A stretch of DNA of 64,000 nucleotides, from the IMG/VR virus record IMGVR_UViG_3300045988_051359. One strand, written 5' to 3'. Below, one piece after another: positions 1 through 64,000 of the stretch. Each line of letters begins with the position of its first letter. The stretch's first letter is position 1. The position numbers and the translations under genes were made by a program. The notes beneath the pieces were generated by a model. That model worked only from the letters and a program-made list of their open reading frames with translations. It made no database searches and was not told the origin of the DNA. This stretch comes from a virus.

Positions 1-684
1 CTACCAGTCATAGATGCATCCTATTATCCTGTTCTTCTTAACGAATCCATACAATTGGTCAATGGCTTCCTCATATGTTATGCCTGGAAAGAATGGACCG
101 TATGAGTTTTGATCTTTCTCAAAGTTCTCAGGGCAGGTAAAGTCCATATAACGAATCTTAGAATATCGTTCAAAGTATTCATAACTATCTAAATAGGGAG
201 GAAGACTTACATAGCCATCAGTAGGCAATAAGTCATATGTGTCCAGAACTTCTAGTGCTTGCTCCTTAGTAATAATTCCTGCATCAGCCTCCTCAAATAG
301 CTTATCAGCTATCTCTCCTTTAAGCTGTCCTACTTCTGCTAGCTTACGGGTTAATAAACTTAGCTTACTAGATACTTCTTCCGTCATATATAAGTGGATA
401 TTTGTTAAACTCCTCATCAGTACCTTCAAATGGAGTGATATTATAGTTATAATATTCATCCCAATCTATGCTATTCAGTACTTTAAGGACATCTTCGTCT
501 GTCATATACTCGTAATCATATCCTTCTGCTGTTACTATAAATTCCTCGTCAACTATGCTAATAGCTAATTCGTAAGCATAATCATCAGCAGCTTTAGACA
601 TATTATCATCATGCATAGAAGGTGCATAAGCGACCACAAATTCATTCTTGCAGTCGTTTATGCACTCAATTAAATACCTATTCA

Positions 685-2073
685 TTATTGGTCTGCTTCT
701 ATATCAATTTCTCCTTTATCTAATGATTTAGATTCCTCTCCCAAGAATCTAAAGCATTTAAGCTTGTAAGCTTCAGATAAACCATTCTCAATGCGAATTA
801 CTATACCTTCATGTGGTACATCATTGTGGCATGTAGGTGAAAGTTCTTCCATGTGGAACCTTTTATCATTAGCTAACTTTTGGATAAAATTCTCATTCCA
901 ATGCTCAGTCTCATCAAGCTCTGGATATAACTTCTTAGCATACCCGTAATATAACTGTTCTACCGGAATAAGTCCTTTATCTTTACACCACTGTTGTACT
1001 TGTCTAGCAGAGAATTCAAATACCACACCATCTGGATTTGTATAAGTAATACGGTAAATTTGAATACCGAAATTCTTACCATATTCATATGGTGTAGTTT
1101 GAGTAGTAGGATCCCATACAGGCCTCTCATAACCATAGTCATAAGCTTTACCATTCATTGCTTGAATAGCCTGACCTGTAGGCAACCATCCTATGATTTC
1201 ATAATAAAGAGTAAGTCCTTTAGTAAGATACGGAGACAATTTAGAATGAGCTTCACCCCAAATATCGCAACCATAATATCCTGCACTTGCTTCTTTATTG
1301 TAATACTGATTTTTAACTACCTTTCTAGAAGACCATAAGTAGTCATACTTAGTGTCTGGAACATCTGTGAACCAGCTAGCCACCTTGTCTTTCCATCTTA
1401 ATGGTCTTTTACATAGTACATCAGCAGAAATGCCTGATGTTCCATGTACTTTGGAAGTAATACTAATAATATCATTAGGTTTAATAACCCAAGGACATTT
1501 CTTAATGAGAACAGTATCATAGTGAAATCTAAATTGATTCTCTACTAATTTACTAATGCCTTTAGGCTGCTTAGCTTGCCTAGAAGAATTTCCAGAAGTT
1601 TTAGGAGGATTCACTACATACTTCTTACAAAGTATATGTTTATCCAAACTATCAAATTCTGTTCCTTCTTTTAAGTTAGTAACTACTTCATGAGATTCTC
1701 CTATAAAATCCAGCCATTTATATAACGAATCTATAGGCATTATAAATCCCTCTGAAGGAACTCCCTGCAACTTAATAGGCTTTACCCTACCATTATCCTC
1801 AAAGAAACCTGGAGAAGCTTCCTTATTAGCATTGAATTCATTGTGTCTAAATAAGTTATTAGCTGCCAAATATTTATTAGCAATCTGACATCCTATAGGG
1901 AAATATATATATTGCCCTGGTTGAGTATCCTTAGATACGGATATCATATAACCATCTACATGAACACATTTCATCCTTTCGCATTTAGGATTAGGGTGTG
2001 GTGTGAAATCTTTTACTTGAATTATCTTAGCTGCATAATTAACATTAAACTTAGAAGATTGATTTATACGCAT
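685..2073 (-). CDS. ATP-dependent RNA ligase family protein (Rnl2-like nucleotidyltransferase) with ~220 aa N-terminal extension
   Basis: Motif I 'SKVHGTSG' matches T4 Rnl2 'KIHGTN'. C-terminal 'EGIVIRIENG' (motif IV-like) and 'AYKLKCFRF' (motif V-like). 462 aa ORF. Confidence 0.55.
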   Translation of the reverse strand: MRINQSSKFNVNYAAKIIQVKDFTPHPNPKCERMKCVHVDGYMISVSKDTQPGQYIYFPIGCQIANKYLAANNLFRHNEFNANKEASPGFFEDNGRVKPIKLQGVPSEGFIMPIDSLYKWLDFIGESHEVVTNLKEGTEFDSLDKHILCKKYVVNPPKTSGNSSRQAKQPKGISKLVENQFRFHYDTVLIKKCPWVIKPNDIISITSKVHGTSGISADVLCKRPLRWKDKVASWFTDVPDTKYDYLWSSRKVVKNQYYNKEASAGYYGCDIWGEAHSKLSPYLTKGLTLYYEIIGWLPTGQAIQAMNGKAYDYGYERPVWDPTTQTTPYEYGKNFGIQIYRITYTNPDGVVFEFSARQVQQWCKDKGLIPVEQLYYGYAKKLYPELDETEHWNENFIQKLANDKRFHMEELSPTCHNDVPHEGIVIRIENGLSEAYKLKCFRFLGEESKSLDKGEIDIEADQ

Positions 2074-3055
2074 GTATTACGGATAATTTCCGTCTGTAAA
2101 TAGATAATCTATACAAGTGTCCAATCAGTACACTCTACAGCATCAGGGAACCATTTAGTTACCTTATAATACTGATTAGAGCTAGGCTTTGGATAACATA
2201 CTATACTACCCTTAAGCATAGTATACCTTCTACCAGAAGGATTAGTAACTATCTCGCCTATACGCATCATAGATAATGCTTCTCCAAAGTCAAATACTTG
2301 TTTCTCCATAATCTTAAAAATTTATTTGGTTTTACAATTAGCTTCTAAATAATCATAGAGTTCGTCTATGTTCTTTAGAATCTCATTACCTTGCTCGTCT
2401 GTAGCAACTATATGTGGATCTTCTGATTTCTCATACACCCACCATTGAATCCAGTCCATACCTTCTTCATTATAGTACTCAGATAGAAGTAACATTGCTA
2501 AATCCTCAGCATTGGTTACTAGTGGACTTTCCATTATATCAATGCCCATATTGTAAAGCTTTCTCATTTGCTTTACAATATTAGTAAGAGAGTGAATTGC
2601 ATGTAGGAATGTAGTCTTTACCATACTATTTTATCGAAGTTATCGCTCATAGTTTGAATTGTAGCCGAATCATAGTGTTTTAATAAAGCAAGATAATAAT
2701 CAAATATAGATTGGTACAAATCATCCTTTTCAGCATCAGTAAGGGAATTCCCAGCAAGGGATACCATTAAATCAGCTATATTAGAGCTTAATAATACAGA
2801 TGTTTTATTTATCATCTAATGTTACAAATAAAGTAGCCAGTATGTCCAGTATCTTTTTATCACTCATATCATTGATGGTTAGTAATGTTTCTCGAATTGA
2901 GAACACATCATTATCTGGGCGATAATGAGTTCTCATAACTCTAATAACATCATCTACATCTCTGATTAAAGTATCTTCATCATAAGCTATATCGTCCCTG
3001 TATTTAAAGAACTGGATTTTAGGCTTACCTTCCCTTCTATATGCTACTATATAAT

Positions 3056-3364
3056 TCATTCTCGTGTAAGTTCAAATTCACGCATAAAGTTAGCAAATAC
3101 TTGTGCTAACGATTCATCTTGTTTGTTGTTATAGTAATAATTGAATGCATGAAACACTTCATGCCAGAAAGAATTCTTAATCTGTTCTTCAGTCAGATTA
3201 ATTACCTTTCCATCATCAGTCTTCATGCATTCTGCTACCTTTATTTCTAATGTTAAATTACAATGATAGCCAAAGGTATCGCCATCATCTATAAAATCAC
3301 ATAAAGTGACTTTATACCAATGATTGGCTATTCTAACCTTACTAGGGATGTCATATTTATTCAT
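3056..3364 (-). CDS. small HExxH-motif protein (possible minimal zinc metallopeptidase, ImmA/IrrE-like?)
   Basis: 'WHEVFHAF' contains HExxH; 102 aa. Confidence 0.3.
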   Translation of the reverse strand: MNKYDIPSKVRIANHWYKVTLCDFIDDGDTFGYHCNLTLEIKVAECMKTDDGKVINLTEEQIKNSFWHEVFHAFNYYYNNKQDESLAQVFANFMREFELTRE

Positions 3365-4559
3365 AATCCCTAATACATTTTAGAACTGGCTGTAGAGGAC
3401 AACCTTCATCACTAAGATAGAAATACTTCACAGTAGCCATCTTACCAATGATTTCATCCATTCTGTCAAGGTATTCCCATTTTAACTCACGGGGACCCAT
3501 AGGTTTGGCTTCAAACTCCTTGCCCTCTTTAGTTTTACATACAAATACCATGTCTTCGGGACGTAATCCTTCACTATAACCAACAATTTCAAATTCTGCG
3601 TCCTTATACATTTTGACTTTAATCATAGCATTAGTTCTTCCTCCAAAGTTATATACCTTAGAAGGATCACGAATAACTATTCCCTCAAAGCCTTCACCTA
3701 CATACTTGTCATGTAGTTTCTGTATATTAGCCCAGCCAACAACTGTCTCTTGAGGAACTATTTGGAACTTCAATTCTCTATCATCCCATTCTCTTTCTGG
3801 ATTGAAACCTAAATTCAATTCATCAGTAATGTCATGAAGAATATCTAGTCGTTCCTCAAATGTCTTGGTACTATCCATTACATCGTAAATATAATATTCA
3901 AGCCAATCCATTCCAGCTGTATCTTTCTCCAATCTTGCCGCACCACTGATCTGCTGTAGAGATTTACCATGTTTATATAGTTCACCGTCTAATACAATAT
4001 CAGGATGTTCTTCAAAGAATTGAATAAGTTTTGGATTATGACGCATGAAGGAGGTTGAAGCATCGTAATCACCACCTCCTCTAGAGGCAGTTCTTACTTC
4101 CCCATCCTTCCAATAGAAGGAGCATCTAACTCCATCTATCTTTCTGCTACCGTACCAGTATTTGATTTTATCAAACACACTAGTAGCAACTTTGTCAGCT
4201 TGTTTAGCTAACATATGCTTCTTAAATCCATTTGAATCAGTAACACCATTACCTAAGTGTTCCTCAACAAATGCCTCAACTGCTACAGCATTATTAATTT
4301 TAATTGAAGATGGTAGCAGTTTATACCCTTTATCTGTGTATTTCTTTAAATGAGAATTATACTCTAATCGTGCCTGTTCAGATACGGTTCTTTTAACCTT
4401 ACCTTTATAAATCCATATCTCTGGCTGTACAGTTACTTTACCACCATATTGATATGTCTTTCTTCTAATAACAAACCCATGTTGAGCATCATCCCATTCG
4501 TAACTAATCTCAACTACTCTAGTTTTACCCTTGTTGTCTTTAGTTACTAATATGTCCAT
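3357..4559 (-). CDS. ATP-dependent DNA ligase
   Basis: Motif I 'KIDGVR', motif III 'DGELY', motif IV 'EGIVIRD', motif V 'IKVK'. 400 aa. Confidence 0.8.
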   Translation of the reverse strand: MDILVTKDNKGKTRVVEISYEWDDAQHGFVIRRKTYQYGGKVTVQPEIWIYKGKVKRTVSEQARLEYNSHLKKYTDKGYKLLPSSIKINNAVAVEAFVEEHLGNGVTDSNGFKKHMLAKQADKVATSVFDKIKYWYGSRKIDGVRCSFYWKDGEVRTASRGGGDYDASTSFMRHNPKLIQFFEEHPDIVLDGELYKHGKSLQQISGAARLEKDTAGMDWLEYYIYDVMDSTKTFEERLDILHDITDELNLGFNPEREWDDRELKFQIVPQETVVGWANIQKLHDKYVGEGFEGIVIRDPSKVYNFGGRTNAMIKVKMYKDAEFEIVGYSEGLRPEDMVFVCKTKEGKEFEAKPMGPRELKWEYLDRMDEIIGKMATVKYFYLSDEGCPLQPVLKCIRDYE

Positions 4560-4811
4560 ATTAATTTACACTCTTATGCAATTAATCAAGATCGTCAATA
4601 GTTACAGATTCATTACAATCTTTAATGAGCGAGTTTATTAATTCAGCACGCTCTGTGGCTAACTTCTTGGCCATCTCCTCTGCTTCCTCTGCCTTCGCAC
4701 GATATTCAAATTGCATAGCATAGGCTTTCTGGATTTCTATGCCTAATTCCGTAATTTGCTTACTTCTAGTTATTACTTCTTCTGAGCTTAACATACAAAT
4801 TTAAACAATAA

Positions 4812-5342
4812 TTAATTAGTTCCAGTGTGTCCAAATCCACCTTTACGATCTGTCTCATTTAATCTAGCAACTTCTTCCCATTCAGCCTTAGCAGCCCAGC
4901 CGAAGACTAACTGTGCAATGCGTTCCTTGTCTTCAATCCATACTGCTTCATGACCTTGATTGATAAGAATGATATGTACTTCATCTCTGAAATCTGCATC
5001 TACAGTGCCAGGCGTGTTAAGTACAGTAATTCCTTTTTTCAGAGCTAGTCCACTCCTAGGTCTTACTTGACATTCTGCTACTAATCCATCTGTAGGCTCT
5101 GGAAGAGCAATTCTTAGTCCAGTTGGAATAAGTGCTCTAGCTCCTGGATCCAATCTTAGCATAGTTACTTTATTACCGTCCATTTTAGGTGATGCAAATA
5201 CGACCTCACAGTCACCAAAGGCTTTAATAGGATTATCAACTGTTACTCTACTAAAGTCTGCACGTACATCCATGCCTGCTGACATGGAAGTTTCATACTG
5301 AGGAAGTTTGTTGTTGGATAAATTAATTACTTGTACTTTCAT
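4812..5342 (-). CDS. dut: dUTP diphosphatase (dUTPase)
   Basis: 'SAGMDVRA', 'RPRSGLA', '[10 protein letters not shown]', 'RKGGFGHTG' match the five dUTPase motifs. 176 aa. Confidence 0.9.
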
Positions 5343-5844
5343 TGAGTGTAAACGAATAAATTGAATTCTTAGTTTTAAATATCTTTTTATTCCAATCTAT
5401 AGACATTATATTGGAAGTAGTGTACCACCTATCAGTATTATCAAGGACTAATGGTAGACCTTCTATAAAGGCAGGGGTTGTACCTGATTCTGTAAACCCT
5501 ACCTTTTGTCTAGCATTATTAATTCCCTCAATCTTAGTGATAACCATATATCCTTTCTTAGCATGTTCTAAAGAGTACTCTTTGAACCATTTGATAATAA
5601 CTTCAAATTTACATTCGTCAGCTTCGGTATAAAATGCCTTTACTAATAAATCATTATCATAGACTGCTAGGAATGGATTCTCTCTGGCACTGCAACTTCC
5701 TTTAATCTTGAATGCCTTCTTACGCTCCTTGTAATGGTTTATATCGAAGGTTTCTAAATTGAAGCAATACCCAGCCATTTCTGTTAATTGATCTCTCAAC
5801 TTAGTGGAAGACTGGCTATCATAAACATATTTAAACGTTAGCAT
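5323..5844 (-). CDS. hypothetical protein
   Basis: 173 aa minus-strand ORF in operon context. Confidence 0.5.
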
Positions 5845-6254
5845 TCAACTATATAATATTTAGGAAATATAATTCCATCTATTTCTAGTTCTACTTCCTG
5901 AACAGTATCAAACACATCAAATATACTGTCATAGTAAGCATCAGCCATCTCTTTACATGTCACTACAGATGGTTGATTAGACTGACCCTCCATTGTTTGT
6001 TTAAGTGAGTCTCTATAGTTGTTAACTACTCTATTAGCATCGCCATCATCTAGAATAAGAATAACTTTACCGTTAATTCTGTATTCATAGATGCCATTCC
6101 ATATACTTTCTTCTTCGGAACATGTGTTTAGAAATGGTTCTAACTCTGCTTCAGTGGCAGTATTAAGTCCTAAATGATAGGCAGTCATATATAACTGCCC
6201 TGGATTTTCAAATCCCTTTGATCTTGCTAATTGAATAAAATCTGTGTAGTGCAT
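5838..6254 (-). CDS. hypothetical protein
   Basis: 138 aa ORF, start overlaps upstream gene stop. Confidence 0.5.
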   Translation of the reverse strand: MHYTDFIQLARSKGFENPGQLYMTAYHLGLNTATEAELEPFLNTCSEEESIWNGIYEYRINGKVILILDDGDANRVVNNYRDSLKQTMEGQSNQPSVVTCKEMADAYYDSIFDVFDTVQEVELEIDGIIFPKYYIVEC

Positions 6255-6259
6255 AGTAA

Positions 6260-7624
6260 TTAACTTAATATATAAGCATTAGTTTTGGTTCTTGATAAAG
6301 ATACATATTGAAGCTGTCTAAGCTCGTTAATGTCTCTATCCAACTTTAGATTACCCATGTCTACGAACACATTGTTATAGGAACTCCCTTGACTTCTGTG
6401 TGCAGTTATGGCATAACCATAGTCGAACGTCTGTGGCTTAATAACTCTATTATCAAATAACAGAGGAACTGGAGTAGCAAACGATTTTACCATATCGAAA
6501 TATATACCCCATAAATACTTAGATTTAGTCCTATTACTCCACTTTTTAGCTTGTATTGCATCAAGCCTTACAGATTCTATCTTCTGAGCAAGTGTATGTA
6601 AGTAGTCAGGATTTATATTATCTGGATCTATTATGAATACGTTCATTAATCTCTTATCAACGCTATCATATAGGCCCAGCTCGAACCCTGAAAGTCTCAT
6701 AAAATGAGGAATGTTTCTAGAGGTTCTGCGTATGTTAACAATAATGTAGTCAGAAGAATTAAAGAATATGTCGCCATCGTATTCAAAATTCTCACATCCA
6801 GTTAGAAATTCTGATTTATGATATGGCTCATTATCCGTAAATAATAATCTTCTGACACAATCATTAAAACCTTTTACGCGCTTATTAGTATATGCTATAA
6901 GTTTAGTATGGTTTACATTATTATGTGTCATACCATACTTAATTTCTGGCAAGGCATCTAGCATAAACTCTTTAGCATTATTATAACAAAAGAGAGAACC
7001 CTTCTCTCCGATTCGTGTTTCAAATCTAGCTATAGGATTCTCTCTTAATGTTAATAATATGGGTGCTAGGGCAGTGTCTTCATCTTGTCTGAATATCTTA
7101 GTAAGACGTATCACATTCTCATGTTCAAATACCTTACTAAGACCTCCATTATTCACGGGAGCTATTTGGGCAATATCTCCTATAAACAGAATCTTACACT
7201 GATAAAATTCACAATAGTCTACAAGTAAATCATAAAGTTCATCACTAACCATAGAGGCTTCATCTATGATAATTAATCCCTTATTAGGAATGTTACCCAT
7301 GCCTTCAGAATAAAACTTTAAATCCTTATAGTCTAAGTTAAATATATCTAGCTTGGGAGATAATGCTAATAGTTTATGTAATGTAGTAGCTGTATAGCCT
7401 GTAGCCATCTCTAGGACTGCTTTAGCCTTGTGAGTAGGAGCACACAACTTAAAGAATTCTGTTCCTTTGGTACTATCTAAATACTGTACGAACTCATTCA
7501 TGACTGCTGTTTTACCTACTCCAGCATATCCAGTAAGAACTAATATCCTTTCCGGACTATCTAAGAATTTAATCATCTTATCAATAGCATACAACTGCTC
7601 ATCTGACCAAGCTATCTTGTTCAT
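6260..7624 (-). CDS. SF1 DNA helicase, Dda/RecD-like
   Basis: Walker A 'GYAGVGKTAV', Walker B 'IIIDEASMV', motif 'ITAHRSQGSS' (TxHKSQG-like). Confidence 0.75.
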   Translation of the reverse strand: MNKIAWSDEQLYAIDKMIKFLDSPERILVLTGYAGVGKTAVMNEFVQYLDSTKGTEFFKLCAPTHKAKAVLEMATGYTATTLHKLLALSPKLDIFNLDYKDLKFYSEGMGNIPNKGLIIIDEASMVSDELYDLLVDYCEFYQCKILFIGDIAQIAPVNNGGLSKVFEHENVIRLTKIFRQDEDTALAPILLTLRENPIARFETRIGEKGSLFCYNNAKEFMLDALPEIKYGMTHNNVNHTKLIAYTNKRVKGFNDCVRRLLFTDNEPYHKSEFLTGCENFEYDGDIFFNSSDYIIVNIRRTSRNIPHFMRLSGFELGLYDSVDKRLMNVFIIDPDNINPDYLHTLAQKIESVRLDAIQAKKWSNRTKSKYLWGIYFDMVKSFATPVPLLFDNRVIKPQTFDYGYAITAHRSQGSSYNNVFVDMGNLKLDRDINELRQLQYVSLSRTKTNAYILS

Positions 7625-7626
7625 AA

Positions 7627-8202
7627 CTATTTATCCCAAAATTTGTAAGTTATGTTTGTTAACTTGTACTCTCCATCCTCAACTATAACCTTATAAAGCC
7701 TTTGGTTAGTGTTTGGATTATTAAGCGGTCCACATTCTTCAATGTAAGGTCCGAGCTTAACGTAATTAAAGTTCTTCAGTTCAATTTCCTCTGCCAAAGT
7801 AGCTCTACCACTATACCACCCAATCTTTATGTTAAGTGGTACTGTTTCTTGCCATTGCATTTCAGTTTCGGCTGGAATTGTTACCTTAGGAAACTTTACC
7901 TCTTTATGAATAGTAAAGGAATCTACTATCTTAGTAGTAGTTAATGTCCTTACTAAACCAGCATAGTGATTAATGAGTTTAGGGTCATTATCGCCACCCA
8001 TAAAACAGATAGCAGTAATACCTTTATTCTCATTAATGAGTTTCTCTATCCTAGTAATTGTTAGAGGTTCTCCAATATCCTCTGCCAAGTAAGAGCTATG
8101 ACAGCCCTTACAATGACATGGACAATTGGATATATTAATGGCAAGAGTGGTTTCATCAGGAATTTCCCTGAATACTATATCATATCCTACATATTTAAGC
8201 AT
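7627..8202 (-). CDS. nrdG: anaerobic ribonucleotide reductase activating protein (radical SAM)
   Basis: 'NCPCHCKGCHS' CxxxCxxC cluster, immediately downstream of nrdD. The ORF track extends to 8259 with a GTG start overlapping nrdD. The ATG at 8202 (giving 'MLKYVGYD...') is the more plausible start. Confidence 0.7.
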   Translation of the reverse strand: MLKYVGYDIVFREIPDETTLAINISNCPCHCKGCHSSYLAEDIGEPLTITRIEKLINENKGITAICFMGGDNDPKLINHYAGLVRTLTTTKIVDSFTIHKEVKFPKVTIPAETEMQWQETVPLNIKIGWYSGRATLAEEIELKNFNYVKLGPYIEECGPLNNPNTNQRLYKVIVEDGEYKLTNITYKFWDK

Positions 8203-10261
8203 GTGCGTAGAATCTTCTGCTAGCTTCTTCTTGTCTTGCTTGACTGAAGTTGCTAACACGTTTTAAATAACCGATAACTCTAGTAGCATAATCAATGTTC
8301 TTACTACCACACTTAGGACATTCTTTGAGATATCTCTTGTCAATATGTCCACAATCATTACAAATAGTATTTGGAATATTGAATGTGAAATAGTTAGTAC
8401 CATTGACAGCTGCAACCTTTAATAGGTTACGATACTGTTCCTTGCTAAGATGTTCATCTAAATTCATGTGGAGGGCGCTACCCCCATCGAGTGAGGCAAC
8501 ATAAGCCCTTCCATGCAGTTTAAACTTATCTAGTATAGTAAGAGACGTATCTTCAACTGCATAGAAGTAACTATTGTAGCAATCTCTTGGTACAAAGTAA
8601 CCTGCCTTTCTATCCCAGTTAGCATGTTTAACACCTAAATTTTCAGCAGGCACAAATTCAGTATTGAACATCAACTCCTTAGTCCTAGCCTTACGATTCT
8701 CATCGCTAATAGTCTTAAGGATAGATTGCATAAATTCTCTGTAAGTAGGATTGTCATTAACTGGAATTCCTAAGAACTCAGCAGCTTCGATAACTCCATT
8801 AACACCTACAGTTAAATACTGTTTCTTCATATGAATGAATCCAGCAGAATAGACAGTTAGTAAACCATCATTTAAATAGTCTTTGAGTAATTCATTATAT
8901 GCAGTTTGATATTTATGAACTTTCTGAACGTTTTCACGTAAATACTCAATCATATCGTATCCGTTATTAACTGCATCTTGAACTAATCTATTAATATTTA
9001 AAGTCATTACAGATTTACTACCAGTAGCAATACCACCAGCTCCAAGAGAATAACTAAATTGATTATCAGTTACTTCATTGCGAAGTCTACAACAACTTGA
9101 CAGACTATCTGCTGAATCAGACATATAAGTAAAGAATGAGTGTCCCTTACTATACATCTCTGCTGTAAAGTCTGCCCATTCTTTATCTACTACATCCTCT
9201 CCATCAGTAAGAAGTGCTACAGTTTCGACAGGGAATGTTAAGATGCACTTAGTGCGTTCATTATTAAACCAAGTCATAAACTTCTTCTGTAACCAGTTCA
9301 AAGAATCCCATATGGGCTTAGTTCCATCGGGGAATACAAACTCACCAAATAAACCTTCAAAGTAATTCTTATCAAAATAACTGATATTCCAGAATACTGA
9401 TTGGAAGTTACGAGCAGCTGCTGGTTGATTGATTGAATATACAATCTGTTGGAACTTCTGTTCAATAGTCTTATCAATATTTCTATGTTTATCAACCATC
9501 TCTTCTGGACGTTTCCAATAATCATCACCCCATTCTTTACGAGCGAAGTAATCGAAATACATTAGGAACTCACCAGTAGCTACTGCTCCAGCGAATTGCG
9601 AGCTGATAGCAAATACCAGATTAACAAACATACCGCAGAAGGAGTCCAGATTCTTAGGCTTGGCAGACAAACCTCCAATTGGCTGTAGCCCTTCAAGTAG
9701 GAACGGATACATAGTGATAGCCACGCAGTAGGGCATAATTGATGTTTCATCATGCTTGTAAAGTTCATGAGATTCCAGTTGTCTAATATACTCCTTAGCT
9801 AAATCTTCACCATATAACTGCCTAATTTTATCTGTAAGGATTGCTCTATTAACTTTAATTACATCACCCTTAAACAACTCTCCATTTAAAGTTACTATAT
9901 TCTTCTCAGTAACATTGGCATTAGCATCATATTTACTACCTGTAGCAGCATTAGATGCTTTGGCATAATCCTTAATAAACTGCTTCTTCCCAGCTAATGC
10001 TCTAAGTTCAGCTTGTTTATGTCGATACAAAATGAATGCTTTAGCAACATCATAGTAATCACAAGCCATCAAAGCCTTTTCAATTTGATCTTGAAGCTCT
10101 TCTACTGATACTATGTTGTTAATATACAATTCATCTTTAATATCATCCAAAATGTCGGAATCAATTGGTTCGTTAACAGCATTGAACGCCTTAGTAATAG
10201 CCGCGTCAATCTTATTAATGTCGAAAGGTTCTACTCTCTTGTTTCTTTTAATTACTAACAT
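8195..10261 (-). CDS. nrdD: anaerobic ribonucleoside-triphosphate reductase (class III)
   Basis: N-terminal ATP-cone ('VIKRNKRVEPFDINKI'), C-terminal Zn ribbon 'CNDCGH..CPKCGS', and glycyl-radical motif 'ATRVIGYL'. 688 aa. Confidence 0.85.
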   Translation of the reverse strand: MLVIKRNKRVEPFDINKIDAAITKAFNAVNEPIDSDILDDIKDELYINNIVSVEELQDQIEKALMACDYYDVAKAFILYRHKQAELRALAGKKQFIKDYAKASNAATGSKYDANANVTEKNIVTLNGELFKGDVIKVNRAILTDKIRQLYGEDLAKEYIRQLESHELYKHDETSIMPYCVAITMYPFLLEGLQPIGGLSAKPKNLDSFCGMFVNLVFAISSQFAGAVATGEFLMYFDYFARKEWGDDYWKRPEEMVDKHRNIDKTIEQKFQQIVYSINQPAAARNFQSVFWNISYFDKNYFEGLFGEFVFPDGTKPIWDSLNWLQKKFMTWFNNERTKCILTFPVETVALLTDGEDVVDKEWADFTAEMYSKGHSFFTYMSDSADSLSSCCRLRNEVTDNQFSYSLGAGGIATGSKSVMTLNINRLVQDAVNNGYDMIEYLRENVQKVHKYQTAYNELLKDYLNDGLLTVYSAGFIHMKKQYLTVGVNGVIEAAEFLGIPVNDNPTYREFMQSILKTISDENRKARTKELMFNTEFVPAENLGVKHANWDRKAGYFVPRDCYNSYFYAVEDTSLTILDKFKLHGRAYVASLDGGSALHMNLDEHLSKEQYRNLLKVAAVNGTNYFTFNIPNTICNDCGHIDKRYLKECPKCGSKNIDYATRVIGYLKRVSNFSQARQEEASRRFYAHA

Positions 10262-10266
10262 TCAAT

Positions 10267-11046
10267 TTAGAAGTTTAATATGTTTCTTAGTAATAGAGTC
10301 TTCTCTGCTCTATTCATCAAATCTTTGCCCTTGTCATTACTAATTAACTGAGTAAATGCATTATACACAGTAAACATATCCACTTCATTACCCTCTCCTA
10401 TATAATAGCTAGAATCAGGGTCCTCAAACATAGAACCATAAGCCTTAACAACAAGGTCTGTTCCTATCTTTACGTCTCCATACCCACCGTTATAGGTCAT
10501 AGATATAGCGTTTCTAACCCATCTACCTAGATTAGAGTCTATATTACTTGGAGTTCCTTCCCATGTAGTATTATGTAAGGTGTCCAACATCAATTTAATA
10601 TCACTGGTTTGTGATAAAAGGTGTTCGACAGCTTTATAATTGATGGGCTTCTCAGACTCTAAGTTCTGAACTTGTAAGAACTCTGGGTCAAAGACACACA
10701 AATTTGTGCATGCTCTATTAAGAGCACCTCTATAAATCTTAGCTACTGGTTTGCGTACATCTAATCCATATACCATACCAATAACTTCATCGTGATTATC
10801 TATTCTGCAATTCTCTGGCATTACAGCTTGAATAAGTACACGATTATAAGTGATATCATCTGCATTAACCTCTCCATCTGCTGTTCTAGTAACTTGCTTA
10901 GGAAGTTCTGCTTCTACTATAAAGTTACTAGTAAACTTATACATTCTTTCTAGGAAGGGTTCTACATAAGCAGCCGTAGGGAAGTAGTTACGCTTCCCTA
11001 TTCTGGTTGCTTTACCATTTAACAGTTGATCAATCGTCAGTTGCAT
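10267..11046 (-). CDS. hypothetical protein
   Basis: 259 aa ORF. Confidence 0.5.
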   Translation of the reverse strand: MQLTIDQLLNGKATRIGKRNYFPTAAYVEPFLERMYKFTSNFIVEAELPKQVTRTADGEVNADDITYNRVLIQAVMPENCRIDNHDEVIGMVYGLDVRKPVAKIYRGALNRACTNLCVFDPEFLQVQNLESEKPINYKAVEHLLSQTSDIKLMLDTLHNTTWEGTPSNIDSNLGRWVRNAISMTYNGGYGDVKIGTDLVVKAYGSMFEDPDSSYYIGEGNEVDMFTVYNAFTQLISNDKGKDLMNRAEKTLLLRNILNF

Positions 11047-11699
11047 TATACACAGTACAATATCGGCTTTGGTAATTCTAGTAATCTAGCAGCATAATAT
11101 ACAGCTCTTAATGGATTTGCACCATTGCCATCAATAGGCATAGTGTTAGAATTAAAATAATTAACACCATACTTTTTGGCAATATTATATAATCTCACTA
11201 ACAACTCAGTAGATTGACTTTTTGTTGGATCAATTTTATTTGACAGAAGCTGATCTATCAAATACTTCAGAGCTTCTCTGCAAGTAGCTCCGGTATCACC
11301 ACCGCTAAATGTATGACTGTCTATCACAATTGTTCGCACAGTGACTCCGCAGAATGCACCCTCAGCATACTTTACTTCACCGTTCTCCATTTCAATAGGA
11401 GTTCCCATTAGTCCCTGTACAGGATGAACAGGTTTCTCTACATCTCTATCATTAATGGTTATCTTACTGGAATCTAGTTGCTTTGAGGCTTTAGAAACCA
11501 TACTATCTTTAACAATAGTAGGAAGATCATCTATGTTAGTTTGACCAGTTACTCTAAATCCAACAGCTGGCAAATTACTCATAAGATTATCCTCTGCTCG
11601 TTGAAAGTCTAGCTTACTTTGTTCTAACACCTTAAAAGCATTCACATAGTCATCACAATTAGCTCTAAGAGCTATTACATCATCAATAGTTAAAGTCAT
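11046..11699 (-). CDS. hypothetical protein
   Basis: 217 aa ORF with start/stop overlap to neighbours. Confidence 0.5.
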   Translation of the reverse strand: MTLTIDDVIALRANCDDYVNAFKVLEQSKLDFQRAEDNLMSNLPAVGFRVTGQTNIDDLPTIVKDSMVSKASKQLDSSKITINDRDVEKPVHPVQGLMGTPIEMENGEVKYAEGAFCGVTVRTIVIDSHTFSGGDTGATCREALKYLIDQLLSNKIDPTKSQSTELLVRLYNIAKKYGVNYFNSNTMPIDGNGANPLRAVYYAARLLELPKPILYCV

Positions 11700-11707
11700 T
11701 GTTTACA

Positions 11708-13270
11708 TTATTGTAAGATAATTCGTCCATCTAACGTGTTCTTACCATCTACAATACTATAATCACAGGATGCAAGAGTATTACCGAAGTTCTTGTGTAT
11801 CCACTCAGAACTTCCAAATAATGAGCCTACAGACTTATAAGTAAATCTTCTACCATAGGTAGTAGCGGATTGATGTAAATCTCCCTTTACAAAGACTACA
11901 TTACCGGAGATTCCTCTATTATCCAGATACTCATTAATAAAGTTCTCAGTCTTTACATCTAGGGTTAGCGGCAAATTCTTGAACATATCCTTGTTATCTT
12001 TACCGTGACACATTACATAAGTAACGTCACCAAGTTTGAACTCTCCGATAAATTTATCAAATACTTGACACTTAATATCGAACTGTTCAAGTATAGCAGC
12101 CAATGCTATATTAGCAGCATATCCAAAATCACCATCGTGGTTAGATTCCCCAACACAGTAATAATATAAATTGGAATGCTTAATCTCTTCCTGTATAGAC
12201 TTAACAAAACTAGTCATTAGTTTTATATAAGTATGCAGTTGTTCTTTATTGCTCATATTCTGAGCTAGGTCATGTCCACCTCTAGTAGTCTGACCATTAT
12301 ATCCATCTAGAGAGTCCCCAAGATTACAGATAACAATATTCTCAAATCCTCCACCTATATGATAGGCTTCTGTATATACTCTTTTAAGAATCATATCAAA
12401 TCTTCTCTTCATCTCTTCCTCATTATAAGGATTTTGATAAATAGATTGTGGAGATACAGCTGCTCCAGTATGAATATCAGATAACCAAATGATTAAGTCT
12501 TTACCATTGGTTATCGTAGGTGATTTGCCCCAATCATACAAATTATTAATGTCTAAACCTTCTAGAATATGTTTACCATCTTCAATCTTAGACTTCAATT
12601 CTGCATTCTCTAATGCATACTTCTTTAATAAGGATTCGTTCTGTTTTATCCTTTGAGCTTCTATGCCTCTAAGAAAGTCATTCTCCTTCTCTCTTAGTTG
12701 CATAACTTGAAGCTGTTCAGGAGTATTCTCCTCTATAATATGAGGAGCAAACGGAGCTGAAGCCTTAGTAATATTAAATACTCTCAGAATCTTCTTGAAA
12801 TCTTCCAATGAATATTCTGGGAAGCTACGGCTAACTTCTCTTTGCGTGATAGAAGAGCCATAATATGAATACAATCTATAAATCATATTCATTTCATCAC
12901 GTGTAAGTCTTCCGGCTAAAGGAGCTTTATCACGCAAAGGCACAGTAAATTCATAGGCAATAATCCTACCTTCTGTGTCTCTTATATACTGAATGGTTCC
13001 AGTACTAGTCTTTTCAGAGGTATTCTTGGCTTTGGATTTAGTAGTTCCAACATAACCTCGTTCTTTAATCTGTTTAAACAAATCCATGACAGTAGAATAC
13101 TGTTCATTAGATACCTTGTTAGCCTCATAGTCAAACTCCAGTTGCTTACGCTTGTTGCAGAAATAATTCTGAGGAAGACCTGTCTTCTCAGCATAAGCAT
13201 TCATACTGACGTTATCTTTAATTACGTTACGTAAGTGACTGATCAATTTGACTAGAGTTTCGTTTCTCAT
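11708..13270 (-). CDS. calcineurin-like metallophosphoesterase with N-terminal HTH-like region
   Basis: 'SDIHTG' (GDxHG-like), 'GDSLDG' (GDxxDRG-like), 'GESNHD' (GNHE-like) phosphoesterase motifs. 520 aa. Confidence 0.55.
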   Translation of the reverse strand: MRNETLVKLISHLRNVIKDNVSMNAYAEKTGLPQNYFCNKRKQLEFDYEANKVSNEQYSTVMDLFKQIKERGYVGTTKSKAKNTSEKTSTGTIQYIRDTEGRIIAYEFTVPLRDKAPLAGRLTRDEMNMIYRLYSYYGSSITQREVSRSFPEYSLEDFKKILRVFNITKASAPFAPHIIEENTPEQLQVMQLREKENDFLRGIEAQRIKQNESLLKKYALENAELKSKIEDGKHILEGLDINNLYDWGKSPTITNGKDLIIWLSDIHTGAAVSPQSIYQNPYNEEEMKRRFDMILKRVYTEAYHIGGGFENIVICNLGDSLDGYNGQTTRGGHDLAQNMSNKEQLHTYIKLMTSFVKSIQEEIKHSNLYYYCVGESNHDGDFGYAANIALAAILEQFDIKCQVFDKFIGEFKLGDVTYVMCHGKDNKDMFKNLPLTLDVKTENFINEYLDNRGISGNVVFVKGDLHQSATTYGRRFTYKSVGSLFGSSEWIHKNFGNTLASCDYSIVDGKNTLDGRIILQ

Positions 13271-13350
13271 ATTACTGATGTAAATTAGATAGCCTTTCGG
13301 CCTTAATATAAAATTTCTAATCTCTTTGCTACTAAGTATCTATAAAGAAT

Positions 13351-13387
13351 AAGGGGACTACCTTATTAAACATAAGATAATCCCCTT
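13351..13387 (-). terminator. hairpin (AAGGGGA...TCCCCTT) followed by a U-rich tract on the minus strand
   Basis: 7-bp GC-rich stem; downstream minus-strand sequence is 'AUUCUUUAUA'. Confidence 0.4.
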
Positions 13388-13415
13388 GATATTTAAGGTC
13401 AATAGAAGTTATAAC

Positions 13416-13973
13416 TTATCCTTCAACCCCAAAGCAGATATATGTGCCCATCTTAGCTGACTTAGACGGAGTGTACTTAACTTCAAAAGCACCATCCTCA
13501 CCTTCAACTACTGCCTTAATATACTTGCAATATACGTCACCAGTGTAGTCTTTCTTAGTGTACAGTTCCTTAGCTACTTCTTTAGCCTTAGTCTTAGTCT
13601 CGAAATTGATAAACAGTACTTCACCAGTTGCAGGATTAATACCTTGATAACCAGTCTTGTACTTTCTCTTGCCTTTCTCATTCTTGATGTCAATCATAGT
13701 GTACGGACGCTCACGAGTGTCAGCAGAACCTGCCTCAAACGTAATGGAACATCCAACACCAGCAGCCATCTTAGTATGTTTAGTAAGATACTCAGCACAG
13801 AATTCCTTCAATGCTTTGTCAGTGATGGGCTTACCAGCAGCTTTCCATGCCTGAGTAGCATCACGAATTACTTGGAATGGGGCTTGTGCAACTGCTTCTT
13901 GTTTAGTGTAACCTTTAACTTCTACTTTCTTAAAATTTACTTGATTAGTCATAATTAATTGAGTTTTAAACAT
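13416..13973 (-). CDS. hypothetical protein (likely highly expressed; own promoter repeats and terminator)
   Basis: 185 aa ORF preceded by duplicated TAnnTTTG elements and followed by a hairpin. Confidence 0.55.
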   Translation of the reverse strand: MFKTQLIMTNQVNFKKVEVKGYTKQEAVAQAPFQVIRDATQAWKAAGKPITDKALKEFCAEYLTKHTKMAAGVGCSITFEAGSADTRERPYTMIDIKNEKGKRKYKTGYQGINPATGEVLFINFETKTKAKEVAKELYTKKDYTGDVYCKYIKAVVEGEDGAFEVKYTPSKSAKMGTYICFGVEG

Positions 13974-14009
13974 TATTCCATTGAGTGTAATCTCTTTGTT
14001 ATTGTATTA

Positions 14010-14025
14010 CAAAGGTACTGCTTTA
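14010..14025 (-). promoter_or_regulatory. Bacteroidetes-type -7 promoter element (TAnnTTTG) copy 1
   Basis: Minus strand reads 'TAAAGCAGTACCTTTG', containing 'TACCTTTG'. About 37 nt upstream of the 13973 start. Confidence 0.4.
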
Positions 14026-14109
14026 ATATTGGATTACCAAGCAATACTGATGTAAAATAATCTTAATGTTGTATTCTCAATCTGACCTCTTCTTTCAGGG
14101 AGGATGCTG

Positions 14110-14125
14110 CAAAGGTACTACTTTA
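14110..14125 (-). promoter_or_regulatory. Bacteroidetes-type -7 promoter element copy 2 (direct repeat exactly 100 bp from copy 1)
   Basis: Minus strand 'TAAAGTAGTACCTTTG'. Belongs to a ~45-bp imperfect direct repeat. Confidence 0.35.
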
Positions 14126-14756
14126 TCTCCAATTGGACAAGTAATGACTAATAAATAATGCGCTAAATTATTTTAACTATTATCATTAGGTGGAAAGCAA
14201 AATGTATTATTGCACGCCATGTAGCTTCACTCTCTTCATAGAATTTATCTATTATGCCATTCTCATCATTAGCGATTATCCCAGTAGCCCATAACAGTTG
14301 ATTAAATCTCATGTCTGGATACTTGTCTATTAAATCGGATAACTTATTAAGAATAGCTTTGTTGTTTACATATCTAGTGTTATTCATACACTTTAAAATG
14401 GTAAATCTGGAGTTGAATCTTCCCAGGGTAATTCTTTATCAAGAATCTCATTGATTTTATCAACCATTTCCTTAGAAGACTTCATATCGAATGTAAGGAA
14501 CTCTGTAGTATTTCTCATGAAGTCATCGCAGATAACTGCAAGACCTTTAAGAATCCTTTCAGAGTTATGAGACTCTTTACCCTTACGAACTTTCTGAATT
14601 ACTTGCCAAGTAGTAGCATTAGGAGTCTTATTTCTGGCTTGCTTAGTAAGGAAGCATATTAGTGAGATCAAGGCAAACTTAGTTCCTATATCACAAGCTA
14701 AACACCCCAAACTGAAGTAATCCTTATAATACTCCCTTAAGTCATTCAGAGTTGGC

Positions 14757-15794
14757 TCATAGTATTCCATCAGCATCGTATCCATACAGTTCGTAGTATG
14801 CTACCATACGTAACAACTTAGTAAACTCTAAGAATCCTTCTTTCATATGACCATTAGTGACTGGGTATACTCCAGACCTGAAATCAGGAACTGTAGATAC
14901 TACTAGCATATTAGCCTTTAAAGAAGGTTTGACCTTATATGTGCTCTCAATATACAGTTTAAGCATCCACATATACATAGCCATTTGTCTAGCATAATGA
15001 TACTTATCAAAACTCTCGCCAAACTTAGTAAGATAATGCCCACTTGTCTTTAAGTCATTGAGTGTTAACTCATCGCTATCAGGACAGTATGTGAAATTAT
15101 CAAGCTTAGCTTTAAGTTTTAATACCTTATTCTTGCCACCATGTTCTACCAACACAGACATTAATAAGGCTGCTTCATTAGCTATAACAGGTTCTGCAAA
15201 TAAACCTTCTGGTTTTAATAATGACTGTATTTGCTTATTGCATTCAACTGATGTGAGACATTCTCGTAGCTTGTCTCTAGACTTGGGATCTAAATAAATA
15301 GGAACCTTACCGGCAACATATTTACTTCCCCATTCATAGGCTGTACGCTGAGCATAGTAGTCTTCGCATTTAATACGTAGAGCTTCCATCTTATCAGCAT
15401 CCATTTTACCCTTATAATAGCTAACTTTATCTGATGCTGCTATAATTTCATCAGCAGTAACAACATGATTAGCTACAAATGTAGGATATAATTCATCCGC
15501 CATGAATCCAGCTTTAGCTGTAGGTCTATTAACTGTTTCTACAAGAATAAATGATTCTGGTTGCAGTATTAATTCATGTACTGCTGAACCAAAATACAGT
15601 GAGTCAGAATACCTAGAGTCTGCTTCTAAACCAGCTTTATACAAAGCAGGACTTCCACCTTGCTCTGGATTTATTAGCTTCAATCTAGAGTTACTGATGT
15701 AATCAGAATAAGCATCCCCGAAGTATTCTTCATCACTTATGTCTAAATATTCTATGGTTTCAATTAGTGGTGTTATTTTAATTTCCTCAAGCAT
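14757..15794 (-). CDS. hypothetical protein
   Basis: 345 aa ORF. Confidence 0.5.
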   Translation of the reverse strand: MLEEIKITPLIETIEYLDISDEEYFGDAYSDYISNSRLKLINPEQGGSPALYKAGLEADSRYSDSLYFGSAVHELILQPESFILVETVNRPTAKAGFMADELYPTFVANHVVTADEIIAASDKVSYYKGKMDADKMEALRIKCEDYYAQRTAYEWGSKYVAGKVPIYLDPKSRDKLRECLTSVECNKQIQSLLKPEGLFAEPVIANEAALLMSVLVEHGGKNKVLKLKAKLDNFTYCPDSDELTLNDLKTSGHYLTKFGESFDKYHYARQMAMYMWMLKLYIESTYKVKPSLKANMLVVSTVPDFRSGVYPVTNGHMKEGFLEFTKLLRMVAYYELYGYDADGIL

Positions 15795-16290
15795 ATTGCT
15801 TCATAAATAGATAAGCATCGATTATCTCAGTTCTATTTAGTGAGAATACCTTGAACATAGGGAAATCAACAGTTCTGTCTGTATGATACAGTAGCGCTGG
15901 CACCCCAGAACGTTGACATTTGATTACATTACTTAAAGAATCATCAATAAAGACATCCACTTTACCTTTAATCATATCAGCTTTATTACCATGCTGGTAT
16001 ACCATTTGATAAATTGGTCTGTCAGGAAATCCATTCCTCCTGAGCCATTCTCTAGTCCATGCCTTATTATTGACTCTCTTAGTACAATACAGCTCTGGAA
16101 TAAAGTCAGGTCTATTAATAACTGGGAGATTTAACCAGAAATCTCTCTCCTTACTAAGGATTTGTTGTACATTCCTAGTAATTATATGGTCTTTAAGCAT
16201 GTGAGGATTGTTAGCTGTATCGAAACGCTCACAATAAGCACCCCAAAAACCAGCCAAACAATCATCTATATCTAATCCTATTCTGAACAT
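15787..16290 (-). CDS. HAD-superfamily 5'(3')-deoxyribonucleotidase-like protein
   Basis: N-terminal 'GLDIDDCLAGFW' resembles the DMDGVLADF motif of NT5C-type nucleotidases. 167 aa. Confidence 0.5.
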   Translation of the reverse strand: MFRIGLDIDDCLAGFWGAYCERFDTANNPHMLKDHIITRNVQQILSKERDFWLNLPVINRPDFIPELYCTKRVNNKAWTREWLRRNGFPDRPIYQMVYQHGNKADMIKGKVDVFIDDSLSNVIKCQRSGVPALLYHTDRTVDFPMFKVFSLNRTEIIDAYLFMKQYA

Positions 16291-17011
16291 TCAATAGCAT
16301 CTTGTTATGATTTTAGAATTCTTCTATATCATAGATGTCACCAATAATTATCTCTCTGTCTCTTGACATGATTACCCCTAGTTCTTCATAATCTCCAGGT
16401 AGATCAATATCATAATCTTCAACAAACAAGTTTATAAACTTGTCTTCAGCTTCTGTGAAGCTTCTAGCTCTCACTTTCTCTAACCACAAGTCTCCATTAT
16501 TAAGACCATAACATGGTAGAATGTAAGTACTCATTTATTTAGTTTAAAATTTTAAGGCAATATAGAACTTCATAAGACAAATCAAAGCCGTAGGTAAGTC
16601 TTACTTCAGTTAAAGTGTCTTCATAAATTTCAACCATCTCTTACTAAGACTTCTTAATAAGTTCGTAAAAGAAATCTTTACTCATCATAACGTATTCTCC
16701 ATCAGAGCCCATATTCACACCTTTATCAACTTGTTTATTCCAGACTATTACTAATGGCCTGTCTTTACGTCCACAAGTTTTGATGATTTCAGCAATAGAT
16801 GGAGTATTCTTAGTACATTTGCATTGAACATAACAAGGTAATTTGTCCTCGGTTTCTGCGATATCAATCTTAGCATCATCCAAATTCTTAGATTCACTAC
16901 GAGACGATTTTAATCCTTTATAACCGAGTTCAATTAATTCCTTAATAATTTTAAGTTCATAATTATTACCCTTACGTTTAGCATAAGCACCGTTACGTTT
17001 CTTCTTTGGTT

Positions 17012-18013
17012 TTACTTCTTCAGTACCTTCCATGCTTCGTTAATTAAGTTAAGTGTTGCATCTCTACCATATTTAGCATGAAAGTCGGATATATCCTTAG
17101 CTCCATAAGATCTAGGAATCCATAGGCATTCTACTCCAAATTGCTTCCTTATCCGATTCATATTATGAATTCCAGCTAAGTCATTGTCATAGAACACTAC
17201 TATCTTCTTAAATCTCTTGCTGAGTTTCTCAAACTGAGATTCAGTTATGAATAGATTCTCAGAATTAGGAGCTATTGCAGTAATTCCTAAAGAATATAGG
17301 CACATTACGTCCTTCATACTTTTAGTAATTACTAACAAATCACCTTCTGCTGGGAGTTGATGAGCTCCTTGCAACATGACAGCCTTCCAATTAGAGAGAA
17401 ATCTTGTAGTTCCCTTGTCCCTAAGTGGAAAGTATATACGCCATAACTCAATGCCTTTATCGTTCTTACCTCGATAATAGCCGAATATGGGGTTCTGAGA
17501 ACCAGTAGTAGCATAATAATTCCCATTTAGGAATACAGTTTTACATGAATACACTCTAAATTTCTTTAGAACATCCTTAGTAATTCCATATCTATGCCAC
17601 CATTCCAGCTCTTTATCAGTGAATTCCTGTATTTCAGCCCGTATAACAGCAGGTCCCTTGTCTTTAAACTCAGTACTGCTAATTACTGGCTTACTACCTT
17701 TAGGCAACGTCTTGTGTTTGATATAACCAAAGTCATTAGCAATGATTTGTAAAGCCTTATAATAAGAGCAGCTATACTTATACATTACTACACTGATAAA
17801 ATTGCCATAAAATTGTCCACTGAAATCATTGAAGATGATATCCCCAGACGCATTCCTATAAAAGGAACACGTAGGAGAATTATCATTTCTCAACGGAGAT
17901 TTAAACAGTCCCTTCTTTACTGGGATACCAAGATAATACTCAAGATATGTCTCCTGAGATTGCCTTTCAAGTAAATACTTCTTAGTAATTTTAGGTTCAT
18001 ACTCTAATACCAT
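17012..18013 (-). CDS. DNA primase (DnaG-like: degenerate Zn-binding region + TOPRIM)
   Basis: TOPRIM-like 'VVFYDNDLAGI' with acidic DxD, preceded by 'ITKSMKD' (E/D region). N-terminal 'SPTCSFY...FNDFSG' resembles the DnaG zinc finger. Confidence 0.6.
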   Translation of the reverse strand: MVLEYEPKITKKYLLERQSQETYLEYYLGIPVKKGLFKSPLRNDNSPTCSFYRNASGDIIFNDFSGQFYGNFISVVMYKYSCSYYKALQIIANDFGYIKHKTLPKGSKPVISSTEFKDKGPAVIRAEIQEFTDKELEWWHRYGITKDVLKKFRVYSCKTVFLNGNYYATTGSQNPIFGYYRGKNDKGIELWRIYFPLRDKGTTRFLSNWKAVMLQGAHQLPAEGDLLVITKSMKDVMCLYSLGITAIAPNSENLFITESQFEKLSKRFKKIVVFYDNDLAGIHNMNRIRKQFGVECLWIPRSYGAKDISDFHAKYGRDATLNLINEAWKVLKK

Positions 18014-18060
18014 ATTAATTCGATACTTAATGTTAGAACCTTAAAGTTACTAATTATTTC

Positions 18061-18744
18061 TTATACATCAAAGTCAAGGTCTGAATTAGCTGATGCAGCA
18101 TCTCCTGCTACCCCAAAATCATCAGAACTTGTTCCCGGCATATCTGTAGGACCGTTACTCTTCTGTTTATTCATCTGATTAGTTTCATAATCAGAGAAGA
18201 AGACCTTATCACCCAGCCAGTTATTAGAGATATAAGCATCACCTGCTTTACTAATATTAACGAAGTATGGCAAACAAGGTTCACCCTTCTTATTAGCAAT
18301 CAGTTTCAGTTTAGTCTGCTTATTAACAGCATCCTTAGTAATCTCAATAAAAGTCTTAGCTAACTTCTCAAATTCATCGGGAAGTGCAAAGGTCATAGAT
18401 TTAAACTTCTCATATTTCTTAGGAGATAGTTGCTCTCCAACATGAGCTAACATAAACTTAAACTTCTCCAAATTAGACGGATTCTCACGTTCTACCCCAC
18501 CATTAGAGGTTACTGGTCTCACATCATCACCTTCCTTAGGACAGAATATAGTTTCTTCATATACTCCATTCTCATTCTCAAACGAAATCTTCATGGTCTT
18601 CCAAGTAGTACTTGGGTCTTTCTTACCAGCGAATTCGCTATAAGTTACACCCTTAAAGAGTACAGTATGGATTTCCCAAGGTTTCAGTCTAGGTTTGATT
18701 GATGATGTACCGTTAGTGTTGGATAAGTTGAAATTCATTGACAT
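18061..18744 (-). CDS. single-stranded DNA-binding protein-like
   Basis: Acidic C-terminal tail 'DLDFDV' typical of SSB; replication-gene neighbourhood. 227 aa. Confidence 0.45.
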   Translation of the reverse strand: MSMNFNLSNTNGTSSIKPRLKPWEIHTVLFKGVTYSEFAGKKDPSTTWKTMKISFENENGVYEETIFCPKEGDDVRPVTSNGGVERENPSNLEKFKFMLAHVGEQLSPKKYEKFKSMTFALPDEFEKLAKTFIEITKDAVNKQTKLKLIANKKGEPCLPYFVNISKAGDAYISNNWLGDKVFFSDYETNQMNKQKSNGPTDMPGTSSDDFGVAGDAASANSDLDFDV

Positions 18745-19310
18745 AGTTCTAATAGAATATTAAAGTTCGAAAGTTAATGGGTCAATCTCTTTAGCTGACT
18801 CATCTTCAATCTCTGTGTCTAGTGGCAAATCTACATTGTCAAAATCTTCCTTAACTTCTATGTTATCTACTTCAGGTTCTATAGGTCTGTCAGCATTACC
18901 AACTAATACAAACAAATCATCATAGCCCTTCATTTTAGTTACTGTAAATGTATCTCCATACTGTCTTAATAACTCATTGGATTTACCTCTACAGCTTACA
19001 GATAGACCTTTAGTAAGCTTATTACCACCTTTGGTACCAAAAGCTTCATCGGTACCAATAATCGGGAATGTTACTCCTTCAATCTTCTGGTAATTAATAC
19101 TAATTCTATCTCCCCAGGCAGCACCTATCATAGCAGCAGCTGCCTTATTAAGTATATACTTATTGGAATCTAATGTTACTTGAGGTTCCGCTGTATCTTC
19201 AACCTCTACTGTAACCTTCTTGGTAGGTTCCTCCTTGACTATCTCCTGCTTCAGAGATTTATATTCTCCAGTAGCAGGATCAAAGTCTAGGGTTAATAGC
19301 ATTTTAACTA

Positions 19311-20003
19311 TCATTCTCCTAATTCAAACTTATTAATTGTATCAATAACCATCTTCATATTAGGTTCGATATATAAGTCAGAGAAACATCCAGCAGTACT
19401 TCTACAAGTATCAGGACCTAAGGATTTAGTTCTGAATTTATACGTAACTTCCTCATCATTAACTATCTTCTCTGCATAGAGCAAGTAATTAAACAGTCCA
19501 TCAATATTAACACTTCTGTCCAACATCTTACCGGTGGTGAAGAGTTTATATTTAGGATCATAATCGTTACCATCATTCACAATATGTGATATGAAGATTA
19601 CGATTAAATCGTCTCGGAGAGTCATTGCCTTAAGAATTAAGTCATAATAATGCTTTGCAAAGTCAATATGCTTATCATATCCTTTCTCAGCACTTCTAGA
19701 CATTACTTCTTGAGAGAGAAGATAATTACTATCATCAATAGCTAAGACTTTAATCTCCGGTAGTTTAACATTAACTACGTTCATAATATTCATTACCTTA
19801 GCAAATTCATTACTAAAATACCAGTTACCAACGTAATTCTTGTCCTTATCCTGAGTTAACTTCTTATAATTCTTTCTAAATCCTGGAATAGATAATTGTT
19901 TTGGAGTACAACTAATAATAAATGTTTCTTTAGGATTCAAATATTGCAGCGAACTAGACTTACCACTACCTGAAAATCCTCCAAGTCCTATAATTTGGCT
20001 CAT
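19311..20003 (-). CDS. P-loop NTPase
   Basis: Walker A 'GLGGFSGSGKSSS' at the N-terminus. 230 aa. Confidence 0.5.
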   Translation of the reverse strand: MSQIIGLGGFSGSGKSSSLQYLNPKETFIISCTPKQLSIPGFRKNYKKLTQDKDKNYVGNWYFSNEFAKVMNIMNVVNVKLPEIKVLAIDDSNYLLSQEVMSRSAEKGYDKHIDFAKHYYDLILKAMTLRDDLIVIFISHIVNDGNDYDPKYKLFTTGKMLDRSVNIDGLFNYLLYAEKIVNDEEVTYKFRTKSLGPDTCRSTAGCFSDLYIEPNMKMVIDTINKFELGE

Positions 20004-20007
20004 TAAG

Positions 20008-21090
20008 TTATAATGTTATGGTTACGCGTAAATCATCTCGTTTAGCTTTAACTTCATCTTCTGGAAAGTCGATGATAGTCCAATCTGGATGTTTATACCT
20101 CTCATAGTCATTGATTTCAGATGGAATAGGTAACTCTTTAAAGATACCACATCTACCATAAAATCCTGTACCAATAGCTATGCCAGACGAACCAAATCTA
20201 TTCTTAAGAACCAGTAATGACCTGAATCCATCCTTTAGTTCCTTTATGTCATATCCTCTATAAGAAGACAATTTGTTCCTAAATGGATTATACAATACTA
20301 ATACAACATTAGCATCCTCACTAGGAGAACCACTTTCCTTCAAATCGGACAAATCTGGCTCCTGTAATCCTTGCTTTAGTCTTTCAGAATTATTAGAATT
20401 TCTATTAAACTGCATAATATTAATTGGGGATACTTTACATTTATTTCTAAATGATACCCCATATGCAGAAATAGTATCAATCTCTTCTTTCTTACTACGA
20501 CCTGGCAACGGTCTTACTAAGCCCAAATGGTCAGTAATTATAGCTATGATCTGATTAGGATTATTAAGTATATAAGTGTCTTCATCAACAAAGGTTCCAA
20601 ACTTCTTCAAGTCTGCTATAACCATTTCTTTATACTTCTCTGAATTTAAAGTTCCATCATGTATTATGAGTCTGTCTTCTATTGATTCCAGCCATGGAAT
20701 ACATTCTTGAACTAAATCATAATCCTCGTCAGATAGTATTACTCCCTTACCTCTAGAAAGCAATTCTTTAAAAGATATCTGTTTACCATAAGTCTCATAA
20801 ATGTGAATAGAAAGCAGTTTAGCTAATAGCTGTTCTGCACTCATTTCCAGTGAGAATATAATAAACCGTAAATCTCTATCTTGACTTGTATCAAGAAGTG
20901 CTTTATAAATAAAAGAGTGAAGTACTAAACTGGTTTTACCATTACCAGTTCCTGCTGCTACTAAGTAATATGTTTCTTGAGTTAATCCGTCAATAATCTG
21001 TTCTAATTTGGGCAGACCTAGTGATAATCCTTGATTATCACCTCTTCTACCTCTTTCGATTAGATTCAATAAGCTATTAGTATGTGTCAT
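20008..21090 (-). CDS. DnaB-family replicative helicase (RecA-like C-terminal domain)
   Basis: 'GLSLGLPKLEQIIDGL...YLVAAGTGNGKTSLVL' matches the DnaB C-domain linker and Walker A. 360 aa. Confidence 0.65.
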   Translation of the reverse strand: MTHTNSLLNLIERGRRGDNQGLSLGLPKLEQIIDGLTQETYYLVAAGTGNGKTSLVLHSFIYKALLDTSQDRDLRFIIFSLEMSAEQLLAKLLSIHIYETYGKQISFKELLSRGKGVILSDEDYDLVQECIPWLESIEDRLIIHDGTLNSEKYKEMVIADLKKFGTFVDEDTYILNNPNQIIAIITDHLGLVRPLPGRSKKEEIDTISAYGVSFRNKCKVSPINIMQFNRNSNNSERLKQGLQEPDLSDLKESGSPSEDANVVLVLYNPFRNKLSSYRGYDIKELKDGFRSLLVLKNRFGSSGIAIGTGFYGRCGIFKELPIPSEINDYERYKHPDWTIIDFPEDEVKAKRDDLRVTITL

Positions 21091-21710
21091 AATTCTGTTA
21101 TAGTATCAAATACCATTTCATCAAAGTGACCTTCCTTAAATGCTTTAATAGATTCCCAAGATTTAGATATAATGAAATCAGCTATATTCTTATTAAGCAG
21201 ATTACATTTATTCTTCTTAGCCCAGTCGATTAACTCTAGTACTTCTTTATGCTTATCTTTACTCCATCCGATATTCTTACCATATCGGAAGAACATTTCA
21301 TCTTCAGTAAAGAATCGTTTGGCGAAATTCCGCATATCATATTCTTTGCCGTTAATAATACCTATTGGAGGATAAGCATCCCATAATTCTTGACCCAGTT
21401 CTCCTGAGTACTTTCTGTAATTTCTCATGAAATTCTCATTAAAGATCACAGTTTCGGGGTCAAACTTCTGACCCGCTTCAGGGACTTTATACTTCTTAGT
21501 AATAATTCCCTTAGTTTGAAGACTTAGTAAGATAGTCCTCAATCCAGTTTTAGTAATAGGCAATCCAAGATATTTAGTAAGGAATTCTCCATGACCTTCC
21601 TCTGGTTGCGCTATAAATAATAACTCAATCATTAACAACTCCTCAGCAGTAAGTCTATACTGCTCCATCATTAACAATTGGTTGTCCAAAGACGTCTTTA
21701 ATTTATCCAA
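21087..21710 (-). CDS. hypothetical protein
   Basis: 207 aa ORF. Confidence 0.5.
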   Translation of the reverse strand: MDKLKTSLDNQLLMMEQYRLTAEELLMIELLFIAQPEEGHGEFLTKYLGLPITKTGLRTILLSLQTKGIITKKYKVPEAGQKFDPETVIFNENFMRNYRKYSGELGQELWDAYPPIGIINGKEYDMRNFAKRFFTEDEMFFRYGKNIGWSKDKHKEVLELIDWAKKNKCNLLNKNIADFIISKSWESIKAFKEGHFDEMVFDTITEL

Positions 21711-22242
21711 GCTAATGATTAATAAGTTAGTAACTTACCAATCTATTATGCTGCAATAGTGTTATTCTGATTTCTCAGTGTCCTCAATTACATAAGCATC
21801 CTCAGCTACTTCAAATGGAGATAAGAAATCCTCAATGAGTTCTTCCTGTCTTTTAGCCATAGCCTTAGAATCATATACTTTACCATTAAAGGTAAATTCT
21901 CCCTTCCCATTTATGCCATTAGTAACAACAGCATCAAATACAGAAGTGAGAGTAAATAGTTCAACTATACGTTCAACTGTCATTTCAAATTCTCGATATG
22001 AGTTACAAAGATAATCCAATCTATTTATACTACCAACTGAATCTACCTAAATTTGAGGTTTCTCATAAGGCTTGGCACATCTAACACCTTATTCCCTATA
22101 GAAGCAGAGACAATGCAAATGCTAGCCTTAGAATGTCTCTCTAATAGGTGCAACAGACCAAATATGTCTACATTCGCAGTAGTAACTGGCAAAGGTAATA
22201 CAACTTCTTGGTCCATTACGTCATAATAGTTCACGGTATACA

Positions 22243-23517
22243 TCAGAATCTAAATATCATTTTAGTTTCCTTGTTCTTCTTAGGAGTAAATTCTCTTCCT
22301 TCTAAGACATCTAGCAGATTAGAGCTGTCTATGGTTATGAAATCTTTACCACTAGTACTTTTACGAAACCATTCTTCTTCAACAGTTCCTTTAATTACAA
22401 AGGTAAATACTTCTGCCACTTTATTCTCTGCCTTCCTAATAACTCTGCCAATTCTTTGTGTCTTGGTAGTAGGACTAGAATCAAATCCAAGAATAACAGC
22501 TACAGACAATCCCGGAATGTCAGCACCTTCGTCCAACATTTTAGAGGTATTAAGCACTCCTACTTTAGCTTCCTTGAATTCCTCCAAGGTCATACGCCCT
22601 TTCTTCTTAGTTTCCTTACTAGATAACACTTTACCGTATCCAATCTTCTCCGCGACTTTAATTGTCTTACTAAACGTAATACATTTCTTGTCTTGACGGT
22701 GCTTCAATATTAAATCAGTAAGTTCTATCTTTTTAGGATGGTTATATATAAACTGTTTCCTTCCTTGCAGGGCTCTGTTAAACCCCATTGCATGTATTAG
22801 AATCTGTTTATTAATAGCCTTAAATTCGTCAGGTTTATTAGCATAATCAGGACACATTCTCTTAGCTAATTCAACGCGTTTCTGCCATTTAGAAACGCAT
22901 GCCATAGCTAAGGTAAAATCATGGTTAAAGAAAGAGAAATGATCATAAAACTCTCTATTTAGTTCTAGGTACTTGCTTAGATCATCTACTTCTATTAAGA
23001 CTTTGTACTCCCTATAAGGAGACAACCAGCCTCTGGCAGTAGCTTCACCAACATCTACTCTATCAACTACAGGACAATACTTCTTGATGTAACTGTCTTT
23101 ACCATCAAGCCTTTCCATAGTTGCTGTTAAACCTAGAATTATTTTATACTTAACTACTTCAAACACCTTTCCAAATAAATCGGAAGCGTATTTATGACAC
23201 TCATCAAGTATTAATAGATCACAATTCCATTCCTTTCTTACTACAGTATTAATGATAAGCACCTGATAAACTTTAGGTACTTTTTGCTCAGCTAAATCTG
23301 CTAACCATTGTCTTTGCAAAGCATCTGTAGGTACTACTATTATAACACTCTTTCCAGGATTCTTAGCCAAGAATCTCTTCATACACATAATGGCAGTTCT
23401 AGTCTTACCGAAACCGGTACAATAGACTAGACTTCCACATAATCTGTTATTAATCCATCGTTGAACACCTAAAGCTTGACGTTCACTTCTGGTAATATTT
23501 CCAAATAAGTCTGCCAT
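22243..23517 (-). CDS. SF2 DEAD/DEAH-like helicase
   Basis: Motif I 'TGFGKTRT', II 'LDECH', III 'LTAT', VI 'QRIGRVIR'. 424 aa. Confidence 0.75.
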   Translation of the reverse strand: MADLFGNITRSERQALGVQRWINNRLCGSLVYCTGFGKTRTAIMCMKRFLAKNPGKSVIIVVPTDALQRQWLADLAEQKVPKVYQVLIINTVVRKEWNCDLLILDECHKYASDLFGKVFEVVKYKIILGLTATMERLDGKDSYIKKYCPVVDRVDVGEATARGWLSPYREYKVLIEVDDLSKYLELNREFYDHFSFFNHDFTLAMACVSKWQKRVELAKRMCPDYANKPDEFKAINKQILIHAMGFNRALQGRKQFIYNHPKKIELTDLILKHRQDKKCITFSKTIKVAEKIGYGKVLSSKETKKKGRMTLEEFKEAKVGVLNTSKMLDEGADIPGLSVAVILGFDSSPTTKTQRIGRVIRKAENKVAEVFTFVIKGTVEEEWFRKSTSGKDFITIDSSNLLDVLEGREFTPKKNKETKMIFRF

Positions 23518-23668
23518 TTGTTATGTAAAGAGCTATTACACCTTAAATTAAATCATCTATCCCTTAAGTCTTGTGATATGACTATAATGAAATTAAATTA
23601 AGTAATGCATAGCTATTACATAATAATCTGGATTAATAACTGTCAACCAATTACAATTCAGATATAAT

Positions 23669-24496
23669 TTACAGAGTAAATCCTTTAGCATCACATACCA
23701 TTTTAATTTGTTCCTTACGAGTTTCCCATTGAGAGATGTGGAACTTAACTTCTTCAGCCAAAGAATAGAGTATTCTATTTCTGAGAACCTTAAGTTGGTC
23801 TGTAGTTAACTCTGTATATTTCTTACTCTTCAGATTAACCATAGCTCTTAATTGAGTATAATTCAATCCTTTGGGAGTAATATAGATAGGAGCGGTAGGT
23901 TTAAGACCTAATCTCTCTCTAGCCACTACAAGCTTGTCTCTCAGTTGACCATCAGAGTCTTTCTCTACTAAGTCCTTACTCTCTTGAGCAGTAAACCAGA
24001 GACCTTGCTTGAGAATGAATGTGAGTGTAATATGTTGCTTGTTGAACTTTCCCAGTCTGTCCAAACAACCTTCACGAACAAGTTCAGTAGGAATGTCTTT
24101 GAATTCCTCCGGACAATTATTCATGGTTCCGTCAATCGGATAATCCTTAGGGTCTATAGCATCCTTATTAATGTCTAGGAAAGATACTAGGGCCTCTAAG
24201 AATTTAAATCTAGGCAGATGTTGCTCTTGCTCTAGCCATCTTAAGAATAGCTCGGCATTACAACGCTGCTTCTGGTCATTAATAATGTCCAATAAAACAT
24301 AACGACCAGGATACTCCTTGCTAGTATTGTGAAGCATAGATTCACAATGGGCGTAGAAACTACGAAGTTCTTCCTCAGTACAATCAACCAAGCGCTTCTC
24401 CTCTTGTACTAATTCTCCATTAACTTCTTGTTTACGACCCTTCCATACGAAGGAGTTAATATTATTCATAGCAGCTGCCAATTTCTCTTTAAACAT
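23669..24496 (-). CDS. hypothetical protein
   Basis: 275 aa ORF. Confidence 0.5.
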   Translation of the reverse strand: MFKEKLAAAMNNINSFVWKGRKQEVNGELVQEEKRLVDCTEEELRSFYAHCESMLHNTSKEYPGRYVLLDIINDQKQRCNAELFLRWLEQEQHLPRFKFLEALVSFLDINKDAIDPKDYPIDGTMNNCPEEFKDIPTELVREGCLDRLGKFNKQHITLTFILKQGLWFTAQESKDLVEKDSDGQLRDKLVVARERLGLKPTAPIYITPKGLNYTQLRAMVNLKSKKYTELTTDQLKVLRNRILYSLAEEVKFHISQWETRKEQIKMVCDAKGFTL

Positions 24497-25296
24497 ACAG
24501 ATATATCATATTAATTTGATGTAATGGTCTAATCTCTTTAATTTAGATAATCTTTTACAGTATAATCTCACCTTCTGGTGACTTCTCGTAAATAAAAGTC
24601 TCAAAATAAAAGTCAGTATTCTTATAAGGAACTTGAATATTATTCTCAGAATCGTACCAAGTATCCTTACCAGCTACTACTTCCCTATATTTTAAGAATC
24701 CGATGTCCCCAACTACTAGGAATGGACTATCCCAATTGGGACATCGCGTACACGCTTTATATGCACCAGTTTTTAAGTCCTCAAACACATATTGAATATA
24801 GCCACCTACGTTCTCTTGTGCAGCTACAAGCCGCACACGTAAGGTCTCTATTATCATAGATATCTTGAGCCTACACGCATATCTTCAGGAATATTATCTT
24901 CTTCAAATGGAATTGCTTTCCATTCTAGATCGTCCGGATTCCATCCAAATGCTTCTGCATCTGCGTGGGCAATATCTCTACCTCTATCTAGAGCTTCTTG
25001 TTGTGTTTCGAATTCTTCTGTTTCTTGATAGGTAATATTACCCTTCAACCCTGCATAAATGTTGTACTCAGTCATTCTTCTGATTCGTTAGTGTTAATTT
25101 TACCATCTTTATAAGTTACACAACCGTATTTAGCGAAGTCACATACACTCTTCTCAATACCTCTGAAACAGGGATATTTAGCACATTCTTTACAGGTGCG
25201 CTCAGGATACTTGTATTTAACTCCATCTCTGTCTTTGTCACAGTCTTCGGATTGCTTCTTAGCCATGCGCCTCTGATTTAGTTGTGTCTTAGTAAA

Positions 25297-25710
25297 TTAC
25301 TTGAATAATAAGGCCATTATTACTCCTACAGTAACTACTCCTAGACTTGTTGATAAAGTGGTTAATCTTTTATTCTTCTTAGTTATTTTACGTAACTGCT
25401 CTTGCTGTGTTTGAATAGCCGTATCTTGTAACTTAATGTGCATATTAGCTCTTTCCAGTTGAAGTTTGCGTAGACTATCAGCTTTAGCCAAGTTTGCAGT
25501 TAGTAAGGCATAAGAATCTACTTGCTTTATAAGTTCTACCTTCTCAAGTTTTAACTTCTTATGCTCCAGGAATATAAGATTAGTCGACTTTAGCTGTTTA
25601 GGAGTTATAACTATTAATGAGTCATTTACCAACTTCGGATAGATATTCTGTGAAGAACACCACATCGTCGGCAATAGGCTGATTAGTAATATTAATAAAC
25701 TCCTTTTCAT
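25297..25710 (-). CDS. membrane/secreted coiled-coil protein
   Basis: N-terminal signal-like segment, central coiled coil, C-terminal TM. Overlaps the next gene. Confidence 0.4.
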   Translation of the reverse strand: MKRSLLILLISLLPTMWCSSQNIYPKLVNDSLIVITPKQLKSTNLIFLEHKKLKLEKVELIKQVDSYALLTANLAKADSLRKLQLERANMHIKLQDTAIQTQQEQLRKITKKNKRLTTLSTSLGVVTVGVIMALLFK

Positions 25711-25930
25711 ACGTATACTTTATAGTATCTATTTTACCGTTACTAGTAGCGATAACACCAAGAATACTATCGTTAGTATTTGCTAAATCTCTTATTTCCT
25801 TATTAAGCGAATCAATAGTCATCTCATATTTGTCAGTATCTGGCATTACTACAGGATCTTCCTTTAGTAATAAACCAACTACAACTATTATAATGGCTAT
25901 AGTAGCTCCTATTATAAATGGTTTACTCAT
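25622..25930 (-). CDS. small membrane protein (N-terminal TM)
   Basis: 'IIGATIAIIIVVVGLLL' TM helix. 102 aa. Confidence 0.4.
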   Translation of the reverse strand: MSKPFIIGATIAIIIVVVGLLLKEDPVVMPDTDKYEMTIDSLNKEIRDLANTNDSILGVIATSNGKIDTIKYTYEKEFINITNQPIADDVVFFTEYLSEVGK

Positions 25931-26448
25931 TGCAGATAGTAATGATTATACAAATCTACAATGTTATTCACTTTCTCTGGTGAGGCTGTGAGCAATGTAT
26001 CTAAGCATTCTCTTTCCTTATCATTCAGATTAAGTTCAACTTCTACCATTCGGGAATCTAATTCATATACTTCCTTTGCTGTATTATAACCAGCAATATA
26101 CTTCCCTGGGCATTGTTTAAAGAATGCAACTTCTTGATCTAAGAGTGCATTTACCACACCACGATTGATTAAACCTGAATCTGTACTGTAGAAAGCATGT
26201 TTGTTTCCTTTGCGAGCTTTACCTAAGGCAATTGTTTTACCTACTTCCTCGTTAAACTCATCTTCGGGGTTGCATATTGCAACTCCTATTGATAGTCTCT
26301 TTACGCCATCATGCTGAACTGCATTAGAATCACTATAATCAGTAATAACAGCATCTACTTCTTGTGATACTGCTGCCATAATGAATTTACGTTCAATGTT
26401 TGCGTAATCAGTAAAGGAATCAATTCTATATTCTACTCTCTCTTTCAT
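25927..26448 (-). CDS. hypothetical protein
   Basis: 173 aa ORF. Confidence 0.5.
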   Translation of the reverse strand: MKERVEYRIDSFTDYANIERKFIMAAVSQEVDAVITDYSDSNAVQHDGVKRLSIGVAICNPEDEFNEEVGKTIALGKARKGNKHAFYSTDSGLINRGVVNALLDQEVAFFKQCPGKYIAGYNTAKEVYELDSRMVEVELNLNDKERECLDTLLTASPEKVNNIVDLYNHYYLQ

Positions 26449-26511
26449 AAGATTAACTTTATAAGATAATAAGTCTTATCTCTTTAGATGGTCTAATCTT
26501 CTATTCAGATA

Positions 26512-27153
26512 TTATTTCCTACCTAAACCATTATAGAAGTCAAGTATGGCGTTCTCTTTACGAAGCCATGTAGCTTGTTCTCTAGCCATATCAAGAATAG
26601 TTCTACTAATGGACTCTTCTTCTACTTGCTCTTTAACTAGCATACCAGTATCTTCATCATCTCCATTTAGCCACTGGAATGTAGCCCAATCTCCTTCTTT
26701 CTGAGCCTGGTCCACAATCTTGTTGATACTCATAGTAGTTTCAATTTCCCTGTCTACCGTAGCAGCAAAAGGCATGATTCTATCCACTATATCCACTTTA
26801 ATAGGAGGAACTGGAGGGTACTGGAACAAGGCATCATTCTCGGTTAGATATTCAAATATCCACGAATGATGTAGGTACTCTTCTTTAGCTCTACCTCTCC
26901 AGTAGATGCCAAGTTTAGGAAGCCCTTCTACTTCAAAGTAATTAGCGAATGTCATATACAAAGCATGATTAGCTAGTTCAGCAGACATCTGCTTTACTAA
27001 CATTTCAATCATTACTGACGATAAAGGACATTTACGTCTTGTAGTATCAATAACTCTCTCAGTATATTTCATAGTAGGTTCTGCACCCACTGTCTGAACT
27101 CCATCACTTGTTACTTCTTGTATTGGATTTCCGTCTTTGTCTAGCTTTCTCAC
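26512..27153 (-). CDS. ferritin-like four-helix-bundle protein (putative)
   Basis: 'SAELANHALY...', 'AKEEYLHHSWIFEYL', 'DQAQKEGDW' resemble ferritin/Dps E..EExxH diiron helices. Confidence 0.35.
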   Translation of the reverse strand: MRKLDKDGNPIQEVTSDGVQTVGAEPTMKYTERVIDTTRRKCPLSSVMIEMLVKQMSAELANHALYMTFANYFEVEGLPKLGIYWRGRAKEEYLHHSWIFEYLTENDALFQYPPVPPIKVDIVDRIMPFAATVDREIETTMSINKIVDQAQKEGDWATFQWLNGDDEDTGMLVKEQVEEESISRTILDMAREQATWLRKENAILDFYNGLGRK

Positions 27154-27377
27154 TGTTAAATACTTTAAAGTTATTATTTCGCAAATAATCTAACGGCGCT
27201 CCTATCCAAGTAATGTACTTAGCACAGGTAATCTCTTTATCCATCTTGATGAACTGCGACTCTTTAACTTTTAAAGGTTTATCAGAAGAGAAGAATTTGG
27301 TACCTACACATTCTGCCCCATCCTTTCTAATGAGATATAATTGCACTTCATATAAAAAGGTGGGATATTCTGTTAGT

Positions 27378-27842
27378 TTAACGTCCCCAGAATGGTAGAT
27401 TATCTGGGCTGTACGTTTTACCATTCCAGGAATACTTTAGTACTTCCGATTTGGGCGTCTTATACTTCCCTAAAATATAAGGAATGTCAGACTGGATACA
27501 CTTATGACTAAACGTAGTCTTAGGTATAGGTTTCTTGGTCTTCGGGTTAAGCTTACCTGTAGTGAAATTACCACCCTTTACATAGACTACCAAAGTTCCA
27601 GGTATGTCTGTGGTTTTAACTGGCTCAGACCAATTGTAATTAGGAGCAGGAAATCTTCTAAATTTCTTCCACAGCTTACGCTCCTTTGGAGTTTTAGTCC
27701 AAACATTAGGGTCACGAGGTTTAACACTAGGCTGTCTTAGATGCTCAGCTACTAGGAAAGCATCATCATTCCAGTCTCTAATTCTAAGTCTCTTAACTCT
27801 GTCCTCTGGACTTTCCTTCTCCTTAAAAGTCTTCTTCTCCAT
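27378..27842 (-). CDS. basic hypothetical protein
   Basis: 154 aa, K/R-rich. Confidence 0.45.
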   Translation of the reverse strand: MEKKTFKEKESPEDRVKRLRIRDWNDDAFLVAEHLRQPSVKPRDPNVWTKTPKERKLWKKFRRFPAPNYNWSEPVKTTDIPGTLVVYVKGGNFTTGKLNPKTKKPIPKTTFSHKCIQSDIPYILGKYKTPKSEVLKYSWNGKTYSPDNLPFWGR

Positions 27843-27866
27843 TTTACTGATAAGATTAAATGTTAA

Positions 27867-28034
27867 TTACTTCGTATGAATAGTACCACAAGTATTACAC
27901 TTATAGATACCTTTCTCATAATCATACAGCGTGTGATTAGTAAGTCTACCACACCTAGTACAATTCATAACTTTTACGGATTCATATACTCTCCTTGACC
28001 TTTTCTTGGGAGTCACCCCTACAGTTGAAGTCAT
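27867..28034 (-). CDS. small Zn-ribbon protein (~55 aa, below ORF-track cutoff)
   Basis: Read manually: MTSTVGVTPKKRSRRVYESVKVMNCTRCGRL...KCNTCGT, with a CxxC...CxxC pattern. Coordinates approximate. Confidence 0.3.
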   Translation of the reverse strand: MTSTVGVTPKKRSRRVYESVKVMNCTRCGRLTNHTLYDYEKGIYKCNTCGTIHTK

Positions 28035-28546
28035 AGTTAAATACCTTTAGTCAGTTCTTCTAATCTCTGTATTGCTTCTCTATAATCTGCAATATAAGTT
28101 GCCAAAGACATGGGTTCTGGATGTTTCATTTCAACACGATAATTGGCAATAATCTTAAGACATGTAAGCAACGGCACCCCATACGCTGCTATCTTTAATT
28201 CTTGCCGTTCTCCTTCCTTGGATTTGACAGTTCTTAACACCGACAAATCCCAGAAGTGTGAACTATCACCTACAGATTCCATTCTGAAATCAGCTTCTTC
28301 TATTACCATCAACTTTGTAATGTTAATTTATAAATTAGTTAATCTCCATTTCCTTGAGTATCTTGTGAATTAGCCAAATAAATACAAACGGTGATATGAA
28401 TGGACACAGAGACATAGTATAAAACTCATCACTTAGAGATTCATAAAAGGTATCTGGGTCTTCACAGTGACTATTTATTAAGTAATCAGCCAATGTAGAC
28501 AATAGGAAAGATACTCCATACATTACCAATGCTATAATTACGACTG

Positions 28547-29014
28547 TCATTTCTCTCTGTTTAATATATTACAGAGTCTCTGTAAGTCTGCTATAATGGG
28601 GACTAACGTACCAGCACCTTTAACAAGGGCTGCTCTCTGGTCGGCTATTTTACTAGCGTATTCTAATTTAACTGCATTAACAGAATCATTATAACCCTTC
28701 TTCATAGAAGCTCTATTAGCTAGAAAGGTCGGAATGGTAATATATAAATGTAATAATGCATCCAGAGTTTTAGTGAGTTCCTTATAAGTCATAGCTTTAG
28801 TAACTCTGTCATATACAAATATATATGTGTCAACTCCATCTGGTATTATATTTACATATTTATCAGTCTCCGTACCCTTTCTCCCTACATGGTCAGAGAT
28901 TCTTATTACAGGCGGAAATCCTTCAATAGTAAAATATTCTGAGGTTCCTACATAATCAGTAGAAGTAAATCCCTTCCTCCTCAACCATGCTCTTAGCTTG
29001 CTCACCCCTCTCAT
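28547..29014 (-). CDS. hypothetical protein
   Basis: 155 aa ORF. Confidence 0.5.
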   Translation of the reverse strand: MRGVSKLRAWLRRKGFTSTDYVGTSEYFTIEGFPPVIRISDHVGRKGTETDKYVNIIPDGVDTYIFVYDRVTKAMTYKELTKTLDALLHLYITIPTFLANRASMKKGYNDSVNAVKLEYASKIADQRAALVKGAGTLVPIIADLQRLCNILNREK

Positions 29015-29472
29015 CTTGTTTATTATTCTTCAATGTCTTCAGAAATACCTGAGCACCAGTTAATGGACAGTACTCTAACCTACATTCGTTGTGCTCATCT
29101 CTAAAGTAGCAATGTTTACACGAAGTATTAGAATTAACTGGTTCAGCTATTTCAAAGTAACTACCATCCACCTCAATGATGTCTCCTGTACTTAAAACAG
29201 GTGATATGTAACCATCAACAAATTTAAATGTAATCATAATTAGATTCAAAAAATAAGGGTCAAACCCAGACAGCTATATAGGTTAGACCTTACCTCTGTT
29301 AAAGATAAAGCATAATCTAAATAAACTAATCTAAATTTGACCCAATACGGCAGTACAAGTATGCACTACTCGATAAATGCCGCTAATCGGCTAGGTTTCA
29401 TCGCACATAATTGCGATAATAGTAATATTTATTACTAGGTGTACTACATATTAGTAGTGAGAAGGAGACTAA

Positions 29473-29481
29473 CCCCCCCCC
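29473..29481. repeat. C9 homopolymer tract in an intergenic region (G9 on the coding strand)
   Basis: 'aacccccccccctcat' read directly. Confidence 0.9.
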
Positions 29482-29519
29482 TCATAGCAATTGGCTGGTA
29501 AATACCATGACCTGCTATG

Positions 29520-29873
29520 TTATTCGAAATAATCAGGAAATTTGTTTCGGAAGGCGTCATCAATTTTAAGTCCATCCAAATCCTCACAAACCGCCAGTTC
29601 CTCCAGAAGTGCGTCCTCTGAATCATCCACTGCACCATTATCGGAGTTAATCAATTCAATAAGAAGGTTTGCTTTCTGGGAAGTTAAATCAGTACCAATC
29701 CAGCTAACTATAACTTCTACAAAGAAATCATCGAACTCAAGAGAGGTACCTACATCAGAGGCAGCAATCTCATTCTTCTTATCGAATAACTCTTTGATAA
29801 CATCATCACTGATAGGTTCTTTAAATTTATCCCTAAGCACAGTGACCAATTGTGATTGTTCTTTATAGTTCAT
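29520..29873 (-). CDS. acidic hypothetical protein
   Basis: 117 aa ORF. Confidence 0.45.
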   Translation of the reverse strand: MNYKEQSQLVTVLRDKFKEPISDDVIKELFDKKNEIAASDVGTSLEFDDFFVEVIVSWIGTDLTSQKANLLIELINSDNGAVDDSEDALLEELAVCEDLDGLKIDDAFRNKFPDYFE

Positions 29874-30044
29874 ATGCGTATATGATAATTACAAATGCTA
29901 GCAACAGCTAACACGCACTTCGTAAGAAGTTATTACTACTACGTAATGATATAATTCAATAGTATTGAATTTCACGGCATTCGTAATGCCTAAAGTAGAC
30001 ATATCCTCTCATATACATCCACTAGTTATATTAGAATAAAGAAT

Positions 30045-30368
30045 TTACCTCTTCCAAGATATAAACAAGTAATTACCTACTAATCCGGGATAACCTTCCT
30101 TATTAATTACTTTTACAAAGAATTGCTTCTCCTCGTAATATTTAAGAATGTCATCAATAGATTTTAGTTCGTCATCGTTTAAATCCATTACTAAGCTAAA
30201 GTAATTATTCTCACTTTTAGCCTTAATAAAGCTGTCAGTAGTACTAATGAACCTCTTAAATATAATTTCTTGAGTTACTACTTCATTGTACGTTGCAACC
30301 GAATATGCTTCCTCCGCATTCATTGAACTTCCTTCTAACAGTTTACTGAAATCAAATAACTTTCTCAT
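30045..30368 (-). CDS. hypothetical protein
   Basis: 107 aa ORF. Confidence 0.45.
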   Translation of the reverse strand: MRKLFDFSKLLEGSSMNAEEAYSVATYNEVVTQEIIFKRFISTTDSFIKAKSENNYFSLVMDLNDDELKSIDDILKYYEEKQFFVKVINKEGYPGLVGNYLFISWKR

Positions 30369-30396
30369 AATCTAATTAATTTGAGCCTTCTTTTAG

Positions 30397-30470
30397 TGAC
30401 TTGAGTGGGACTCTAACCCACAACCTGCTCCTTAGGACGGAGATGCTCTATACTATTGAGCTATCAAGCC
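30397..30470 (-). tRNA. tRNA-Arg (anticodon CCT)
   Basis: Acceptor GGCTTGA/TCAAGTC, canonical D-arm GCTC..GAGC, anticodon loop GTCCTAA, T-arm GTGGG-TTAGAGT-CCCAC. Confidence 0.65.
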
Positions 30471-30477
30471 TTGACAG

Positions 30478-30927
30478 TTACATACTAATAGATCCGGTAT
30501 GTTTACCTCTTACTTTAACAGAGTTAGCAGTAATATCTCCCTCTACATCACCACCTACTTCGATGCTGTTAGCTTCTATACTACCTCCTACATTACCTTT
30601 AACTTCGACACTATTACCATGTACAGTAAGAGCGTTTCCGTCAATGTCACATGTATTACAGTTGAGTTCCTTTACATTACCAGTAAAACTGATATGTACG
30701 CTATCATTATTGACTTCAGATATTAATTTACCATTCACATAAATTCTATTCTTTATTTGTGATATGGTAATATCATCTTCATCAATATCAAACGATTCAT
30801 TATCAACAAACAGTTTATTCATGATTCTTCTTATCCAGTTCATAGTACTTAATAAGTTTATCAAACGCCTTAACTCTAGCATTATGTCCCTCCTCACTAT
30901 CAGGGGTCCACCAATAAGCTTTACCAT
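30478..30927 (-). CDS. beta-helix repeat protein (bactofilin-like)
   Basis: C-terminal periodic 'VHGNSVEVKGNVGGSIEANSIEVGGDVEGDITANSVKVRG' repeats. Confidence 0.4.
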   Translation of the reverse strand: MVKLIGGPLIVRRDIMLELRRLINLLSTMNWIRRIMNKLFVDNESFDIDEDDITISQIKNRIYVNGKLISEVNNDSVHISFTGNVKELNCNTCDIDGNALTVHGNSVEVKGNVGGSIEANSIEVGGDVEGDITANSVKVRGKHTGSISM

Positions 30928-31123
30928 ATCTATCTTTAGGAGCCTCTAGAAACTCTCTATTAAATTCCGGAATCATGGTAACTATATCACGATGGCTGTA
31001 AATAGTGATTCCACGTTCGGTTCCTGCCATAGCATGTTCTATACAGAAACACATTCCCCAATATTCAGGATGGGTTACAAATAATTCTTTAGCTCTTTTA
31101 AGAACACTTACAACATCTGTCAT
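30815..31123 (-). CDS. hypothetical protein
   Basis: 102 aa ORF. Confidence 0.45.
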   Translation of the reverse strand: MTDVVSVLKRAKELFVTHPEYWGMCFCIEHAMAGTERGITIYSHRDIVTMIPEFNREFLEAPKDRYGKAYWWTPDSEEGHNARVKAFDKLIKYYELDKKNHE

Positions 31124-31298
31124 TTCACTTTAGATTTAGTTAGTTGGCCAATCATTTGATTTCTAAAGCCCTCAACTTGATGGGGACATATATTAGTAAT
31201 CCATTCTTTAAAATATCTATGATATTTAGTGTGATTACTTTTATAGAACTCTCTTTCCAACCAGTTATACAATTCTCTTTCCATATTTATTAAATTAG

Positions 31299-31370
31299 TA
31301 GTCTTATTCAGAATCGAACTGAAACCTCCATATCCGTAGTATGGTATTCTATCCGTTAAACTATAAGACT
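31299..31370 (-). tRNA. tRNA-Arg (anticodon ACG)
   Basis: Perfect 7-bp acceptor AGTCTTA/TAAGACT, anticodon stem CCATA/TATGG with loop CTACGGA, T-arm TTCAG-TTCGATT-CTGAA. Confidence 0.8.
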
Positions 31371-31371
31371 A

Positions 31372-31400
31372 AAGAATAGAGGGTGTGGGCACACCCTCTA
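31372..31400 (-). terminator. rho-independent terminator-like hairpin
   Basis: 10-bp perfect stem TAGAGGGTGT/ACACCCTCTA followed on the minus strand by UUCUUU. Sits between gene 31407..31667 and tRNA-Arg(ACG). Confidence 0.55.
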
Positions 31401-31670
31401 TTATAATCATTCTATACCATAGTACATCAAGTATAATACTTGCTGCCTTAAACCGTATTTACGTGTAACAACGTTAGCATTAAACCTTCCAGTTATGGCC
31501 GCATTAATGCTCCTTTTCAATTTGTCGGCAGTAAATAACTTACCAGTGGTACCAATTAGTCCATTAGGTTCATTAGCACAAATAAAATCTACAGCTTCAA
31601 ATAACTGTTCTTTAGTCTCTGCACTATTTACCTTTTGCCACTTCTCTAATTCTTTCTCGGAATTCATAAC

Positions 31671-32045
31671 TTAAGACAATGCTTCAAGCTCTTTAGCCAG
31701 CTCTTCATAAGATTTACTCTCAAGTTCTGCATCTTGCTTCTTAGCCATGAGATCAAGAATCTTCTGACGCTTAGCTTTCTTCTCAGCAGCTACAGTGCGT
31801 TCTTCCTGTTCCTGTAACTTAACGTCAATAATGTGTTTTACAATATTGAATTTCAGTTCAAGTTCAGTGGTATCTTTAGTACGAGTCTTGATGAAACTTT
31901 CGGTTTGTGATTCCTTTAGCCTCTTACTAAGATTAATAGCAATAGGATCAAGTTGTTCCAGAGATAAATCCCACAAATCTTCAACAGATAATACTCCTCG
32001 ATTAGTGGAATAACGTAATTTTATTCTTGATGCTTTCTCAAACAT
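31671..32045 (-). CDS. hypothetical protein
   Basis: 124 aa ORF. Confidence 0.45.
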   Translation of the reverse strand: MFEKASRIKLRYSTNRGVLSVEDLWDLSLEQLDPIAINLSKRLKESQTESFIKTRTKDTTELELKFNIVKHIIDVKLQEQEERTVAAEKKAKRQKILDLMAKKQDAELESKSYEELAKELEALS

Positions 32046-32057
32046 AACACTTTCATT

Positions 32058-32471
32058 TTAAAAGTTAACTTTAATGGTTCTTGTAAAGCTGCCAGTAACT
32101 TTACAGATAACGCTATTGCGGATAGTAGATGAGAATCCTAAACCACTCAATTGATTATCAGAATAAGGAGCCTTCATCTTATTAGCTAACATCTCAAACG
32201 TCTTACGATCCTGAGATAGTTCACTCCTAAGATATTCGTTAAAGAATCCCCTTACTGGAGATGGATTCTTACATCCATCTAAGATGAAGAAATAGTGTTT
32301 ATTGCCTACTTCTGCACCGTTCCAATAATTTGGAGACAGAGTGAGTAACGATACCTTATAGAATTTGTTAGTAGACAAGTTCCACGTCTCTTTACCACTT
32401 GAGTTACTCGAAAGGACATCATGTATGACAATTCCCTTGGCTTTAGAATACTCAAATTTAGCTACTGTCAC
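32058..32471 (-). CDS. hypothetical protein
   Basis: 137 aa ORF. Confidence 0.45.
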   Translation of the reverse strand: MTVAKFEYSKAKGIVIHDVLSSNSSGKETWNLSTNKFYKVSLLTLSPNYWNGAEVGNKHYFFILDGCKNPSPVRGFFNEYLRSELSQDRKTFEMLANKMKAPYSDNQLSGLGFSSTIRNSVICKVTGSFTRTIKVNF

Positions 32472-32878
32472 TCTATCACGACCTCGAAGATCTGTTGTGT
32501 AGCTTTAGTAGCCAAGATTTCATCCAGATTATCCTCTGGTATATCACCTTTATAATACGACAGTGGCCCGGATACCAATCCATACTTAACATTCAGATTA
32601 ATAAAATCTTCCTCTTTGAGTATAATGCATCCAGGAAAGTTCTGTGAGAAGAAGTTATAGCATTTAAAAGTCTCTAAGTTATTCATATACTTCTCAGCAT
32701 CTGTAATAACTGAAGAGTGATCAAACCCTAGTAACTTAGCTTTCTCAGCTTTCTCAATTGCAACATGATTCATCTCTAAGCTTCTAGTTTGTTGCAACCA
32801 GTTTAAGCTAGCTAATATATAAGCTTGATGAATCTCTAGAGCTCCTATTTGGGGCCTAGTACCGATTTGTGTGTCCAT
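32468..32878 (-). CDS. hypothetical protein
   Basis: 136 aa ORF. Confidence 0.45.
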   Translation of the reverse strand: MDTQIGTRPQIGALEIHQAYILASLNWLQQTRSLEMNHVAIEKAEKAKLLGFDHSSVITDAEKYMNNLETFKCYNFFSQNFPGCIILKEEDFINLNVKYGLVSGPLSYYKGDIPEDNLDEILATKATQQIFEVVIE

Positions 32879-32968
32879 AATCTTTATGCTTTCTTTTTAA
32901 TAGAACCTGGTCTTGTAGTAGCCCTCTTGAATGTATCAGACTGCTTATCCCACCATGCTTGACGGTCT

Positions 32969-33427
32969 CTAAGACGTTGTTGTTTCTTCTTGTACTTCAT
33001 ACACATTTAAGTTTAATTCATTGCTGGCATTATAAGCAAGCTTATCAGCTTTCTCATTATACTCAGAACCATTATGTCCTTTAACCCATCTCACGTCTAT
33101 AAGCTTATGACGTTCAATAGCCTTATCAAGTCTAGCCCATAAGTCAGTATTAGCTTTCCTTTTCCAGTTCTTAGTAAGAGTACCTACTATATACATGGAA
33201 TCAGTAACTATAATGACTTCTGAGCTAGTTTTAATGGATTCTAATGCGACTATAACTGCCATTAGCTCCATTCTTTGATTAGTACTATTTACATACATTT
33301 TACTGTAGGAGAATACTTCCTTTCCATCTTCCACGATAACGAATCCTATTCCACCTTGGTTTCTGGCAGGAGAGTATGCTCCATCAGTGAATATTGTATA
33401 CTTATGCATCAGCTGTAGGATCTTCAA
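32969..33427 (-). CDS. rnhA: ribonuclease H (RNase HI)
   Basis: 'IFTDGAYS', 'NQRMELMAVIVALE', 'IVTDSMYIVG', 'WVKGHNGSEYNEKADKLA' match the RNase HI catalytic DEDD and basic protrusion. Confidence 0.9.
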   Translation of the reverse strand: MKILQLMHKYTIFTDGAYSPARNQGGIGFVIVEDGKEVFSYSKMYVNSTNQRMELMAVIVALESIKTSSEVIIVTDSMYIVGTLTKNWKRKANTDLWARLDKAIERHKLIDVRWVKGHNGSEYNEKADKLAYNASNELNLNVYEVQEETTTS

Positions 33428-33980
33428 CGAAATCTTCGTCGGAATCTGTTTCAGCTTCTGTTGCTTTGTGAAGTAAATGTAATGTCCACATTCCTAATAC
33501 GAATGCAACATACAATTCATCCTCAGGCTCTTCATATGTAAGCTGTTCTAATACGGCATTACATACTTCCATCAATGAGAAATCATCCTTAGACATTTCT
33601 TCATCAGATATCTTAGTCATATCATCTATATAAGGTCTAACTTTCTGTATAGCCATATCAAATGACTTAGATAGTCGCAAACCCTTATCACCAGCATCTA
33701 TAGCTGCATGAAAAGGTTCTTGTAACTCATCTCTAAGATATCCTAATGCAAAGGCTCTGGTTATGTCTCCTTTAGCTAAATCCAAGAAAGATTCAGCATT
33801 AAGAAACTCATCTAATTCAAATTCGATGTCTTTAATGTCTATTAATTTACCCATTTGATTATTGAAGTAAACTTCCAATTTTATCGGCCATGGAAGTTGC
33901 TTTAGTAGAGACTTCGCTAAGATTAGCTGTCTCAGTTTGTAATAAAATAATCTCTTGTTCTTTAGCTGCTTTCTCATCAT
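33402..33980 (-). CDS. hypothetical protein
   Basis: 192 aa ORF. Confidence 0.45.
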   Translation of the reverse strand: MMRKQLKNKRLFYYKLRQLILAKSLLKQLPWPIKLEVYFNNQMGKLIDIKDIEFELDEFLNAESFLDLAKGDITRAFALGYLRDELQEPFHAAIDAGDKGLRLSKSFDMAIQKVRPYIDDMTKISDEEMSKDDFSLMEVCNAVLEQLTYEEPEDELYVAFVLGMWTLHLLHKATEAETDSDEDFVEDPTADA

Positions 33981-34133
33981 CTGCTCTTTTAGCTACATCA
34001 CGTAACTTATTAACAGTAGACTGAAATGCATCAATAATCTTGGAGGATTCCTCTGCCAGAGAAGAACTAGTAATTTTATTTACTTTCTTACCTATTATCA
34101 TAAGAGTTATTTAGTTACAAGACTTAAGGGATG

Positions 34134-34204
34134 TCGCCACCAGAGGATTCGAACCCCTGCCACTACGCGTACTGTAGACCCGATCGAAACGATTGTCAAT
34201 GGCG
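34134..34204 (-). tRNA. degenerate tRNA-like element (possible Val-TAC); non-canonical D and anticodon arms
   Basis: T-arm AGGGG-TTCGAAT-CCTCT and acceptor CGCCATT/GGTGGCG (with GU pairs). Anticodon loop AGTACGC lacks U33. Confidence 0.3.
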
Positions 34205-34517
34205 TTGGAGCAGTGATTAAGACTTATGTCTTTAAAGAGGTATGCTGCACCCACCCCACTCCTTGTACTTCGGAGCATATCTTATTTCATATACTAGACT
34301 CTGCTTTAGTCATCATCGCTAGAGTTAATTATAATCCAGTCTCTAGCCTGGTTTCATTTTCACTTGCTTAAGCTTACTACACTTAGTGCATACAAAAAGG
34401 TATACATGGGAACAAGGAACTTCTTCATCATTCATGTATACATTCATGTGCTTTAATTCCTTCCAAGTATGCCGACATGTTAGTTTCAGTATCCAATTCT
34501 TTAATAGCTCTTTCATA

Positions 34518-34802
34518 TTACAGTATTTTAGTCACTTTACCAAATACAGATTTAGTCCATCCATTAATTCTACCGTGATTGTTTCCTATGAGAACTCCTC
34601 TATCTCCCTTAGCTTTAACTAAGTGAGTATAATACCTTCCTTTAACTTTGCAAAAGACGATATCTCCCACTTCTACTTCATCTAGGGTTATTGGACTTAA
34701 GACATGCTTTTGTCCCGATTTGATTAGAGGAGTCATGGAATTTCCCTTCTCTGAAGTTACGAAGGAGTTTCCTTCTGCCAACATCTTTACCTTGTATAGC
34801 AT
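34518..34802 (-). CDS. S24 (LexA/UmuD-like) peptidase domain protein
   Basis: 'GNSMTPLI' Ser nucleophile motif and downstream Lys ('KVKGRYYTHLVK'). Overlaps the upstream ORF by 125 nt in another frame. Confidence 0.45.
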   Translation of the reverse strand: MLYKVKMLAEGNSFVTSEKGNSMTPLIKSGQKHVLSPITLDEVEVGDIVFCKVKGRYYTHLVKAKGDRGVLIGNNHGRINGWTKSVFGKVTKIL

Positions 34803-35175
34803 TAGCCATTAATTGCATTTCATAGATAAAATTTAATCTCTGTTCCATTCTGGAACCGTTAGTCACTCTCTCAAACATAGATAAATGTCCTCCATTGCCA
34901 CATAAACAATATTCCATTAAGGTGTCATATCGCTGTTTCTTAGCCTCTAATTCAGTTTCTGGAATGGGATATCTTTTAAGTTCAAGACCTCTGTATAAAT
35001 CAACAAGTTCGCCCAATGCAGATGACAGTTTTAATAATGCCATTACATTGGGCGCACGATGCCTTTCACATTTATTGACGTATTCTTCTAAAGCTAAATC
35101 CCAGTCACCGAATACATATTTGACTTGTGACAATTCAATTTCAGTAACCTTTCTTAGAAATTCATAAATCTTCAT
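34678..35175 (-). CDS. hypothetical protein (possibly the N-terminal part of a frameshifted repressor-like gene)
   Basis: 165 aa ORF whose 3' end overlaps the S24-domain ORF. Confidence 0.4.
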   Translation of the reverse strand: MKIYEFLRKVTEIELSQVKYVFGDWDLALEEYVNKCERHRAPNVMALLKLSSALGELVDLYRGLELKRYPIPETELEAKKQRYDTLMEYCLCGNGGHLSMFERVTNGSRMEQRLNFIYEMQLMANAIQGKDVGRRKLLRNFREGKFHDSSNQIGTKACLKSNNPR

Positions 35176-35338
35176 TATTAACTGCTTTAGACGTTATTAC
35201 CTTACTTTCAGTCCTTTCTTTAGTCTTGATAGCAGCTTTACACGCTTTAGCTTTCATTACTAACGGACACTCACAATAACCTGTTGGATTATACCAACAG
35301 CAATAATCACACTGATGCATACAACATAATTTTAATTG

Positions 35339-35422
35339 TGACGCAGAAGGGAGTCGAACCCTCAATCCCAAATGGGCACGGGTGTTTAAGACCCGTCTGT
35401 ATACCAATTCCAGCACTGCGCC
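35339..35422 (-). tRNA. tRNA-Leu (anticodon TAA), type II
   Basis: Acceptor GGCGCAG/CTGCGTC, anticodon stem CGGGT/ACCCG with loop CTTAAAC, long variable arm, T-arm GAGGG-TTCGACT-CCCTT. Confidence 0.8.
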
Positions 35423-35652
35423 ATCATTACTACACAATACATGCAAGAAGAAGTAACATTATTATAGTTACTATTGATATGGAGAACATTACTTTAACGA
35501 ATTTATCATTGACATTCCATATCATTGCTAGAACTGCACTTCCTAGGGACATTGCAGCTAAAGTTACCAATACACATCTTAAAACCATCATATTTCACAC
35601 TGCTCTTCATTTAATCTATCAATCCAATTGATTAATAGACGATATAACCATT

Positions 35653-35952
35653 TCATTTCCTTAATACTTTCTTTGCATACTCACCATAGGTACCATGTCT
35701 CTTCATAAACGGAGTTGGAAACCTATAATCGAATTTATAATCACATACATCATAATCGTTCACAATCTCCCTACTAGAAGAAATCTCATAGTCTAGGATA
35801 TCTTTAAGTGTTAGAATATCTCTAGTCTGTTGTCTTTGGCGTCTCTTAACCTTTCGGTTATACCAATTGCGTTTAACTTTAGGTCCTTTAACAATAGGGA
35901 TTTTACGTTTACTCCTAGTCATTCTGTACACAATCACAATAAGTATCAACAA
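35653..35952 (-). CDS. basic hypothetical protein
   Basis: 99 aa. Confidence 0.4.
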   Translation of the reverse strand: MLILIVIVYRMTRSKRKIPIVKGPKVKRNWYNRKVKRRQRQQTRDILTLKDILDYEISSSREIVNDYDVCDYKFDYRFPTPFMKRHGTYGEYAKKVLRK

Positions 35953-36316
35953 AATCTTTAGCTTCTTTTAAACCACATTTAGCAGATTCCTTCACATGCT
36001 TAACTGCCCATAGCTTACCGTCTTGTTTTACAACATTCTTCATTTTAAAGAAATCCTCAACTGACAAGTCAATTTCGTTATTGCAGCACTTCTTATAAGC
36101 AAGCATAGCATCGTCGTACTCTCTAGGAGCTTCTGCCCAGGTGATTTGCTGGTCTAAGATAACTGAACAGGTTCCGTCAAGTATATCATACTCTCTGGAC
36201 TCTACAGTGAACTTACCAGCTTCTAGCACTACTATGTCTGTAGGAAGTGGAATCATCTCTGATGAGATTGATACCTCTTCTACTACCTTATCATCTTTTA
36301 TAAACTTTACATACAT
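35915..36316 (-). CDS. hypothetical protein
   Basis: 133 aa. Confidence 0.45.
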   Translation of the reverse strand: MYVKFIKDDKVVEEVSISSEMIPLPTDIVVLEAGKFTVESREYDILDGTCSVILDQQITWAEAPREYDDAMLAYKKCCNNEIDLSVEDFFKMKNVVKQDGKLWAVKHVKESAKCGLKEAKDFVDTYCDCVQND

Positions 36317-36341
36317 AATCTTTATCTGTTAATTAATAATG

Positions 36342-36415
36342 TGGCGAGAAGGTGACTCGAACACCCAACCTTGCGATTATGAGTCGCACGCTCTAGCCAG
36401 TTGAGCTATCTCGCC
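36342..36415 (-). tRNA. tRNA-Met (anticodon CAT)
   Basis: Perfect acceptor GGCGAGA/TCTCGCC, D-arm GCTC..GAGC, anticodon stem TGCGA/TCGCA with loop CTCATAA, T-loop TTCGAGT. Confidence 0.85.
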
Positions 36416-36666
36416 ATTAATAAGAACATAAAGCTCATCGTGTTACATCATTACTAATGTGACCTTACTCTCTCCCGTATGCTCTCCAACCTAGGTGGGA
36501 TGATGTTGTCTCCTTATATTCTTATATAGTAATCCGCCTAGCAAAATGTGAACTATTATGCTAATTATTGACTCACCTGCCCTTACTTAAATAGCTCGTC
36601 AGCTAACATTGGAGAGGCTCTTGTCATTTCTATACCCTTGTTCACTACAGGTGGTGGATTTATAAG

Positions 36667-37470
36667 CTAACGATATTTATCGAATATGCTATCTGTAGCT
36701 TCGGTATCCCACATAGTAGCAATAATTGCTCCTATTTCATTTGCCTTAAATACGATTGGATCCTCAAGCTGACGTTTTCTAGCCTCCTCTTTACCTGAAT
36801 ACATTCTGATAGTTATATTATCTGTCATAGTATCATAGGGAGCTGCTATACACCAGTCATTGTCATTTAAGGTATATGAACTGAAGCTTACACTGTCCTC
36901 AACTTCTGGGTGTCCTATAGCACGCATATATTGCCATCCAGAAGAGATGCCATCCACTACAAACGGGAATCTTGAGAAATATTCAACGATTTCATTTACT
37001 ATACTCTTTGGCATATCGGAATTTATATCTATTCTAGGAACCCATTGCATGTTATTAATATTCTTTATTTTATGCAATTCCTTTCCAGCCTTTACGATAG
37101 CTTCAACGTTCTCCTCAGGAATAACTCCCTTATAAGTTGAAATAGGACCACAAGCCAAGTTGTATTTCTTCAATACTTTAAAGAAATCATCATAAGGAAC
37201 TATCATACAAGAAGGACTCACTTCCTTGATTCTACCAATAAGAGAGGCAATTTCATCTATAGATTTACTAGAACCTTTAGCAGTTAATAAAGTACGAAGT
37301 GCTTCAGCATTCTTAGTTTTACCCAATCCATTAGCCTCTAGCTTAGCAATCTGAGCTTTAATATCTTCTGTCTTATCAACATTCTGCCCTTCCAAGTATT
37401 TCTTACAATACTCCATAGAAGCAACTACTAGGGCATTACGTAGAGCTTCTGCATTCAAATTATTTACCAT
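36667..37470 (-). CDS. hypothetical protein
   Basis: 267 aa. Confidence 0.5.
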   Translation of the reverse strand: MVNNLNAEALRNALVVASMEYCKKYLEGQNVDKTEDIKAQIAKLEANGLGKTKNAEALRTLLTAKGSSKSIDEIASLIGRIKEVSPSCMIVPYDDFFKVLKKYNLACGPISTYKGVIPEENVEAIVKAGKELHKIKNINNMQWVPRIDINSDMPKSIVNEIVEYFSRFPFVVDGISSGWQYMRAIGHPEVEDSVSFSSYTLNDNDWCIAAPYDTMTDNITIRMYSGKEEARKRQLEDPIVFKANEIGAIIATMWDTEATDSIFDKYR

Positions 37471-37933
37471 TGTTATGACTTATTATACTGTTTATATAAC
37501 GTGCACTATACACTATGAACGTACAGCCGCTACTTCCAGTTACTAAGAGTAGGAGTACACATATAAGCTGATTGTACCAAGGTCCGTACTCGGTTCTAGA
37601 TATATTAAAATAGAATGTGTTCTTAACACCATTAATAATAGCCCTATTCCAGGTTGGAGTGTCTACGGCTAGCTTAAATGTGTTATTAAACCCTTCAGCT
37701 TGCAATACAAGTTTATTTACTTTCTTAGTAGTAGAATTACCATCTTGTGTAATAGTTTCATCCTCTACTATTCTGTCTATGACTTTGCATTTGACTATGT
37801 GGTCAACATTCATATCATGCCAGAACTGAGTAGTATACACTTTAATACACAAACATAATATTAACAAAGCTACTATCGCAATCCTTCCTGAAACCTTTTC
37901 GACTTCAGGTCTTAAGTCAATTATTGTTGGCAT
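37460..37933 (-). CDS. membrane protein
   Basis: N-terminal TM 'IAIVALLILCLCI'. 157 aa. Confidence 0.45.
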   Translation of the reverse strand: MPTIIDLRPEVEKVSGRIAIVALLILCLCIKVYTTQFWHDMNVDHIVKCKVIDRIVEDETITQDGNSTTKKVNKLVLQAEGFNNTFKLAVDTPTWNRAIINGVKNTFYFNISRTEYGPWYNQLICVLLLLVTGSSGCTFIVYSARYINSIISHNNGK

Positions 37934-38115
37934 CTTCTACACTTAATAATTGAGTTGCCTTATCCATTCCTAATTCATATGCTTCAGCAATTAATACTAC
38001 TGCATCGGCTAATGTAAGCTTATTACCATTTGCTTCAGCAAACTCGCCTGCCTCTTCAAAGATTTCTTTCAAATTATCTGCCATAATTAAATACATTTTA
38101 AAGTTAATACTCTAG

Positions 38116-38196
38116 TAGGGTAGGAGAGACTCGAACTCTCACACCCGAAGGTATCAGTGCCTAAAACTGACGTGTCTACCATTCCACCACTACCCC
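38116..38196 (-). tRNA. tRNA-Leu (anticodon TAG), type II
   Basis: Acceptor GGGGTAG/CTACCCT, anticodon stem TCAGT/ACTGA with loop TTTAGGC, long variable arm, T-arm GAGAG-TTCGAGT-CTCTC. Confidence 0.75.
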
Positions 38197-38197
38197 G

Positions 38198-38440
38198 TTA
38201 CTGTTTTAATAATTTAATGAATTCATCTTCGTTTCCCTTATAGTATTGCTGAAGATATGCTATATATACAGCTTCATTCTTAACTATTTGAGGGAATTTA
38301 TTCTCAAACTCAATTACTCTTTCTTCTCCAACTACGCTAACATGAAAGTCTCTAGCATCATTACTAGGACTACATAGCAACATAAATAAAATAACTATTA
38401 GATACTTCATTATAAATAAAAGAAAGAGGAGTGTTGCCAC
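38198..38440 (-). CDS. small secreted/membrane protein
   Basis: Signal-like N-terminus 'LLFLLFIMKYLIVILFMLLCS'. 80 aa. Confidence 0.4.
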   Translation of the reverse strand: MATLLFLLFIMKYLIVILFMLLCSPSNDARDFHVSVVGEERVIEFENKFPQIVKNEAVYIAYLQQYYKGNEDEFIKLLKQ

Positions 38441-38470
38441 TCCCTTTCTAGTTTTAACCCAAAGTCAGTG

Positions 38471-39910
38471 TTAATCCTTAAAGTCGTTACGACTATATTC
38501 GAAATAAGTTTCACACATCTTTAACGTCGTTTCAATCTTATCAGCTCCGAGCAATCCTATTAACCCAGCGGCTAATTTATCAGCAGGAGTTTCGATAATA
38601 GCTTTCTTAGAAGCAAGACCAACTTGACGTTGATAGGATTCAACACTGGTCTTAATATGGAACGATGTTACATGGGTCTCCTCAGTAAAGATAAGCTTAG
38701 ACTTAGTAGATTCTACAATTTCAGCCATAAATGCCGGAGCAATCTGTGCCTTAGCAATGTAGTTACATACATCTGACAAGTCGTCGTCTACGCTATAACC
38801 TTCAGCTTCGGAGAATGTTTCACGAATAAACCTTTCGGCTGTCTCAGCATCAAGACAATCCATAGTAATCACAGAACCAATTCTCTTACCTCTTAAGAAG
38901 GTAGGTTCAATCAGCTCAATATGATTAGTAGTAAATAAAGTGATTACGTTCATATCTTTGGTATCGCCGCCATCCAAAGTATTCAGAATATCCTGCATTG
39001 CAGAATCTCTGTTACCTCTAGTTACCTGGTCAATATCCTCTACAAAGACAATAACACCATGACCTGAACGGTCTACTACTTTACACATACGGAGAGTTTC
39101 AGCTAACAGAGAAGGGTCTTTTAGATATACGAATGACCATCCGTTGTTTACCGCATCTTTGGCCAGTTTAAATGCCAGTAGGGTCTTACCAGTGCCGTAT
39201 TTACCTTCCAGTAAGCAGCCATACTTCAAAGGAATACCCTTTGCAATACATTTCTCTGGGTACAAGATTCTTGAACGAAGCGGTTGCAGCTCAAATTCTG
39301 TCTTCTTTGACAGGACCATAAACTGCTTATCAATACCAGCTAGAGTCATAATCTTCGGTTCACTCAGATTGGTAATTTCAAGTGCCTGGTTCTTATAGAT
39401 AGATTCAGTTGCGAGCAATTCTTTAGTCCTCTCAACAATATCATCAATAAGAGATTGGTACTTGAATTGGCATTGACCTTTAACCAATAGTAAATGACGG
39501 TCGTTGTCATAGTTAATATTGATTTCAGAATCCTCACCAAGTTCTTCCAAAGAGATTTTACCAAAAGGTACTTTAGTACGAGAGCCGTCAGCTAAGATGA
39601 CATCTACGGTGTCAATATTACTGTTGCCTGAAGGACTCTTATCCTCCTTACTAACAGCAGAACCAAACACTTCGTTTATAGCTCTATTCAATTGATACAC
39701 ACCATCTGGTTTCCAACACAGGAGTGTGTACTTGAATGATGCCATCTTCTTAGACTGCTTGATTTCGCCTTCAATGAAGCCCAGGACGTCCGCGTACTTC
39801 ATATTACTTTGGCACACTTCGATGATTCTCTGTTTCTGAGATTCCTCGTACTTGTTAACTCTAGCTGCTATAGCAGCGGTGGTTCCTTGCGGAATAATGT
39901 TCTTCGCCAT
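38471..39910 (-). CDS. AAA+ ATPase
   Basis: Walker A 'GKYGTGKTLLA', Walker B 'VIVFVEDID', sensor/arginine-finger region. 479 aa. Confidence 0.7.
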   Translation of the reverse strand: MAKNIIPQGTTAAIAARVNKYEESQKQRIIEVCQSNMKYADVLGFIEGEIKQSKKMASFKYTLLCWKPDGVYQLNRAINEVFGSAVSKEDKSPSGNSNIDTVDVILADGSRTKVPFGKISLEELGEDSEININYDNDRHLLLVKGQCQFKYQSLIDDIVERTKELLATESIYKNQALEITNLSEPKIMTLAGIDKQFMVLSKKTEFELQPLRSRILYPEKCIAKGIPLKYGCLLEGKYGTGKTLLAFKLAKDAVNNGWSFVYLKDPSLLAETLRMCKVVDRSGHGVIVFVEDIDQVTRGNRDSAMQDILNTLDGGDTKDMNVITLFTTNHIELIEPTFLRGKRIGSVITMDCLDAETAERFIRETFSEAEGYSVDDDLSDVCNYIAKAQIAPAFMAEIVESTKSKLIFTEETHVTSFHIKTSVESYQRQVGLASKKAIIETPADKLAAGLIGLLGADKIETTLKMCETYFEYSRNDFKD

Positions 39911-40201
39911 TACTTGTTAGGTTTATTAATCTTATTTACTTCCTTAATAATTGCCTCGCAATTCTCTCTGGTTGTAGTTAAACAACCTAATTGAATGATT
40001 GAACCATCTTGAGTGACGGTAAGATTCTTATCATCAATTGTGGTTCTACATTCACTTCCCCTAATAATACTTTTAATCAATGGGTAGGGTAATGCAGTAT
40101 TCTTACAGAATATTACATTCTTGCCTTCCACATAAATGACATCGTAGCCGTCAATGCTACCTACTACCTTCCTCATAAAAAGACTCTTATCATCAATTGT
40201 G

Positions 40202-40275
40202 TGGGCCCAGCCAGACTTGAACTGACAACCTCAACATTATGAGTGTTTTGCTCTAACCGATTGAGCTATGAGCCC
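40202..40275 (-). tRNA. tRNA-Met/Ile2 (anticodon CAT)
   Basis: Acceptor GGGCTCA/TGGGCCC, D-arm GCTCAATCGGTTAGAGC, anticodon loop CTCATAA, T-loop TTCAAGT. Confidence 0.8.
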
Positions 40276-40357
40276 TTAACTCTTTAAAACTGACACAATC
40301 AATAGTAAGGTCTTATTAATAACAAACTCATTAACATATTAAAATCATAATTAGTAG

Positions 40358-40429
40358 TTGGACTATCAGGATTCAAACCTGAGCTTCAAGATCCAAATTC
40401 TTGCGTGACTGTCGCTACACCATAGTCCA
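40358..40429 (-). tRNA. tRNA-Gln (anticodon TTG)
   Basis: Acceptor TGGACTA/TAGTCCA, anticodon stem CAAGA/TCTTG with loop ATTTGGA, T-arm TCAGG-TTTGAAT-CCTGA; 3-bp D-stem. Confidence 0.65.
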
Positions 40430-40444
40430 ATTACTAAGGGAATA

Positions 40445-41491
40445 CTATGACTCCCTTACATGCTCTTCATAAATATACAGTTCAAAGTTAGGTCTTATAA
40501 ACATATCTTTGTCTGTAGCTTCGTCCCAATGAGTAACTATAACCTTCTTGCGAACGTTATGGCTAAACATAGAATCAATATTGAGACTATGCCTAAACAA
40601 AACTGGATCAAACTCTATAGCCCGGAAAGATTTCTGAAAGTCGTTAAATTGGTTGTTGGGGTCTACAACAGGTCTAACTGGCTTATCAGAAGGAAACGGA
40701 CCGTTACCATGACGTGTTATGTATGGTCTAGTAACGTAATTAACCGTAACGGTGTCATTACATCCAATTTGTTTTAGTATTTGATGAGCATTCTGTGATG
40801 TTGTATTAGATGGAGTGCAATGAGGCATTATTCCGAATCTTTGGTCTAATAATATACCTTGAGAACCTTCAAAGATAAGATTGTCGTAATCTTTCCATAT
40901 AGCTTCTAAGGTACTTACTTGGACAGTGTTGAAATATGCATTCACAGTTCTGCACCAATTATCCAAGTCAATTGATGGATATACACTATTCATGTGATAA
41001 TAGTTGTCTGCTATTGCATTAACTTTCTCTCTAAGAATATGTACATTCAAGCAATCTATAACCATAAGATTATACCCCGACTTCACTCGGTCTAAACACG
41101 TTTTAAAACCAGTCCCTACAGTACCGTGACGTAGATTTACTACGTCGCTCACTTGGGAATAGACGTCGAATGGTACTATGACTTGACATAATGGATTATA
41201 AATAATTTTAGGAGTAATACCTAATTTCTTTAAATCCATTGCTTCAAGTGTAGAGGTTACTGGGTCTACAGTACAGTATTCAGACCAATATGTAGGCACT
41301 CCTAGTAAGGTTCCACTTCCAAAGTTACTAAATGTGTGCATAAGGTCTCCGTATTTAACAGTATGGCCAACTTGATGTCCGCCACTAAACCTTATTACAA
41401 GTGAGTTCTCTGGATTCTTAGCACATATATTATGTACTGTCTGCCCCTTACCTTCATCGCCCATAAATGAGCCTAACACTATACTAATCAT
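40445..41491 (-). CDS. adenylosuccinate synthetase family protein, short form (PurA/PurZ-like)
   Basis: 'GDEGKGQ' P-loop, 'GGHQVGHTV', 'FEGSQGILLD', 'TPSNT', 'GNGPFP' all match PurA core motifs. 349 aa from the ATG at 41491 (the track's TTG at 41599 adds a non-homologous extension). Confidence 0.75.
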   Translation of the reverse strand: MISIVLGSFMGDEGKGQTVHNICAKNPENSLVIRFSGGHQVGHTVKYGDLMHTFSNFGSGTLLGVPTYWSEYCTVDPVTSTLEAMDLKKLGITPKIIYNPLCQVIVPFDVYSQVSDVVNLRHGTVGTGFKTCLDRVKSGYNLMVIDCLNVHILREKVNAIADNYYHMNSVYPSIDLDNWCRTVNAYFNTVQVSTLEAIWKDYDNLIFEGSQGILLDQRFGIMPHCTPSNTTSQNAHQILKQIGCNDTVTVNYVTRPYITRHGNGPFPSDKPVRPVVDPNNQFNDFQKSFRAIEFDPVLFRHSLNIDSMFSHNVRKKVIVTHWDEATDKDMFIRPNFELYIYEEHVRES

Positions 41492-41495
41492 GATT

Positions 41496-42416
41496 TTAAT
41501 AGAAATTTTGTTTGTCTTCGGTAGTTGTACTACTAGAAGCATCACTAGGAGTTTCTGCATACACAGGCTCCTCGTAATTGTCTTTAATTGCTTTAGCAAT
41601 TACTTTATCCACTTCATCAGATTTGCACATTAGTACATTCTGTCCAAGTAGATTCTTCCAAGATTCAGCCACCCTTGTGCCATAACTGGCATTAGTAATG
41701 TGAATGTGGAATACATGGTACTGTTCTTGTGCTTTCCGAATTGCTTCATTAGCACTAATAGAACCAGCACCTTTTTGATACCCTAGAATTTCAGTTAAAC
41801 TATTACCTGGGATTCCTTGTAAATTAGGTTCATCGCCAATAGTAAACAAGAATCCTTTAGTATGTCTTTGGAACCAAGAATCAGTTTCAGTGTGATATCC
41901 TGCAACTATGTGAGCTAATAAATAACTCTCACCTGCATTACCACCACCTCCACCTTCTATTACTAAGGACTCTAATGAATTTAGAATCTTCTCAGTATCA
42001 GATTCAAACTGTCCAACCTGAATAGGATATCTGTCATATTCGTGGTCTCCAACTGCCATAAATAACAATTGAGGATCACGTACTCCCATTTGCATGACAG
42101 AATCCATAATCTTAGGTAAATGGTTCTTAATCATTTCATAAGGAGTATTCATCATTGAACCAGTAACATCCAGTGCAATGATTATCGGAGTAGAGTATGG
42201 ATGTTCTTGAGAGTCACGACACTCACGAACTCCAACATTGACCATTTCAGCTTTAACTTGAGTATTAAAGCTACGTGCATTTACATTAAACGACGCTGCT
42301 GTATTACTAGCATCTACTGAAACGTTCTTAAAGAGCTGGTCACGCGATACCCTAGTATACCCTCTATCATCAGATAGAGTGTTATAGGCAATGCTACTAT
42401 AAACACCACTTCCCAT
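41496..42416 (-). CDS. von Willebrand factor A (vWA) domain protein
   Basis: MIDAS 'DVTGSM' with downstream 'TIGDEPN' acidic motif. 306 aa. Confidence 0.6.
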   Translation of the reverse strand: MGSGVYSSIAYNTLSDDRGYTRVSRDQLFKNVSVDASNTAASFNVNARSFNTQVKAEMVNVGVRECRDSQEHPYSTPIIIALDVTGSMMNTPYEMIKNHLPKIMDSVMQMGVRDPQLLFMAVGDHEYDRYPIQVGQFESDTEKILNSLESLVIEGGGGGNAGESYLLAHIVAGYHTETDSWFQRHTKGFLFTIGDEPNLQGIPGNSLTEILGYQKGAGSISANEAIRKAQEQYHVFHIHITNASYGTRVAESWKNLLGQNVLMCKSDEVDKVIAKAIKDNYEEPVYAETPSDASSSTTTEDKQNFY

Positions 42417-42418
42417 AA

Positions 42419-58805: not shown

Positions 58806-58942
58806 ATAGTAGCATGATTATACTCTCATGCCAGGAGTGGGAAACAACCCAAAGCTTTCAGTATCCTCCTGTGCCACTGGCGTACCCATTTCAGACTTAA
58901 AAGCTTATTAATAAAATGAAAGATGAATATAGCCACAGAATG

Positions 58943-59179
58943 CTAACAGAAGAACTTCTTAAGTAACTCACGTTGCTCATTCATGAACTTCCGTCTAACA
59001 CTAGCACTATTAAAAGAAATAAAATGATAATCGAATCGAGATGTTATTGGAATTATATTGTTACCACATCTAGTGATGCAGTATTTATAAGTTCCATCCT
59101 CCCAGTCAGGTTTCCAACCTTCGTTGTACATATCAAGAGCAGTCATTACTGCATTGAATATTTCGGCATGTGACATCAA
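58943..59179 (-). CDS. hypothetical protein
   Basis: 78 aa. Confidence 0.4.
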   Translation of the reverse strand: MMSHAEIFNAVMTALDMYNEGWKPDWEDGTYKYCITRCGNNIIPITSRFDYHFISFNSASVRRKFMNEQRELLKKFFC

Positions 59180-59517
59180 AACGGGTATTGTACGTTAGAT
59201 TGTTTACGCATCCAGCTATATACTATAATCTCTGGTTTTATATCCTTAATAAGTTCAATGCAGGATTCATAAGACATTGAAGTGGTTATTACAGAAGGAT
59301 ACTTAGAAGTATATACCCATTCCTCAATAACTTGTTTCATATCTATATGCTCATCATAAGGCCATTTAAGCTCTGCTTCAATATTGTCTCTAATATGTTC
59401 TAGGGACACATAGAGCCTAATGCCGTACACCTTAGTAATAAGGAACTTAAGTAGTTCCTTGTTAAAATTGTCTACATCACATATAAGGATGTGAGAACCT
59501 TCTATAACTTTATGCAT
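59176..59517 (-). CDS. hypothetical protein
   Basis: 113 aa. Confidence 0.45.
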   Translation of the reverse strand: MHKVIEGSHILICDVDNFNKELLKFLITKVYGIRLYVSLEHIRDNIEAELKWPYDEHIDMKQVIEEWVYTSKYPSVITTSMSYESCIELIKDIKPEIIVYSWMRKQSNVQYPF

Positions 59518-59601
59518 AGTTAATAAATAAGAGAGGCAGAGTGTTTCACAACATGTCTGCCCTAGAATATTAAAATATTTACTTATGATAACTTATAAGA
59601 T

Positions 59602-60207
59602 TTATAATCCGTGTTTAGCCTTGAATAAAGTATCAAATACTTCTCTTAGTTCGGTTACCACTTCTGGAGCTTCAATGCCGAGTTCTTTCATCTTATTCTT
59701 AATGACGTCTTCACGGAAGTCCTTGGTCTTGTTCATCGCTTCTTCCAAAGTTTTATCAAACGTATCCGGATCTAATTTCTTTAAGAGTTTAAGTACATCA
59801 ATGCCTGATTTCTCAGTAGTATCATTCATTCCAAAATGTTCCTTATAAACATCTATACTTGTATTCAATCGGTCAAATGCCTTTACTAACATGGCAGCGT
59901 CTTCTTCAGTAATATCAAAACCGCCATTCTTGTCAGTAAGTTCAGGGCTTTGGATACAAGGAGGCTCACTCATTTCCAGACAGAATACAGGCTCGTTATC
60001 CTCTCTAAGGATATATACCGTATGTTTGGTATCTTTTGTGATACCTTCTCCAACTCCCCATGAAATACCTTCTTTGAACGATTCTATCTCATCAAGAGCT
60101 CTGGCCATATGAGATTTAATTTCTCCTATAACTTCCTCATAGTTGCGTTTAGGAGTTTCATCCACTTGAGGTCTTTCTGACGCTAAAATTTCTTCTAATG
60201 TTCTCAT
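59602..60207 (-). CDS. hypothetical protein
   Basis: 201 aa. Confidence 0.5.
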   Translation of the reverse strand: MRTLEEILASERPQVDETPKRNYEEVIGEIKSHMARALDEIESFKEGISWGVGEGITKDTKHTVYILREDNEPVFCLEMSEPPCIQSPELTDKNGGFDITEEDAAMLVKAFDRLNTSIDVYKEHFGMNDTTEKSGIDVLKLLKKLDPDTFDKTLEEAMNKTKDFREDVIKNKMKELGIEAPEVVTELREVFDTLFKAKHGL

Positions 60208-60697
60208 TTCTTGTTAAATTTATTAATTGATTTACTACCTGGCATGTACCAGATACCTACGGCTGTCACAATCATAATGGTTGCTGTGATTAATGTAAAA
60301 TCATCAGAAGCCATACATAACATAAATATAACACCTAATGCTAGTATTATATCTACGATAATATTATCCACCTTCATAATTATTAGTATTGATTAAAAGT
60401 GACACTCCACCGCCTGCCCTCGGTGAAGTGTTTCGTCGCAATTTCCAGCGACTCATCAGACTCTCTTTAGATGGAAAGAATGCTGATCAGATAGTTGTAA
60501 TTAGAGATATCTTGTCACAGGCTATCTCTACAGCTATCATGGGTTTGTGATGTACTTTGTGAGTAACATCAATTAAAGCATTCTCTACGTGTTTTAACTG
60601 GTCTCTATTACTACCAAGACCCAATAGAACTGCGTCGTCCTTAAATGAAATGGATTGGTGATTCACGTTAACCACCTGTCCATCATTAAATTGTATT

Positions 60698-61039
60698 CTA
60701 GATAACATCGCCAATCAGTTTAAACAGTCCTTTCCAGAAATATCTAGGAAAGTCACCAGTAAATTTTACATATGTAGCTTTATCATCAGACTTATAGCAG
60801 ATTTTGACTCTATGGTGATCAATGAATGCGTAGTGAGCAGAACCGTCAGCTAATTCAAACATAGCTTTGCCGAATTGGGCCATATTGACAGGTCTCCACT
60901 CACTGCTGGTCTCCTTATTATAAGAATTGAGAACTGCGTCAGCTGTAGCATCAGTAGGAATACCAGTTCGCATATCAATGACAACACCGTTATGTTTAGC
61001 TACTATGTAATTACCTTTAAAGTTAAAGTACAATTTCAT
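60698..61039 (-). CDS. hypothetical protein
   Basis: 113 aa. Confidence 0.45.
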   Translation of the reverse strand: MKLYFNFKGNYIVAKHNGVVIDMRTGIPTDATADAVLNSYNKETSSEWRPVNMAQFGKAMFELADGSAHYAFIDHHRVKICYKSDDKATYVKFTGDFPRYFWKGLFKLIGDVI

Positions 61040-61043
61040 AGTT

Positions 61044-61697
61044 TTATTTGGTTACATGAACATCACATGAAGGATATCCGTGAGATTCTAAGACTTCAAT
61101 AATATCACCAGATGTAAGTTCCTCGTCATACAGATTTGGAACATACTCAAACAGTCTAGCATGTATATCATCCTCGTCTCTGATGTTGTCTATAATAGCC
61201 TCACGAATGTTCTTAGTAAGTATTTCCTTAAATTCTTGCATCAGTTGCCCTTTAGTACCGTAACGAGTAGTACCTATAAAAGTGTTGCAAGTATAAGAGA
61301 ATACATTAAAATTATCAATAAGTTCTCTGAGAGCGTGACGCATCTTATTTGTTGCCTTAGTCCTTAATGAGGCTACTAATTCAGATTCCTCTGGAGACAA
61401 GTCAACCTCGATACGTCTATTACCTACATAAGCTTTAGTGTAATCCAAACTGAACTCCACTATAAGCCTTCTGCCATTCCTTGCAACTCCTACTAAGCTG
61501 AGACAGTCGGTTATTCTATTACAGCCAATTTCAACCTTATCAAAATGAGCGTTCTCTGGCACCTTTGCATCTGTAAGGTTCATAACAGCTAACTCTACCA
61601 TTTCCTCCAATATCTTTCTGGCTGCATCAGAGTCAGAAGATTTCTCAGCTTGTTCATTCTGCTGCAATAAAGCTTTGTATTTATCTACATCTATCAT
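61044..61697 (-). CDS. hypothetical protein
   Basis: 217 aa. Confidence 0.5.
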   Translation of the reverse strand: MIDVDKYKALLQQNEQAEKSSDSDAARKILEEMVELAVMNLTDAKVPENAHFDKVEIGCNRITDCLSLVGVARNGRRLIVEFSLDYTKAYVGNRRIEVDLSPEESELVASLRTKATNKMRHALRELIDNFNVFSYTCNTFIGTTRYGTKGQLMQEFKEILTKNIREAIIDNIRDEDDIHARLFEYVPNLYDEELTSGDIIEVLESHGYPSCDVHVTK

Positions 61698-61704
61698 AAT
61701 TATT

Positions 61705-62553
61705 TTACTTATATGTTATAGTATACGAAGTAACAGACATATTACAAGTATTTAATTTATCCACCTGAGTTCCAGTTCTTTTGATATAAACCTTATATGG
61801 ACCAGTTAGTAATATTTGACCTAAACACTTGGCTTTGAATGTATCTAATGGCATTGACTTATTATCAAACCATACAGTAGCATCCTTCATAAGTGAACCA
61901 GTCTCTAGGAACATGAGTTTATTTATATAATAATCCTCTTTAGCCTTCTTTATTTCCCATAGGTCTTCATTGGGATCAGTAATAAAGGTGTTTAGATTAC
62001 CGATTTCAGAGATTGGTATTTCTTTGACTACTACAATTCTTCTAGGGCTATTAGGATTAACTACTTCGAAGCGGATAGTACTGCCAAACGCCGTGGATAA
62101 GTCTACTAATGCCTTCTTAGTAAAGCCACTAAGTCCAGCTACTCTAAAGAGTTGATATCGTAAATCGAGGACATCTGTCTTCCATATGCCAGGTTTGTAG
62201 TCCTTACTAGCTGCTACTTCAATCATACCTAGCCACAGTAATCCTTTAGCTGCGAGGATTGCATTAGCTTGGGTTACATTAATAACAGCATAAAGCTTGT
62301 CATTAATAAATAATGCTCTCTGATTAGGTTGTAAGGGCTTTGAAGATCTCACTTCTATGCCATAATTATACTTTAAGAACAACTTACTTGCTATCCAAGA
62401 ATCCATTCTTGTTCTATCAGCTATTTCACAAAGAGCCTCTTTATATGCATCACAAAGGTCTTGCCATAAATCCTTGCGTTTTAATACAGTCTTAAGACAT
62501 TCTAAGTTCTCATTGAAACTATTCATAAATAAATTGGCAGTTAACCTACTCAC
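61705..62553 (-). CDS. hypothetical protein
   Basis: 282 aa. Confidence 0.5.
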   Translation of the reverse strand: MSRLTANLFMNSFNENLECLKTVLKRKDLWQDLCDAYKEALCEIADRTRMDSWIASKLFLKYNYGIEVRSSKPLQPNQRALFINDKLYAVINVTQANAILAAKGLLWLGMIEVAASKDYKPGIWKTDVLDLRYQLFRVAGLSGFTKKALVDLSTAFGSTIRFEVVNPNSPRRIVVVKEIPISEIGNLNTFITDPNEDLWEIKKAKEDYYINKLMFLETGSLMKDATVWFDNKSMPLDTFKAKCLGQILLTGPYKVYIKRTGTQVDKLNTCNMSVTSYTITYK

Positions 62554-62570
62554 TGCCAGGTTTTAGATAT

Positions 62571-63059
62571 TTATTCTTCTTCGTCCAAATCAGACATGTC
62601 ATACTCTTCCCAGTTCTGCTGTTCTAAGAACGGCATTGTCATGTCCATTCCAAATGATGTGTTAATTCCACCGAAAGAAGCAGGCATTCCACTAATACGC
62701 TCTTCAAAGAACCAGAACGTATCATCCACTTTAGCGGCATACATATATTTGCCAGTTTCATCATAATCATGAAATGACTTCTCTACGTGCTTTGGATAAT
62801 AAACTTTGATAGTGGGCTTAGTGTGCATTGCTTGTGCAACTGAAGATGATGGATATTGCAGTATAACTGCAACCTTACCATTTACTCTAGTAAGGTCTAC
62901 AATCATGCTTTTGAAGGGAGCAGTGTTAACTACAATACTATAGTTTGACTCCCCAACTTCATGCTTATCTGGGTCGAAATCCGTCTCAATGGAATAGAAC
63001 CATTCCATAACCTTCATTGCATAATTCTTGTGTTCGATGTTATATTTTTGCTTAGACAT
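62571..63059 (-). CDS. hypothetical protein
   Basis: 162 aa, acidic C-terminus. Confidence 0.5.
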   Translation of the reverse strand: MSKQKYNIEHKNYAMKVMEWFYSIETDFDPDKHEVGESNYSIVVNTAPFKSMIVDLTRVNGKVAVILQYPSSSVAQAMHTKPTIKVYYPKHVEKSFHDYDETGKYMYAAKVDDTFWFFEERISGMPASFGGINTSFGMDMTMPFLEQQNWEEYDMSDLDEEE

Positions 63060-63124
63060 ACTTTATTTAATGAGTTTACCTATACACTCACGAGGTTTTA
63101 GTGAAATATTTAATAATAGCTACC

Positions 63125-63430
63125 TCAGCCGTTAATTTTGATTAACATGTCATTGTCAGAAAGGATATCAAGTTGCACTTGTTCCTCAGCCGTCATGATA
63201 GATTCCGATTCCTTTGAGCTCCATGGTTCCAGATGACAAATCCAAGTAACCTTACCACTGTTGGAGATTGGTTGCTTGTAAAGCGATATCAGAGAATTAG
63301 GATGTTTCTCTGCATACGTTCTGCCAAATTTAACGGCATTGTGAGACTGAAGAGTAATTTTGAGTGGCGTTAATTTACCATTTACTAATTCAGTTACTAA
63401 GAAGAAATACTGTTTCATAATCTTGTACAA
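63125..63430 (-). CDS. hypothetical protein
   Basis: 101 aa. Confidence 0.45.
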   Translation of the reverse strand: MYKIMKQYFFLVTELVNGKLTPLKITLQSHNAVKFGRTYAEKHPNSLISLYKQPISNSGKVTWICHLEPWSSKESESIMTAEEQVQLDILSDNDMLIKING

Positions 63431-63750
63431 CTTACCTATACGTTGCGAGGTTCTAATTGTTAGTGACTAATTAGTTTCAGCTTACTTATAGCATCGCCAC
63501 GTAAAGGCTTAGTCATGATGCCGCTCCCATCACGGGAGAATGAATAATTTTAACTTACTGTATTTATTAATTTAAATTCAAACGTAAAATAGCATCTTCC
63601 TGTGCCACACTCCTTTGCCTTATCTCACGATAAGACATCTCTCCAGTATCAAGGTCATACTGTTTGGTATAAGAGATGCTCTGCATTAGTCTCCGGGCGT
63701 ACCCATTATGATGCTAAATAATATAAAAAGAAGATTTATCATAGAAGATG

Positions 63751-63854
63751 TGAACCAGAGTAGATTCGAACTACTGACCTTTCTCGGATGAGAACGCTCT
63801 ACCACAGCTGCCAAAGGCTTCGCCCTCGTTAACAACCAACTGAGCTACTGGTTC
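63751..63854 (-). tRNA. tRNA-like RNA with a ~33-nt insertion in the D-loop and a non-canonical anticodon arm
   Basis: Perfect acceptor GAACCAG/CTGGTTC, T-arm AGTAG-TTCGAAT-CTACT, D-stem GCTC...GAGC interrupted by 'TTGTTAACGAGGGCGAAGCCTTTGGCAGCTGTGG' (contains an AGGGC-GAA-GCCTT hairpin). Anticodon region TTCTC-ATCCG-GAGAA has a 5-nt loop. Confidence 0.45.
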
Positions 63855-64000
63855 TAACTCAAACTACATCTTAAACTCTATAAGTCGCAACTCACATTCA
63901 CAGGAATAGTTTGCTTACATTTTATAATAGAGAAACTGACACCTCAATGTCTTGGGAGTAATTTGAGTTTTAATTGCCTGTCTATTCCAGGCTGCCACAC

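Follow-up and report, generated by a model that had tools for sequence, protein, structure and literature searches.

The window, a stretch of 64,000 nucleotides of viral DNA, encodes in a tRNA-rich region a short homologue of adenylosuccinate synthetase (PurA). Such a gene raises the question of whether the phage uses it to make 2-aminoadenine (Z) with a PurZ-type enzyme, to remodel its purine pool by the reaction of PurA, or for something else. The original prediction favoured a PurZ-like enzyme or purine-pool remodelling. Here, we compared the protein and its relatives with both families and analysed the genes that accompany them in phages and bacteria.

Results

The gene encodes a PurA-superfamily protein

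We found that the gene encodes a phage member of the PurA superfamily (Table 1). The protein matches the Pfam family PF00709 with E=1e-34, so that the PurA-like assignment is far beyond chance. The ATG start agrees with the N-termini of about 120 homologues (MxxIVLGxFxGDEGKG). A longer ORF that starts with TTG at position 41599 runs over the upstream gene and does not represent the real start. Read-through of the TAG would enter a tRNA-Gln, which begins 15 nt past the stop codon, and TAG acts as a stop in this region. All motifs listed in the original prediction were recovered, namely GDEGKG (residues 11–16), GGHQVGHTV, FEGSQGILLD, TPSNT, GPFP, VTHWDE and QKSFRAIE. The setting is also as it had been described: there are 27 tRNAs in the window, and the gene lies outside any purine operon.

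Table 1. Location of the PurA-like gene, its module partners and other genes of the window that are discussed in the text.
Feature	Position	Strand	Length	Remarks
PurA-like ligase gene	40445..41491	minus	348 aa	ATG at 41491; TAG stop at 40445-40447
Divergent VWA/MIDAS partner	41496..42416	minus	306 aa	stop 4 nt before the PurA-like start; PHROG 2971
Small helical protein	42419..42799	minus	126 aa	ends 2 nt before the VWA gene
AAA+ ATPase	38471-39910			just downstream of the PurA-like gene
TROVE/DUF2828 protein	54681-56399			
dUTPase	4812-5342			ordinary-looking

The structure predicted by AlphaFold (pLDDT 90.6, pTM 0.91) resembles PurA more than PurZ, with Foldseek TM-scores of 0.72–0.76 to PurA (bacterial PurA being the best match) versus 0.64–0.65 to PurZ. 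By alignment, the protein contains the catalytic core of canonical PurA (Asp13/Lys16, His41, Gln224): the P-loop GDEGKG with Asp12, His43 (E. coli H41) and Gln211 (E. coli Q224) are all present. The equivalents of D13, K16, H41, Q224 and T239 are invariant among 58 aligned sequences of the clade to which the protein belongs, and a motif check of 96 further clade sequences (66 bacterial, 30 viral) recovered GDxxKG, FEGxQG and TRHG in every one. The residues needed to transfer the gamma-phosphate of an NTP to the C6 oxygen of a hypoxanthine-type base (P-loop Asp and Lys, catalytic His, base-reading Gln) are thus kept, and the protein probably performs the first half-reaction as in PurA, the phosphorylation of the purine C6 oxygen.

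The short length of the protein had been taken as a PurZ-like trait. We observed that residues 1–270 are colinear with PurA residues 1–280 and that the shortening is a C-terminal truncation. Clade relatives have 360–442 aa; the short subfamily of the window protein has about 345–368 aa, with the longer C-terminal domain gone.

Residues of the substrate sites differ from orthodox PurA

The window protein scores 100.9 bits against the NCBIfam PurA equivalog model (cutoff 402) and 89 bits against TIGR00184 (cutoff 395), and a Flavobacterium copy reaches 126 bits of the required 402. Using MAFFT and HMMER, we essentially reproduced the earlier hand alignment of two divergent sites; in our alignment, K331 and D333 of E. 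coli correspond to H321 and D323 of the phage protein, and GATTGRRRR corresponds to Q286-K-S-F-R290. The clade signatures of the phage protein are Gln40 (for N38), the TRHG His261 (for V273), the Q286-K-S-F-R290 loop and THWD (for TKLD).

The largest changes concern the aspartate site. The L-aspartate loop (PurA 298–305), whose exact register is alignment-dependent, is four residues shorter and lacks Thr300, Thr301 and Arg303, and the TTGR motif is missing in 96 of 96 clade sequences. The position of Val273, which we take to be a determinant of aspartate recognition in PurA, is occupied by an invariant His across the clade. Among the ligands of the IMP 5'-phosphate, the residue mapping from the 58 sequences, which is alignment-dependent in the divergent loops, shows N38 replaced by Q, T129 by V/C and R143 by G/H/P, with T239 kept. 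An invariant Arg135 is found four residues, or one helical turn, before the R143 column and could still bind the 5'-phosphate. Given this nearby Arg135 and the alignment-dependent mapping of the loops, the protein may still accept IMP and, in another pose, even aspartate. At the guanine site, K331 is replaced by H here (H/C in the clade) whereas D333 is kept. The short subfamily has no STGP-like loop (Ser414–Gly416), and longer clade members have S-x-S-P(-D), comparable to STGPD in PurA. Judged by the equivalog scores and the aspartate site, the PurA-like protein is probably not an orthodox PurA.

The protein is not a PurZ

Membership in the PurZ family was ruled out by the hallmark residue, by HMM comparison, by structure and by synteny. 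A Ser in place of Asp13 is the hallmark of PurZ (PMC12884076, PMC8342488). It is present in 100% of 147 phage PurZ/PurZ0 proteins (PMC12884076), and the change of this S to D abolishes selectivity (bioRxiv 2025.10.22.683976). Instead of Ser, the P-loop Asp is invariant in the 58 aligned clade members and in the 96 motif-checked sequences. The NCBIfam PurZ model NF038379 gave 17.9 bits against a cutoff of 300 and covered residues 182–260 alone; the Flavobacterium homologue reached 53 bits. When the family profile was compared to the PDB, bacterial PurA was matched at 1e-38 to 1e-31, PurZ0 at 1.6e-5 and PurZ at about 3e-3, and PurZ ranks last among the PurA-fold Foldseek matches of the predicted structure. 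BLAST scores show that the clade members are closer to one another (114–235 bits) than to E. coli PurA (75–102 bits) or phiVC8 PurZ (22–34 bits, 22 for the window protein).

The original prediction had already noted that no DatZ/MazZ-like HD or MazG gene can be seen in the window. We confirmed this with Pfam, finding no HD/YfbR (DatZ), MazG, DUF550, DUF5664 or NDT among window ORFs of at least 64 aa, and DpoZ was likewise not found; this search covered the 64-kb window, with about 120 kb of the phage genome lying outside it. Across 85 related loci, DatZ and DpoZ of phiVC8 had 0 matches, and MazZ and DUF550 were likewise not found there. The only Z-related match in the window is the dUTPase gene, 35 kb off. 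The PurA-like protein matches PHROG 1211, which bears a PurZ-type name, and the sequence comparisons indicate that the label '2-aminooxy adenylosuccinate synthetase', given in RefSeq and PHROG to the homologues in Mycobacterium, Rhizobium and Vibrio phages, is a mis-transferred PurZ name. Thus, of the proposed change in specificity, one part stands, as the residues of the aspartate loop and of the nucleotide-base contacts do differ from cellular PurA, whereas the PurZ and 2-aminoadenine reading does not.

The PurA-like gene belongs to a conserved three-gene module

We found that the PurA-like gene is the last member of a module in which a small helical protein is followed by a VWA/MIDAS protein and then by the PurA-like protein. 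This module and its VWA partner had not been noticed in the original prediction. The VWA partner carries a DVTGSM MIDAS-like motif, an invariant N-terminal MG-G and an acidic, disordered tail that ends in an aromatic residue. It has weak matches to Pfam VWA and no Pfam or NCBIfam family above cutoff, whereas its AlphaFold model (pLDDT 86) matches integrin I and VWF A domains with a Foldseek probability of 1.0. The family is large, with 684 clusters of 50% identity at E<=1e-30. Conservation of the protein is striking at its N-terminal Gly and at the aromatic residue of its C-terminus. For the helical protein, no Pfam or NCBIfam family was found, and none of the module proteins has a match in the PADLOC library of defence systems.

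The VWA-like gene lies directly upstream of the PurA-like gene, on the same strand, in 82 of 85 viral or metagenomic loci and in 79 of 80 bacterial loci. Three of the four remaining loci have no room for it at the contig end; the fourth is L089. The homology of the upstream genes holds pairwise in Vibrio, Rhizobium and Mycobacterium phages, and the taxon counts of the two genes agree in cultured phages (237 versus 220 records; Mycobacterium 202/201, Rhizobium 10/10, Vibrio 6/6). Homologues of the helical protein are found directly upstream of the VWA gene in 22 of 33 representative viral loci and in 60 of 66 bacterial loci. The PurA-like enzyme probably acts in complex with the VWA protein.

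Several further candidates for partners were rejected. In loci without the 126-aa protein, the genes at its place do not represent a common third or fourth partner, since the 294-aa J-domain-like, the 237/276-aa and the 295-aa proteins are not homologous to each other or to the 126-aa protein (hhalign probability <1%). The ORFs between the VWA and PurA-like genes in three loci (L072, L084, L003) are GIY-YIG or LAGLIDADG homing elements and not components of a pathway. In a further locus (L135), the inserted gene encodes PARG. One ORF of 576 aa (L064) fuses the VWA and PurA-like proteins by an in-frame deletion of the VWA C-terminus and of PurA-like residues 1–13. This ORF is probably defective or mis-assembled, and as the deletion removes the catalytic P-loop Asp, it gives no Rosetta-stone support for the association.

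The module occurs in phages of several phyla and, in Bacteroidota, in NAD/ADP-ribose operons

Carriers of the module are large tRNA-rich phages (of Actinobacteria, of Alpha- and Gammaproteobacteria and from gut metagenomes) and Bacteroidota chromosomes. Phages of at least four bacterial phyla are represented, in addition to the chromosomal copies. Besides the window, TROVE proteins are encoded in locus L001, 3 kb away from the module in Vibrio phage phiKT1024 and, as Ro-like gp224, in mycobacteriophage Colt; overall, a TROVE homologue lies within 10 kb of the module in 17 of 85 loci. The AAA+ gene is found in 4 of 33 representative loci. NrdD and the dUTPase are nucleotide-supply genes in the window.

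In bacteria, the clade was never seen in the context of a purine operon among the loci examined. In Flavobacteriia, the module lies next to an NrtR gene, together with genes for NADAR, Macro-ARH, PARG, Tpt1/KptA, a phosphoesterase, a Prs-like kinase and NAMPT (Pfam annotation of Flavobacterium sp. SLB02; counts over 66 loci). Similar neighbours occur in independent lineages: NADAR and NrtR in a Bacteroidales MAG, PncB and NrtR in a Bacteroidota MAG, and NAMPT and Macro-ARH in a Cytophagales MAG. In Mesonia, the neighbours are of the toxin-immunity type (SUKH-1, DUF6892, DUF7738, DUF1266), and a Moraxellaceae MAG encodes a CoxE-type VWA protein upstream of the module. From the adjacency of the genes, we infer that NrtR may regulate the module.

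NAD-related genes are rare in the phage loci. NADAR lies near the module in phiKT1024, and the Rhizobium phage encodes a PRTase and an NMNAT/Nudix protein 3–5 kb upstream. When the proteins of the Flavobacterium operon were searched against the phage loci (tblastn, within 10 kb), NADAR alone was matched, in 3 of 86 sequences, and no NAD-related gene was found in the 64-kb window. The link to NAD therefore comes mainly from the Bacteroidota operons, and many of these are close relatives of one another.

Discussion

We propose, with moderate confidence, that the gene represents a distinct branch of the PurA superfamily that is neither PurZ nor orthodox PurA and that encodes a purine C6-activating ligase tied to conflicts over NAD/ADP-ribose or nucleotide damage. 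The enzyme would retain the first half-reaction, in which an NTP, probably GTP given the conserved Asp of the TKLD-like motif, activates a 6-oxopurine that carries no 2-amino group. Free L-aspartate, bound as in PurA, is probably not the second substrate, since the aspartate loop is shortened and has lost Thr300, Thr301 and Arg303 and an invariant His replaces Val273. Given the changes at N38, T129 and R143, the nucleotide may also carry a different group at its 5' side. Most likely, the enzyme would salvage or repair adenine- or NAD-type nucleotides damaged in such conflicts; for instance, a deaminated (hypoxanthine) adenylate, ADP-ribose or NAD derivative might be brought back to the adenine series. 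In the phage, the enzyme would then serve as an accessory function in counter-defence or nucleotide salvage and not in DNA base replacement. The NAD/ADP-ribose context in bacteria and the PRTase and NMNAT/Nudix genes of the Rhizobium phage make counter-defence by metabolite restoration plausible.

The strongest competitor to this ligase is an orthodox adenylosuccinate synthetase carried as an auxiliary metabolic gene, which would convert IMP, L-Asp and GTP to adenylosuccinate and so provide more AMP and dATP during infection; its divergent loops would reflect drift, and the VWA protein would be a regulator or a coincidence. The conserved catalytic Asp, Lys, His and Gln together with Thr239, the bacterial PurA structures as nearest matches, the kept guanine-reading Asp of TKLD, the S-x-S-P-D loop of the long clade members and the nucleotide-supply genes NrdD and dUTPase in the window all fit such an enzyme. 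However, the clade scores only about a quarter of the NCBIfam equivalog cutoffs (101 versus 402; Flavobacterium 126 versus 402), its aspartate loop is rebuilt and carries the new His at V273, the linkage to the VWA gene is near-perfect over very deep divergence, and the bacterial copies are found in NAD/ADP-ribose operons and not in purine operons. We thus consider an orthodox PurA unlikely, and the rebuilt aspartate site and the VWA partner likewise disfavour purine-pool remodelling by the orthodox reaction. A PurZ-type enzyme that starts from dGMP and aspartate to supply Z for a substituted phage genome, the lead of the original prediction, is very improbable. It would account for a short phage homologue of PurA that departs from the PurA residues at the NTP-base and aspartate-loop positions, for the name of PHROG 1211 and for a dUTPase-family gene in the window, but it conflicts with the P-loop Asp, with the poor HMM, structural and BLAST matches to PurZ and with the missing DatZ, MazZ, DUF550, DUF5664, NDT and DpoZ genes in the window or the loci of its 85 relatives; moreover, the same clade occurs in >200 cluster C mycobacteriophages and on Flavobacterium chromosomes, neither of which would be expected to contain Z.

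Two further explanations were considered. The module might act on RNA or tRNA together with the phage tRNAs and Ro60/TROVE; its target could be hypoxanthine or a different lactam base of RNA, or it could take part in RNA repair linked with Tpt1, PARG and NADAR. The position of the gene inside the array of 27 tRNAs, the TROVE/DUF2828 proteins in the window, L001, phiKT1024 and Colt, the nucleic-acid-directed enzymes Tpt1/KptA, PARG and NADAR in the bacterial operon and the altered 5'-phosphate ligands of the mononucleotide site would agree with this, but TROVE is close to the module in just a fifth of the loci (17 of 85), tRNAs and Ro-like genes are common in large phages for unrelated reasons, and no RNA-binding domain was detectable in the three module proteins. 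In addition, we know of no PurA-family enzyme that acts on a polymer. We give an RNA-directed function a small chance of being correct, and a slimmer one to a non-metabolic NTPase switch, that is, a SIMIBI-type GTPase partner of the VWA protein that works in assembly or remodelling like the MoxR-VWA chaperone pairs. P-loop NTPases are typical partners of VWA proteins, an AAA+ ATPase is encoded just downstream here and a CoxE-type VWA gene precedes the module in the Moraxellaceae MAG; yet the AAA+ gene is found in so few of the representative loci (4 of 33), and residues that serve only the chemistry (the equivalents of Asp13, Gln224 and Thr239, the new His261 and Gln286) are invariant clade-wide. 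This clade-wide invariance of the purine-chemistry residues argues for a true enzyme.

The triad as a whole may form an unrecognised repair or counter-defence pathway that applies PurA-type chemistry to a non-canonical substrate. It might re-aminate hypoxanthine once effectors that deaminate adenine or degrade NAD have attacked ADP-ribose- or NAD-type dinucleotides or nucleic acids. Alternatively, it might couple a purine nucleotide to some amine that is not free aspartate and that the VWA protein, with its strikingly conserved terminal residues, possibly presents. We regard this reading as rather improbable. In the literature, we found no function for the clade and no link of PurA-like proteins to VWA, TROVE, NrtR, NAD/NADAR, Kongming/dITP, RADAR or anti-defence.

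Our results have three consequences. On the basis of this gene, the window phage should not be treated as a candidate for a Z genome, nor, by extension, should the cluster C mycobacteriophages or the phages of Rhizobium and Vibrio with labelled homologues. Furthermore, the results define a large, coherent and unstudied enzyme system, in which the PurA-like enzyme comes firmly linked with a VWA/MIDAS protein and, in most cases, with a small helical protein. From its bacterial context, an NrtR-linked operon or a toxin-immunity-type island, we hypothesize that the system adds a new step to the arms race fought at the level of metabolites, namely NAD+, ADP-ribose and adenine nucleotides. If true, it would extend the PurA fold to a new reaction and possibly add a new class of counter-defence in phages.

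Comparison with known systems

The bacterial module loci resemble the phage NAD+ reconstitution pathways NARP1 (Adps and Namat) and NARP2 (NAMPT and NMNAT) and bacterial NrtR regulons in that the module lies among genes for a Prs-like kinase, NAMPT, NrtR and ADP-ribose hydrolases. However, no described NARP includes a PurA-like or VWA component, NARP genes are absent from the window and from most phage loci, and the activation of purine C6 is unrelated to known NARP steps. NARP3, a pathway of PnuC and NadR, is likewise unrelated.

Like PurZ and PurZ0 (6FM1, 7ODX, 7VF6), the window protein is a phage-encoded, shortened enzyme of the PurA superfamily whose NTP-base contacts are unlike those of PurA. 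PurZ has been shortened by internal deletions of the archaeal type, whereas the window protein has been shortened at the C-terminus. In genomes, PurZ is associated with enzymes that clear dATP or dGTP (DatZ, MazZ/DUF550, or DutZ/DmtZ/DUF5664) and often with DpoZ, whereas the PurA-like gene has no datZ, mazZ, DUF550, dutZ or dmtZ neighbours; conversely, PurZ phages have no VWA partner, as the weak PurA-type matches in Salmonella, Acinetobacter and other phages show no VWA match.

The closest solved structures are those of bacterial PurA (EC 6.3.4.4; E. coli 1ADE/1CG0, H. pylori 7PVO, L. pneumophila 6BS7), with which the window protein shares the fold, the P-loop, the catalytic His, Gln224, Thr239 and the Asp of TKLD, although it is only about 25% identical. 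Its nearest described relatives are the 'PurA-like' proteins of cluster C mycobacteriophages (Bxz1, Colt gp253), Rhizobium phage RHph_TM and Vibrio phages phiKT1024 and Va1, which belong to the same clade (29–32% identity, 114–142 bits) and are part of PHROG 1211. These homologues are longer (378–442 aa) and have a longer C-terminal domain with an S-x-S/G-P loop that the window subfamily lacks. Common to all of them and to the window gene are the Asp P-loop, the Gln in place of N38, the TRHG motif, the Q-x-x-hydrophobic-R loop and the upstream VWA-like gene.

Results

The PurA-like gene and its VWA-like partner

We find that the PurA-like protein belongs to a distinct clade of the PurA superfamily that has a conserved catalytic core and a rebuilt second-substrate site. 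Even between very deeply diverged members, its gene is almost always coupled in the genome to one for a VWA/MIDAS protein. The longest mechanical ORF begins at TTG 41599 and overlaps the upstream gene. From ATG 41491, the N-terminus is MISIVLGSFMGDEGKG, which is common to ~120 homologues; the coordinates of the original prediction are thus correct, and translation confirmed them together with every PurA motif it listed. This start, the one that we examined, has no obvious Shine-Dalgarno sequence. The match to Pfam Adenylsucc_synt (E=1e-34) aligns residues 4-270 with profile positions 1-279 of 416 only. The AlphaFold model has a pLDDT of 90.6 and a pTM of 0.91.

The VWA-like partner has no Pfam match at E<=0.01. 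Its AlphaFold model (pLDDT 86) is a VWA fold, which Foldseek matches to integrin I and VWF A domains with a probability of 1.0. The protein begins with an invariant M-G-x-G, contains a MIDAS-like DxTGS motif and ends in a tail that is acidic and disordered, with an aromatic last residue. Homologues are found in Vibrio phage phiKT1024 (2e-41), Rhizobium phage RHph_TM2_3B (1e-32) and mycobacteriophage Colt (gp252, 7e-29), and the family comprises 1847 50%-identity clusters at E<=1e-3 (684 at E<=1e-30).

In each relative that we inspected, the PurA-like gene directly follows a VWA-like homologue: in these three phages, in a 61%-identical metagenomic phage and in a 399-kb jumbo contig, where a LAGLIDADG insertion splits the homologue. 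Across 85 loci of viral or metagenomic origin, the VWA-like gene is immediately upstream on the same strand in 82; two of the other three lack space for it where the contig ends, and the last is locus L089. In the cultured-phage database, PurA-like and VWA-like matches share taxa and numbers (Mycobacterium 202/201, Rhizobium 10/10, Vibrio 6/6), and the weak PurA-type matches in Listeria, Salmonella, Acinetobacter and Escherichia phages come without the partner. A scan of one genome per bacterial species gave 268 loci, mostly from Flavobacterium and Chryseobacterium, with others from Mesonia, Winogradskyella, Sinomicrobium, Joostella, Polaribacter and Bacteroidales, Prevotella and Moraxellaceae MAGs. 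Among the 80 retrieved, the VWA gene is directly upstream in 79, the exception being at a contig end.

Neighbours of the module

The third module gene, encoding a helical protein of ~111-154 aa, directly precedes the VWA gene in 22 of 33 representative viral loci and 60 of 66 bacterial loci. In one viral subclade, a ~294-aa protein with a J-domain-like 'HPD' motif (by eye) and no Pfam match is found there, and a similar protein occurs near the module of a Bacteroidales MAG. Several loci show the module as a target of selfish elements (Table). An AAA+ ATPase and an 88-aa protein just downstream are shared by the closest relatives alone (4 of 33 representative loci) and are thus placed outside the core module. 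The ATPase has weak IetA-like matches in PADLOC, which has no model for the module.

In many bacterial loci, the module is surrounded by genes of NAD and ADP-ribose metabolism. In Flavobacterium sp. SLB02, the order is LysR, NrtR (Nudix + wHTH), a Prs-like ribose-phosphate diphosphokinase, microbial PARG, the helical, VWA-like and PurA-like genes, NADAR, Macro + ADP-ribosylglycohydrolase, Tpt1/KptA, a 2OG-Fe oxygenase-like gene, a calcineurin-like phosphoesterase and NAMPT. These neighbours were counted in 26-56 of the 66 loci and, with tblastn, in 30-61 of the 80; many bacterial loci are close relatives of one another. In Chryseobacterium the neighbours are present in different gene orders. 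More remote lineages have partial contexts: MAGs of Bacteroidales (NADAR + NrtR), Bacteroidota (PncB + NrtR) and Cytophagales (NAMPT + Macro-ARH), and locus L135, in which an inserted PARG gene separates the VWA gene from the PurA-like one. The adjacent NrtR gene suggests putative NrtR control of the bacterial operon. In Mesonia and Winogradskyella, the module lies instead among SUKH-1/SMI1_KNR4, DUF6892, DUF7738 and DUF1266 genes, a combination characteristic of toxin-immunity loci. Phage echoes of the NAD context are weaker: NADAR is close to the module in phiKT1024 and two viral contigs, a Rhizobium phage carries PRTase and NMNAT/Nudix genes 3-5 kb upstream, and the 64-kb window has no NAD-related genes.

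The remaining window

The tRNA-rich setting that had been described is real: the window's 27 tRNA genes share the minus strand, with tRNA-Gln 15 nt past the PurA-like stop, followed by tRNA-Met. Small ORFs are scattered through the array, in which almost every amino acid is represented. A gut phage of ~180 kb with a Bacteroidota host is indicated by the array together with the GC content of 36%, the start lacking an obvious Shine-Dalgarno sequence, the homologues in Bacteroidota and the relatives from human faeces. The array includes a suppressor tRNA. The 80 window genes stop at TAA (49), TGA (19) or TAG (12), and most TAG stops have a backup TAA or TGA within 0-7 codons, a pattern that would fit the recoding of TAG in other parts of the genome, e.g. 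in late genes. A replication and nucleotide block spans 3357-23517; no DNA polymerase was detected within the window. The SPFH/Band-7 protein is unusual for a phage accessory region.

Table. Features of the window and of related loci (L-numbers denote loci or contigs carrying module relatives)
Feature	Position	Strand	Remarks
ATP-dependent DNA ligase	3357-4559		
dUTPase	4812-5342		
Dda/PIF1-like helicase	6260-7624		
Anaerobic ribonucleotide reductase NrdD	8195-10261		with ATP cone
PD-(D/E)XK nuclease	14757-15794		
Toprim primase	17012-18013		
DnaB-like helicase	20008-21090		
SNF2/ResIII helicase	22243-23517		
Ferritin-like protein	26512-27153		accessory region; concatenated-ORF Pfam scan
tRNA array	30396-56669	minus	
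Bactofilin-like repeat protein	30478-30927		accessory region; concatenated-ORF Pfam scan
RNase H	32969-33427		accessory region; concatenated-ORF Pfam scan
AAA+ ATPase	38471-39910	minus	479 aa; PHROG 10440
88-aa protein	39910-40176	minus	
PurA-like gene	40445-41491	minus	348 residues + TAG stop
VWA-like partner	41496-42416	minus	306 aa; 4 nt upstream of PurA-like gene
Helical protein	42419-42799	minus	
SPFH/Band-7 protein	45049-47037	minus	662 aa; N-terminal domain E=4e-27
PDDEXK_5 endonuclease	50262-50558		accessory region; concatenated-ORF Pfam scan
Suppressor tRNA	52262-52334	minus	anticodon CTA, reads TAG; ARAGORN label 'Pyl'
TROVE/Ro60-like protein	54681-56399	minus	572 aa; weak DUF2828 match; PHROG 850 'RNA-binding protein'
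'HPD' protein	L070 106-990; L072 14-898; L073 7874-8758; L076 4448-5188; L078 7453-8337		
Protein similar to 'HPD' protein	L091 13884-14837		Bacteroidales MAG
GIY-YIG homing endonuclease	L072 2224-2967; L084 9406-10029		between VWA and PurA-like genes
LAGLIDADG element	L003 7891-9396		splits VWA gene; 399-kb jumbo contig
VWA/PurA-like fusion	L064 9278-11008		in-frame deletion; P-loop Asp removed

Relationship to PurZ

The original prediction took the protein as a candidate PurZ-like or purine-pool remodelling enzyme. Among 481 viral PF00709 proteins placed in a tree, Ser replaces the catalytic PurA Asp13 in 147 of 147 phage PurZ/PurZ0 (PMC12884076), and reversion of this Ser to Asp abolishes substrate selectivity (bioRxiv 2025.10.22.683976). 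The window protein has Asp (GDEGKG), which is invariant across 58 aligned relatives, and 96 of 96 further sequences have GDxxKG. The NCBIfam PurZ model scores 17.9 bits (cutoff 300). A 40-member family profile is far closer to structures of bacterial PurA (1e-38 to 1e-31) and archaeal PurA (1e-19) than to PurZ0 (7VF6, 1.6e-5) and PurZ (7ODX, 6FM1, ~3e-3). The AlphaFold model has its best superpositions with PurA of bacteria and eukaryotes (TM 0.72-0.76) and its poorest with PurZ (TM 0.64-0.65, identity 13-15%), and BLAST gives 22 bits for phiVC8 PurZ, 77 for E. coli PurA and 114-212 for clade relatives. Shortness, which had been taken as a PurZ trait, is a C-terminal truncation of one subfamily; clade relatives have 360-442 aa.

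As originally noted, no DatZ/MazZ-like gene is visible in the window: when essentially all window ORFs >=64 aa were searched with Pfam, none had an HD/YfbR, MazG, DUF550, DUF5664 or NDT domain, the sole related match being the dUTPase 35 kb from the PurA-like gene. Queries with phiVC8 DatZ and DpoZ had no match in 85 related loci. We therefore reject a PurZ identity on the Ser hallmark, HMM, profile, fold, BLAST and Z-cluster neighbours, the last with ~120 kb of the phage genome outside the window. RefSeq/PHROG name the homologues from cluster C mycobacteriophages and Rhizobium phages '2-aminooxy adenylosuccinate synthetase' (e.g. NC_054719, NC_067270, NC_070966), which is the PurZ label. Since these have Asp in the P-loop and no Z-cluster genes nearby, the name is probably incorrect and has been carried over misleadingly from PurZ.

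Discussion

The genomic context suggests that the module acts in NAD+, ADP-ribose and adenine-nucleotide damage biology, and that in phages it may serve as counter-defence. The enzyme would phosphorylate the C6 oxygen of a hypoxanthine-bearing nucleotide, a 2-amino purine being disfavoured by the presence of Asp13; the phosphate would be displaced by an amine other than the classically bound aspartate, and an adenine-type nucleotide could thereby be regenerated or derivatised. A role of the module directed at RNA or tRNA seems improbable, although it is suggested by the tRNA arrays and the recurrent Ro60/TROVE genes, which are also present in L001, a further module-bearing genome, in phiKT1024 (3 kb from the module) and in Colt (gp224). 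Slightly less probable still is a non-catalytic NTPase-VWA switch, and we consider PurZ highly improbable.

The strongest of these alternatives, yet an unlikely one, is an orthodox PurA serving as an auxiliary metabolic gene. In its favour, the equivalents of Asp13, Lys16, His41, Gln224 and Thr239 are all kept in the alignment of the clade. However, the best PurA equivalog model scores 101 bits against a cutoff of 402, and the L-aspartate loop of E. coli PurA (298-GATTGRRRR-306) is replaced by Q286-K-S-F-R290, which HMMER and MAFFT agree is four residues shorter and which is without Thr300, Thr301 and Arg303; residue assignments in such divergent loops depend on the sequence alignment. PurA Val273 is an invariant His in the clade ('TRHG' in 96 of 96, 'TRVG' in none of the 96), Asn38 is Gln and Thr129 is Val/Cys. 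Arg143 is missing, with an invariant Arg one helical turn before that position, and the STGP loop is absent from the short subfamily of the window but recognisable as S-x-S-P-D in longer members including Flavobacterium. Lys331 is replaced by His/Cys, whereas the guanine-reading Asp333 is retained. Of the residue changes from which altered specificity was originally proposed, Lys331 to His and the divergent stretch QKSFRAIE stand; PurZ-type specificity does not. Judged from these residues, activation of a hypoxanthine-type C6 oxygen appears to be retained with GTP as the probable donor, whereas the amine-substrate site appears rebuilt, a change that may extend to where the 5' side of the nucleotide binds.

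The clade itself has been noticed before, as 'PurA-like adenylosuccinate synthetase' in SEA-PHAGES annotation, and ~330 viral PF00709 proteins were left outside PurZ (PMC12884076). In the literature searched on the clade, we found no function and no link to the VWA partner or to an NAD/ADP-ribose operon. The fold and family are thus known, whereas the module architecture and its genomic context are so far undescribed.

Follow-up and report, generated by a model that had tools for sequence, protein, structure and literature searches.

Genes for transfer RNAs in phage genomes are normally read as tools of codon supply, of recoding or of anti-defence. What, then, is an RNA that has the body of a tRNA, carries a structured insertion in its D-loop and offers no anticodon loop of usable size, and why would a phage keep it? 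The locus that raises this question was found in a 64,000-nt stretch of viral DNA (IMG/VR record IMGVR_UViG_3300045988_051359), which is referred to as the window in the following. The window belongs to a crAss-like phage (Crassvirales), a member of the most abundant phage group of the human gut, and the only matches of GenBank phages to the region 63600-64000 are crAssphage cr6_1 and cr109_1 of the Suoliviridae. A replication module with NrdD, a DnaB-like helicase, a primase, a ligase and other helicases is present. Nearly all features lie on the minus strand, among them 27 tRNAs called by ARAGORN, one tRNA match that is obtained with Rfam only, a full one-piece tmRNA (58290-58805, minus strand) and a RAGATH-34 motif. 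CCA is encoded by none of the tRNAs of the window.

Structure of the tRNA-like RNA

The element is located on the minus strand, runs from 63854 (5' end) to 63751 (3' end) and comprises 104 nt: GAACCAG UA GCUC AGU [UGGUUGUUAACGAGGGCGAAGCCUUUGGCAGCUG] UGGUA GAGC G UUCUC AUCC GAGAA AGGUC AGUAG UUCGAAU CUACU CUGGUUC A, with the insert in brackets. The 5' strand of the acceptor stem, GAACCAG (63848..63854), forms seven of seven possible pairs with positions 63752-63758, and these pairs are invariant among the seven distinct sequences of the family described below; the 3' strand CUGGUUC occupies, together with the discriminator A, positions 63751..63758 (coordinates rechecked). The D stem is formed by GCUC (63842..63845) and GAGC (63796-63799). 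The T arm AGUAG-UUCGAAU-CUACU (63759..63775) has a canonical T-loop and the G53-C61 pair and is invariant in the family, and the variable loop AGGUC (63776..63780) ends in C48, which pairs with G15. Arm lengths are those of a canonical tRNA (7-bp acceptor, 4-bp D and 5-bp T stems, T-loop), and so are the core positions U8, A14, G18-G19, A21, G26, G15:C48, the AGGUC variable loop and G53-C61. Under relaxed filters the Rfam tRNA model covers the element over its full length with a score of 43.5 bits (E = 4.7e-08; gathering score 29), and a model built from the family (R1) gives 88.6 bits. The minimum free energy (MFE) fold is a cloverleaf with an additional insert hairpin (-35.3 kcal/mol, z = -2.3). 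A first-pass annotation of this DNA, made from the letters alone, had described acceptor stem, D stem and T arm as perfect, which is borne out by the Rfam match and by the fold. No tRNA is called by ARAGORN at 63751..63854, and no CCA is encoded after the element, the 3' flank being CAU.

The same annotation had noted an insertion hairpin in the D-loop. The hairpin is present, although the insert is 34 nt long (63838..63805 in the direction of the RNA) and not 33 nt as had been stated; it is placed between D-loop nucleotides 16 and 17 and is followed by UGGUA (63800..63804), which provides the equivalents of G18 and G19 as well as A21. The hairpin AGGGC-GAA-GCCUU that had been proposed for the insert is correct, yet it is merely the tip of a larger hairpin that consists, in the MFE fold, of 7 bp, a UAA bulge, another 7 bp and a GAA loop, with the single bulge on one strand. 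In the alignment to the Rfam tRNA model the D-loop contains 35 extra nucleotides, and the anticodon loop has 4 nt versus the 7 nt of the model.

The second deviation from a tRNA concerns the anticodon arm. Rfam alignment and fold agree on a closed arm UUCUC-AUCC-GAGAA of 5 bp with a 4-nt loop (63781..63794); a 7-nt loop in which position 33 is U and position 37 a purine is absent, and AUCC stands in its place. That a 7-nt loop cannot form had been recognised before, although a size of 5 nt had been assigned, which needs correction because C65 and G70 pair. The stretch between D stem and T stem measures 20 nt in the element versus 22-23 nt in canonical tRNAs and is about 3 nt short, so that no register with a 7-nt anticodon loop is possible. 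The whole family is alike in this respect, and the earlier statement that the RNA is not a decodable tRNA is upheld. An arm closed by a tetraloop would keep the element out of translation.

Conservation in crAss-like phages

The family comprises 17 loci with seven distinct sequences, the window included, all of them from crAss-like phages and gut metagenomes. The 3' half of the element was found in 5 IMG/VR contigs and 11 metagenome contigs, each of which is crAss-like or of human-gut origin. Two types can be distinguished. The insert of 34 nt and the AUCC loop characterise type A (the window, L106/L125/L135 and L139). Type B (L080, L123, L124, L130, L131, L133, L134, L136, L137, L138, L140 and the 5'-truncated L132) is 73-74 nt long, has no insert, an ordinary D-loop of 10-11 nt and the arm UUCUC-AUCUA/GUCUA-GAGAA with a 5-nt loop, and matches the Rfam tRNA model at 46.3-46.8 bits. 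Members of the family score 82-105 bits with the family-built model, ordinary tRNAs in approximately 1.2 Mb of phage loci at most 50 bits. The element is well above chance, since the family recurs in 16 further loci and is separated by its model. Two of the checks that had been proposed in the first-pass annotation, a covariance-model search and a comparison of homologous loci, were carried out: the former returned the tRNA match given above and no Y RNA family at E <= 10, and the latter revealed a closed loop in all family members, those without insert included.

The differences between the sequences speak for maintenance of the fold. A compensatory change has taken place at D-stem pair 11:24, where type A has C-G and type B U-A, and the Levitt tertiary pair covaries, being G15:C48 in the window and in L125 but A15:U48 in L139 and throughout type B. 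All 21 cloverleaf pairs are intact in every family member; in a simulation, five random core substitutions kept all pairs and the Levitt pair in about 1% of the sets. In the insert of L139, the pair G19-C48 is changed to A-U, three pairs switch between G-U and Watson-Crick pairing and one pair is broken. In L139 the first GG of the D-loop (RNA positions 18-19) is GA, while UGGUA, which in type A follows the insert, varies neither within nor between the two types; this places the insert between positions 16 and 17 and makes the second GG the likely partner of the T-loop. Since the shortened arm is common to both types, conservation of the fold most likely postdates the loss of the normal anticodon loop. 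The discriminator is A in the window and G in L130, L136 and L137, a variation that provides a weak argument against a fixed aminoacylation identity.

An exact search of IMG/VR with the insert gave no match, and no further copies of it were found in the window or in the collected loci. A mobile or repeated insert is thereby rejected, the 34-nt sequence being unique in window and loci. Judged from sequence comparison, the element is real and conserved: a tRNA look-alike unable to decode, with a structured expansion of the D-loop that is specific to its lineage. Its tRNA body is selectively maintained in one crAss-like phage lineage despite the lost ability to decode. A description of the element was not found in the searchable literature on tRNA-like RNAs of crAss-like phages, on phage pseudo-tRNAs and on tRNA-like anti-defence RNAs.

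Genomic setting and a putative upstream non-coding RNA

Immediately upstream of the element lies a putative and so far unannotated structured ncRNA (63856..63969, minus strand), for which RNAalifold detects covariation and which ends 1 nt before G1 of the element. In the type A version, a 12-bp stem (AACUCAAAUUAC / GUAGUUUGAGUU) closes the whole ncRNA, and the 3' flank is remodelled. The ncRNA is matched by no Rfam family. It belongs to a family with conserved flanks (CUCAAUAACUUCCCAAGACAUUGAGGGCACCAGUUUCUUA ... UAAGUUUUAGGUGUAAAAUGC) and a hypervariable middle that is entirely different between groups, and that is represented by more than 120 crAss-like IMG/VR loci among the matches listed. 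RNAalifold predicts a consensus of 25 pairs for 14 window-like copies, and compensatory changes occur in 5 of these pairs. The gap between ncRNA and G1 is 1 nt in type A and is filled by a spacer of about 90 nt and a hairpin in type B; in L140, which lacks the ncRNA, a truncated ORF directly adjoins the tRNA-like block.

Association of the ncRNA with the element is far from regular. Among 113 ncRNA loci with enough downstream sequence, 90 have neither a tRNA-like nor a twister-like sequence within 450 nt, and twister-like sequences follow the ncRNA in 15. That the tRNA-like RNA replaces a twister at the same position is weakly true. A twister ribozyme that had been read by eye into the downstream GGGTACGCCC...TAATGCAGAGC block has no Rfam match and was rejected; likewise, neither a theta/HDV-like ribozyme nor an intrinsic terminator was found downstream of the element. 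The six ORFs that adjoin the element have no matches to Pfam or PHROG families. In the sister loci the element is situated in an ORF-free island of 0.85-1.5 kb, a mosaic of modules in differing combinations, with a RAGATH-1 hammerhead 1-1.5 kb upstream. In type B loci, G1 is preceded at a distance of 3 nt by a hairpin whose loop is conserved. A related hairpin with the loop GUCUGUGAAGAUAG and strongly covarying stems occurs 59 times in the collected loci (65 times if the type B variant is included), and two copies are present in the tRNA array of the window. The locus presents the case of a tRNA body that is under structural selection after having lost decoding, beside an unannotated ncRNA and other RNA motifs.

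Possible origin of the element

The type B sequences are read by ARAGORN as tRNAs with the anticodon CUA. We rejected this register for type B: it is 7.2 kcal/mol worse than the register with 5 bp and a 5-nt loop, and it contains a C.A mismatch and a variable loop of 3 nt, by which the canonical AGGUY (AGGUU) variable loop is destroyed. A canonical CUA suppressor tRNA is present in the window at 52262-52334, and a separate canonical CUA suppressor, with an anticodon arm identical to that of the window, occurs in all five IMG/VR contigs with the element, which means that the element is not needed for decoding. In sequence the element is unrelated to the canonical suppressor of the genome, and no close relative was found among the 28 tRNAs of the window. 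Nevertheless, the type B arm would be obtained from a canonical arm UUCUC-AUCUAGA-GAGAA by removal of one GA, and type A would have lost one more nucleotide together with the CUA. The family may thus descend from a suppressor-like tRNA, but it is distinct from the genome's own suppressor. Searches of IMG/VR with three degenerate patterns for an ancestor with a canonical arm returned just family members, chance matches in coding sequences and unrelated tRNAs.

TAG-recoded gut phages carry code-change modules and theta-ribozyme-associated tRNAs (PMC10879173). The element resembles the amber-suppressor tRNAs of such phages in that it resides in a crAss-like genome with 27-28 tRNAs and that its insert-free relatives keep CUA; unlike them, it has a loop of 4-5 nt and is not followed by a theta/HDV-like ribozyme. 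Gene finders skip elements of this kind or label them as pseudogenes or suppressors, as ARAGORN does with the insert-free 'CUA' tRNAs, and caution is advised that such genes are not counted as suppressor tRNAs in studies of recoding.

One explanation is that a paralogue of a phage amber-suppressor tRNA, made superfluous by the canonical CUA suppressor of the genome, is decaying and has not yet been erased. The CUA reading of the type B loop, the possible derivation of both arms by nucleotide loss, the co-occurrence with a canonical suppressor in 5 of 5 IMG/VR contigs, the A/G variation of the discriminator and the presence of further aberrant tRNA-like sequences within crAss-like tRNA arrays would all fit a pseudogene. 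We nevertheless consider it improbable, since all 21 cloverleaf pairs have been kept since the split of types A and B, with one double compensatory change and at a time when the arm was already short, since covariation at 15:48 and compensatory change in the insert stem are seen, and since conservation to this extent rarely arises under random substitution, as the simulation given above indicates; moreover, the canonical-arm ancestor was not found in IMG/VR. The earlier suggestion of a tRNA with an unusual intron, which would become functional after removal of a small intervening sequence from the D-loop, can draw on the fact that the insert is placed exactly between AGU and UGGUA and that its removal leaves the canonical D-loop AGUUGGUA; in addition, some viral tRNAs that have normal loops and apparently decode contain D-loop hairpins (L188, Lys UUU; L201, GAA; L194). 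However, the anticodon loop would still have 4 nt after removal of the insert, and the insert-free homologues of 73-74 nt with their AUCUA loop are closed as well, so that removal of the insert cannot restore a decoder. There is neither a bulge-helix-bulge (3-4-3) junction nor a group I core, 34 nt is far below the size of a group I intron, no intron family in Rfam matches the element at E <= 10, and no splicing endonuclease for such introns is known from bacteria or their phages. With archaeal non-canonical tRNA introns the element shares extra sequence in the D-loop, whereas the bulge-helix-bulge, the splicing endonuclease and the decoding product of the archaeal case have no counterpart here. 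The intron is thus very improbable, and as a route to decoding it is effectively refuted.

Equally little credence is given to a YrlA-type Y RNA, which had also been put forward, or to an attachment site that the phage would derive from a tRNA gene of its host. Some phages carry YrlA RNAs, which mimic tRNAs (PMC4201824), and the element shares with these RNAs the lack of decoding, canonical T and D arms and covariation at 15:48; for one YrlA, cleavage by RNase P and addition of CCA are described (PMC4201824); the tip of its insert, GGCGAAG, even fits the letters of the YrlA motif GNCGAAN0-1G, which is conserved near the 5' end of these RNAs (PMC4201824). In YrlA, however, the 5' and 3' ends are located at the position of the anticodon stem, where they form the Ro-binding stem, and the acceptor is a closed hairpin (PMC4201824). 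The topology of the element is the reverse, with an open acceptor and a closed anticodon stem, and the motif is not near its 5' end and is lost in L139 (GGUAAAG). The YrlA gene adjoins the gene for Ro60 within a few kb on the same strand (PMC4201824), but no TROVE/Ro60 match was obtained for any of the 21 ORFs in the window that are 250 aa or longer (61705-62553 included), in addition to the lack of any Y RNA family match. For an attachment site one could cite the integrase that adjoins a look-alike in the unrelated contig L184. Against it stand the complete absence of an exact match to the 3' half of the element from 185,579 GTDB species representatives, the single match of the 5' half, which lies in a non-tRNA sequence, and the absence of integrase families (Pfam) from the same 21 ORFs of the window.

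Possible functions of the element

We tentatively favour a role in RNA processing, which is quite possible even if we would not call it probable: the element would be a non-decoding, tRNA-shaped module whose maturation would involve RNase P, removal of extra 3' nucleotides and the CCA-adding enzyme, and that punctuates an RNA-rich transcript. The element would be transcribed as part of a long, ORF-poor and RNA-rich transcript, in which host RNase P would cut at G1 (63854) and by the same cut generate the 3' end of the upstream ncRNA. Trimming of the 3' end and addition of CCA would then complete the tRNA-like piece, which could serve both as punctuation and as a stabilising end-module. With the constraints of translation lost, an insertion into the D-loop would be tolerated, and the D-loop would have been free to gain a self-folding sequence, the 34-nt hairpin at the solvent-exposed position 16/17, with selection merely keeping the insert folded. 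The reason for our preference is that the conserved parts of the element are those that are read by RNase P, by RNase Z or exonucleases and by the CCA-adding enzyme, and that the part that was lost is needed for decoding only. Parallel arrangements are found in the window, where RAGATH-34 abuts a tRNA, and in L066, where a closed-loop tRNA-like sequence of 66 nt follows a tmRNA-like tag ORF, although the latter serves as context only, as ARAGORN places it inside a permuted tmRNA call. In L128, a leader of about 130 nt is followed by the second of two closed-loop tRNA-like sequences and by a tRNA-Met. If the processing reading is true, tRNA-shaped modules join ribozymes as punctuation marks in the long noncoding transcripts of crAss-like phages.

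A precedent for this arrangement is mascRNA, the tRNA-like RNA at the 3' end of MALAT1, where cleavage by RNase P sets the end of MALAT1; MEN-beta is similar. Like mascRNA, the element is tRNA-shaped, has a shortened, non-decoding anticodon arm and is located directly 3' of a structured ncRNA, and by analogy RNase P cleavage would set the 3' end of that ncRNA and the released piece could gain CCA. Unlike the element, mascRNA and MEN-beta are eukaryotic and nuclear; the ncRNA of the phages usually has no partner, and a full D arm with a 34-nt hairpin is present here. The tRNA-like domain of tmRNA, too, is a tRNA-shaped part joined to non-tRNA RNA, and tmRNA is encoded by this phage group; it differs from the element in that tmRNA has no D stem and that its 'anticodon stem' opens into the mRNA-like domain, whereas the cloverleaf of the element is complete and closed.

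Several findings do not fit a mere processing signal. The 90 of 113 ncRNA loci without a tRNA-like or twister-like partner indicate that the ncRNA does not need the element, and in L140 the tRNA-like block is found without the ncRNA. The comparable element in L128 has its own promoter of the Bacteroidetes type and nothing upstream that could be released. Position -1 of the element is A or G, and bacterial RNase P prefers U at this position. A cleavage signal alone, moreover, requires neither a conserved anticodon stem nor a compensated D-loop hairpin, and the closed anticodon arm and the D-loop expansion recur together in unrelated viruses, which suggests that the RNA itself has a job.

As the main rival reading it is conceivable, if rather unlikely, that this job is that of a stand-alone, trans-acting tRNA mimic, the matured RNA binding to a protein that recognises the body of a tRNA but not its anticodon. 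A tRNA-directed defence nuclease of the host, an enzyme of tRNA modification or repair or a phage protein could be the partner, and the RNA would serve as a sponge, as a scaffold or as a decoy that resists cleavage, a decoy role having been among the suggestions of the first-pass annotation; the D-loop hairpin would add a contact surface. The compensated conservation of the anticodon stem and of the insert hairpin, beyond what a cleavage signal needs, would agree with such a role, as would the promoter of the first copy in L128, the movement of the tRNA-like block as a module between contexts (L140) and the occurrence of the two-feature design in the unrelated contigs L192 and L184 and in the two paralogues of L128. 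On the other hand, no linked gene is conserved and the adjoining ORFs lack Pfam and PHROG matches; the best-known defences directed against tRNAs, the anticodon nucleases, recognise their target by the anticodon loop, and this loop is absent here; and type B has no hairpin, so that the hairpin is not essential to the family. If the mimic reading were true, the element would represent a novel type of tRNA decoy or scaffold in phages, whose extra arm looks engineered.

Similar RNAs in other contigs

We scanned IMG/VR with a pattern for the D arm, GUAGCUCAGU...UGGUAGAGC, that allowed for 20-50 extra nucleotides, and obtained beyond type A the unrelated contigs L192 and L184, in both of which the insertion at site 16/17 again measures exactly 34 nt and the anticodon loop 4 nt. 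An undescribed class of phage tRNA mimics, defined by an anticodon arm closed by a loop of 4-5 nt and a structured D-loop expansion, is a possible but doubtful proposal, the evidence comprising few cases in four lineages, three of which were found by patterns that fix part of the sequence. Should the class be true, the RNA itself would be expected to act in trans during infection, in a role of its own to which the D-loop arm would contribute additional binding surface.

BLAST against GenBank phages returned no match for either of the look-alikes in L192 and L184. The one in L192 (4361..4257) matches the Rfam tRNA model at 28.7 bits, and its acceptor extends into a helix of approximately 25 bp (z = -6.6). 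The one in L184 (6104..6001) is GC-rich and located near an integrase and a reverse transcriptase. In a structural alignment of both with type A, 95% of the cells are paired and both sides are changed in 13 of 21 pairs. L128, which was found via the anticodon arm alone, contains two paralogues with tetraloop-capped arms, in both of which the D-loop hairpin follows G18-G19.

A structured RNA family upstream of the tRNA-like RNA

An unannotated structured ncRNA occupies window positions 63856-63969 on the minus strand and belongs to an RNA family from crAss-like phages that is also present at the comparison loci L001-L122; more than 120 IMG/VR loci are counted among the matches listed. Its usual position is directly 5' of a gene start. 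The 5' and 3' flanks of the RNA are conserved, whereas the part between them is hypervariable and measures 22-113 nt. Covariation is found in both P1 (CACC/GGUG) and P2. The RNA matched no family in Rfam. In 15 of 113 loci the ncRNA is followed on its 3' side by a twister-like arrangement, UAAUGCAGCC...AAGCC...GCAGAG. Ribozyme matches were obtained in unannotated intergenic DNA of two crAssphages, namely a Hatchet ribozyme in cr109_1 (L002:154-282, minus strand, 92.8 bits) and a weak twister-P1-like match in cr6_1 (L001:1233-1282, minus strand) that at 28.1 bits stays below threshold.

At the sister locus L131 an ORF-free island of 1.47 kb (4040-5512), the right-hand part of which corresponds to window 63431-64000, consists of modules that are common to different phages in varying combinations, and it resembles a multi-RNA locus. 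Close to its 5' side is a RAGATH-1 hammerhead (L131:3720-3793). The block GGGUACGCCC...UGGCACAGGAAGAUG, located 3' of the tRNA-like RNA, is present elsewhere without the tRNA-like RNA.

Two short motifs recur on the minus strand of the window. The AACCUC-stem-GUAUAGGUAA-stem motif (63432-63452 and 63076-63097) is located about 8-15 nt 5' of start codons, is repeated across many crAss-like loci, where it precedes various genes, and may be a signal for translation or transcription. The other is a hairpin with a conserved 14-nt loop, GUCUGUGAAGAUAG, that is absent from Rfam and occurs twice within the tRNA array of the window (54376-54389 and 51408-51421). Its stem of 6-7 bp covaries freely. The loci surveyed for this motif contain 59 copies of the loop, and every copy lies on the transcribed strand; a variant, GUYUGUUGUGAAAYAGG, is positioned 3 nt 5' of the insert-free (type B) tRNA-like RNA.

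tRNA look-alikes, tmRNAs and tRNAs

Unrelated viral contigs carry minus-strand tRNA look-alikes in which a tetraloop caps the anticodon arm and the D-loop is also expanded (L192:4257-4361, L184:6001-6104, L128:4504-4619 and L128:4155-4242). In L192 and L184 the insert measures exactly 34 nt and is located at the same site as in the window tRNA-like RNA. The acceptor stem of the L192 look-alike runs on into a roughly 25-bp helix, and a Bacteroidetes-type promoter is found about 14 nt 5' of L128 copy 1. Three further viral tRNAs (L188:3694-3780, plus; L201:1082-1175, minus; L194:6519-6621, plus) have anticodon loops of 7-8 nt despite hairpin insertions in their D-loops, as in the Lys(UUU)-like tRNA of L188 with GGC-GAAA-GCC; ARAGORN called none of the three.

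The window encodes a one-piece phage tmRNA (58290-58805, minus strand; Rfam 55.7 bits) that was missed by ARAGORN and for which GNTEVRMAA* is a plausible tag. At locus L066 a tmRNA-like tag ORF (GNNFVTDYTQLAVA*) lies directly 5' of a 66-nt closed-loop tRNA-like RNA, CUGA-UUGU-UCAG (212-277, minus strand). ARAGORN calls L066:215-600 (minus strand) a permuted tmRNA, and this region contains three T-arm motifs.

The tRNA set of the window (30396-56669) accounts for 19 amino acids and also includes a CUA suppressor; neither ARAGORN nor Rfam detected a tRNA-Val in it. A second aberrant tRNA-like RNA (54503-54572, minus strand; Rfam tRNA 40.6 bits, no ARAGORN call) lacks U33, has a poor D stem and has an anticodon arm able to close as ACUUACA-AAUUA-UGUAAGU. 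A further ncRNA-tRNA junction in the window is formed on the minus strand by a RAGATH-34 RNA (56665-56762; 86.9 bits), which L123 likewise carries, and a directly joined tRNA-Pro(AGG)-like gene (56598-56669), the two calls overlapping by 5 nt.
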